From Lingula anatina (lineage: Eukaryota; Animalia; Brachiopoda), in the NCBI GenBank assembly GCA_051362555.1, contig CM120640.1, positions 7,378,001 through 7,442,000 on the forward strand: 64,000 bases of DNA. Direction: 5' to 3'. A program made the position numbers and the translations under genes. The notes beneath the pieces are model-generated. The model was given only the letters and a program-made list of their open reading frames with translations, made no database searches and had not been told where the DNA came from. Positions 1 through 64,000 of this stretch are shown here, piece by piece; the stretch's first letter is position 1; each line of letters starts with the position of its first letter.

Positions 1-1284
1 AAAACATGCCAACAGGTTATGTTCTTTCAACAATGTGAAGGATTACTATTTACATACAACATCATGTTGTTAGCATAACTGTCTTTTTATCATGTCTTGT
101 CCGAAGTTCATGTTTCATAGTAAGGTGCCTCGTACTGTTACATGTGAGGCATTTGGTATATGTCCATTGCCTAAGTCATAGTCGAATTATGCTCTTAAAA
201 ACAAATGTGTAAATTGCAATGCATAAATAAATGTTTGATAAGTTTTACAAAATTCTAGTTAAGCAGTTTCAGAAATTGTAAATAAAAGCTTGAGTAACAA
301 TTGATTTAGAGTCCGACAGATTTTGGAAGGTTTGTTACTACAAGTAAATTGATTTGAAGTAGCATTTTGAAGTAGTAAAATGGCATAAGTGTTCAAACAC
401 AGTTATCGAGATGTCCATATTTTGACCATGTATACTATAACAGCCAATTACAAAACTGACAAAAAGACTAAATACTTCAGCAAGAAAGATTTTGGTTTAT
501 ATTATAAACTTGGAGCAAAAATTGATCTTACAGTTGTATGTGATTGATGGAGAGTCAATGACTTGGTTGCAATAATCATATATATATATTTTTTTTTTTA
601 CATCCTCAGAGTGTTTTTACATCCTCATCTCGGAGTACAGAGAAGTTAGGCCTTTGTGAAAACATATATGTGAAATTCTTATTTTTTTATGTCCTGTTTT
701 TAAGAGTGTACAGATGGAAGTACATTGTGATAAGATTTCAGTTCATTTGACACCACATTGTTTTAACTGAACACCTCAACATTTGTTCTTGTCCATTCAT
801 GCTGAACTATATTGTGGACTTTGTTACTTATTTTCATGTCATCAATAACATTCTTATGTCAGACATGTTTATAGTTTTCAAATAATTATTTTGAACAGTG
901 TTTTGATTTGATAATCACAGTGACAGCTTTGGCATTGTCATGAGATGCAACACAGTGTAGGATCTTCTAAAAGAATATCAAGTCTGTGAAACAAGTTTTT
1001 TCATTGCATCTTGTATAATAATGGTGAAAATGTCAAACCTAAAGAGACGAAACGTGTTATTTTACCTATTGTTCCATTGAATCAGTCATGCCATCAAGCG
1101 CCTTTGATGATGAGCCAAAACATCATGCCCCATAGGTAAAAAACCTGTTTAGTCTCTTTAGAAATGATTTACTTTTGTATCTTATCCAAGATTGAGTCTG
1201 ATATGAATAAGAATATTGTTTTTGTTTCCGAAATTTTTTTCTGATCAATTCATAATAATGATAATGAGTGCTATGTTATTTCAG

Positions 1285-2584
1285 AGTGTTACTCCTACGC
1301 TGATGCAGACAACTGTGCTACATTCAATGGCAGTGTCTACCTTAATGCCACCTGTATGTTCCCCAATACCACTGAGGAGTTTAGCTACCTGAAGGAACTG
1401 GCCCACAATGCCACCAAAAAGACACCAGCAGAGGACTACTTTGAGTGAGTCTGCTGACAGATAAATTGCAATAGTTGTGATAATGAATAATAAATTCAAC
1501 TCAGGAAGAGCAAAGTACTTAGGTACTATTTTGAATGAGGCCCCAGCCAAAATGTGTAGGAAGTCACCAGAGAACTAATACAAGTCAGTCTAAAAAAAAA
1601 GACTGAGCTGTGTAATTCTCTGCTTTGATTATCTTGTGCTAACAGGATACTGCACTACAAATTGTCTTTCAAAATTGTGTAGTTGATAAGGCAGCGTCAA
1701 AAATCTGACATATTTAGATGTTGTTATCTCTCCAGACTCTTATGTTTGGCTACATTAGAAAGATAAAAGCTTCTAAAAGTCATAAAATGTCCAGAATTGT
1801 TTGGTTAATTTAATTTGCTGTAAAGAATTATAAGACCTGGTAGTGAAGCACTGAATGAACTCCGCACTATTGGACTGTGGCACAATCCTGGTGAAGACCA
1901 ATGTCTGGGGTATAAGTTAATCTCTAAAGAAATCCATCTTTCACAGGTGACTACCCTCAACAAGTGATTGAAGCTGATTTAAAATGCCCCTAAAATCAGG
2001 GACAGAGAAACCCAATTCCTTCTGTATCTCTAATTGGTAATTTTCATTTGATTGAGATACTTATATAATGGAAACCTCCTTGCTCAATATTGTCCATGTT
2101 GATAATCCTTGACATGGTCACTCCAGCAGTTAATTCTGATCAACCAAGTGGAGTTGAAAAGTTCAATAACTTATTTACTTTTAGCTTATTGATTCTTTTA
2201 ACAAAAGCTGCCTTGTTATGTTAGGGAAGTAGGTAAATAAGTAAACCTGTTCAAAGAAAGCAGGCAGGCTTCAATTGAGGTCAGCTTGTACTAAATACAA
2301 TTTATATAACGTTAACCTATTGCACTTCATTGAATAGCATTAAAGTGAGATTTTATTTAAATCACAAACCAGGGAAAATTGTGTAAAATCAACCCTGTTT
2401 GAAATTGCCCCAATATTTTTGGTTGAATACTTTGGTGGAATTTTGAAAGCATTGATTCAGTTACTGTTTCAAGACATTTTTCTTTTTGTACAATATATAT
2501 CAAAAATCCATTATTTTTCTTGGTAGTTTATCAGCCTTAAGCAGCACCTATATCCCCTGTAGTAAGGTTTCTGAGTCATTTCCT

Positions 2585-2622
<38 letters not shown>

Positions 2623-5600
2623 GTCGAAAATCATGTCTGTGTTCCTGTTAGTTAGATGGGTCAAAAAAAAAAGTAAGAAAAAGCATTGCCATTTTATGAA
2701 AGAGATTTAGACCAACAATTTATCCCAGATTCTTATTATTATGAGTCCTGAAAAGGGTGATGCTGCTCCATTCAATATGCTGACTTTGCATGTCTAAATG
2801 ATTTAACAGCAATAAGGAAGTCATGCTCTTAGAGCTCATTAGACAAACAGTGGCACATGTTACATGATAAATGAATAGATCATCCTGTTCCCATTGCAAC
2901 CCAAGCCCACAAAACTTTTGTCTTTTTCTGGGACAAAAGTTGCAAAATTTGTCTCCCTCTTTGTTTCAATTGCAGTGAAAATTGAATTATTGAATAAAAA
3001 TCTAATCAGGAGTAAAGTACGATGACATAATAAATTGTTTCTTGTTTAAGAGGAGAAAAATTACATGCATAATAAATCAGCCAATCATAAACATGTCTTA
3101 TTTTAGTTATGATCATGCCATCATATTCTAAGCTGTGCAATTTTTTAAGAGTTGGTTTTCAATTTGATGTATGTATTTTTACCATGCTTTCAGGAACTAT
3201 GTATTAGAGCTGAGTGATGGCATAGATAACGTTGGCCCAGTGAAGTGGCAACTACTGCTCTGCCTGCTCCTTGCCTGGCTCATTGTGTTTGCCTGTCTCT
3301 CAAGAGGTGTGCAGTCCTTTGGAAAGGTAGGACTGAGGACAACCCATGCAACAGCTGTAGATATTTTATATACAACTGTTTTTTTGTTTTAATACAAAAA
3401 TGTTTTTGAAAATTTTAAAGATTCATAATGTAAAAAGGTTCCTTATCCATATTTTTATGATGAATTTTCTGTAAGTATTTGGTTAGTTTCATGTGTTTAC
3501 TTAATTTAAAGCAGTGCTCTTCTGTGGGATTATTTTTTCCTATTTATATTTAGATGATGAGCAATAGTTTTCTGTGGTGATGATATTCAAGGCTGACTCC
3601 AAAACACTGAAAGTGTTCTTATTCGTGGTTATTTGCACTTTATAAAATACATGAGTTTGTTTTGTCATCGCCTCTGTACACGTTGTGCTTGTACCAGTAA
3701 GGTTATTATTTTAATACACAATCTGCAGTAAATACAGTAGGTAGGTGGAGTAAGAGAGGAGTCCTAAGAGAGTACTTTTTGCTATTGTGTTGAGAGGGAG
3801 ATGAGAAGGTGTTTAATAGCATTCTTTGCATGGTGGAAGAGGTGGGAAGGAGTGCTGTGTAAGTCACTTTCTTAACCTTGAGTACACCTTCTGCAAACTA
3901 AAGTGACTGACCTTTCTGCACTGTAAGCTGCTTCCACTGAACTGTAGAGTCAAGGATTGGTTCAGCATCTGTGTGGAAGCATCTTACAGTACAGATAGGT
4001 CAGTGAATGAATTCAAGTCTTAACTACCTTGTACCTTGGGTACTTTCAAGTACTTCCTGCATATGATGCTTATATCTGACTGTTATTCTTCAGGTGAAGA
4101 AATTACTGAAACACTAATTAAAATTAATAAATGGGAAAAGTGATACGACTGGCACGTACTCGATCACTACCAAGTTGTCACTGTGAACAAGACTGCATTT
4201 GCAGTATTAAGTTTACAGTACCAGGCCTGAAGCCAACAATTTAATGGGGGGATGGGGTGTTATTTTTGTGATAGACATGCTTTTCATTACGGCATATAAA
4301 AAAGAACTGATTTTAACTTTGAACAGTCATTATTTCCAGACACAAAAGCACTAGATTTGAACCCCCCTTCAACCACCTTGCCTACATGACTGAGTACTTC
4401 AGTAACTTTTCCCAGATTTTTTTTTTTTATTTTTCATATTTAATCTTTGACTAGGCACATGAACTTACATCTTTTCATCAAATTTCAGGTTGCCTATTTC
4501 ACGGCTCTGTTCCCGTATGTTGTCCTCTTCATCCTCCTCATCCGTGGAGTGACGTTACCTGGGTCGGTGGACGGTATCAAATTCTATCTCACACCTGAGT
4601 GGCACAGACTGGGCAAGGCAAAGGTAGGTGGACATCAACTGTGACAGGTTTTTGAAATTTTAATAATGATAATGAAATTTAATGAATTAATTTTTAAAGT
4701 CTAAAATCCATTTAACATGTTCAGTAGACTTTAATAAAATACATTTAAAACACAATTTGCAAGATATTCAAGATATGATTTTTTAAAAATTAAAATGGAA
4801 AAGAAAACCTTTATTTTGTTTGCTTCATATATACGTGTACTTTTGCTGGCAAAGTTTTCCAGTGGAAATACTGTTTTTCCAACTGATCAGTTTTTAAGCT
4901 ATTAACATTTAGATGAGGGCCAGTTGATTTCTGACCTGATGATATTCAGGGTTGACCATAAGCTTGGTAGAAATCATTAAAAATGTCCTCATTCTTGGAT
5001 GTTTTCCCAGGACAATGGCAAGAAAAAAGCTTATTAAATTTAGATAATGCCTTTATTACATTAGATAATGTGCTAAAAGGATTTCATGTGTGAGGACTTT
5101 TTATTGTGGTTGTAGAGAGTGAATATATTAAATTGTCAGATGTATTGTGGTTTCTTAGTTCAGCGTGAAAATAAATGTACTAGATGACATCTCTCCTCTC
5201 CTTAATGTTTTCTAAGGACAGGAGGCACTCAAAGTTAATTAAGTACACTTAATTAATTATGCTTTTATGAAAAACATTTGAAGAACCCCCACATTTGAAT
5301 TCTTATCAAAGTCATGTTCCCATGCCTATGATGTCATTCAGTAAAATATCTACTGAGCAAATGAATAGGTCAAGAGATACTTGCAGTTCTGATTTTAATT
5401 ACAGATTGAAAGAATAATTGGTTTATTACTTAGGTTTTTAGACAAAATTTCAGCTGAGGTCTGCATTTTATTGCAATTTAAATGAATGAATGGTCAGTTA
5501 CCTTAAGTTTGTTTTCTAACCAAACCATGGTGTTTAAAAATATCCGACTGTTGAATTTTTGAAACTAAAAAGTTAAGTCAGATATACACTGTACATTGTC

Positions 5601-8600
5601 TGTCCATGCTTTAAATATTATTCAAGTATATCATTCCAAGTCAAGTGATGAACAGAAAAACAAGTTGCTACCCAAATTTCTTTTTAATGGCAACATACTA
5701 GGCCAGGTGATAAGGAAGCATACTAACCTAGTAATATGCATCTAACAGCTGACCATGAACTGCTGTTACAATTGTCATACTTAAATATACATGCAAACAG
5801 TTCATTTTGAATGTGGGTGCTGTAGATTGATTTATATTCCATACTTTAGGAGTTGTCACTTTGTGCACATTTTATTGCATCATTAGCAAGTCTAAATAAG
5901 GAGCAGATCGTTGGAATTTTTTCACAGACAATGTATGGTTGTTAAAACCTGACTGATGTAGAAGTAAATAGTCTGTTGAGGTTAGAAAAGGAGGTACGTG
6001 TGTTTATTATGGGTGAAATAGTGTGGTAGTTGTGATGTGATGCGTTAGTTGTGACTGTGAGGGATTTCCTCTCAATGTGTGTTGTTTTTACCTCCAGGTA
6101 TGGGTGGAAGCGGCTGTCCAGATCTTCTTCAGTCTCAGTCCAGCTTGGGGTGGACTTATAGCACTGGCCAGCTATAATAAATTCAATAATAATTGCTTCA
6201 AGTGAGTATGTCACTGATCAAAATATATTTCTTTGTTTGCATAGTAATTATACATAAGACAGCATGTGCAGACGAAAAACTTTTGAATGGTTTATCTAGA
6301 GTTTACTATGTTTAACATTATTATAGTTTATAAATCATTGAAGATAGATGAACCTAAGTATTGCCAATGTAAATTCTGTTTTCACCTGTTTCACTGGAAT
6401 GTTTATACGGGTCGCTTGGTTTGTCTGAACTTAAATGCCTCACACACAGCTGTTCTATTGTCCTTTCAATAACCTTTGGATTGGATAAATTTTGAAACAC
6501 TTGTGGTGCTGTCATTATATTACTTAATTCACAGCTGCATCTTAAAAGATTTTTTTATTATGAAAGGTGGGTTTTGATGGATAAACTACCTTGTTTTCCA
6601 GGGATGCTCTGATTGTATCCATTGGAAATATCAGCACCAGTATATTCGCTGGCATTGTCATATTTGCCATCGTTGGCTACCTTGCTCATGAGCTGGATCA
6701 AGGCGTGGGTGATGTGGTGGCTCAGGGTGAGATGATCTAGAATTTAGAATAAGTGTGAAATAGTAATATATAAGTTCACCAGAGTAAACAAACATATGCA
6801 TTCATTTTGAGGAATGGACAAAAGTGATTTACACAGGATGCACTTTGTCTAATGCAACACAGCCATAGAAGTTCTTAATTCATGGTAATATTAAATAATA
6901 TAGACACATTAAATAATTTAGACATTGTCACAGACACTAAAAACTCCTTTGACATAGACAGGGACAACTTATATATATATTGCCTCAACTTGTCTCTACG
7001 AAAAAGTTCTCTATCTATATTTCAGGTGCTGGCCTTGCGTTCATGGTATACCCAGAGGTAGTAACAAGATTGCCCATCTCTCCACTCTGGTCCTTCCTAT
7101 TCTTCTTTATGTTGTTAACCCTGGGCCTGGGGAGCATGGTAAGTGGTCCTACCCATACTTCATTGATAATCATTTCTATTTCTCAAATTGAGCGCTGTGA
7201 TCAACTTTGAATAAATTGATTTTCTAAAATGACGTAATAGCGAGGAGGAATTCTTAAGACCTGTCTGAATTTACTGATAAGTGGATCTTCACAGATGTAT
7301 TTGACATGGAAATTTCATTAACAGATTGGTTTCGTAAGTGGCATTTATTGATTTAATTTTTGAGTATTTTCTTTTTTGTTAAATATTCCAATACTTTTGT
7401 GTTAAGCATCCAAACGGTATTTACATATATACTCTTGGCTGCACAATCAATCAAATACAACTGTATACTTTAACTGTCAACATCCCTCTTTCCTTAATAC
7501 TGAGTAGAACTTTTTATAGCTATGTACACATTTGTCTAGTCCTGTGCATCTGCAATTTTTGTCACAGTTATAGCATATTTTTCTGTGATACTGCAGTAGA
7601 GCTTTTTAGTCAATTAGATGCCTTCTTAATCATCTAAATCTGCTTGCTTCTTAGTCACAGTGGTAGTTGTTTTCTTAAATTTTGTTTTATAGGTAATAAA
7701 TCATTTATTTTGAATTTTAGACTTTTAAAAACATGCATTGTTTAATCCATCTGTTTTTCCTTTTACATTGTTTTAATTTGCTTTTTTTACATGATTGTAG
7801 ATATCAGAGTAGAATTCTAGCTGCATGTAAAACTTTAAGATGACTTTAACCTTGTTTTAATGACACATCTTAAAGACTAATTTAGACATTTACCATACCT
7901 TCTGCACTGCTTCTACTTCATATTATTGCCACATACTTATGTGAATATATTTACATACTATATTTCATGGGGGGAGGGATCAAAATTATTGTTTTGTATT
8001 GATAAGCATGTTTTGAATGAATGAAAAAAGAATGACACTGGACTTTTGAAAAAAATTGTTGGAAACAAGATCACAGTTTGCTGTAAGGAGTGTTATGCTC
8101 CAATACTTCACCCCTGTGTTTTCAAGCTAGATATATATTTTTGGAATATAGATTATATTATTTTCAATATCATGTTTTCAGATTTTTAGCAATAAGATAA
8201 ACTTACTGGCATCAATAAAAATTACAACCATAAATTACACGTTAGAGTAACCTTCGGAAGTTATTGTGTATGTTTAATCATTATCCGTGCATACTGGCAA
8301 CCCTCCTCCTACTTCCACTGTCAACTACCAGCTCAAGATATGACATCTCTTGTAAAGCATTGGTACCGCAAGCTTGTGTGATGCAGAATGTACAGCTTAC
8401 CCTAACTTCATTGTTTTGCTTTAACTTTTGCTTTAGCAGCATTAACTGTAATATCCCTGTAATATCATCACAACTGACACACACTGCCATGACATCTGAA
8501 CTTGTTATACTACAGTTTACATGTACATTATTGTCATGATGTTCCTCCTTGCTATAACTGTATCTTACATACACTGTAACAGTTATGGTACTCTTCCTTG

Positions 8601-11600
8601 CTATACCACAACTACAACTTACATACACTGTCCTGACATTCTTCCTTGCTTTACCATTACTTTGATGCATTGCTATGTCATCTTTGCTGTATATGAAATT
8701 TTATCAATCATTACCACAACATATATCTAAATTTGCTAACCTGCTGTAAAACAATAACATCTGTAACCTGTAATCTTTTTTCTTCAATTGATCTGTTCGC
8801 CCAAAAATTCAAATTTTGATTATTATCACTGAACTTTATCCTTAAACATAACAACATTTCCCTTATGATACAGTACACTTAAGGTAGAAAATGTAGACTG
8901 GTTAAAACATTGCTCTTATGCTCTGCTATAGATTAGCTTTATTTTATTTGCTATGCTGTGTTGTTCACTTAGAACATTTTACTAACAGCAAACAACTCAG
9001 CTTTGAAATGTGTATTTTTGTGCTTTATAAGCACATTTCTTCGTTCATCAATATATAGCATTTTTCACTACTAACAGTTTCACATATATACCACTGTTGT
9101 GTTACATGTACCAGCTTGTAAAATTCTCAGTTTGCAGTCTCATGTTGCTTATGATTTGTATGTCTGAGAGCAAAATATTGTATGGTATGTAGGTTTCAGT
9201 AAGTATATATAAAAATATATATGAATGTATCACAGTGTGGATGGATGGAAGTACAGTCTTCGAAGTATGTCATGACAATTTCCTTTCACTGAAATTATAG
9301 AAATGATCCAAATTGTGTAATCAGAGTTTTTGTGAAAGTGAATAAGTACACATTAGTTGCAATGGGAAGAAATGGTGTAAGTGCAAAATTGGTGTGTTAG
9401 ACTGGGTTTCCATAGATTTAGATCGATCCATCTGGATTGATCTAACTCCCTGGGGGTTCACGCTAAATTGCTGTCAGCTGAACGCGCCTGAAAGTTAATT
9501 ATCCCCTTACAGCTTTTAGTAGGTGGGACAGACATTTAAGCCGGTTAATCTGACAACAACCTAGTGAGACTCCCCACAGGGATACATCGATCTAAAATCT
9601 GTGGGAATATAGTCTTAAATATGAAAATGTGGTAGTTGTGCTTGTGTTCAGTGCTTAGTTCTTTTCATAGCTTGTGGCTGTTTTTTAACTGCTTATTAGG
9701 TTGTTGTGTGCGGCAACCAGTACTATGCTAGATGTCTTATTTACATTCTAGTTTGCAACCAGCGAAACCGTGACCACTTCTTTCCTCGACCTCTTTCCAC
9801 AGTGGAGAAAGCGGAAAGTTTTCGTAGTATTAGCCTGGGCTTTAATTGGCCTTGTTGGAGGGATGCCTATGTGCACTAGGGTAGGTGTGTGACCCCTGTA
9901 TGGGCCCTAAATAAGGAGACACTGACACTGTTTTAATTCTGCACCATTTCATATTTTTCCCCCATCAGTTTGCCATCAGCGAGACTTGCATCACTGGAAT
10001 TACGGATCTGTTCCCTCAATGGCGCAGGCGGAAGTGGGCGGTGGTGTTAGGCTTTGCCATATTTGGCACTATAGTCGGCCTGCCCATGACTACCAAGGTA
10101 GGTGACACGACGTGCGTGCGTGACTATGCTTGGCGGATGTCACATGTTAGTTTGCGACCAGGCTGCTAACTTTGCAGTGAATTGCACCAGGGGTGATATG
10201 CTGCATGGTACTATATATTCATATATAAATATATATATTTATTGATGTACACTTGGTAGGGTCAGGTAGCAGATAATTTGTATGCAGATATGTATATAAG
10301 CACAACATTATTATTATCATATAATGCACTCTAACTATAACAGGAGAAAAATATTTATTGGTTTACTTGTGTGTTTTTTCTGAAACTCTATATTTAGGAG
10401 TTACTGATAAACAATTATAATATGCACCTATAATTTCCTACTTTTCAAGCCGGTATACATAGTCATGACAAGACCCAACCTGTATCATGCTTGATCATGT
10501 TGACAATCATAGGCCCACAATCAAATTTGCCATCATTTGCAGTGGCCTTCAAGTAAACCAAGATTTGACCAAAATTTCAATCAACCTATCATATTAGTAT
10601 AACATATATCTTGTATCCACTGTTAATAACACAAGTAGACATAAGTTTAATTGTAACACTATGCAATTTGGACTTAATTGGTAGCTGCTCTTAGCATTTC
10701 ACATCAATTAAGAATGCATTATAGCTATTTAACAATAATGCAGTAGTATTGTGAACAACTGATACAGCTAATGGGACATTAATATAATCCTGGTCATTCT
10801 TGGGGAGATAAAAAAAATCATCAGTTATTTATTCAAAAATCTATGGTAGCGAATGGTATTTTGGGGTCATAGGGAGGGTTGAAGTACATAGTTATGTGGC
10901 AGAAGGAGGCTGATTTATAACTGGATTAGATGCTGATTCTGTAATAAATAGGACCTAATAGCCATACATTATGTCCTCAATGATGGTAAGTGTATTACAG
11001 TATCCCCAGGTTGTTGACCCTAACTGTGCACTGAAGAGCTTGTTTATTCTGTGGATTTTGACTCTTGTACTCTGTTCTCTGTTACACAATCAGATTTGGA
11101 TACTTAGTTTGTGTTGACTACCGTCCAAATTCTATAGAAGTGGTATTAGATTGCTTAGGTTCCTCTTTCTGTGTCCAAGGGGGATGCATGTTTATTTTAC
11201 AAGGTGGACCTGATAGATGCTAATATTTGTAGAAATGCACTGCTTAATGTGTACTGCAGAACTTTGTTGAATTAAGGACATAGGTCTGCATTGGGTTATT
11301 GTAAATTTAATTTTCACAATCCTTCTATACTGTATCAAAATACGTAACAGATGTTCTGTCTTAATGTCATGTAACTGGTAGAAGAACATGCCTGACATGC
11401 CAGCTGCTATAAGCTGCACGTGTGACTTGGAAGCCTGAAAGGTCATGAGCATGAGGCAATTTCTCAATATTTTCACCTAGCTCTTTACATTCTTCTATGC
11501 CCCCCCTCCCCCCCAAACCAGCAGTCTCAACTATTCTCTGTCTCTATCCACTGTCATTAATATGTCCTTACCCCGTGGCCAGTTCACAAAATAACTTAAA

Positions 11601-13960
11601 ATGGAAATTTTCTCTGAATTTTAAGGTCGAGATTTTAGTTCACTATGACTTGAGGTAAATCTGGTAGCCAATTATTTCTTGCTTTAAAACATGTACAGTA
11701 TTTCATCTTGATGGCCTCTACTTATATATCTCAGGTCAAAGTAGACTAATTATTTTGGTCTTGAAGTTGATTTTGGTCTTTTGAAGTCTTTTGTGAAACT
11801 GTCCTTAGACCCTGGTCCTCGTCCAGGACCATCTAGTCCATCTACACAGGGGTGTACAATACTTGGGATTGGGCTTGTTATATTGTCATTGCTGGCTGTA
11901 GCAGCTTCCACTGCTGTAGTTGTATCTTATGATGTGTGATTTTTATCATTGTTTTGCAGGTGTTTGCACCAAAGACATTTGCGTAGTTCTTGAGTTTTTG
12001 CCTTGTTTATGAAATGGAAGCCAAACCCAACATGTCCGTGAAACTTAATCTGACCCATAACTTTTTCTTCACTTCTTCCTGAAATGGACACTGGTGTGAT
12101 ACCATGCAGATGGAGAAGATATTTCTTGCACTAGTTTTTTTTTGACATTTTAATTTATTTGTTGTTTTTCACTTTTGAGGTTATTTTGGCTATATGTTCT
12201 GGGTATGATGGGGATATTTTCACCTGGCACTTGCTGACAATTTTAGATCTGCTCTTGTCTTTTCACAGTCTTACAGGATCTTAGTTTGCAGTTTAATAGC
12301 ATTCATTCTATACAAATATATATCTAGTTATACATATATATATATAACTTAAAACTTATATTATTAGTAACTATAAACATGTGGCAATATAATATATATC
12401 AACCATTTCAGTCTGTGACACTCCTACATGTTAAGTGTTCTCAGTATTAAATTGATCCTTGCCTCATTCAAGTTTTAACTTAAAAGTTTGTATATTACAT
12501 TTGACTTGATTTACCTAATTAAACATTATGAATAAGTAAAAGAAATTACATGTACAGTTTATTTTTTTAATATTGCATGCAGCTTCATTTTTAATTATTA
12601 TTTTTAATTTGTTAAATGCCTAGCTAAAATACCACTGCTTATCCAGTTTTGCATATTTTACTTTAATATTGTATCAGTGTTGGTTTTATATGTTATTGTA
12701 TATTTTCTTATCATTGCTCCAATGCTGTATTTTAGGGAGGTATGTACATCCTGCAGCTGATGGACACATATGCTGCCAGTTGGTCTGTGTTCATCTTTGC
12801 CAGCTTGGAGTCTCTGCTCATAGGATGGGTATATGGTAAGATAACGTAACATCTTGTTTTGCACTATAAGCCTATATTTACACTGCAGATTCACTTGCTG
12901 TTCTTTCATTAAATTGTGAATCACGATGTCTTGTAAAAGATTTTAATAAGCGTTTTAAAGTTTTTTTAGTCTGCTGTAATTCATTTGTTATCTAGAATTC
13001 CATGTAGAGTGATAGAACATTTTCACCTAATATATGCATTCTTGTTTTTTTTTATCTATTAGATGTTGCTTTTCCTAAATTATTATTATTATTTTCAATA
13101 TCAAGGTGCTGACCGTTTCTGCAAAGATATTGAACAGATGATAGGCCCCCGCAGCCGACTGTTCAAGCTTATCTTCAAAATATTTTGGTGTTTCCTCAGT
13201 CCAGCCACGTTAATGGTAAGTATCATGTCCTCTCAAATACTTCTCTCAGTCAATTTGGTGAGAAACCATGCAGGGGTCCTATTATGAAAAATAAGAGTAA
13301 AATCATTTTATCATTTAAATGTGTGGGGTCTTCAGTGCAGTTTCTGCAAAGTTAGAACATATTTTAGATTTCTAGTGATAATACTTCCTGGGTAATGTCT
13401 TCAAAAAAAAAAAGGGGGGGGGGGGGTTCCACTGAAGAATTACAATCATTATTGTTTTTGAAGTTCATGACAAGCATATTCTCCACTTGTTATTTCAGTT
13501 TTTGTTATTCTTCAACTGGATCCAGTACAAGCCTATTGAGTATGCAGGCGAGCCGTACCCCATGTGGGCCGATGCTCTGGGCTGGATGCTCTCTCTAACC
13601 CCTGTCATTGTTGTAGTGGGTATGTCAGTATACAAGATTTTTACCACACATGATGAAGGGAAAACATTTTGGCAGGTAAATTTTTTCAATGCTTTATTTT
13701 AAAAAATGATTCATTTTATTATTATTATTTTTTTAAATGAATTTACAAACTCTGTAGGTATAAATAAATTCTTTGATCTACCAAGGATGTGCTTTTTCTT
13801 CTATTTGTCATAAAGCATACACTCCAGCATACAACCAATATTTAAAAGGCAATTCTATTGCTTTCAGAAAATAAAATTTCTCTCACAACCGCATGCCTCA
13901 TGGGGCCCGGCCAATACAAAGAACAGATATGACAGTGTCACTGTGCAGTACACACCGTGA
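1285..13960 (+). CDS. SLC6 Na+/Cl- dependent transporter, glycine transporter (GlyT)-like; 5'-partial, from EL2 to the C-terminus
   Basis: Phase-consistent GT-AG exons: 1285-1444, 3194-3326, 4489-4623, 6098-6201, 6602-6726, 7026-7138, [9752-9880 or 9969-10097], 12736-12835, 13106-13215, 13499-13675, 13868-13960 (TGA). SLC6 motifs include [69 protein letters not shown] and WGP. The TM6 Trp in 'AWGGL' is typical of glycine transporters. The N-terminal exons lie upstream of the window. Confidence 0.93.
4222..4392. mobile_element. Short degenerate non-autonomous DNA element (~170 bp, CAG...CTG termini, 5-bp TSD)
   Basis: Begins caggcctgaagccaa and ends ttgcctacatgactg (imperfect TIR). Flanked by the direct repeat agtac (4217-4221 and 4393-4397). 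A similar element lies at 45493-45660. Confidence 0.5.
9399..9615. mobile_element. Degenerate MITE/foldback
   Basis: agactgggtttccatagatttagatcgat at the left end is an imperfect reverse complement of atcgatctaaaatctgtgggaatatagtct at the right end. Inner arms ctgggggttcacgctaaattgctgtcag / ctgacaacaacctagtgagactccccacag also pair imperfectly. Confidence 0.6.
9752..9880 (+). CDS. SLC6 alternative exon A (TM8 second half to TM9)
   Basis: ttctag|TTT...AGG|gtaggt, 129 nt, phase 0/0; translates [43 protein letters not shown]. Confidence 0.88.
9969..10097 (+). CDS. SLC6 alternative exon B (paralogous to exon A)
   Basis: catcag|TTT...AAG|gtaggt, 129 nt, phase 0/0; translates [43 protein letters not shown]. 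Confidence 0.88.
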
Positions 13961-16385
13961 GAGGGGAAGGGTAAGTTGTCCATATCTCTCAGATTTGTAA
14001 CAAACTACAATATAAATTAGTAAATAAATAATGATAATGATAATTAAAGATGATGATAAATGAAGATAATGATTATGATTATAATACAAAGGTTCTTTAG
14101 TGATCTAAATAAATGTTAACTGGTAAATAAAAGCAGCAAACAAAATGTGAACATCATTTAAAAACTGGATTTGAAACTTGAAGGAGCAAATTTTGACTTC
14201 CAACAAAGATGATTCAGTTTGTAGTTTCTGTTCCATCTTCCAGCATTTAAAGAATTTTGCCTGACATGATAAAACCACACGCAAGTGAGAAAAAAAAAGA
14301 GAACATAAAAAAAGACACTATCTAGCACACAGACCAATTTTTTGAGGAATTTGGGTGTTTGCTGAACACCTCATCATTTGTGATCCAATTACCATCAGTG
14401 AAGAGAAAAGGAAAGCAGTATATAAACAGAACTTCACCAGGATAGGGGTCCACCCACACAGCATGAAGTGGAGATCTTGGCTCTGTATAGAAATAGATAA
14501 GAATAAAAACTGTGATTTTTAGGTCAAGTCTGCCTTAAAACATGATCTTAAACAATGCACCTTAGTGTACAGTAAACGTTTTGCTTTAGCAGTCCTACTC
14601 AAGCTTGCTTGCTTTCTTGGTTGCAGTTGTTGATGTTTGATTTGTCAGGAAATTAAAAATTCCTGCCCCCTGTTCAAATGAACAGAGGTGGCATTCTGCT
14701 CAAACGTGCTATTTCATATACATATATATATCACTGTAGTCATAGCAACCTGCCCAGCTGTTTCTGGGCACACACACACCCCTCCCCCTGTGTCTCTACG
14801 TTGTTGACCATAACATCCGTACAGCTGCTTTGAAGAACATTAAAAATAGATGAAAGTATTTATTGAATATGTTGTTAAAAGATTGTTGACTTGTCATATA
14901 ATTTTGTTGGGTATTGGAATTAGTGTAAATTTACAGAAGTATACCTCTTTATGTATAATCTGTAGTGTCATTTTGCTCACACGTCTTAGCTTGTTAGCTA
15001 GGGTGGCCATATATGAACATACTTCTGAGGGGATGCTGAAGAAGTTAATCACTAGATTCTTGTTATAAGAGTGGTTTACCGAGGAATACCATAGGAGTAT
15101 TTTTCTGCGACCAAATCTCAACTCTTTTCAAAAGCCACTCGATTCCATTTTTCATTCCCTCAGCCACATTTGAACTGACAATATGAATAATGTTCATGGA
15201 AAAAGAGTGGACACAGTGAAAAGCTGCAGTATTGTTGACCCTTGTTCAGTATTTGATCTAGTCGCCTCTTACAACAAGAGTCACACATACAGGGATTTGT
15301 TAGGCAGCTAACATAATTTGTACTACATTATTATTTGAAGGCAGCAGCAGCTTTCCATACAACAGAAACCGATGGTACTGATCACTATTAACATTAGTTT
15401 ATGCTATGCAATGTAAATATCATAAGATTTTGGGGTAAAAATTTTTTTCTCAATTTTTATTGATATTTTTTAAATAGTTGGCCCTAGGCTTTAGGATCTG
15501 ATGTGGAATATTTAAATCACAAAAAAAAAATTCATGTTTTTCTGCTACTTTTAGTGGTGGGAGTGGAGCATTATGCAACTAATTTTATTTTTTGAGCTTT
15601 CTAATCTCATTAATTGTATCGATCTGATATACTTTTTGCAGCCTTGGAGTTTTTGCTCTCTATCTCAGATAACAGTTTTATTGGCACTTTTGGTAATTGG
15701 ACTGCCAAGTAAAACATAACATAGTTAGATACTAGTAAACTTCTTGAATCTCGCACAAAGTTTGGCCCCTATATATATTTATTTTCTCTGTTCTCTGCTT
15801 TTCTAGCTTTGTTCATTTGATCTTAATGTGTATGCTGTGTTATGTATTTAAACTAAAAATAGTTGTTCATTTTTTGTTATTTTGATTGTTTTTGTTGTCT
15901 CCTTTTTTCATTGGATCTGACATTAGATGGTTTCTAAATATCTATAAATTTTGCTTTGCAGTTTTAGCAAGCATTGCTTGACTATGTTATTGTTGACCTA
16001 TTATATACATATTATTATATCCAAGGATTTGCTGTGTTGCCAGTGTTAAATTTACATTTTTATTTATAAGGGCAAAACTATATGTTGCTGTAAACATAGC
16101 AGCATTATTTCATAGTCATTTTTCTGGCAAATGTCAGAAGTGTTACTTTTATTGTTGTTATCTATGTTCCCACTTCATTGCTTTTCCCCAACAAATATTT
16201 TTACTAAGTTTTTTGTGTAGTCCATTTATTATCATTAAATAAAGATGTGCCTCTTAAATGCTTATTATGCCAATATTGCAACATGATAAAATGTTGTGAA
16301 CGTTAATTTATCGCCCTTGTAGATAGGGAATAAGGGGTAAACCTTAAGTAGATCAAATGCTCTTATGTGTCAACATGCAGATGAT

Positions 16386-16406
16386 TTATTATTATTATTA
16401 TTATTA

Positions 16407-16449
<43 letters not shown>
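16386..16449. repeat. (ATT)n microsatellite
   Basis: Directly visible, with one interruption. Confidence 0.95.
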
Positions 16450-19060
16450 CTTAAGATAATATAATATTTAAGTATAACAAGCACATGTTGGGTTGTACTG
16501 TGCTTATGAAAAATAATAGAGTGAAAAGTCATAATATTATGAGGAGAAGACTGCCGGTGTATATAGTCTTTAGGTGGTGGAGGGTGTGTATCATCATAAT
16601 GCCTGTATATAGATATATTTATGTGACAAACACACTGAAGATCTAACTGGGACAGGGTTGTCAAGGAGGCTGAACTAAGCCTTTGATTTTTTTCCCTCTT
16701 TATTTCATTGTTAATGTGATAGTTACCTATTTTGGCAGGTGAAAGAGATGCATTTGGAGAAAATTTCTTCATTTCATGCACTGCTTCTGGAGTTATAGCC
16801 TAATATTTCTTCATCTGTCAGACTTCGATTTTACATCTTAGAAATGATTCTATGTAGAAAAATTCCATGAACCATGAAATAAAAAAGGAAAAATAATATG
16901 ATAAAGTATATATTTAAGTATATATATATTGACAGAATGGGATGCTCGCCACATCTCAACTGAAGCATTAAGTTTCATATTACTCCTGTTACTTGCAATA
17001 CAATGTATCTGAAAATATATAGACCCACTTCCATTGATGCCAATAATGTATACATAACACTGCTATATATAACACAGTAAAAACACCAATTTAAATATGC
17101 CACGTACCTGTACATGTATAATGTCCAGTCAAACCTAAATTATAATCAGTATGTGTATGTATGTATAGCTTTTGTTTTACTGTTATTTGTTTTTGTTGTT
17201 ATAAATGCACTATTGTTTGCTTGAGAGAGATCCACGTGCATTCAAAATATATTAATGATTTTCATGAAATATTTTAAAATGTTTAAAATGCAAACAAAGG
17301 TTATGGGCAGAGAGACATTTTCTTTTATCAGGTAGCATAGAATCAAGCGTTAGGTAAGTTATATGCGGAGCATTAAATTTCCAAGAAAAATTATTTATGG
17401 GGCATATGCTCGAAGACTGTAAAATTTTTTTGTAATTAAAAGAATGTTAATTGAGATAAGTATTTAATTGGTCAAAACTGTAAAAATGCTAATTTTCTGA
17501 ATGTATCTAAATATTAGTTCTATTTTATTTTGTATCGTACATTGTTTCCTACAGTTAATTACTTGCAAAACAAAGTTGAATATTACTTGGAAATCACTGA
17601 AAAATTCTACTGCCTGTTATCAAAGTATTTTCTTATATGTGTCTGCCACGTATGTAGTTTTCCGTGGGTTTTGTGTTCTGTTTAATAAGCCTTTTTAGTT
17701 AATATTTTAATAGTATTAGCTGCTCTCCTAAAGCCAGAAAATATTATAAAAGGGAACTGGCAACCGTATTACTTGGTTTGTTAACCTATAAATTAAGTGA
17801 ATAAAATATACTTGGGTTTATTTATGCGATAGTTTGGTCTTGTTCTTTGCACAGCAACGTATATTGAAGACTAATCTACTGTATCACTACAGGTAGACTT
17901 TTTGAATATCTACCGTGTTTGAAATAATCACCCTCCAACAGGGCCACAGACTGATATTCCACTACATATCCACGGGTATTTTTCTGGCTAATTCATGACA
18001 ATTCTCTACTGTTCACACTAAAAGGTACAGGTTTTAATGTAACCTGGTCTATTTCACTCCGACTGATTTCTCCAGTAGAATTTAGCCTGCAACTGATCAT
18101 GAGCCGCTGTGCCGTGCAGTGAAAACAGCCAGAATGAGTTGAGGTTTTGTTTATAAATAGGCTTACCTTTCTGGTATAGACATATTGATTATCAAAGGTA
18201 AGTTAAGGAAAATGTATAAATAGTTTATTGAAATCGAATGCACCTCTGTCGTGATGATTAATAACCATATATCAAAATACAATAGAATGAAAATATGATA
18301 TAATAAAACAAGGAAATGTTTATGCTAATCACGCACTTCGACTTTGGAAACATTTCTGTACATAGCGACTCACTTATATGGCTGATACGTCCTGAGTTGT
18401 TAGTAAAGCAAAATGTGTGTGTGATATGATTGGATATCTTTAACTATTACAAATTTGGTTGCATTTGCGTAGTTCTACTTGGACCAGTAACTTGTCCATA
18501 CATTGTACATCAAGTACCATTAAAATCTGATGATAACGTACACATTCACATATAATAATAGCACATCTGAATTTTTCTTCACTCGCCACCCAAAACATAT
18601 ATACAGCTAAATGTGTGCAGATCGGACAATGGGTTAAAAGAAAAATAAATGTATTTTTGCGTCATCGATGATCTTCTAGGGCTTTTCAGCTTTCATGAAC
18701 TGAGTCTCGACAAGACCCCAGAAATATGTGTTTATGAGGCATGTAAGTCCACAGTGCCTCAGCTTTCCCTTGTTTCATACTATGTAAACGGTTACTTTTT
18801 CACCTCGGGTAACGGTTAGAACGGGGGTAACATTTAAGCTTTTATAAACGCTACCGGTCTTGATAACTCATATATTCAAACAGAGGAATATATAATTATA
18901 TATATGAAACCCCACAATCCCGCCACCGATCCTTTTGATAGAAAGAATTAGTGATTTTTTAAGAACTTTATGTTGAGCAGATTTGTGATATAAGCTGCCT
19001 TTGTTCTCCACCCGTAAATTTCCGAGAACATGTTGTACTGAGCAATTCTGTAACAATAAT

Positions 19061-22000
19061 CTACACACGCACGCTATTTGCATCGGCAATTGTGTCTGTT
19101 TCCAAGTCATTTTCAAACACCATGTTATATTCCAGTGAGCTTGGCAGACTGCTCTGTTCGAGTTCGTAATTCCAGAATGAACGCAACGGGGACGTGGACA
19201 CGGCACGCGAGGTGCGACACCAGTCACCGTTGACGTACAGAGAATCAATGTAATGATTTTCCCTTGGGCGAGTTGTTTCTCCTGGACGCGGAGAATGTCT
19301 TAGTTGTGGTCTGGCATACGTTTCTCTGCCAGTAGTGTGAGTTCCTAAGGAGCAAAAAATGGAGAATTTAGCTTGTATTTGCCTTTCTTCGATAAAAAGA
19401 AAATATTCATATTTATGTTAAAAAACAACAAAATAAAGGGCCGGATCTAATAAAACCTGTAGTAGAAGTTTTTGTTACCAAGAAAATTACTGATGGTTTT
19501 TTTTTCCTCTCTCACAAACCGTGGACTTGACATTTCCTACCACCATTAAAAAATCGACACAAATTAAAAATTAGCTGCCCGTTAAACAGCAGCTCACAAA
19601 ACAAAAAATCGGTATCGTCTACTGTCTACTGTTTGCAGAGTCGCCCCTTGTAAACCATCTTATTAATTTTGTCTAGTCTCGAAGTTTAGTGTTATTTGTT
19701 GAATTCACTGAAGTATAATTTTCGCTTAGTCATTGAAGCGGGTAACAAAGAAAAATAATTTTGAAAATAAATTTCAACTGATAAAACATTGCTATAATAG
19801 GAAGGTCCATGTTAATATCTTCACTACCTGGGGGGTTCCTTTCTTTTCTTTGACAGCAGAAATTCTTAACGAGAACTGCTACCACAATTGTCAACACAAC
19901 GCTGAGGAGGACCAGAACGGCAAGAACAACTGGGTTAACTTTACTGAAGGCGTCTTCTTTCTCGGTCACTACAGCGTTGGTGGTCAAACATTGAGGGCAA
20001 TTCAAATCATCGTCCATCTCCGTGTCAGCTGTAGTCATGGCCAGACATTTCAGACAGTTAGGATCACCTCGTGCACACTCGGACTCATTGCCTGCAGGGG
20101 ACCTCTGGTTGTGAAGTCTGATATCCCGCTCACGCAGCTCCAGACCTCTTGATTCAGTATAGAGCCCGACCTGGTTCGTAAAAGAAGAAACACTTATATT
20201 TGGTTAATATTTCAAGATGTTTCTTATTTTCATTAGTCTTTTGCACATAATGTGCATTCAAAATGCATCCTTTTGTTTCAGTTGACAATATATGTTTTAT
20301 AAAAGATAAAGAATTATTAGACGTCAAGTTCACTAAATCAACGTCCCAATACGTTACAAAGCAATTCATATTAGAGGTACAAATACTGTTCTAAACAGCC
20401 AGGTTACTCACCCCAACATATTTGGGATGAGTTTCAACTTTTTGAATATTCAGAATTTCGAAGCCTGCACTGCCATCTCCATTGTCATCAAAGGGTATAA
20501 CCACTTCTCTAAAGTCGTTCCTCAGTCTAACCTTCTTTATCTCATCATACAGTGTTGAGACTCCTGCCGTAGAACGCATGAGAGGACAAAGCTCTGTGGT
20601 GCCGCACACTTCTTCTAAAGCTGCCTCAATGCCGTTTGCCGCAGCGTACACAGCAAGAATGGTGTATACTGTCCAAGGGTCCTCAGAATTCAAAACCAAT
20701 GACTGCCCGCACGGAGGACGCGACTTAGCCAAGGAATTCGGTAAATAACAGTTAAAGTTTTCTTCCCAGTACGTTCTAAACCAGGGATTCCTGTGGTTGG
20801 TTCCAGGTTTTAAAGAGCGTAGGTATCTGTCAAATTCTGGAAAATCCCTGGTCTTTTTCTCCAGTCTGAATGTTAAGTGTCCTTCGGCCATATTTTCCAA
20901 GCCCTTAATAACATTAACACTATCGCTCCACCCTTCACTGCCTACGAGAATATAGCGTCCCCCTAAGCGTCTTCCATTCATTTGCTTGAGTACCTCTCGT
21001 GCTAAAAAGTCATCCAACATTAAGACCACGACATTTGCGGCAGGGTAGTTCAGAAGGTTCTGTACGATCTCGGGAACTATTTGCTCAGATTCTGCCTTAC
21101 TGAACGGCATCTCTTGCGATAAAGCAATACATATCTTAGAAACGTTAGCGTACTTTTTAAAGGCTCTGATGCCTGCCCGAGCATAGTGGTTTTCTGTGTT
21201 GATAGTAGCAACATATTCCCACCCTAAAGACCTCAGCATCATAACCATAGCGCGCGCTTGCCCATCAATGGCCGGCACGGTTCGAAGGAAGTAAGGGTAC
21301 GCCTCGCGGTTACTGAGGTCTGTGCTTACAGACCCGTACGATATCAAAGGGATTTTTAAAGCCGTCAGGATGTCAGCCACTGTCATAGACACAGAGCTGG
21401 AGAACGCCCCAACTACTGCTGCCACCAATTTGCTGTCTATCTTCTCGCCTGATTTGGGATCTTTCAGTATAAGGTTGCCGGAGAAAAAATTGAGCAGAAG
21501 TTGACTTGCACGTAGGGCATTGTAACAGTCATCCAGCACAATGGCTCCGAAGTTTGGTTTGTTCCCACTTCTACTGCTAGGATATCTGCTCTGATTTAGA
21601 GTATCCATGGCATAAAGAAAGGCCTCCACCAGGGGGACAGAGCCAGTCAGACTCCTAAAGGCGCCACAATCAGTCGGTCTTTTGGCTTCATGCAAAGAAA
21701 ATATTCCAAGTATCAAGACCTTACCCGGGACATACGCAAAAGGTATTTCTTCTATGACATTGGTTTTACATGTTGAGCAACCTTGTCTGCAAGATGACGC
21801 ATGGTGGTCGTCCAGGGCAAGAGATATCTTTAAGCCACTTTGGGAGTGACTTCCAATTCTTTGAAATGTACCACTCGTAAACTGGTTGACAAAATAATGA
21901 TTTGAGTCACTACTGTTCAGATCCCCGTTAGCATCAAAAGTACCCCGTGTTTTATTTGGGAATAGTCGAGGAAATCTGTTATACTCCAAAGTTACATTAG

Positions 22001-25000
22001 CCAGATAAGGGACAAGCGAAGAAGAATTCATGTTTCTCAGACTTTGACAGAACCCGGGCACATTGTTGCAGCGGACATTTTGGGCATTCTTGACAGCGGA
22101 CGCCAACGCTAGTACTGCCTCCATTGCTTTCTCAACGTAATGGGTTTGCACAAAACTGGACTCAATCTCGCTGTCTGGTACCTCCTCGCAAACTCGCCCA
22201 CTCACTCTTTGAAAACGAAGTCGCATTTTGGAAAGTAATTCTTTTGGAACCGTGGCATCCTTAAATAAACAATTATAGTATTCCATGAAATATTCGTCCA
22301 GCCAAAGTTTGTAGTGCATACAATCCGCTTCACAAGTTTCATTCCTGCTTCTTACACGTTTCATTAAACCCAACCAGTGGTTGCGGAAATCGGCAATCTC
22401 TGAAAAAGCAGGCGCCAAAGTGATGGTACCGTCACTTACAGCGCCCTTCAAATGCCAAAAGTGAGCGTTATTTACGTCAATAGAATCAGGAAAAATCCAC
22501 CGTAGCTGACTGGGATGAAGGTCGGTCGACAATTGTATATTCTCTGCCCATACCTTGAGCAACTGCACAGCAGCAGGTGCCTGACCAAAGTACACCACTC
22601 CTAAAATGCTGGACGCGTTGTTTCGGATTATCTTGGAGATTTTCCGTATTATGTTATACGAAGTGATGTCATTGGTAGGTGGAGAAACAGAAATTGTTTC
22701 AGACATTGCGATGCATATTCCAGAAGCTTTAGACAATTTGTGAAACTCTTCAATCCCTTCTGTGCCATAATTGTCATCAGTGTTGACAGTCGCCACGTAC
22801 GTCCAGTTCAACCTGCGTACTAGTGCCACGATAGCCTGCCAAAGATTCAGAAAAAGTACAGAAGGTATTAACGACACTTTCGTTCTTCTTCGACAATTAT
22901 GTCTAAATGTTTTCATCAATAAAACCTTTAATTTATCTTTGCAAAATATGACAGGACTGTGATGCCCATCATTATTTTGTACCGCAAAAGTAATGCCTTC
23001 CGATTAAGTGATGCAAAAACCTTTAGCATAACCTTTGGCATAATCCATTTTGTATTCATTTAGTATGCAGTCATGTGGATTGATGAGAAATAACGAGCGA
23101 CGCTTTAGCTCTGTTACAAAGATTAAAAAGTTAAAAGATTGCAAAAGATAAATACAACACAAAACAACTGTTATGCAGAACCCACTAATTATTCACCTGG
23201 ATTTGGTGCAAATCAGACGGCACGGTGCGAAAGTAGCTTGGGAACAAAGTTTTGTTAGAAAACTTGCTCACAGTAGTGGAAAATGCCACCTGTGGTATGT
23301 TTCTCCCTTTCAATGCATCCGACACCGCCTCAGCAGGCCCACTGCTAGCGGGACCTAAAATACCTGAATTTAGGAGAAAAATTATATTCATTATGATAAA
23401 TTTCTTAAGAATTAGTGGTTTATGGTGACGCCGTTGAAAAAAAATATGGACCCAAATTTCAATGTGAGAGCGAATTCTCTACATCTGGCATCCTTGTTTG
23501 CAGAAAAATCTCAAGATTGATTTTGTTGTAACGCAGCACCTTTGATGCTTGCTTTGTCCATTCTATGATATGTTTTTTGGTCGAAATGCCACATAAATAT
23601 TCATACAAGAATCTGTGTGGGCTTTGTAAAAATCTGTTTTTGGAAAAATTGTTAAAAACCAAGTGGAACTGACAATACTGGTTTATGTGATATTCGTATA
23701 AAATGGCTTACATGCTTTTCAGGCGTGCACATTACAAAAAAAAAGGGATGAAATACACGGTAACTAAATAAATAATGGCAACATTTATTCGAAATATATC
23801 ACAGTGCAAAAAAGTATTAGCAAAGGTTTGAAAGTGAAAGGATTTCAATCACAGCTTATACACCTGAAAAACATCAATGAACCGTTACAGAAACATACAA
23901 AGCAATGCAATGCCTAATAAAAAGTCCCAACTCTTATGTGGATCGATTTGACGTCATTTCATTTTTCAGTGTTATTTTGACTTTCTCCTGGGTCACGCTC
24001 TTTTTACCGCGCGTTTCCAGTAAATACATGTACGTATCCATTATCACGGCCAGGGCGCCCTCACTGGAGTGATGTTTGTTAACTGGTTTTGTCATGTGGC
24101 AGTAAACTCGACTTCAACCAAACAATGCAATTGCATTAAAAAACGCAAATCTGCAAGACTATTATATTTGTAATGTGTAGATTTCGCTTAGGTAGGGACC
24201 TGTAGTTTTTATTTAAAACATTTGATTTACGCCCTAAAGAAGCTCATCAGTATTTTACCAACAGGGTATTACAAAAAGGTTGTCATGTAGAGTTAAATAT
24301 TCAGTTTAAGTTAAAAGATGGTTCAGCTTGCCTATTTCTTGATTGCACATTGATTCCATCAAGAAAATTATTAATTTGATGCCACAAATGTACTTACCAA
24401 GAACTGGTGTGTGCTCGATATCCTGTCGGCAGGACGGATAGTAATTAGGATAGATATCGGGGAGACTTTGGAGCGCCGCCCGGGTTGCCAGAGCAGGATT
24501 CCCACACGTATCATACATCTTCATGTCTACATAAAAGATAAAAGATTAACGTATTTAAATATATTATTTCAATCTCTGCTTTTTTGTATCTTATCTGAGG
24601 TGTTTTTCAGTAATCTTTTGTTACATGTGGTCTCTTTACACAGGTTCAAAAAGAAATATCTATACCACGTAAAATCATTTGAATAAAGAATATACACTGA
24701 CAATGGTGGAGAAACTTCGTGGCATCCGATGGGCTTACTCACTTATATCATCTTACTTTTAGAAATATTTTTTGAGCTCACCAAGCTTTACTCCAGGGAT
24801 AAAGTCGTGTTCGTTGATAAGTGTTGTCATCCACTGAACGGCAACCATCGTCTGCACATCCATTGTGGAGATAACTGCACACTCGGTGTTATAGGCGCTG
24901 GGTTGATGGATGCTGAGTAGGGCCAAAAACGTTATAGTATTGTTTGTTCTGACTGCCTGAAAACACGATCCTCCATCCACACCTTGACTTTGTACAACAC

Positions 25001-25052
25001 CAACAGAAAACAGAGACAGGGCCGTGATCATAGACACCGTGGTCATGACCAT
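19061..25052 (-). CDS. Tandem double Venus-flytrap (mGluR/CaSR-type ligand-binding domain) single-pass membrane protein, paralog 1, ~1205 aa
   Basis: Exons in transcription order: 25052-24782, 24526-24398, 23363-23197, 22835-20412, 20170-19828, 19344-19061 (TAG); 3618 nt, in frame. Signal peptide, then VFT1 (YDTCG, GILGPASS, IPQVAFSTT, FPSYFRTVPSD, WTYV, DDNYG, GICIA) and VFT2 (PGKVLILGIFSLH, DDCYN, GAFSSSVS, IPLISYGS, YPYFLRTVP, GSEGW, NHRNPWFRTYWE). Single TM PVVLAVLVLLSVVLTIVVAVLV, then a ~105-aa tail. Confidence 0.88.
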
Positions 25053-27400
25053 CTAAAAGATATCAAATGTAGTTTTAACTTATATTTAGTGTTAAAAACA
25101 AGTGAAAAATGAACATAATGTTGTTTTTTTCTCTATTTTAATTTTTTTACAGCAGGCCTACGAGCGTTCTGCCTACTCCGAAGACATGGTATTTTTATCG
25201 AAACAGGTGCCTTGTGGCAAAGATCCAAAATCATATTTATTTTGTTTTGGATCCTAGATTGTAGTAATGCTTTACAGAATGCCAGCACTTCAGGACATCA
25301 ACTGTAATAAATACTTACATAAGATATTATCAAGTTTTAAATAAATTGGATTTTACAGCTACCGTGTTGTACATGATAATATTCTGTTTTGCTTCAAACT
25401 GGCTATAGATATTTAGATTTCTATAAATAATATTTGAAGCAAAGAAGAATTTTCGGACATCCCGGTCAAAATGATGCATTAAAAGTAAATGTATGATACA
25501 AAATAACAAACAATAAGCAGGAAAATGGAAATTGTCAGATATCAAGTTATTACTCAAATCAGAGTAAGAATCAGAACTTTTCACTTAAAATTTACCTACA
25601 TTGTAATAACAAAACTGAATAAAAACTTCTGAAACACTACGGTCTTTAGTCTTATTAAGTAATTGTTGCAATCTGCAATGATGAGGCAAAAAGGTAAAAA
25701 TTTTCAGAAAAAAATTGTCCCTACAGACCCAATTTCCAACCTGTTGTGCTTTAGTACAAAATATGACAACAGTAAGTTTTGCGGAAAATATTGCGCTTCC
25801 CTCGATATTCTGCTTAAAGAACGCCACCTTTGGAAATTCTTATCAGGAACATTATCCAACCTAATTGGCTTGTATTTTGATCCTGCCATCGTCCCGCCAG
25901 GTTTGAAACAATGCCATTCACACTAACGTTTTTGCTTATTCACTTTCAAGGAAAGTTTAAGACAAAATGTATATAAAATTTTTGACTTATATCACTAATA
26001 ACACTATTATGTAAAAAAAAGTGACATTATCCGACCACAGTTTCTGTTGGGATATATTTGACCGTGGTTCATTTGATTATTAACGAGGCAGAGTTTAACG
26101 TGCAGCGTTATGCTATTCTGGCTGTAACAGAAGCAGTCATGGACAAAATTACAAAATTCGTTAATACATGTATGTCCAAGGGGCAGTTGAGCGCATCAAA
26201 TATGGTGTTTGCTGTCCCCCTTTTCGTGATAACTTGATATGTTTTCCCCAAGAATTTATTAGTAAATTGCTCGCAATCTACTGATAAGTTCTCAAAAAAA
26301 GACACACAAGTGGTATATCGGTATATCGTTGTTGGGCAGTATGTGTATTCGAGGAGTTCGAAAGAAATGCACAGTTGGCCAGAAAAAGACCCACTCTTAA
26401 TCAAAATTTCATCTTCCTCATATGCACACTTCCTCTTTTTACCCATTGATTGCACCAGCCGTTTCACTGTGATCATACTCACTTTACACTTCATCACTAG
26501 ATGCTCCCGAACCCTTCACTTTACGGTTTGTAAAAGTGTGGCTGAAACGTGGAAAGTAAATCCATCTGAAATTTCCCACCTGGTGGGCTGTACATGTGTC
26601 TTTACATCTGGGGTCCACGACGTCAAGGCCAGCATAAGCAACAGGTATGTCGTTATTTCTTACGGGTCGTTGGACACTTTACTTCGAAAGGAGAGGTCAA
26701 ATACACAAACCTTACATTGAATTTAACATGGCTATGTGGAATTTCCATTTCTTAAAATAGAATCAGGAAGAAGAGTTTTATTTAGCAAGACATCTTGTCA
26801 TTGGAACAGTACAACAATAAATTACAAGGAAGCATTGGTGTTGACAAAGGAAAGTAATAATACAGATGATAAGCATAAGAATAAGAAGAGGACAAAGCAT
26901 CAAAGCGGAACTTACAGTGATTCTCACAGATGCGACGTAATGGTTTCCCTGCAGGACTCACAAGTTTACAAGATTTCTGTTCTCTCCTACATTCTGAGTC
27001 CTAAATATCTAAGTGTACTAGTGTGAAAGCAGAGGGCTTTTGCCATTACTTCTTATATTTTTCTGAAGTCATTATTAATGGCCATAAACAGACAAAATGG
27101 AATTCATCCTTTAGAAATTTTACGTCACACAATTTACAGTTTTTTTTCTTTGGTACCTTGCAATGTTGTTTAGTTACTTATGTAATAACGTGCAGTGTAA
27201 AGGTAAAAGATTAGATCGTAAATAATATCTGCCCCATGGTCGACTATTTTACATAAATATTCTCCCTCTTTAAATCATGACTAAAAATGTCAAATGAAGA
27301 CACATTTATTACATCTCTGTAAAAAGACATGACGCATTCATGTATGTCTTTTGATATTAATTTAAAAGGCCCACATTTAAAGTAACCCTCCAAAAAACGA

Positions 27401-27401
<1 letters not shown>

Positions 27402-27433
<32 letters not shown>
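27402..27433. repeat. (AAT)n microsatellite
   Basis: Directly visible. Confidence 0.9.
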
Positions 27434-27436
<3 letters not shown>

Positions 27437-28562
27437 GTTCCGAAGACTACAGTTAAAACAAAAACATGGGCAGCCAGTGTAACTCTTTCAATATGAGGGG
27501 TTATAAATAAATTAATATATAATATAATATAAATATATTATATTGTATATATTATAATATAAATATATAAAAATGAATATGAATGAATATTTGTCAAATC
27601 AAACAAAATGGAACTGGATATATTTCTAATATCCCTGATATGTTACTTTTGCGAGTGGTTTCATTCTGATCAGATCATATTGGGCCGAATTCTTTTTTCA
27701 AAATGCACCAATCGTTAAATATTTCTCAATTTAGACTCATTTCCATAGACCCCATCGCTCTGCGAAGATCGATCCAATCTTGCAGGAATTGTTTGAATTT
27801 AACTCAATGACAAGCCTCTTCAAGGCATTGTGTACAATACAGAAGCTGTTGATTGTACGAGTACACTGGAAACATTGAGGAAACGTGTTATTCAGTTGAC
27901 TGCACTCAGCACGAGTCCCCGCAAAGTTCGATCAATCTACGTAGTCCGATGTTGTCAATGGAATGAGGTCATATCAATGGCTTTTAACAACTCACTGCCA
28001 AAAATTTTAAAGTCCACATCACATAATAAATTCACATTCATGCACATGCTCATGAAAATATTTCACAGGTTTATTAGTTGTCACTAACGCAGTTTCCAGA
28101 TTTATAATTAGCGTAGTGCATATAGGGTGACTCTGACTGTTAAAAAAGATGCATGTAATTGTAAAATTTATTCAGTATAACAGCAAAATACTCTATTTAT
28201 TCTTCATGTAGTGACCATACCCCTGCAGTGTACATTCCCATGTTGTGTCCGTACACATGTAGTGATGATGCCAGGGCTCCGTATCTCGAAAGGTTCGCTA
28301 TGTTGCGCACGTGTGTTAGTGTCTCGATTCCATAACCGATTCTATTTCGAGATACGGGGCCATGAAATCGAGACACTTGCGTACGTGCAACTTTTTTAAC
28401 AAAGCTGCAGGTTGCCCATTAATAACAAAGAATTTGAAAAAGTAAAAATTTGTTTTCTTAAAACATCCACCTTTAGTACTGGTTGATACATGTACAGTAG
28501 TGACCATGCCGCATTTTTTATGTACATGAAATTCGTCATAAAATATTATTTGAAATTAATAA

Positions 28563-31500
28563 CTAGACAAATACATTCCGCAAGGAGCTCTCTCCGTCGG
28601 AATCGTTTTCAAAGCTAATGTTATATGTGCCTTGATCCTCTGGTTCCTGATCATGTTTATGTACATTAAGATAACTAGCACTATTCACGATGGGCGAAGT
28701 GGACACAGAGAGGGAAATTTGTCCGTTACTACCCACAGTGGGTAGTATGTCTCGACCGCTGTCCAAGGTGGACGAATTGCCGCGGCCACTGTCTAAGGTA
28801 GACGGAATGTCTCGGTCACTGTCTTGAGGGGATCTCTGATCACATCTAGAGCATTGTGACGATGGGTGACGTAACACCGATGGAACTGTCTCTCTTGATT
28901 CAGGAAGCACCGTGTATATTCGCCGATCTTCCTCTTCCGGGGTCTGCGGCAGAGGACGATCTTTATTGTAGCCATTTTGTTGATGCTTTTGAGCTGAAAT
29001 AACAGTTTAATTCAGTAAAAGTATTTTTCTTTATGATGTTTATATTACAAGCATGTTACTTGCTCATTACAATGGACCTCAGGTTAGACATTCAATATCT
29101 GTCTACCAAAATGAAGCCGAGAATTATCCTTTTAATCTTGCAGCGGTGCTTTAATTAATATAAACTATATTATACTGATTTTATATTGGCTGTAAAATAT
29201 ATTATACCGCACAATATAAGAGACGATTTTATCTAGCAGAAAAGTTCGGTATTTTTAAAAGTTATATTAGCTTTTGTAAATTTCACACGCATGAAAAATT
29301 ACCATTTGTTAAAATCGGTTGTGTAGAAAATGTAAAAAAAAGTCGACTTTCCTTGCCCTAGAATTCCAGTCATTGTTTACAGTCTTTACAATGTACCGAG
29401 CTTATACAGAGCGAACAAATAGTTCAGAGTCATTTATGTAGTTGAAATAGATTTCTAACCCCGAAACTGCGTCAATTCACCTACCTTGTTGATGTTTTTT
29501 CCACATATGCCGGAAGATGAATCCCACTGCACCAATAAATAATATTAGGGCGACACCAAGTACAATTAACCCTACAGCTTTGGCGTCGACATCTTGCTTC
29601 GAGTGTCCTGAATCACCTGGTTCAACGTTGGTAGAAATATCTGGACACTCCAAGCAGCGGCTGCACGAGGACTCGCCACCCTGCGCAGGCTCTCCGTCTG
29701 GCAAAATTATTTTATCTCTGTCAAGCACCAGTAGGTCTTGATATGTTCCTATCTGAAAACAAGAAATAAAAATACCCATGATTAGTATTATTATTAACAT
29801 AATCTGTTGAAATACTGGAAGAGTATTATATTATATAATGTTCATAAAAGATGGATTGCATTTCCTTTTCCACCCCCTTTTTTAAAATTATTATAAAAAT
29901 ACACATCATGTAATTATCATGTAGGCTATTAAGTTGCCGTTATGTTGCAAACATGCATGTAATTTGCGAGCTCAAATTTATTTGGAAAAGGAGTAGTTGT
30001 ATTTCAATTACCAACATATTCATATCCTTCGGGAAATAATTAGAAAATATTCATTTTAAAGCCCCCCCCCTCCCCCGGTTCAAATTTTGTTTTTGTCATG
30101 TACCTTTTTATATTCCAAGTTTTGGGGAGTCACAGGATCTCTCTGAATATTGTAAATAGAAAATCCAGCATTTCCATTCCCATCATCGTTGAATGGCCTT
30201 ACAATATTACCATTTGCATCAAGCAACTCTGTCTTCTGAATGTTCTGCACAAGCGTTTCAACCTTGTCCAGTTTTTTAAGTTCCACCAGGCAGGCTGTGT
30301 CTGATCGGCTGTTACAGTGGGTCCTCATCGTTTGCCTAAACCCTCTAATTGTGGCGTTCACAGCAAGCACTGTGTACGCGGCCCAGGGGTCGGGTTCGAA
30401 ACTTCTCCCAGGATCATTGTAGTTCATTGAAGGCCGGCACGGCACTCCATATTTATGGTCAAAGGTACCTTCTATATCACAGTGAAAATGGTCTTGCCAG
30501 TATAAATTAAACCAAAAATTGCGGTGTGAAAGCGACGGTCTTTTATTTATGAAATATCGTTCGAAATGATAATCACGTTGCGGATAGATCCCAACAGTAA
30601 TGTGTCCAACAGCGACTTCTCCGACTCCTTTTATGACTTTTGAACTTCTCCCCCATGCCTCGCTTCCAATGAAAATAAATCCGAGAGGCCGCGGGAGATT
30701 TTTGTTGCGCTCCTCGATAGTGAGAAGAACATTTTTTGCATGAATGTCATCGGCTATGAGTATGACTACCCTGGCTTTTGACGCGTAAGGAAGAATGTCA
30801 TTGATGGCAGTATGAATACTTTGCAGCTTTGCATCTGCATTTCCAAATTCATGAGACAACTCGTTACTACGGGCAATACAAATTCCATTCTTGTCAGCGT
30901 GTTTTTTGAATAGCTCATACCCATTTCGACCGTACGCATTCTTTGAGTTAAGCGTTATGACGTAGTTCCAACCAAACTGTTTCAGTAACGCCACCATGGC
31001 TTCGGCCTGTTGGTCTAGATTTGACACTGTTCTCAAAAAGAATGGAAACCTGTATCTGTCATCGAGTATGGTGCTGGCCGAACCGTACGAAATCAACGGA
31101 ATCCGCAACGGAGTGAGAAAGTCTGCTATGCTGATGGTTACCGAACTTGAGAACGCACCAATGACAGCAATGGCTTTAGCAGCATCTATCGCGATTCCTG
31201 ACACTGGATCGGTCAGTTTTAGATCCCCACTAAGAAAATTTAACAGTGTCTTGGTAGCTACTAATGGGTTGTAACAATCGTCAAATACAATAGCCCCAAA
31301 ATTAGAGCCGGACGCGTTGTTGGCTTCCAAAGCAAACATGAATGCTTCGACCAGCTGCGCAGAACCTGTGAGACTGCGGTAGTCGCCACATTCAAAAGGT
31401 TTCTTTCCCTGATCGTGGACAGAGAACAATCCGACAATTAACAAGTCCCCAGGGATGTAGATGAAGGGGACATCAGAAACTTTCTTGCACCTCTGGCAAT

Positions 31501-34500
31501 CTCTTTTGCAAGAAGGTACAGGAAGATTAACTCCAGACACGAGCGATCCGTAGTTATTGTCCATCACAATACTGTCTTTGTCGAGACTAAGTCCGTTTAA
31601 ACCATAGTTTCCCACAGATTTGAAAGAACCATCATCTTTGAAATTGTAAATATTAAACATGGTTGTTAATCCATTAAGTACATTGAAATCTCCAGTCCCA
31701 CTGAACTCAAACCTGATTCTGCTTTGCCTAAGTTCTCGTGGGGCAGCAAAACCAAGAGTGGCATATTCGACAATGACTTTCGGAATTTCTCTCAGTATCT
31801 CTCTTGCAGAGAGCGTGCCAGAAGGGGTTTGGAAGACGCGCCAATTTTTCAGCGCTACGGCGTACGCGTACAGAGCATGCAATGCCTGCACGAGATACGG
31901 CGACTGATGCAAAGTCTTCTGTGCTATCTCGTTCTCAGGTACAGAGCCACAAAGTCTTGCATTTATATCAGGCACCAAGGATGACGGCATATTTGGAAAT
32001 TTACATGCAAACATCTTCATGAAACATTCCTGCAACCACCGTGTGTGCACGTTCTCGGGATAAGCGGACACTTTGCTTATATTTCGGAGCAAAGGTCTCC
32101 AGTGATCTTCCAGAAATGATCCAATAGCGATGTGTGCCGGTGCGATGCTCAGTATACCGACAGCTGTACTTGCTTGATCGGCGAAAAGGTGAGATGCCCC
32201 TCCGACAGCGTCTGGCATAACCCAATATATGTTCTTCAGTCCGCGTCTGTGCTGTTCTTTTATTAACCCCTTGGCTATTGGTGATGGGCCAAAGTACACG
32301 ACGCCAAGAGGACCATCTGTATGTCGACTTTCCAAAACCAATTTGTCAAATATATCTCGCAAAACCAACGGGTCGTTGTTGTTGTCTGCTATAACTTCGC
32401 TGAGTCCAATGCATATTCCGTCTGCCTTTGCAAGCCGCCTAAACTCTTTCATTCCCTCGATTCCATAATTGTCATCGCTGCTGACAGTTACTATGTACTT
32501 CCATCCTAACTCACGAACGATAGCAAACATGACCTACGACGAAAAAAAAAATTAGACAGACACGTTTAAGTGTTGAAAATAAATTTAAGGACGGTAAGAA
32601 GTTCATTATCAATATGAAAATATCATTATAAAAATACAATACAAACGAACATAATTTTAACATATTTGTTGTGAATAATATGCATTATGAAAAAAGTTAT
32701 CGATATCTGATACATGGAAGCTTCACTGACTGGACACCTTAATGAATAAGTATGTCAAACATTTGTTTAATGGTTGGGATATCCCTTTGGGCTTATGGAA
32801 TCTAACCCAGGCGGAAAAATCCCTTATTAACATAAAAACTTTGACTGATATTGTTAGTAACTTCCGTGAAATTAGTGGAAAGAATTATTTATTTTGATAA
32901 ATGGAAATTCGAGCTGGCTCTCAAACTAATAAATAACACGTGAATTGTGCCCTTTCTCAATTGCCAATTCTGGCCGCATCTTATGACTTACTGATAACCT
33001 CTTATTGCATGTGATATAAAGTTAGATTACGTATGGTAGTTTTGAGATAATAGCCCACACACATATATGAGCATAAAATGTTGATTTGCATAACTTTTTG
33101 TCTCTATGTTTATATATGATATAACATTAATTTACGCGAACTTATAAAAGAATAATTCGAAAAGGATTACCTTGCTCTGTTCCTTATCAGAATGAACAGT
33201 CCTAAAGAAGTCCGGATATTTGTTCTTGTCACTGAGCGTTTCAGCCGTGGTAGAGTACGCTATCTGCGGTATGTGCCTACCCTCCAGCACGCCCGACACG
33301 GCGGCAGCAGAACTACTGCGAGTAGGTCCCAGAACACCTGGCAAGTATTATTAAATAAAACTTATCATTATCAGTTACTGAACTTTAATCACAAGTCCAT
33401 TTTATACTCTATCTGTTGGCTAGACCCGTGTAATAATTGCTGTTGTAAAATTCAGCGAAAGGGGAAGGCTATCTTTCAAAACAGGAACCCTTCCCCCACC
33501 ATTATAATTTTTTTGTTTTTTTTTCTGTTTGTGGCACAAAGGGATTGATGAAGGTGCACGTTATATTCTACATTATTTCAGTCATTTGTTTTAATCAATG
33601 TTTCCGTTTCTTTCACTAGCCCTTGTTATTCTTTATTCTCATGACATTGTAAAGTCTACGAAAAATTTTGGATTTTAGAAACTAAATAATAATAATAATA
33701 ATAATTATTATAATAATATTGCCACTGTACACTTCTTTGAATCTAAGTAAGTCAATGGAAAACGGGATAAAAGTAAATGGGCAAGTCTTTTCTTTTTTCA
33801 AAATAAAGCGATTGTTGTGGTCGCTTACCATTCTATGGCTGCTCTACTTGACGTTCAAAAAAAAAGTAAATAAACACATAATTACAGGTGATAACTCAAG
33901 GAAGTATGATTTCTAATGCCGAAAGGTGAAAGAATCAGATTCATCGACTTGCAACGACATATATCTTCTGAATACAAAAATGACCAGTTTTATTGAAAAG
34001 GGGGGTCGTTGTGGAGTCGCAGGTCTCTGGCCAGCGATTTGTTTTTATGAAAATGTGAACATTTTCACCGCGAAACCTACACGTACTTTGTTTATTCACA
34101 CAGCCTAGATCAGATTGATTCAGAGCAAACGCCCCCCAACCACCACCGTCTCCTACCTGAGTTGAATTCTTCAACAAAAAAGCATCAAAAATGTCTGACA
34201 ATTTATTTTTGAGGTGAAGTGAAGTGAAGCATTTCTTACCAAAAAATTGCTTTTACGTTGTTAATGCGAGAACTTACCAATGAAAGCATCACTGTTATTG
34301 AAGGGAGTGCAATCGGTGTATTCCCTCAAGTAAAAGCTGGGCGTTAGTGTGAGGGTACCTTGGACAGCCAGGGAAGGGGTGCCGCAAGTATCCAACATAC
34401 TTAGTCCTGAAGATAAAAAAACTGTCGATTAATATTTTGAGTGGATGTGGTTCAAGCTCAATAGCCCCACAAGTCATAACTTGGAGAGAAAGGAGTGGTT

Positions 34501-34939
34501 TTTATTATTCGGATTAGACAATATATATACCAGTAGTACACTTTGGAGTTAGTCACATATAGATTCTTATCAAACAGATTCATCATGATACTTGTATCTA
34601 AAATACATGCCGTTACACAAGTGCGTGGTAAATTTCTAATTTATGACTCGGTTCATGTGATGAAGAATTAAACAAACCTAATGTAACTCCAGAAGTGAAA
34701 TTATTTGAATTTATGAGGTTAACCGCCCATCTTAAGACTTCAAGCTCCTGTACGACGAAGGGGTCCAAGGCGTGGTCACAGCCCCTGTTTCCCAGGCTGG
34801 CAGGATGGTGCACCTCTCCCAGGGCCACGATCACAGCCTTCCCCTCATCAAAGGCGGGCTGGGGAGTGCACATTTTGCTAAGACCGACCACACTGGCCGC
34901 GAGGACCGTGACCATCGTCAGGAAAACAAGTTTATTCAT
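28563..34939 (-). CDS. Tandem double Venus-flytrap single-pass membrane protein, paralog 2, ~1228 aa
   Basis: Exons: 34939-34678, 34406-34278, 33337-33171, 32533-30104, 29752-29485, 28993-28563 (TAG); 3687 nt, in frame. Intron positions and phases match paralog 1 (129-nt and 167-nt exons are the same length). Signal peptide MNKLVFLTMVTVLAASVVG, two VFT motif sets, TM AVGLIVLGVALILFIGAVGFIF, ~150-aa tail. Confidence 0.88.
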
Positions 34940-37900
34940 TTTTGCCTCGTCTGTACTGTAATACAAAGAAAATACAAATTGGTAAATATCTAAATAGATA
35001 CATGAATGAATAAATCAATAAGAATAAAAAAGCAATTTATACACCACTGTCCTTGAGATAATATCCAAGTTGCAATTAGAGACTACTTTGAACAAAAAGT
35101 TTCATCCATATACACTTGGTGCCCAGTACTGGTGCATCGTGAACATGTAAATTATAAGGTAGCATATTACATAGGCCTATTACATATTACATTTGACGTA
35201 CGTGTACCTACAGGGTACGTAGGATACGATATCCTTAGACTAAGTCGTTTAAAAACTTGAGAATCGAATGGATTCATCCACGCCTTTGAACGACCTAATT
35301 ATGCAGGTAAATGACTTAACGATAAACGTTTGGTCTTGGTAAAGAACAGTAGTTCAGAGATTTTTATTTCAGTTAAAAACCACAGATTTTTACGTGGCAC
35401 TGTAATAACCCATCATTACAGATCTACATTCCATTTAGTGCCGCGTCCTCTTGAAAAGTACAAACAGACGGAATTTAGAAGAATAAATAAGAAAAAGGGC
35501 AACTCACGTTCACCGCTTGTTTCGCTGTTGGCCTTGTCGCCATTGAAGTTGATACAGTATACAGTAGGCCTTTTATTTGAGCACGCTTTAGCTTGTGCCT
35601 CTCTACCTTTAATGTTTTGGCTGTAACCCTTTATATCACACTGTTGAGAATTTCTATGCAAACCCGGTTATTTTCAGCAGTCAAAAATAACCGCATTATT
35701 GTCCAACAAAGATCCGGGTTGGCGGCGCTCAGGTGTACAATTCACATCATTTGACACGCCACAGTAAGTATACAATGTATGTGTCCTTCAGTTGTCAAAA
35801 AATTCCCTGAATACAGACTGTCCACAGATATTTCAATAGAGTTTTTTATGAATTTCTCGCTTCATATTACTTTCTTCATATACAGAAATAAAATGCTTAC
35901 CTGAATAAAAACGTTGAGATTAATTAGCTGATTTTCACTTGCCATATACCTGTAGTATGTGAAGAATGCAAGCGTACATCATCCGACTCCGGCTATTTGC
36001 CAGTAATAATTATGCTATGGACACGCAGAAAGAGTGCACCCTGTCTCTGACATTGAAGGCTGTATTGCGATATTATATTTCTTGGTAATACTTTCTTGAT
36101 TCATGTATAAGTCTTGACAGTAATTGATACTTAACATGAAGACATTTGACATAGACAGGCACGATTTGGTTCAGCGTTCAAGAGGTGCGCTGGGCACTCG
36201 GGTGTCGTGCACTGGGGCGTAACAGTGGGGAAAATTGAGTAATTTTATATATATCATATAATTATTTCTGCACATATGTTAGTTAATGCGCAAAGGATCC
36301 TTCATGAATCAGTTAAAGTCGGCCTCGTCATGAAATATTGGGCGAATTCCAACTCACCATTTTCAATAGAAGTTGAACGTTATTTCCTTATAAATGAAGG
36401 GTCATTAAACATTATTTAAACACCGTAGAATCTTAGGTATAAAATTTTCCATAAAAGACATGTCCTCAATTCCTTTATATGCCTAGTAGCCCGTGCCCTA
36501 ATAGGTAACCAGTGAAATTGTTGAAGGACAGAAAGGACAGAAATGCAGACGAGAGTCATGGACAAATTTGCTCAAAAAGATTTTTTATCTTTTTGAATCT
36601 ATTTGGAGACATACAGTTCAATGCAGCGTTTTGCCAATACTTCAAGTTCTTCAAGTTCAAATTCTACTTCAAGCTGGGGACGTTCCTTATCTAAAATTCG
36701 TTATATGCAAGTTTGTCTGCTATTTAAAAAGTCCTTGGTATAAAATAATTATTGGTAATTACTCAGTCCTTTACATTTTTATGTGACACGTCAAGTCTTC
36801 CGTCTCAAGTAATACCACAATACAAATTATGAATAACTGGTATAAAGCCCACTTCTATTCACAATATTTATTGACACGAGAAAACTGGATAACGTGTGTA
36901 CCTGACATTTTAAATCTAAATTGTTACTGGAAAATTTTATTGACCATGATAAAAAGACGAAAAAGAATTAAAACGACTAGTCTGACATCACTGATATGAA
37001 AGTTTTAAATATTTAGTACTTAAATAAGAAGCTAAACGTTAAATAGGTTGAGGTAATACATTCTGAAAGAGGCTATAAGGTAACAAATCCTTTTACCCTC
37101 TACTATCAATTTAAGTCTAAGTATCAAATAAAATTGTATTTACTTTAAATTTGACTTTAATGGATTTAATTTGTAGTTTAGTATTATGACAGAGAACGCC
37201 AGAGGAAGACAACATTCACTTAAAGTCATGAAATGGCTTTCTTGGGATTTCAAAATTCAACTTTATACATTAAATTGACATTATCAAGATTACAAGTCCA
37301 CGTACTTTTGGCGCTTAAACAGATTTCTGGTGATCCTATTTGCGTACTTTGATCTGGATTTGGTACCTTTTTGATCCATTATTTTCATCAATTTTTGTGA
37401 CAGTTAACATATTTCTATGATCTGAAGCAGTATGGTTTTGTTGAAAAACAAGCAAGAGCCTATAACAATAAGCTTAACAACAGTGAATGGAATATGCTTC
37501 CAAAATTACAAATATCTGAATTTGTGTGCTTGTTGCTAACCTAAGCAAAAAATTGGGCATAATTTTTCCATTCTAATGGAAATAAATTAGAAGAAAACCT
37601 ATAGTCTACTTGAACACCTATGGCTGTCCCATATGAGGACAAAAGAACTGTACATGAACACTACCTGTACACTACACTTACTTTCCAACTAGCAAACATT
37701 GTGTAATTATGAAGTCAACATACAACTAGATAAGATAGGAATATGAAAAAAAAATTACAAATTGCTATAATTTAGGTGGCACTGATATAAATGTACCAGT
37801 GAACACTGACAAAAAGAGACTTCTTCAGGATTTATATTTTAATACACAAATTTTTCTTATTTGTTTCAAGTTGCTCAATTTAGGTTTTGGTTTCTCTACA

Positions 37901-38234
37901 GCAACCTCAGTTTGGGTTTTGGTTTTAACATGTCCAATAGGAATGGGGCTTCATTCAATTTTTGTCAAGTTTCTAGAATATTAGCTTCTCCCCAATTATC
38001 TCCATTCAGCAAGATACACAGCTAGTTTTTGTCAACACAACTATATGACTTTCATATGGTGGTCACCTAGATATAGCTAGAGTTCTAAGACACATTTTTT
38101 GTTCATTCTTAGTTCATAAATACAACAAGTTGACGTGAAGTACGCAATGAAAGCAACTAAACATCTTTGCCGCTGCATAACAAGAACAAAGCGGAGCCGA
38201 TATTATTTGAAATTATTCATCCTAGGATTTGTGC

Positions 38235-41200
38235 CTACATCTCTCCTCCTAGTGTAAGTACATCAAAGCAGATCTGGCAAACACGGACTGGCTTGGGCTG
38301 GTTATATTTGATGATAGGGATATCCTTATCTGAACACTTATTGCACAATAAACGACCACAGTGACGACTGAAATAGTTGAAAAGAAAAATAACAGTTAGT
38401 TATATTCATGATTACTGAGATCATTATGTCCATGCTGAGATCTTACGAGGCATTTTAATAATACCTAACAAAAATATGTTTTAAAAGTTTAAAGTTCTGT
38501 TAACTTCTCATTATATATAAAATTGTACACATAGAACTGATACATAATACAGAATTAAATTTGGATACAAACCAATGATGTTTTCTGGTTTTAATTCCAA
38601 ATTTAGTTGCACATTCCTCGCAGTTTTCTCCATCTGTCCAGGGCGGCTCCTTGGCTAGCATATCTGCTTGCAGAATGGACATTATTACTTATCAAATTGC
38701 ACATATGTATCAAACTACATAAAGAAAGCCATTATAAATACTCCTCAAACCATCAACTAAATTTTCACTTTCTTACTTCTTCTAATATTCGCAATTTCAA
38801 AAAAAAAAAAATTATAATAATAAATAAATAAATAAAATTAAATCACCTTTATGTCTCATTCCAAGATATTTTCTTCTAGTCTTTCTACTTCAGAACAAGT
38901 CTGGCCTAAATTATTCAAATATCCTTTCCTTTCTTTTTCTTTGAGCCCGAATTTAAATTATGAAACAGAACTTGAATAATTTAACAAAGCACATTTATAA
39001 TTACCTAACAGCTTGAATAGTAACTGTTTGGTAGCTACAGGTGCATTGAATATAGACATCCCTTGTCTGTTCACATTGCCCATCATAGCACCAGCACGGA
39101 CAATTGCACGACATAAGTGTCCATTGCCATTTAAGTACGCCAGCAAAAGAACTGAAACAAAAAAGATGTTGTACTGAAAATCGCCATCCTTACCTCATGT
39201 CTTTAAGACAGAGAAATGCCAATTCTCAAAATGCTAGAGACAGTTGCTACATAAATTGAAAATCCAAATTTACTGCTATTAAATTGATTTCTTGGAATTA
39301 ATTATGATAATTAAAAATGACAATCAACTTAAGGCTATATTATTTAATTTATTTATGAACATATACCGTCAAAAAAATAAAGGGAACAAAATATATTGAG
39401 AATGCAAATAAATTGTTCTAATGCTATACCATAAAAAATTGAACTTGCACTACAACAAGCTCAAAAAGAACTGTTGTCAACATTACAATTTTAATTCTTT
39501 TTTTATATGCCATAAACATATACATGTAACATGGACAAAACATGAAAGTTGCATACCTGTGTTTCCCTCAGCATCAGGTTTATCTATAGGATATTCTGGC
39601 ATGCATTCTAAAAAGAACTCAAAAATGGCCGCAGCGTTCTCCCTTCCATACTGACCCAGTACATGCATTGGCGTCTGTCCCCTGGATTAATAATATGAAA
39701 TAAATTGATATCATGTATAAAATTCTGCTCAATATTGGTTCATAAATACCAAAATTTAAAATTAACCAAGAACAATGTTAAATGAATGTAACTTTTATAC
39801 AGTTCTTGGGATAATGTAAAATACAACCAATCAAACAAAATGAAGTCTTACTTCATGTTGATGGCTTCAGCATTAATCCTCGACTCAGTAAGCAGCACTC
39901 GGCACACATTGAGATTGCCATGCTGGACTGCTACATGGAGGGCTGAAATAGTAAATAATTTGAAAACACAGTAATGCTCAACTGAAATGTCTTTAGAACA
40001 TTCAAACGTTCACACTACATTTCAAGCAATTTCAAGGCTGTACTTTGCTGAAATCCTGTCTGAGTGCAAAGATGGAGGAAATTGTGGTTATATATAGAGA
40101 CAAACTTAGTTTATAAAGATAGTGCAAACAAAATTTCAGACTCAAATCTAGTTTAGAAGAGGCCTGACAGCTGCTTCAATGTCACCTTATATCCAATAAA
40201 ATAAGATTGAACAGTACGACCAGCAAGTGTCTCATGTTATCTCCTTTGCCATAGCTGCCTGTATAAACTTAGCCAATTCATATTTCCACAGGTAATGTCA
40301 GGCATGCGCAGTTAACCCATTTCCCCTGTCATGTGTGCATGCCTACGTACTTCTTGTAGTGAAAAAAGCCACGACTGCTTGACCAGAAACAGCAGTGCAC
40401 ATATCTAAACCAGAATGCAACATGCATAACATGCACAACATAGTTGGCACATGTGTGTCTTTATTGGTGGAAAGATGAATGACACTGCCTGTGGGTTGAA
40501 AAAAAAATGGTACAATTCATCATCAGCTGTTGTTATCAGTGAAAATTCCATCCAGGATTTCCTCACCATTATTCATGCCTGCATCCAGAGCGTCACAGTC
40601 CACCCCATTCTCTAGGAGCACACTACAAATACTGCTGGTCTGGTCATTCTCTGCTGCCAGGTGTAAAGCCGTTTGCTTGCTTGGGGTCAATTCATTCACA
40701 TTAGCACCAGCTAAGATCTGGAAATTAGTTTCAATTCAGGTGATTCTCAACATCCCTTTACCACACTTTACATCTTAGTCTTACATACCTAGGCCATATG
40801 AATGTAAGCATCCTCAATTAATTGCCAAAGTAACTGTAAAAATATTTTTAAAATTTTTGACCGATTTCGTAAGATATTCAGATAAACCCATCATCAATAC
40901 CAAGCAGCATACTAGAACACTGTCTTGATCTTTATACAATTTTTGCCATTTTTTACAAGTGAAATTTGGATGCACATGAAGCAGATATTCTGGAAAAAGC
41001 ACTCACTAGATTTCTGACTATAATTTCAGAGCTCGCCATGACAGCCAGCTGTAGAGGAGTGAACTTGTGTGAGTCCTGCACTCTGGAGTTCACATCAGCA
41101 TGGACACTGATCAGGAACAGGACACTCTCTATGTCTGACTTTTGGATGGCCACATGCAGAAAGTTTCTGCCTCGGTTATCAAGCTGCAAGAGGTAATGAA

Positions 41201-44200
41201 TGAAAATGTATCTTAGGAAGTCAAACATGTTAAACAGGTATATTTAACTTAATCAAAGCACCTGCAAGCTGCACCTGGCATCCAAATTATTCGTAACAAT
41301 TCCTAGCAGATACCATAATTGAAATCAATTTGGAATTGATCTACAAATCTCAAAAATATTTTTTGGAAAAGTTTTTGGTATTATTTTATCTATCATTTCT
41401 GTTGAAAAATTACAATAAATTGTTTTCTTGTTTCATTTAATTGGCAAAAGAAGAGTTGCCACTCCCAGAATAATATTTCAAACATTCTGAAGCATTAAGC
41501 AAAAAGATGAGAGATTTTGAGAATGCAGGCCAAAAAGAAAATAACAACAGTGTACCTGCTCAGCTGCCCTAGGTTCACGGTCTAAAATAGCCTGTGCAGC
41601 TTTGTTATTCTTGGTTGTCATGGCAGCAGCAAATGGTGTCTGCCCTTGTCTGTCCCTTGCGGCCAGGTTCAGTCCTGGGTGAGACAACATCAGAGAGATG
41701 ATCACAGTGTGCTGGTTGTTGATTGCCACATGGATTGGAGATTTTCCTTCTGCATCCTAAAAAAAGCATTTAAATATTAAAACTAAACCACAAAATGTCT
41801 TCTAGATAGAAACTGTCTAAAGTACTGAGACAAGCATGCTCAATGTGACTTTTCGACAAGGCAGCTTCATTTGTAGAAACAAAAACCCTATATTTTCAAG
41901 CTGATACAAGTATTTTAGTTGAAATTCAATTTGTTATCAACATGTGCATGTATCAACAAGATACAGTCACATTCTGTCTGAATAAATCCACAGATTATCT
42001 ATGTAGCTGTTAATGTAACAACACTTGACTCTCACCTGAGCATTGATGACAGCATTGTGCTCAATGAGGCACTGGACCACCATTTCCTGACCCCAGGTGG
42101 CTGCTAGGTGGAGAGGGGTCTGCCCATCTCTACAACAATAATAGTGGAATAATACTGTCAGTGGACATCATTTCACTAGTCATACATTTAACCTACTTAC
42201 TGGAAACTCAACTATATTTTCAGTAAGCTCATTCTACCTTTCCAGCTGCTGATTCAGAAAACAGCAGAGGTATGCTGATAATACACTTGTGTTTCTAGTG
42301 ATCTCTGAGACTCAGGGTGTCTATTATGTACTAAACAACAAAGCTTTTGATGTGTGTTGTAAGGGATCATTAGTTGTAATCAAGAACACAACAGCAGTAA
42401 AAAATGAAATTGAGCTGTTTATCAAATAAAAAATATGAAGATTCCTAATAAACCTAAACTAAAACAAAAAAATACATCTCTGGACTTGTGGAATGTTCAA
42501 AACGCAAACAAAACAAAACTTAAAAAATTATAAAAAATTATCTGATCATATCGATTTTTAATCTTGATATCCTTTTCTGTGTAACAGAACTTAAAAATCA
42601 ATGTTAACTACAGATGTTTTTACAATTTAATGGGTAGAAAAGGTTGTCCATTACCTTGCTTCCTCTCCCCCTTCTCCATTGGGTCCTGGTCTTCTGGGAC
42701 TGTTCACATCACACATGCTACAAATACAATGATAGTCATAGCATGAGCTAGTTCTGGTTTAGGATGTTCATTCCAAAGGACATCAGTATCAAAGCTGCAG
42801 GCTTTAAGTATAATAAGCAGTATTAACTTTTAACAAAATTTCTAGATCAAGTCAAGTGAGACCTGAAACAGGAAAAAAATTAGTTCAATACAAAATGTAT
42901 AACAGCTCTTCATTTTTCCCCACATTTAAAAAAACTTTCCCAATACCTTCTTATGAGGAAGCAAGCCACAGCTTCATTGTTCTCATCAATAGCTCTGTGC
43001 AGCAGAGTTTGTTCACATCCATCAGGACCTGGGCCCCACATGTTAGTGTCACAGCCATGGCGCACCTGAGTATAGGGAGTGACAGCTCATAATATGATAA
43101 TATTATAATATAACGATAATACAAAGGGAGACCAGGACACATAGCTGATATGTGGTATTAGCCAAGTTACAGACTGTCCTCTGTAATATCCCCCCAAAAA
43201 AATTTGTTTTACCCTGCATTTAAAAATGTGGAAAGGGAGAGAACAACATACCCTGTATTCATTTTTTAGTGTTAAAACAGATTTCTAAACTAACACATAT
43301 TTCCCTACCAAAATAGAAGCCACATCCTCCTGGCCTGTCTCCAGAGCTTGCCACAGTGGACAGTTGCCTTCTGCATCCATTACATTCATGTCAACACCGC
43401 GAGAACACAGTGCATCTACAACCACTGGCAGGTGGCGCTTAATGGCAAGCTGTAAGGGAGACTCGTTGTCTGCAGTTCTAAATAAAAAAATAAATAAAAC
43501 AAAATAATACATATTCAAAAGTAAATAAATATAAAAATAATAACACAACTAATCTCTCTTAAAAGAGAAAACAGAACATCTTATTTACAGCAGCTGTACA
43601 AAATAAACTTAATTTCACACACAAGAAAAATTTTCAGAAAGTATAAAAATGCAAATGCATTGCATGATCCTAATATACATAAATACACATATATATTATC
43701 TGAGGCAGAATTTTTCTAGCTTTTTCTATTTAAAAACTGTAGGAAAAAATTGGTTATTATTCAAGCTAATTCAGCATCAAAACTAACACCTAAGCAAGAT
43801 TTTTTCTGAAACCTAGATGCAAAAATACTTCACCTGGCACTGATATCTGCTTTATTCTCTAAAAGGAAAAGACAACTAGGGACATCTTGATTCATGATCG
43901 CTTGGTGCAGGAGTGTCATATTTTCTTCATCCTTTTCGTTGATGTTTGCTCCCCCATTCAGCAGCTGTACTGCTATGTCATTAAAGCCGTTCCACAGGGA
44001 CAAACCTAATGCTGTGTGCCCTCTGGAATCCTTGATGTTGAAGTTTGGAATTATAGTTGTATTATCAGTGGAACGAGTGGCTTTCTCTGGAAAATGAAAT
44101 AAGACATAAGTGTAAGGCTTTGTTCACATGCAATGTCTATTTTCTAAATTCTATTTTCTATTCGCTGTTAGTCTTATGATCACTGTCTGTGCCCTGAATA

Positions 44201-47200
44201 TCCCGCGGCGTAATTACTGGCAGCGCGAGCCAGTTACTTATACGAAGCTGTAATTAATTCTCGGCTGTGCTCGGAGGAGATTCTGATACCTTGACGCATG
44301 CGCAGTAGTATCTCTAAGCTGTGGAGTTCATCGGTTTATGTGTGACGACTCAAACATACAGATGCGAAATATGCACAAAATCGACAAACACATTTTTCAA
44401 AGCAATCGCGGTCGCCATTAACTTGCTAAATTCCTACTGCGCATGCGTAAAGGTATCAGAATCTCCTCCGAGCAGAGCCGAGAATTAATTACAGCTTTGT
44501 ATAAGTAACTGGCTCGAGCTGCCAGTAATTACGCCGCGGGATATTCAGGGCACAGACCGTGATCATAAGATAGCGCGAATAGAAAATAGAATTTAGAAAA
44601 TAGACATTGCATATGAACGAAGCCTTAGTCAATCTGGCATCATTAATGTTCTGCAATTCTGTGTTTTATCATGCCTGTATCATGGTGGATACTGATAAAA
44701 CACAGACTGCCCTAGGGAAGTGGTCTGAGACCCCCCTCCTTTGGTGGTTATCTTTTTTATCTATGGCGCAAATTAAATAAGCACAGGTGACTTATTTATG
44801 ACAAATTTAATATGTGATTGTGCTGTGTTGAAATGATACAAGTAAGCCTTATAAATATTATGTTAAATCAAAATTATGCATCAGTCCAGGTCAATGTAAT
44901 CACATTAAAAATATTATACCTTTGTGCTCCAAAAGAACTCTGACCACGTTGACATGCTTGTTAAGAATAGCTAGGTGGAGTGGCGTTTGCTTGCTAACAG
45001 GCGGGGATTCCTCTTCAAATCCTAGTGTTGCCATGGCAGTGTCAAGATTGGCGGTGGTCTGACTGTTGGGATTGGCTCCCTTGGACAGTAACATGGCAGC
45101 CAATTCTGCCAGTCCCTTCTGTGCTGCTGTGTGAAGTGGGCTCTCACCCTGAACACATATAACATAACAGAGTTGTCAACTGGATTAGGCAGGAAAGTCT
45201 GGTAGCTTTTAGTAAGAATCAGAATTTGAGTCAGATTGCAAAGAAAGCACCAGGATTGTGTTTTTTCTCAATTATCTAATATTATGTCAATATTATGTCA
45301 CCCCCCCCCCCCCCCCCCCCCACCAGCCACATGCAAGCCAATTACCTCATGGCTTCTGAGGTATGGTGCTGTTTTACACAATTTTTTACTTGCCCACCAT
45401 TCAATATAGATACATACATCATTCAGCACTAAATAAAATGACTTCAAAAACTAGCCAATTCACAATTGTTGATCAACTGTTTATTTACTACACAAGCCCG
45501 TAGCCAGGATGGGTTGGGGGGGTGTTCAAAAGAACTGCCCTTTTTGCTAGGAAAAAGTCCATTCTGGGTAAAATTTGATCTAGGTACACTAAGGTTTCAT
45601 TGTAAAAGTCTACCTTTTCAGAAAAAGACCACCCTTCTGAAATTGCCGACTATTGGCCTGCTACACACCAACTGTGTACATAAAATGAAAGCACCACTGT
45701 AATTCTAAGTAAACGGGTCATTTATACCATACCTTTCCATTAATCAGGTTCAGCTTAGCACCATGACTCACTAAGAACAAAGCTGCTGCTTCCATCCCTG
45801 CTCTGCTGGTCAAGTGTAACAGGCAGTCACCTAAAACACACAGATGATAATTGATAGGACTGTCAACAGGTATATGGACATATTATATAACTTACAAGGA
45901 AGTCAATACTAGATCACAGTCAACTACTATAAAACATCAGTTAAACAACAAATGCTCAGGCCTGTACATCATTGGAAAGATGTCATACTGCAGTCTGTTT
46001 TTCTGTGATAGTTTTCTTGAAATTGTGCTGCACATGCACATGCAGAGCTTGGAGAGAACAAGGCTACAACTTGAAGTAAACCCAGATGCCTTTCAGCATG
46101 TTTACATACAAGTATACACATTTAACACTTAACTTCAATTTTTCATTATTTCAAGAACCACCAGAACAGTCAACCTCATAATACTAGTACTGGGTACCTG
46201 TTTCACTGTTAACAGCATCAGGTGAACTTCCAGCCTTAATGAGCCTTGCAGCAAAGCTGTTGTCATCTATACTCTGTCCAGCACTGTCCAGCAGCCCTAG
46301 CCACAACACAGTTTGACCATCAGCATTTTGCAGCTCTAGTTTCAGGTTGTTTTGAGATAAGAGAGTGCTGAACACTGCCTCATGCTTTGATGATACTGCT
46401 CTATGAAGTGGAGTACTGAAAAAAAAAATGTGGATGTACTTCTGGTATACATGTACTGTATGCTTTAAAACTAGTAGATTTAAATTAACATACAAAAATT
46501 CAAACTGATCACCATTCTAGTCTTACATATTGCATATATGAAATCTCTACTGAAAAATATCACAAAGTTTCATTCCAAAAATGGTAAAGCTCTAAGTAAC
46601 AAAGATTCAGTGTTAAAACATAAACAAAGGCTATATGCAATACAATTTAAGAATAATTTTCATTGCTCTGATTTTTTTCACTTTTCAACTTTTTCATAAT
46701 AGTAGTAAGCTATGAAAAACCCTTACTTTCCAGCAGTGTCCTGAGCACTGGTGTCTGCCCCAGCCTCCAGGAGCTGTTTTGCTATCCTGGCCATGCCTGC
46801 CAGAGTGTCTGGGGATGTGACGTCTGGGTTGAAGGAGGCCACCATGTGCAGGGCTGTCTCCTTCTCTATGTGGGAGGCAGCGTTCACATTGGCACCATTT
46901 TTGATTAGGAAGCTGGCTGAGAATTCATCTCCTAAATATATAAATGTCTTCAATAAAGTTAACCTATGATGAAACTTATGAACATAAAAAATATCTTCAC
47001 AGAATATCAAAATATTGCAAGTGATACTCAAAAACAGACTAAATTTACACTGTAAGACTGATCATCATCAAATAATAGAGGAAAAAAAATCCTATAAGTA
47101 CAAAAATGTAAACCATAGGGCAGTATCACATTTATAACACATTCATAACCTGGCATCAAATTCAGAGAACAAAAATTGGTTTCTGCTTCAAGAGCATATA

Positions 47201-50200
47201 TTCTAAAAGATCTAATCACTGAGCGAAATATGTACATCTCACAAAGAAACCTTATACCTCTTCTGATAGCTTTATGTAGCAAGCATCTTCCAGAGTTGTC
47301 AGTTTTATTAACATCTACTTTATGCCCTACGAGTGTTTGGGCTATACTTTCTTGTTTAGCTTGAAGAGCAAGGTCCAAAGGCAAATCCCCTCTGTTGTCC
47401 AATTCATTCAACTTCCCTGGCAGCTATAAAATAAAATAAAACCAGCAAATCTTTTAAAGCTCTGAAGATTTATTAATTTATCAATTTTTAAGTTTTTTGT
47501 TGCTTCTTAATAGAACCATTTCATGAGAACACAAACTTTTTTATCACATGGGTTTATATTATTCTTCCTTAATTATTAAACAGAATTAAAATCAAAAGAA
47601 GAATGATACCAATAACACTTGCATTTCTGATAAGTGAAAAGTGTTGTTGTTAAAATAAAACTACTTACTCCTGTATTTCATAGATATTGTTGCAAAATCT
47701 GCCAACAGATTATCAACAAAATTGTTAACCAACTGTAAAAGTTTAACCAATGTTAAAGTGACACTATTCCAAACTAGTACATAGGCATGGTTTTGTTTCT
47801 TACCAGAGAATCAAATTCAATGAGATATAGGAAGACCACATCCTCCCTCTGAGTGCGGATAGCTGTGTGCAGAGGGTACTGGGTCTTGGTTTTAAACATA
47901 CTGTATAACAATGGAGCTGGCATACAGGCAAAATCTTCACTTGTGAAGTCATTCTAAAAAATGAAGCAATAAACAGTAATTTTAATGTTAAAATAGGCTT
48001 AAATAGTGAACTTTTAATATGATGAAGTAGTTGCTGATTGTGACAAGTTGAGCATAAGGAAAACAATGAATTATTTTGTCATAATATAGACAACAGACAC
48101 AGTATATTCCTGTTTTGTTATTAAAATTCATTCAGAATTCTTTACATGGAATAATATCACTGCATGGTTATCATATATAGCAACATCAATTCTAACCAAA
48201 ATTAAAACTGTACGTTTTTCATGATTTATCTTTACCCAATGGTTAGAAATCAGCTCTGAGCAATGTTTTTTCAGTAATTCAGCACCGATTTCCTCAGCCG
48301 TCTGGTAATATCTGATACAATTCTTCACACTGACTGAGGACATGAGAGCCTGCTCACACCTGCAAACAGAGAAGATAATATAGAGTTCTTGAGAAATTCC
48401 ACATAGAAAGAATTACAGACCTAACACAAACACAAAAAACACATTTGACTTAATGAAAAATGTTAACCAAACTTTAATTTTTTTTTCAATATCATGCTAA
48501 TGATATATTCTTTCAATATCATGTTAATTATGAAGTCTGGTTGCATTGCAGTGAATAGTTTTGAAGCAAATAAAACAATTTTCTTGCAGTGAAGTACATT
48601 TTTCATTGTTGCTTGTGTAAAGAAGGTAAAAATCTCTTTAGGAGGAATTTAATTTTCTTGCAGTAAAATTATTTTAGCCAAATATTTACCTATTTTTCAG
48701 AGTATCAAGTTTAAAGTTGCTGGCTGCCTTCAACAATTCCAAGAGGAAAGTATCATCTGACTTGATGTCAATCTGATCTGTGTATGCCCATTTTACCAGA
48801 GCAAATGAGACCTCATGGTTTATACCTAAACAACAGGCAAATGATTAACCTTTAACACAAAATAATGAAACATGCTGATAACAGTTAAGAAGTTTTTGGA
48901 TCCTTCACAAGCCTCCTTCAGCACATAATGAAGGTCTATTAATTCTTCTATATGATAGTTTAAAAAAAATTATTTTCTGAACAATAAGAAGTGTCCAATA
49001 GAGGAAGGTATCCAAAACAAAGATAACAGAATGCAATATACCATTAAAAGAAATATACTCTGTATTAATAAATCAAATGCATAAATAAATTCATAAATAA
49101 ATAAACATATTGCTACTCTAAGTGCCCTGCTTTTTGATTAATCAGAGGACTGCATTTACATCAGTGAAAAGAAATTAAACCACATCCAGAACAAAACTGT
49201 CCCTTTTTGACTGACCAGTTAGGTCCAGTTCTGTGACTGCCCCCAGGTCTGGCACTCCCCAGTGGTCACTCCTGGCTGCAAGGACAAACCTGTGGGCATG
49301 GAGCTGCTGACCATCTAAGTGGATAGTCAGGTCACTGAAATGTTAACACAAACATAATTTATTTTCTAAAATCCAGTTTTTAATTTGTCATTTAATCTGA
49401 TAATTTCTACCCATCAAAATGAAAATTTTTAATTATGAGTGTTTCAAGTAGTTGCTGATTTATTGGGTTAATTCCATATGTTGTACATACTTACTAATGC
49501 CAATATATCTGCCTTACAATAAAATTATCTACATTCCTTCACTTTGAACTCCTCTTAAATCTTATCAGAATTATCCACTAGGTCAAACTATAATTGTTAC
49601 ACCTGGTCTCCTGAGGTCAGTTTGTCAGAACATGTCAGGTTCTCTGGTGTAAACTAATGAAACCTAATAGCCACATCTAATTTTTGGGTATTTTTTCAAA
49701 GAAAAAAAATAATGAAATAGTGAAACACCCTTATCTATTTATTTTACTTTTTGTGCCCACGATAAATTTCTTTACTCATTGATAAAAGTAACAATGGATA
49801 ATTAACTTCAATTAAATAATAAAAATATACCAAACCTGTATAATTCTTTGTCAAATAAGTCTGCAATGGTGGTTAGAAGCCTGGAAATGAAGCTACTGCC
49901 ACTGGTTTGTCCTGATGCTGCCACTGCCACCTGGTATTTTTTCTCAAGTTCTGCATATTTTGACTGAAGTTTGACATACTCTTCCCGTAGAAGACGCAGG
50001 TGGCTTTGAAGTTTAACAACTTCAGCTGGAATTCAGAAATAATTAAAGGTATTCCCTTCTATAGCTATTTCCTTAAAACAGATGCAACCCCTCAAATTAA
50101 GTACATGTACAGTATACATTGTACTGTACTTGATGCTGTTGTCTTGCACTGTCCTATGGGAAGCAGAACTAAATTATTCAATAACCAATAGTATAAAAAA

Positions 50201-50752
50201 TCAAATACAATTGTGGGGATGCATCAAGCAGTTCTTGTATGAAGGAGAAAATTGTTACATTGTAAATGTTTTTGAGGAAAATTCAATATGTTGGTAAAAT
50301 CCTGGATAAGATACATGTACCTTTAAGAAGGGGATGGTAGAAATAAGTTAGAAACCAAACCCATTTAGAATAAATTTCATTGTATACTCAAAAGTTTCCC
50401 TAGGAAGTCCTGTTGGTGAACACACACTTTTCCTCCATGCACAATGCTCTCTTTGTTTTTCATCCTTTCAAAACATTGTGTCAGTCACTGTGACACTGTC
50501 CACTAAATACACATATTCTACACATAGAATAAAACCTATAATCATGCTTTATAAGCATGCATGTATAATCCTGAATTCCAATGTTGCTTTAATTTACAAA
50601 CACTGCTACATAAATGTTTTCAACATGGAGCATTTAAATTAAATTCTTTTGCAATTTTATGTGAATTTGCTTTCAAACTTGGCACACAAAATACCACCTC
50701 CTCAATCTGCCATTTAATTCATTTATTAATTACCCCACAATACATGTATATA

Positions 50753-50823
<71 letters not shown>

Positions 50824-51322
50824 CTAACGGAAATATCTGCATAAACATGTTGAGAAATATAATTATGCACCTTCATTTTTCCTAAACTAAAAGCATACAT
50901 TAGCATCATTATCATAAAACAAATTACAAATACCCACACATACTGTACAAAAGACTCTAAAGATGCCTAAAGTACAATGTGGCAATTATTATAATTTTAT
51001 TTTATAATTACATTTTTCACAGAGCACAGGCATGCAGCGTACCGTCTGTACTAGATATACATGTTGTATAAGTTGTAACGTTACTCATACATGTACTGGT
51101 ACATCTACATACACTGTACACGGTTGAACAAGGCGGCGGATTAAAAGGACGTCGGTTTTCACTTGGAGTGCAATTTGGAGAATGAAAAATTATCTTATTG
51201 TATTCTTCTGTGCGATTTACTTTTTTGCTACATTACTCTTTTCCTCTTGAGATACATTTTACCTTAATTTACTTGTTTAAAACGATCGTTCGATAAAAAC
51301 GGAAGTACTCACCCTCCGCCAT
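38235..51322 (-). CDS. ANKFY1: Rabankyrin-5 (BTB, ankyrin repeats, FYVE), ~1152 aa, complete
   Basis: 24 phase-consistent exons: 51322-51313, 50025-49836, 49334-49216, 48825-48690, 48359-48236, 47953-47804, 47423-47258, 46931-46727, 46415-46198, 45830-45733, 45148-44920, 44086-43834, 43477-43309, 43065-42947, 42717-42655, 42129-42036, 41756-41556, 41183-41007, 40717-40567, 39942-39852, 39681-39557, 39151-39005, 38663-38573, 38367-38235; 3459 nt. N-terminus MAEAEVVKLQSHLRLLREEYVKLQ, BTB (HAHRFVLAARS), many TPLH-type ankyrin repeats, FYVE (RKHHCRHCGRLLC...VRVCQICFDVL). Confidence 0.96.
44113..44627. mobile_element. Young palindromic MITE in an ANKFY1 intron
   Basis: Arms of ~195 bp (44113-44308 and 44434-44627) are near-perfect reverse complements around a ~125-bp spacer. 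Termini ta|aggctt...aagcct|ta. Confidence 0.92.
45493..45660. mobile_element. Short degenerate non-autonomous DNA element (~170 bp, 5-bp TSD)
   Basis: caagcccgtagccagg ... ccgactattggcctg imperfect TIR, flanked by the direct repeat ctaca (45488-45492 and 45661-45665). Confidence 0.5.
50757..50822. repeat. (TA)n microsatellite
   Basis: Directly visible. Confidence 0.97.
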
Positions 51323-51521
51323 TTTGAGCTGTCACATGACCAGATGTGGGGGGATTTTATTGAGTGGCATTTTTTTGTGCCTTTTAAGGATTTGGATGTC
51401 GAGAATGTGTAGATTCATTGTACAGAATTAGCGGTAAATCTTTGGAGTTTATTTATTAGAGTAATCATAAAGCCATTAATAGATATGTAAATACTTGAAA
51501 TTCCACAATTTGTCGCGGGAC
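51323..51521. promoter_or_regulatory. Probable compact bidirectional promoter of ANKFY1 and NFATC2IP
   Basis: The divergent ATGs are 200 bp apart. A YY1-like CCGCCATTTT overlaps the ANKFY1 start, and an E-box GTCACATGAC lies at 51331-51340. Confidence 0.6.
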
Positions 51522-51746
51522 ATGGATATGGCGCTGAATTCAGAAAGTTCTCAGCCGCTTGGGTTTGAAGGGCCGGCAGATGACAATCGGGTAAGTGGAA
51601 ACAGTTAAGTTTTCATATTGCAGATAGTCATATTTTGGTAAAAGACTGCAAAGATGGTTTTAATTTCTCGTGGAACTCCATGGATTATTGTATAGTCACA
51701 TTTTGTTGAAAAATCCAATGTCTCCCCCCGTCTCCCCCCCCCCCCA

Positions 51747-51794
<48 letters not shown>

Positions 51795-54700
51795 GAAAAT
51801 GGCATAATTTGTAAATTTGAAGTAGACTCCATGCAATGCAGATAGCAGCAGATTGTATTCAACATCAAATCGGACAACCTCTTCAAAATGCACCTAGTGA
51901 TACTAGTGATATTATTAAAAGTTAAAAGGTATATGTTGACCGCAACTGTCAGGGACATATTGGATTCTGTTAAAGCCATTTGGAGATTTAAGCACCATGA
52001 TGGATCCTCCTTTTTTTAACCTTTGTTTTTTGTGATTGATAGCCTTCAGAACACAATTCAAGTGATGACAACAGCAGTGACGAGGAGTCTCCCCCTGCTG
52101 GTAGTAGGGGGAGAGGCCGTCCCAGACTGGCAGACCTAGCTGATGAAGATGAAGAGGGAGAGGCAGGTTCCTCCCCCCAACTTACTGGTATTTACTCCAC
52201 TAGAGTATCCACTGTGGTACAGGAAGTGAAGAGTGGGAAGTTTAAACCTTTGGCTTCTTCAGATTCAGGTAAATTGAAGCTTAATCTGGATTCGTGCTTT
52301 GTCAGATGAAGAAATAGTACAAAGGGATTTCAACAAATTGGCTACTTTACCTATGCAGGAAACCATTAAATGACAAAAATGCACATAGGCAGATCTGAGG
52401 TGACCATGCTCTCCCTTCCCCCCCCCCCCCCCCCCCCCACCACTCTCACCCCACCTCCTTTTCAAAACAGTATGGCAAATGCAGCCATATCTTTAGCCCA
52501 AAAAAGGTGAAGAAGACCAAGGAAGGATGTTTCTTTTATTTAATGAGCACTACAATATGCCTAAAATATCAAAGCAGAAAAGAATGATCTCATCAAGCAT
52601 CAAATTTTTGTCTCTGGCTTTGATGCCCTTGATCACCCAGTGCTGGTTTATGCTTTTAAAACTAAATTCCTGCTGTCAATTCTAACATTAATTGCCATGC
52701 ATATGAAAATCATTTTTTGAACTTTATATCTTTAATTTCAGACGTTGAGGATGAAGATGAAGAATTTCTGCCAGCAAAGAAAAGAAGGAAAAAGGAAGCA
52801 ATTTCTCCAACTTTACTGATATTAGATAGTGATAATGATGGAGAAACTGATGGGTACAGTTTTAACCTTGTACATGTTTATAAATATTTTACCAATTGGA
52901 TCTGTGTAATGCTGTTTTATTATAAATGTGTTACCATTTTAAAATCTAATAAAAAATCACAGTTCAGTATAGTTAAAATGTGTTTGAGCTGTTGTGAAAC
53001 ATTATATGAGAACACATGTTGAGAATAGAGTCTTTTCCACGGTCACGTGACTTCCGCTAAATTATCCGTGAGAACGCGAGATTTTGCGGGATTTGAAGTT
53101 TCAGGGGGAAAGTGTGGAGTGTACACGACGGACGCCATATCGAGGAGTGCTCATTTCAATCTGAATTTTCAAAGTTTCATAACATGTTAACACCTGATTT
53201 TTTTCGAAAACATATTCATGGGAGCAGTTGGAGTAGAAATTTAGCAGAAGTACCTGATGACTTTTCAATGAAAGAACTAAAAACGTACCTCATCGACAGC
53301 AAAGATAGGACATTCGGTACTTTTGTAGTTTACCCCCCCACCCTGTAACTTCCTGAAACTTTCATTTTTCAAACATTTTTTTTTACAGTGTCTTTTGCAC
53401 CTATGTCAAAGCTGTTGAAATAAAATGTTTTTGTAATTACCTGTGGTCTTTCTTATTAGTTTTAATCACGTTTAATCCACCACATTGAAATACAATGTGA
53501 AAATTTACAATGTAACCGCAGCTTGCTGCGTTTTCGTTGGCTAACTCTACCTTATTTTATGTGAACATAAGATTGATACATTGTATACTTGGATTTCCTC
53601 TGTGAAATTATTATGAGCTACTTGTTCACATAAAATTACCTTATGGTTAGCCAACGAAAATGCGGCAAGTTATTGACTGCGAGTGTAAATTGAAGATTCT
53701 AACTTTGTATTTCAATGGGCTGGATTAAACGTGATTAACACTAATATAAAGTCCACCGGTAATTACAAAAGCATTTTATTTCAACAGTTTTGACATGGAT
53801 AAACAATAAAATGTAAAAAACTGTTTGAAAAGTGAAAGTTACAGAAAGTTACAGGGTGAGGGGGGGGTATACTACAAAAGTACCGAAGGCCCCTTCTACT
53901 CTTTCCCCCTGAGAAACAGTCCCGCACAAAATGGCGCGAACTGCGCATGCTCACGATTTCGTGGAAAAGACTCTATTGGCACTGCTAAACATGCTAAACA
54001 CTATTTAATAGAACAATTTTTATTATTGTCACTGAGTTTTAACATTAAAATAGAAATGCCATGAAAACACAACCCCGTCTCAATTAGCTAGTATGCACCA
54101 GTATATGCTACCCATTATGAGCCTCGTTTCAATGACTGACAGCATGTGATGCGATATTAGGCAGAAGGTTGCCAGGGAGACAAAACTAGGCCACAACATG
54201 CCTGCTGATTATCTAGTCACATACTGTCAGTTATTGAAATGAAACTCACATCAGACAGGATATCATTCCATATTCAGCATGTCTCAGATCAATGAGGTAG
54301 GACAAATTTACTTAGTGATGTGATTAATAAGGTTTCACCTTATCTAGTCTGAAAGTTGGCTTTTTATGCCATATATGATGTGTAGTCCATCCATACCCTC
54401 ATCCATATTTGTTTTACTAGAGTACAGATCGAGGAAGAGGCGCAGACTGATGACCTTGACATTGTGACTCTTTCACCATCCCCACCACCAACGCCTCCTA
54501 CAGCCATCATTCTTGCAAGGCCAGGAAGGAACAGGAGGAACAAAGAGGTCACTACGGCTTTAAGGTAGGTCGAGGATATAGATTTTTCAAAAATCAACAC
54601 TGCTAATGCTTTGTAACTGATTAGAAATTATGATAAAAATCCGTAATGTTTTAGCACATAATTTTTGTACCCTAACTGCTTTGTTAAATCACAGAAATTT

Positions 54701-55738
54701 TGTGAAGAACTTGTTTGTTAATCTTCAGTTCAACCTGAATATGTCATTTTACTGTCATTATTATTAAATAGTAAATTGTTTTAATGCAAATATCATGTAA
54801 CTAACCTTCCTTTACAACTACATCACAAATTAAAGATTTAGTATTTGTAAATCAACTCTGTGCCATCTTGTTTGTTCCTGATTCAACTAATGGCATATTT
54901 TTCAAAGATATAAACATGTTTTAAAGGAACCTGGAGAAAGCCTCACATGAATTCCATGAAAGTCTTGCTGAGAGGTCGCTGAATGAGAGTGTAGACTTGG
55001 TGATGGAGAGTCCCTCTGAAAACAGGACCATGATGGTGAAGGTTAGGAGTACAGCAGGAGTGCAGCGGTTTCCCCTGAAGCCAGTGAGTAGAAAAATAAA
55101 AGTAATGCCATAAATTTGAATCAGTGCATTATTATTTATTGTGAGGGCTGTGAAGTCATTGTGGTGGGTGACACTCTTAACACCTTAGGAAGCTCTTGGG
55201 AACAATATAAAAGTCTGTTTCCTGGAGTATTTCACCCCTATACCTTTGAACTGACGTAAAAATTATTTTAATGATTTTAATAAAACAACATTTATTATAC
55301 CTCATGCTGCATTTGTTTATAAGTTGTTCTAATTTGCTTTAATTGCACAATGCAGGTGCACTGTTTTTGGTATTTGATTTCAGAATGACACATTTGAAGA
55401 GATCTTTAAGAAAATGGCTGAGCAAGAAGGCGTCTCAGTAGACAGGGTATTTATGGTACACAAAGATGATATAGAAGTACAGCCATATGACACACCAAAA
55501 TCCATCAAACTCCATATAGCAGATATTTTGGGTGAGACGTGTGATAATTGTTAAGGTATAAGTAAAATGTGCAGACACCAAGAGGCAAAAACACAAAATG
55601 TTTTTGAAGTTGAACAAGGGTTTTTGTTTTTTTACCTTTCCAATACATTACTCATTATAGCAGAAACCATAAATCTATATAAAGTGAATTTAAAATACTT
55701 CCACTATTTTTCAGCCATGTGAGAAAATGTGCATGCAT

Positions 55739-55779
<41 letters not shown>

Positions 55780-56491
55780 ATGTTGCACCTGCCTAGGCTG
55801 TTATCATTTAGTTATTGATATTTTCAGATTTCCATGTGAGACAATCTGGTCAGCTGGAGGAGAGTGTCAGTGAAGAGGTACTGGATGGGTCTTGTATTAA
55901 AGTCAAAGTGCAGGGAAAGGATAGACACTCAGTTCTTGTCATCACAATCAGAAAGGTACATAAATTAGTTATATTGAACTTCTTGTGGTGTAAAATATTT
56001 TGTCACTCTGATAAAGGACAATGTTTATAGTGATCAGTATGCTATATTGGGGGCGGATTGAGGCCGTCTTCTGGGTCTTTCGGAAGACGGTCAGATTTTC
56101 AAGTTTACAGTGACGAGTATCTATTTTTTTCTGTCAGAAGACGGTCAAGAATGAAGGATGGATCAACAAAGATAATTTGGAAGACTGTCAGAAATTATCT
56201 TAGGATCCGCCAAGCTTAACCTTTTGTATTTGTTATTTTGAAATGAATGTACCAATATTGTTTATAAAGGTATACAAATATATAAAAAAACTCCAAAGAG
56301 TCCTTACTTATCTCATCTTTTTCCTTCAGACAAATCCATTAGAAAATTTAATGAGGGAATATGCTTCAAAAATGGAGCTAGAGTGGACCAGTTTAAAGTT
56401 TCAGTTTGATGGGGAGGACATTGACCCCAAGGCCACCCCTGAAGACTTAGACATGGAAGATGATGATTGTATTGATGCTATTCAGTCATGA
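51522..56491 (+). CDS. NFATC2IP: NFATC2-interacting protein / Rad60-Esc2-Nip45 (RENi) family, two SUMO-like domains, ~381 aa
   Basis: Exons 51522-51590, 52043-52268, 52742-52853, 54421-54564, 54927-55083, 55384-55531, 55828-55955, 56330-56491 (1146 nt, in frame). Acidic and Pro-rich N-terminus, NLS-like KKRRKK, SLD1 (MVKVRS...DTPKSIKLHIADIL) and SLD2 (IKVKVQGKD...LKFQFDGEDIDPKATPEDLDMEDDDCIDA), with no terminal GG. Confidence 0.88.
51748..51793. repeat. (CA)n microsatellite
   Basis: Directly visible. Confidence 0.95.
53024..53977. mobile_element. Non-autonomous DNA transposon with a perfect 18-bp terminal inverted match and an internal foldback (possibly ISL2EU-derived)
   Basis: aatagagtcttttccacg (53024-53041) and cgtggaaaagactctatt (53960-53977), readable as an AT TSD plus AGAGTC... 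TIR. Internal inverted arms at 53313-~53570 and ~53621-53887. Confidence 0.8.
55740..55778. repeat. (CA)n microsatellite
   Basis: Directly visible. Confidence 0.95.
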
Positions 56492-58786
56492 TACTCTGTT
56501 TATATGTCAATGTACATAATATATTGTAAAGAAATCAGCTGAGAAACTGTGGCAGATACTTAATTTGCACACCTAAAAATATGTAATTTTGGATGAAGGT
56601 TTAAGATTTTCTACTGAGACATTTTTAGATCTAAAATTTCAATTAAAGATTGACTTATACAGTTAATGATTCATATGTGCTACCTCTTGGTTCTTGTACA
56701 CTGAAGCAATAAATTTGGCCAAAAAAATTCTTAATATCATGGAAATGATATGTTATTGTCTTTATAGTGTATTGTGTAGGTTATTGTTAGAGAAATGTGT
56801 TATTGTTAGAGAAATGTTAATTGTTTACAGTTTTGAAATAGTGTGTGTGTTAAATTTTACCAGTTGCCTGAGAATTGTGTAAATAAGCCTAGTTCATGCG
56901 TCAGTAGGCTTTTACATTGTAAACACAGATGAGGAACTGTCATAAGGAAGTCGGATCACGTCCATTTGGTTTACAATGTTAAAATGAGAGGGCAGTTTCA
57001 AATAGGACAGTTTATGACATATTTTATACACAAGAATGACTTCTTGATATTGATCGTCGTGCTCAGCATACTGCTATTAGAACAGCATTTGAAATAAATA
57101 CTTAAATGTAATGTGTCAAAGCAATTTTAATGTGCATTTTCTATTTTTGTTAAAAAATTGAACACATTTCTGATTTTAAATATGTAATGTGAAGTAGTTT
57201 CCTTCAAATAACGTCACATTTTTTATATTTCAAATGTGCATAAAAGATGTATAATAGTGAATTGATTACATGTAAATATAAATACCTTTTTCAAGCTATT
57301 GTCTTATGTTGTAAATTGATTGAAAGTCAAGTTCGTAAAAACAAAACAAAACAAAAACAAAACAAAAAAAAAAAAAAAAAAAAAAAAACAACAGGAAAAC
57401 AAGTCCGTGAGTTGCCACAGTTTTCGGTTTTACACGCTTGGTACCGGTGCTGTAATATGAACATATACGTACGGATCCTGAGCCGACAAGAACGCATCTT
57501 GCAGTGTGATGTTTTTTGCACGAGAGCCTTTCAGTCTCATTTACCAATCTTGGCAAGGAGTAAGAATTGGAACCTAATTGAGAAAACCCGACAAAACTTC
57601 TTTTCTGAACTAAAATATTGAAATTAATTTCTTGTAACGTAGATGAAGAAGACGTGTGTACCATATCGTTTTTAATGAAAATTAACCAAGTACATGTAGT
57701 AGCAAACTCAGGAAGTGAATAAAATGGCAGCCCTGGAATATGTGTATCAGTTTGAGGAACAGTTTGATTTCATTGCAATCCTTGTTATGTGTTCCTAGGG
57801 GTGCATGATGTTCTCCAAGCAAATGTTCAGCTAAAAAGGAAACTCCGTACTTAAAATACAGCTGGACAAGACAGCAACCCCAGCTTGACAGTCGGAAGGA
57901 CGAATTTGAGACAGACGGATCCATCGTCAGTGTTTACAAGCCAACATCATTCCAAGCCCGAATTGTAGAGCTAATGAAAAACAATTACTAGCTAGAAAGA
58001 GGGGGGGGGGGGGGGGGGGGGGGCGTCAGAAAATACAATTCTGATTGCTTACCCTTCCTCTATACGGAAACCTTTCAGTGAAAGGCAAGAAATTTATTCG
58101 TGGATGAAGAAAAACCAGTTTTAGTGAAATAATGCACAATTCTTATATATTAACTGTGACAAACTTCTGGAAAAGTGTCGTTGCGCATTGTGTTATAAGA
58201 AACAGTTTGATAAATTCTGCCAATTTTAGATAAAAATTCAGACAAATTTGACATCGCAAAAACGAAATTCTTAATATTACAACTTGAAATAACCAATGGT
58301 GCCTTGGGTTCAATTTTTCTGATTTCAGGTCAGCAGCTTATGTTAGAAAAATAGGTGCTTTTCGTGTCGGTTGTCTTTTATAACATTTACAACAACGCTC
58401 TCAATACTAATAGAAGCATGTTAACAAACTATGTGTTTTTATTTAATTTTAATCCAATATTACATAATACTTCATAGGATAATCACCACCAATTTTTTAT
58501 TTTGTACTATGTTACTACAGACATTCCCAAAACTTAACCAACCCAGGGCTCCATTTCCACGGGAATCCAAACACTGAGCAAGATGTACTTGAAATGTATA
58601 AAAATCATCAGTGCAAAGTGCAGAATTGCCCCGACTTGAAAAAGCGTCTGTGTAAAAAGCATCTGTGCAAAATAAATAAATAAATAAATAATAAATAAAT
58701 AAATAAATAAATAAAAATAATATGTGCAAAAGGCAGATAGTCAATATGTTGACACAACAGAAGTTATATTTCAACTGTCCTCATGT

Positions 58787-61700
58787 TCAGCCCTGTTTGT
58801 ATGCCCATGTTACAATAACAGAAATTAAGACAAACAGCACAGGCTTGCCCGACAAACCCACGGAAGAATCTGAAAGAAAAAAAATAGTTAAAAGAAACTT
58901 GTATACAGGACATTTGGTGACTAATATACATATGTGCTGCTATGGTAATTTCACGCATCTTGTGTTCAATACGCTCTTCACCCAATCTACGCCCCTCCAA
59001 CTCCCCCCGCCCCCCAGATTTGGTAAAATGTCGAGAAATTGAATTTGCTGTTGTGACTTGCTTTTGTTTCTAGAAATCAGAGGAATATGTGCTCAATGTA
59101 TTTCCTTTGATTACATAGTAGGTACTAATACATTTCCTTTGATTACATAGGCTCGAGTCCTACCGGTGGACGATTTGTAAAACAATAATCAGGCAAGAAT
59201 ACCATTTCATTTAAGACAGACAGGCAGACAGACACGGGTATAGATAAGTCATATTTCCCACGGAAGTGAACGTAGCAAATAGCTTACTGTATCCAAACTG
59301 GCCTGCGGTAGTTGTAGCAGTGGTTGCGCTGGAGCCGCACGGTGTGTCCTTCCACTGCTCTGTACAGCTTTCTCCCATATATCCTACTTCACAGCTACAC
59401 TCCACCAAGTTGTTACAAACCTAAAAATAGAGAAAAAAGACGATAGTTTAACTCTAATCATATCCATAGGTGCCGAATTAACTATGGTTTGCTCTTTAGA
59501 TTCAGACATTTAAGATCTTTGAACACTTTAATCAGCTGGGAAGGAGATAAGTTATAGGTCCTAGCTCATCATGCAAGAGACTTGCCAAACGAAGTAAAAT
59601 GATGTGTATGGAATTCGAACTTTTAGAATTATAGAACAGAATAACTAATAAATTTGATTAGAATGTAAAGAAATATTATTCAGCGAATATATACATAAAT
59701 TAGCGCTTATTTGAACATTGTAGAATTCATTGGAAAAAGGTATTTCTATATGTGTGAATTAAACCATAAGCTACCATTATTTACGGGCATTATAAATGTT
59801 AGAAACAAACACGTATAATTCATGACGGCTGCCTTAAACACTATAGAATCATGATTAAACTTACGTGTAATCCTTCCGAACATGTATTATTATAGCCTGA
59901 TAAGATTCGGATTCGGAATCTTATCCGGAAAAAAAGATAAGATTCGGAAAAAAAGTTTAGCACATAGGCCTATTGCTCTGATTCTGTTTCCTTTTTCCTT
60001 TTTTCACGCCCCCCCCCCCCCCCCCCCCCCCCCCCCCCATATTATTTCGTGTTGTGATTGAAGACTTGGTTGTTTTATTCATTATTTAATGTTCTGATAG
60101 TTAATCAAAAGTAATATAATATCTTCCTACATGTAGGGCAGTTCCACATAATTTATGGTGTTACGACCCTTTTAAATGTTCTGAATAATGAATGGCAATG
60201 GATGTTTTTTATTCGCATGGAAAGTAAATAATTTCATTCACATTGTTTTGTATTAAGAATTCAAATACACATAAGTTTGGTACACTTTTGCCTTATGGAA
60301 ATGTCGCGTAAATCATAACAAATACTTTGTGAATTGAATTAAAATATTGCTAATGCTAATGTAGACATTGTGTAACTGCAAGCGAAACGAATAAATAAAT
60401 AAATAAACAAATAAAATAATAAAAATAAATGCAAAGAATATCTATTCTTAAAACAGGATTTTCCGTGTCCCCTTAAAAAGAAAACTTTGGAAATAGCCCT
60501 CGTACAACGGGGATACAGGCAGCAATTTCAATCCAGGTCCTGGCTGTACGACATAAAATTTATATTCCCCTACTGTGTTAGGGAGGGCAGGCTCCTCTTC
60601 AAAGTTCGAATTATGTCCAAGCATATTTTAGAGGGACAATAAATGAAGCAAAAGATTAACAATGCCATCAAAACTGAAGGTAATTGCCCCAACAATGGCA
60701 AATTAGAAAAAAGTAACACGAAAAAAACTGAAGATACCAACCATTTTGGGCAACAGTGTAGTATCAAGCGACATGAATATTTCTAGCGACAAATGAAACA
60801 CTAAACAACCCAATATGAAATACGGTTACTTAAAGTGACAGCGTATGATAATATTTCATTTTGTTGAAGACTAAATGTCCTTTATGTCACATATAGGCCT
60901 ACAATACAAGAAAATACGGGTGTTGACGTAGACGTATCCTGTCAACGAGTATAATACATGTAGTTTATTGAAAAAATTACGAGATTAGTATGCACTTCGC
61001 ACGACAAACTGAAATATTTTTGTGTATAGTTTCTTCTTCGTTTTTTCTTTTTATCAGATTCTGTCTTTAGTCAATTTTGTTGAAGTAAATGTGACAAATA
61101 TATACGCAGCATATCAAATCGGTTAAGAGCATGCTAATATACGGACTTCTTCAACTTCTCTCCGACGTTGCCTAGTGCTGCCTAGTACAAGTGAATAAAT
61201 AATAACATTTTAAACAAATTTAAAGGTCACTTGAACCCGGCGAGTAAACAGCGACCATGCTGAAGATAAGCAGTTTCATTATCTTAATTGTTCTCCTCGT
61301 CACAGATATTGCATGTAAAGAAAAACGAGAGATTGCCCCCTTGGGCGAGTGTAGACGCAGTAACTACATAAGGATATGCGACAGATGCACGTGTGGATAC
61401 CCCACACTAAACAGCATCTTGAAGCTTCTACCCGGCTTCCTCGTTTCACCGAAATCACTGGACTCGAAGTCTACTGGCATTCCAATATCTGCCGTTCCCC
61501 CCTCTGAATATGCTGAAAGTCTTGAAGCGGCAAGAACAAGGAAAAAACGCCAGGCACAGACTGATAACAACAGATGCTGTGAGGGGTAGGTTTTTATTTC
61601 ATTCTTAATGTTCATATTCACCACTGTATCCAGCATTGTAATGCATTGCATTAATATTACCTGCAGGTAGGGAAATGATATTTATTCCGTTATTTTCTTT

Positions 61701-63661
61701 GCCAGTTATTCCTACTACTACTGCCCTATGATCACTGTAACAATTGACGGCCAGCAGTGGGAATCGGTTCAGGATGGTGATTGCACCAACCCAACACCCC
61801 AGGGACTATTTCAATTCATACCCGTGAAAGTATGTGTAATAAGGTGAGTTAAGAAAAGTGTATAATATCTCTATGGTGAGTGATAAGTACTTTTCGACCA
61901 GTTTGTTAAGGTAATATAAAATAAATAATACAATAATAATAATAATCTTAATAATTACAACTATTCATGCATCGCAACAGAAAGCGATTGGATTCACTGA
62001 GAGCAGTAAAATGGAAATATAATAAACATTTGTAGATGACGTTATACGATAGTTAAATAGAAGTTATAAATAAAAGATAATTGTGGTTATGTGAGACACA
62101 TTTTGGCATATCAAGAACATTATAAGAATAAGTTCAAGTTGAGTGGTTCTTTGATCTCCAAAAGTTTCCAAGGTCCAAGGAACTTGTTTTAGAATAACAT
62201 TGTATTCTCGACGTTGGCTCAATGTACTTTGGCACATTAGCATTTGGAATAAGGGTCTCTTTTAATATGACGTTATTCTATATTCAGCGGTTCTGACTGC
62301 AATCAGTTACAAGGCAAATGCTGGGAGGAGTATCGTAATTTCCCCGTACTGGTGGAAAGAGTGGACTGTCCAGGAGAATTCAGATTCCATCAGCTCTCCA
62401 TGCCTGTTGCGTGTCTCTGCCTTAACGTCTAATAACGCAAAAGTAATAGTGACTCATTCACCGGGAACACTTCCGCATAGCGGTCTACTACACAAATCAT
62501 TTTACATTTTATGACACTTTGGTCCACCATCATTCATTATTATAATGAAAAATGATAATGTGGATAATGGATATTCAGGTCGAGTGTGTTATGCATACCA
62601 TTTTACTGTAAGTAGATGATTCACAACTGCAGCAATGTCAGTTTTAAAAACATCAGAGTGATTCCAAATTAAGCAGTGCTTCAACGTAACCTTTTGGTTG
62701 TTAAAAAGTTGTGTAGGGGCCTACATTTTCAAGCCCTATACTGATTAGATCAAATTTACAGTATTTATAGATATGTATGCGAGCGTGCAAGCGTGTGAGC
62801 TTGAAAGTACATTTGACTAGATAGATATAAAATGTCTTTACGTTAGCGAACTAGATTCTTACATATTTTTTTTTATTTTTCAAAAGGAAATATTTAATAT
62901 TGTTGTGAAGTGAGTACATTTTAATGGCAATACAAATGGAGGGTCGTGATCCCTCATTTACGTATTTTTTATTTGTTTTAATTATTTTTATGTTACTTTC
63001 AGGTTCAACTTAAGTTAAAGGTCAATAAACAGTGTTTGTAAACCAATATTTGTTATACTTTATTTGTGTACTTATTTATTTATTATTTATTATTAGGCCT
63101 ATGTGGTACTTGTTTGCATATTTGCTATACTTTATTTACTTTGGTAGATCTACATGTACATACTGTATATGGCACTTACCCCCACACCCCCACACTCTTG
63201 CCCATCCGCCTTTGGACATCCGGTTCGTTGCTGTATGTTTTTCAAGGATACACACTTATGTTGAATGCATATCCCATCAGACCAGGTCACCCCGTTGTCC
63301 AATGTAAAGTTACACGGGGATCCGTCGTCCACCAAGCCAGGATCACGAACACCAGCATCCACTTTAAATGTAACCGAGCTGAAATATGAACACTGCACAA
63401 TTTAAAGGGAAGTTTTCCTTAATTTTAAAAACATCCGATTGATTAAATATTGGTTAATTAATGTTGTGTTTTCCGAACTGAAATAAGAGTTGATGTCACT
63501 TATAACACCTATGATAATCTTATTCAATGTACCGGTACAGAAATAAATTGAATTACCTGCAACTGGACCCAACTGCAGTTTTGTCGGCTGATTTTGATAC
63601 AACACCAAATCTTGGTTTAGGTCCTGTATTTTGACAGTGGAGGGTACCACAGCTGACGTCA
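58787..63661 (-). CDS. ADAM-family (disintegrin/metalloprotease)-like protein, C-terminal part: cysteine-rich and EGF-like domains plus hydrophobic C-terminus; 5'-partial
   Basis: Phase-consistent exons: 63661-63557 (DVSCGTLHCQN), 63378-63180 (DPGLVDDGSPC...CIQHKCVSL...CPKADGQECGGVG), 59420-59288 (VCNNLVECSCEVGYMGESC) and 58869-58787 (NSSVGLSGKPVLFVLISVIVTWAYKQG*). These match the ADAM cysteine-rich and EGF motifs. The protease domain is outside the window. Confidence 0.82.
61257..62432 (+). CDS. Secreted Spaetzle/neurotrophin-like cystine-knot precursor, ~203 aa
   Basis: Exons 61257-61585, 61706-61843 and 62288-62432 (TAA); 612 nt, in frame. Signal peptide MLKISSFIILIVLLVTDIAC, prodomain, furin site RKKR, then a mature region CC..C..FQFIPVKVC....C.....CWEEY...PVL....FRF...MPVACLC with cystine-knot spacing like Spaetzle. 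Confidence 0.78.
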
Positions 63662-63779
63662 CTGAAATAAAAACATAACCGTCTCTGAACGAAAAGTAGT
63701 CCTATATAAAATATTAACATTCTATAAAGAAATCAGCGATGTCCCCGATCTTGCATTTCAAATAATTTGCCCCTGTTAT

Positions 63780-63824
<45 letters not shown>

Positions 63825-64000
63825 TTGGTACGCGTGGTAAAAAATGCCCCGATGGTCTTATATGATTAATTACTATTATTTCCATTCTGTTCAAACAATA
63901 AAAATTGCACACCTTGTGTTACACTTGACATAAGTATTTCCTTCACTGCCACAATTGCCAAGTTCAGTTCCACCCTTGTTTAAAATATGATAACATTCAT

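What the first reader, a model, noticed from the sequence alone, without database searches (positions are those of the whole stretch)
19061..34939. Tandem pair of double Venus-flytrap, single-pass receptors with no 7TM or enzyme domain
Seen: both genes encode signal peptide, VFT, short Cys linker, second VFT, short Cys linker, one TM helix, a low-complexity tail and a stop, with identical six-exon structure. Known: class C GPCRs (mGluR, CaSR, T1R) have one VFT plus a cysteine-rich domain and 7TM; Venus kinase receptors have one VFT, TM and tyrosine kinase; receptor guanylyl cyclases have one VFT, TM and cyclase. Inference: this is a distinct receptor architecture, possibly a covalently linked VFT dimer for small-molecule sensing that signals through adaptors or acts as a co-receptor. 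Two diverged, intact paralogs argue against a truncated pseudogene and raise the possibility that they heterodimerise.
Basis: partly seen in the sequence, partly recalled or inferred. Interest (0 to 1): 0.88.

Follow-up and report, generated by a model that had tools for sequence, protein, structure and literature searches.

The report
Double-flytrap receptors without GPCR domain
Two neighbouring brachiopod genes encode cell-surface proteins with two glutamate-receptor-type ligand traps, one membrane helix and no enzyme or GPCR domain; they belong to an apparently undescribed family in molluscs, annelids, bryozoans and brachiopods that likely arose from a multi-trap GPCR and likely senses amino acids and signals through tyrosine motifs in its tail.

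Summary
Both genes have six coding exons with the same intron phases. Each encodes signal peptide, VFT, 3-Cys linker, VFT, 3-Cys linker, one TM helix and a tail. Gene B matches a 1228-aa Lingula RefSeq model end to end. Gene A has low-depth RNA support, including 2 reads across the TM-exon/last-exon joint. No 7TM-like segment lies in the window. These are not local oddities: 57 of 155 rows examined have two VFTs and one TM, from four lophotrochozoan phyla, and none of 37 scanned has an enzyme or 7TM domain. Trees tie the family to multi-VFT class C GPCRs: VFT1 matches their first repeat, VFT2 their internal repeats, not the last. VFT1 keeps the amino-acid backbone-binding residues but lacks glutamate's arginine. 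Family tails are enriched in Y-[ILV]-x-P (held-out 31 vs 2.2 shuffled), although A and B lack that strict motif. A and B duplicated after the mollusc split, so no ancient heterodimer pair. Ligand and signalling are inferred. Nine answered paper searches found no description. The scan earlier noted the sister five-VFT GPCR in octopus, not this form.

The parts
34678..34939 (-). Gene B exon 1: ATG, signal peptide, start of VFT1
   Evidence: matches RefSeq model P0001
34278..34406 (-). Gene B exon 2 (129 nt), VFT1
   Evidence: P0001
33171..33337 (-). Gene B exon 3 (167 nt), VFT1 with the S/T ligand motif
   Evidence: P0001
30104..32533 (-). Gene B exon 4 (2430 nt): rest of VFT1, 3-Cys linker, nearly all of VFT2 (about 31456-30104)
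29485..29752 (-). Gene B exon 5: second 3-Cys linker, stalk, single TM helix (about 29569-29513)
28563..28993 (-). Gene B exon 6: Ser/Pro-rich tail with four Tyr, C-terminal Val, stop
   Evidence: same C-terminus as P0001
26483..26620 (-). Gene A upstream exon, probably 5' UTR (its upper end is approximate, from binned read depth)
   Evidence: joint 25052|26483 in 6 reads of run X7; stops in frame
24782..25052 (-). Gene A coding exon 1: ATG, signal peptide, start of VFT1
   Evidence: joint to exon 2 in 7 reads of X7
24398..24526 (-). Gene A exon 2 (129 nt)
23197..23363 (-). Gene A exon 3 (167 nt)
   Evidence: 51% identical to exon 3 of B; no joint reads listed
20412..22835 (-). Gene A exon 4 (2424 nt): rest of VFT1, 3-Cys linker, nearly all of VFT2 (about 21731-20412)
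   Evidence: read depth about 2-6 in X7 over most bins
19828..20170 (-). Gene A exon 5: Cys linker, stalk, single TM helix (about 19930-19874)
   Evidence: 2 reads join it to exon 6 (table 5c)
19061..19344 (-). Gene A exon 6: tail with five Tyr, C-terminal Val, stop; 3' UTR reads continue to about 18400-18050

Best explanation
[quoted passage not shown] Shown: gene structure, architecture, low expression of gene A, family breadth, mGluR fold, tree positions, and motif enrichment in family tails. Inferred from trees: an ancestral GPCR of about three VFTs lost its last VFT and 7TM and ended on one helix before brachiopods, molluscs, annelids and bryozoans split; A and B then duplicated after the split from molluscs. 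Inferred from conserved residues: VFT1 is the working amino-acid trap. Its closure would be passed on through the 3-Cys linker, which overlays the start of the mGluR cysteine-rich domain. Weakly predicted: a VFT2-VFT2 dimer. Inferred from motifs only: tyrosine-kinase/adaptor output.
For: Gene B equals RefSeq model LOC106158345 in length and ends; 22 of 1228 residues differ. Gene A reads: exon 1-2 joint (7 reads), 5' exon joint (6), TM exon to last exon (2), and a 3' UTR that abuts the transcript of a convergent SLC6-family gene. A 7TM profile from 26 relatives finds nothing in 2878 six-frame segments of the window (best E 0.69). Synonymous sites between A and B are saturated (pS 0.76) while dN is 0.64. 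Of 155 rows, 57 have 2 VFT + 1 TM, and 41 of these have both VFTs near-complete. Named sources: Lingula, bivalves, gastropods, the annelid Dimorphilus, the bryozoan Watersipora. 0 of 37 single-pass rows has a Pfam domain above cut-off other than ANF_receptor or Peripla_BP_6. 19 of 22 multi-pass relatives scanned have 2-5 VFTs + 7tm_3 without NCD3G. IQ-TREE: single-pass VFT1s group with repeat 1 (98/89), VFT2s with internal repeats 2-4 (100/98); same result under a mixture model (96/86, 99/97). Grouping VFT2 with the terminal repeat is rejected (p-AU 0.0013). AF2 model: pLDDT 88.9, pTM 0.77; VFT2 Z 44 to mGluR2/3, with the alignment running to mGluR3 residue 527. S/T/Y/(D,E) ligand residues are complete in VFT1 of A and B and in 27 of 39 family VFT1s; the Arg78 equivalent is absent in A and B. 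PMC6307864 (passages) reads that pattern in class IV mGluRs as binding another amino acid. Tails: Y[ILV][polar]P 31 vs 2.2 shuffled in 50 held-out tails (28 proteins), against 1 in 23 GPCR tails; C-terminal V/I/L in 30 of 55. VFT2(A)+VFT2(B): 0.54 vs best control 0.01, runs agreeing in at least 92% of contacts, partner pLDDT at least 82; the tool rates this weak.
Against: No ligand, phosphorylation, partner or localisation was tested. Neither A nor B has the strict Y[ILV]xP motif: A has one YxxP plus YID and YVN, B has YLN and YTVL. ITIM-like, YxN and YxxPhi patterns were not enriched. The motif was chosen after seeing a few tails, and the held-out rows are related to each other. C-terminal V/I/L is as common in the GPCR relatives (12 of 23), so it is not specific to this family. 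VFT2 also keeps the full ligand motif in 25 of 55 family members, so the division of labour between VFT1 and VFT2 is not universal. At scores of 0.60 or under the complex tool is more often wrong than right (reached by 5 of 78 solved pairs and all 4 passing mismatches), and mGluR dimers are solved. RNA depth on gene A is low; 1 of 4 runs (X4) has no reads on it, and no joints were listed for exons 2-3, 3-4 or 4-5; gene B was not tested with reads. Gene A has no near-identical entry in the protein collection at 444-1414 aa. Monophyly of the single-pass VFTs is weaker under the mixture model (83/78 and 91/88). AU groups were named after the tree had been seen.
Confidence: 0.45

Rival explanations
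1. Co-receptor or modulator: the single-pass protein would pair through its VFTs with its sister multi-VFT class C GPCR (or an mGluR), supplying ligand binding or damping G-protein signalling, rather than signalling alone.
For: Direct sister relationship of both VFTs to the GPCR's repeats. Both forms occur in Sinanodonta. VFT2 keeps hydrophobic dimer-type residues. Class C receptors work as VFT dimers (established knowledge).
Against: Long tails with enriched tyrosine motifs are not needed for a passive partner. Single-pass rows outnumber the 7TM rows (57 vs 26), which does not fit a 1:1 subunit. No multi-VFT GPCR from Lingula was among the 30 rows whose source I looked up.
Confidence: 0.2
2. 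Adhesion or recognition molecule: the VFT pair would bind a protein on another cell or in the matrix (as mGluR VFTs bind ELFN proteins, recalled), and the tail would couple to tyrosine-kinase adaptors as guidance receptors do.
For: Single-pass topology, Tyr-x-x-Pro tails and hydrophobic C-termini. An apparently ordered two-domain ectodomain (pTM 0.77). Many diverged paralogs, including at least four genes in Lingula.
Against: The buried amino-acid-binding residues S/T/Y/(D,E) are kept in 27 of 39 VFT1s across phyla at about 25-35% overall identity. That is hard to explain without a small ligand.
Confidence: 0.2
3. Clearance or uptake receptor that works like NPR-C: it would capture a ligand and internalise it, or engage Gi directly through the tail.
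For: NPR-C is a single-pass receptor with a 37-residue tail that clears ligand and engages Gi (PMC9699598, passages). NxxF and F[DE]N motifs are enriched in the tails (30 vs 16; 10 vs 1.7). Some family tails are under 25 residues.
Against: The VFTs are mGluR-type; no NPR chain is among the best 60 solved-structure matches. Most tails are long (median about 156 aa).
Confidence: 0.1
4. Annotation artefact or decaying truncated GPCR: the true transcript continues into 7TM exons, or the genes are non-functional.
For: Low RNA depth; gene A is absent from the protein collection searched. One family-like row (P0058, Ptychodera) does look like a truncated GPCR model.
Against: No 7TM-like segment in 64 kb. 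A convergent gene closes the 3' side. Reads join the TM exon to the stop-bearing exon. 41 near-complete rows from four phyla share the architecture, including 1246-aa and 1137-aa proteins on 4.2-kb and 3.6-kb Logan contigs. Saturated pS with conserved protein.
Confidence: 0.03

Closest known systems
Metabotropic glutamate receptors and class C GPCRs (mGlu1-8, CaSR; class IV mGluR of invertebrates)
   Same: mGluR-type VFT by sequence (mGluR3 E 3e-51) and fold (Z 44, rmsd 2.3 A); backbone-binding S/T/Y/D residues; 3-Cys linker overlaying the start of the CRD.
   Different: Two VFTs in one chain, no full nine-cysteine domain, one TM instead of seven, no Arg78 equivalent, tyrosine-motif tail.
Multi-VFT class C GPCRs of invertebrates (2-5 VFT + 7tm_3, no NCD3G; database models only, e.g. 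Tubulanus XP_074641006.1, Saccoglossus XP_002735016.2, Branchiostoma XP_035696128.1)
   Same: Direct sister group; same VFT + short Cys linker repeat unit; VFT1 corresponds to repeat 1 and VFT2 to the internal repeats.
   Different: The last VFT and the 7TM are absent. The TM lacks the Trp that precedes TM1 (3 of 55 vs 17 of 22). These GPCRs are themselves uncharacterised.
Venus kinase receptors (VKR)
   Same: Invertebrate single-pass receptor with a class C-like VFT activated by amino acids, with a tyrosine-phosphorylation output (PMC3703292, passages).
   Different: VKR has one VFT and its own tyrosine kinase; here there are two VFTs and no kinase. No VKR sequence was in my trees.
NPR-C (NPR3) natriuretic peptide clearance receptor
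   Same: Single-pass receptor with an ANF_receptor-type ectodomain (recalled) and no catalytic domain (PMC9699598, passages).
   Different: One ectodomain of the peptide-binding guanylyl-cyclase type with a 37-aa tail; here two mGluR-type VFTs and tails of 107 and 152 aa.
Trypanosome receptor adenylate cyclases and bacterial BvgS/EvgS
   Same: Two tandem VFT domains ahead of a single TM (PMC6027212, passages; BvgS papers, search listing only).
   Different: They carry a cyclase or histidine kinase. Their VFTs are not mGluR-derived (recalled), so the resemblance is convergent.

Membership tests
Class C GPCR | mGluR-type Venus flytrap domain | tested here: met
   Pfam ANF_receptor x2; PDB sequence and fold matches
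Class C GPCR | Seven-TM 7tm_3 domain | tested here: not met
   One TM; no 7tm_3; no 7TM-like segment in the window
Class C GPCR (mGluR/CaSR/T1R type) | Nine-cysteine domain NCD3G | tested here: not met
   No NCD3G hit; only a 3-Cys linker, present in 53 of 55 family rows
mGluR | Glutamate side-chain residues Arg78 and Lys409 | tested here: not met
   Arg78 equivalent is T/E in VFT1 and L/L in VFT2 of A/B; Lys409 not examined
Class C GPCR | Dimerisation through VFT lobe 1 | tested here: inconclusive
   VFT2+VFT2 score 0.54 vs best control 0.01, weak, no interface given
Venus kinase receptor | Intracellular tyrosine kinase domain | tested here: not met
   No kinase in P0001 or in 37 relatives; tails of A and B are 107 and 152 aa
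Venus kinase receptor | VFT belongs to the VKR clade | not tested
   No VKR sequence was retrieved for the trees
Receptor guanylyl cyclase / NPR-C | Cyclase domain (NPR-A/B) | tested here: not met
Receptor guanylyl cyclase / NPR-C | NPR-type ectodomain | tested here: inconclusive
   The best 60 solved matches are mGluR/CaSR; NPR rows were not seen and were not placed in a tree
Multi-VFT class C clade (database models only) | VFTs nest among the repeats of the multi-VFT GPCRs and share the short Cys linker | tested here: met
   direct origin from canonical rows rejected, p-AU 0.0005
Tyrosine-motif adaptor receptor | Phosphorylated tail tyrosines that bind SH2/PTB proteins | not testable with these tools
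   Only motif enrichment in the family

The most novel reading that the evidence does not exclude
An ancient class C GPCR ectodomain was rewired from G-protein to phosphotyrosine-adaptor signalling. This gave a large, lophotrochozoan-wide family of enzyme-less double-flytrap amino-acid receptors: a third way, besides 7TM and kinase, for animals to read out an mGluR-type flytrap.
Probability: 0.4. Interest if true: 0.82.

Novelty: new variant of a known kind. Interest (0 to 1): 0.67.

Why it matters
In animals, mGluR-type flytraps are known to drive a 7TM bundle (class C GPCRs) or a kinase (VKR). A conserved multigene family in molluscs, annelids, bryozoans and brachiopods has two such flytraps and only a tyrosine-motif tail. 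That would be an unrecognised receptor class for amino-acid or nutrient cues in a major animal clade. Searches keyed on 7tm_3 or kinase domains miss it. It also records a GPCR-to-single-pass transition with a readable history, and it offers soluble two-VFT ectodomains that are easy to screen for ligands. Those ligands would also inform on the uncharacterised five-VFT GPCRs.

Tried and rejected
No whole genome is held for this window, so Lingula paralogs were counted only from protein hits. No RNA holder was listed by index for gene B; the runs came by species label. Gene B has no read test. Gene A's large exon found no near-identical database protein. The origin of the single TM (TM1 remnant or new helix) was tested with a 7TM profile against 61 single-pass rows: only P0058 and P0127 scored E under 0.01, and P0127 matched a different helix; unresolved. 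P0058 was dropped from the tail and motif counts as a likely truncated GPCR, and P0001 as the same gene as B. 68 of 155 rows were unclassified, having no clear TM after the last VFT (mostly fragments). Patterns that were not enriched in tails: ITIM-like, YxN, YxxPhi, [ILV]Y-polar. Tree hypotheses rejected: VFT2 as the terminal GPCR repeat; VFT1 and VFT2 as an internal duplicate; A grouping with mollusc rows apart from B (p-AU 0.017 and 0.004). The AF2 output gives no coordinates, so side-by-side versus head-to-tail packing of VFT1 and VFT2 was not determined; both fold searches matched VFT2 only. Literature: nine searches on this architecture or its analogues were answered with listings and one returned nothing. 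None listed a paper on it. I read passages of PMC6307864, PMC9699598, PMC3703292, PMC3971589, PMC6027212, PMC6267866 and PMC12716839, and the abstract of PMC12965686 (GPI-anchored amoebal VFT, unrelated). I did not open supplements (e.g. the domain-architecture figures of PMC3971589), and subscription papers on invertebrate GPCR repertoires are outside the library; either could mention these architectures.
Full report
Observation. The window holds two tandem minus-strand genes, B (34939-28563) and A (25052-19061). Splice-site enumeration gave six-exon models with open frames of 1228 and 1205 residues. Intron phases are 1,1,0,0,1 in both, exons 2 and 3 have the same lengths, and the proteins are 36% identical. 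Each reads: signal peptide, VFT, Cys linker, VFT, Cys linker, stalk, one hydrophobic helix, tail. Pfam finds two ANF_receptor stretches and neither NCD3G nor 7tm_3.

Are the models real? Gene B is the orthologue of Lingula anatina RefSeq model LOC106158345: same length, same C-terminus, 22 of 1228 residues different. Gene A had no near-identical database entry at 444-1414 aa, so I laid four RNA runs on it. Run X7, from a diverged population, covers the exons at low depth (up to about 6). It shows the exon 1-2 joint (7 reads), an extra upstream exon (6 reads), and 2 reads that fit the join of the TM exon to the stop-bearing exon (table 5c, compared with the window letters). X1 and X3 have a few reads on the expected strand and X4 has none. 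No joints were listed for the three middle introns. Reads run on through a 3' UTR to the end of a convergent plus-strand transcript, downstream of SLC6-family exons. A profile of 26 class C 7TM regions finds nothing in 2878 six-frame segments of the window (best E 0.69). Between A and B, synonymous sites are saturated (pS 0.76) and dN is 0.64. Gene B was not tested with reads.

Family. An HMMER search of 1.84 billion cluster representatives (best 150 of 3612 hits listed) plus word searches gave 153 proteins. With the two window models, the 155 rows sort into 57 with two VFTs and one TM, 4 with one VFT and one TM, 26 multi-pass, and 68 unclassified with no clear TM after the last VFT. Of the 57, 41 have both VFTs near-complete. 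None of 37 single-pass rows scanned has a Pfam domain above cut-off other than ANF_receptor or Peripla_BP_6, although tails reach about 750 residues. Sources were looked up for 30 rows and others were named. Single-pass rows come from Lingula (further paralogs P0040, P0070/P0171), bivalves (Sinanodonta, Saccostrea, Potamilus, Solemya, Dreissena), gastropods (Haliotis, Patella, Batillaria, Lymnaea, Nucella), a cuttlefish (P0178, outside the census), the annelid Dimorphilus and the bryozoan Watersipora. All are labelled uncharacterised or hypothetical. Of 22 multi-pass rows scanned, 19 have two to five VFTs on a 7tm_3 domain without NCD3G and 3 carry NCD3G. The former include Tubulanus, Sinanodonta, Babylonia, Saccoglossus, Branchiostoma and Acanthaster; an Octopus five-repeat row (P0017) was classed by hydropathy only.

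Origin. Trees of single VFT units were built with FastTree (181 units), IQ-TREE LG+G4 (65 units) and a mixture model (42 units); they agree. Single-pass VFT1s form one group (93/89; 83/78 under the mixture model), sister to repeat 1 of the lophotrochozoan multi-VFT GPCRs (98/89; 96/86). Single-pass VFT2s form one group (100/97; 91/88), sister to internal repeats 2-4 (100/98; 99/97). AU tests reject VFT2 with the terminal repeat (p 0.0013), VFT1 with VFT2 (3e-12), and VFT2 with two canonical VFT-CRD-7TM rows (0.0005). These groups were named after I had seen the tree, and the root rests on one or two canonical rows. The simplest reading, an inference, is an ancestral GPCR of about three VFTs. 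One descendant multiplied its middle repeat to five. The other lost the last VFT and the 7TM and ends on one helix. Whether that helix is a TM1 remnant is unresolved; the Trp before TM1 is found in 17 of 22 GPCRs and 3 of 55 single-pass rows. A and B are sisters (100/98 for VFT2, 98/88 for VFT1), and placing A with mollusc rows apart from B is rejected. The tandem pair therefore arose after the split from molluscs.

Ligand and ectodomain. The closest solved structures are mGluRs. The AF2 model of the B orthologue (62-row alignment) has pLDDT 88.9 and pTM 0.77. That suggests, but does not show, a fixed arrangement of the two VFTs. VFT2 overlays mGluR2/3 at Z 44 and rmsd 2.3 A, and the alignment continues through the Cys linker to mGluR3 residue 527. 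From recalled knowledge, that cysteine bridges to lobe 2 of the VFT, and the matching lobe 2 cysteine is kept in 39 of 39 VFT1s and 54 of 55 VFT2s. The 3-Cys linker is present in 53 of 55 rows at each position. It is likely a shortened cysteine-rich domain that couples trap closure to the next module. The backbone-binding residues (mGluR1 S165, T188, Y236, D318; numbering recalled, mapped through) are complete in VFT1 of A and B and in 27 of 39 family VFT1s. They are complete in 25 of 55 VFT2s but not in VFT2 of A or B, where the Thr is Val or Ala. The Arg78 equivalent is missing in all four domains of A and B. [quoted passage not shown] Hydrophobic helix B/C residues of the mGluR dimer face (recalled) are better kept in VFT2 than in VFT1: Leu in 40 of 55 versus 12 of 39 at one position. 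A VFT2(A)+VFT2(B) complex scored 0.54 against a best control of 0.01; runs agreed in at least 92% of contacts and partner pLDDT was at least 82. The tool calls this weak: at 0.60 or under, the mark was reached by 5 of 78 solved complexes and by all 4 passing mismatches. It may reflect likeness to solved mGluR dimers and does not distinguish homo- from heterodimer.

Output. The tails (17-747 aa) are Ser/Pro-rich and poorly alignable. I noticed Tyr-[Ile/Leu]-polar-Pro in a few tails and then tested it. It occurs 34 times against 2.4 in shuffles over 55 tails, 31 against 2.2 in 50 held-out tails (28 proteins), and once in 23 GPCR tails. YxxP, Y[DEN][DE]P, NxxF and F[DE]N are also enriched; ITIM-like and YxN patterns are not. 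Such motifs are SH2 docking sites for Abl, Crk, Nck and PLCgamma (recalled). A and B themselves carry five and four tail tyrosines, but only A has a YxxP and neither has the strict motif. Both end in Val; 30 of 55 family tails end in V/I/L (six in [KR]ISRV), as do 12 of 23 GPCR tails. Adaptor signalling is therefore the best-supported output for the family and is less directly supported for these two copies.

Comparison and novelty. This is not a class C GPCR (no 7TM, no NCD3G), not a VKR (no kinase) and not a receptor cyclase. It works most like a kinase-less VKR or an NPR-C-style receptor built from mGluR-type traps. Tandem VFTs before a single TM are known from trypanosome adenylate cyclases (PMC6027212, passages) and BvgS (listing), in both cases with an enzyme attached. 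Ten paper searches listed nothing on this family. Subscription journals and supplements were not seen.

Verdict. The feature is real, and it extends to an apparently undescribed lophotrochozoan receptor family. Architecture about 0.95 certain; origin from multi-VFT GPCRs about 0.85; amino-acid sensing with tyrosine-adaptor output 0.45; obligate A/B heterodimer about 0.15. New variant of a known kind; interest 0.67.

Noticed in passing
P0007, P0009, P0012, P0013, P0014, P0051, P0103 (proteins): Class C GPCRs with two to five tandem VFTs and no NCD3G in a nemertean, molluscs, a hemichordate, amphioxus and a starfish. The repeats are position-specific orthologues across lophotrochozoans. They are uncharacterised or auto-named mGluR-like.
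   Followed up: partly
window 3168-10166 (+), transcript to about 17950: Exons of an SLC6 (SNF) transporter on the plus strand; a plus-strand transcript downstream of them ends next to gene A's 3' end. Possible duplicated exon (9752-9889 and 9915-10166 encode similar peptides). An amino-acid-type transporter next to putative amino-acid receptors may be chance.
   Followed up: partly
window 40500-49350 (-): BTB plus ankyrin-repeat gene, resembling Rabankyrin-5/ANKFY1 (name recalled; Pfam BTB and Ank hits).
   Followed up: no
window 61248-62440 (+): Two-exon secreted precursor with signal peptide, dibasic sites and an insulin-like cysteine pattern (CC-x3-4-C-x6-C), plus a C-terminal extension ending CxC; no Pfam hit for either exon. 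Possibly a divergent insulin-related peptide.
   Followed up: no
window 59214-59420 and 63153-63401 (-): Cys-rich EGF-like exons of an unidentified minus-strand gene (weak EGF hit).
   Followed up: no
window 19061-25052 (-): Gene A appears to be missing from the public protein collection searched at 444-1414 aa, although its paralog B is annotated.
   Followed up: partly
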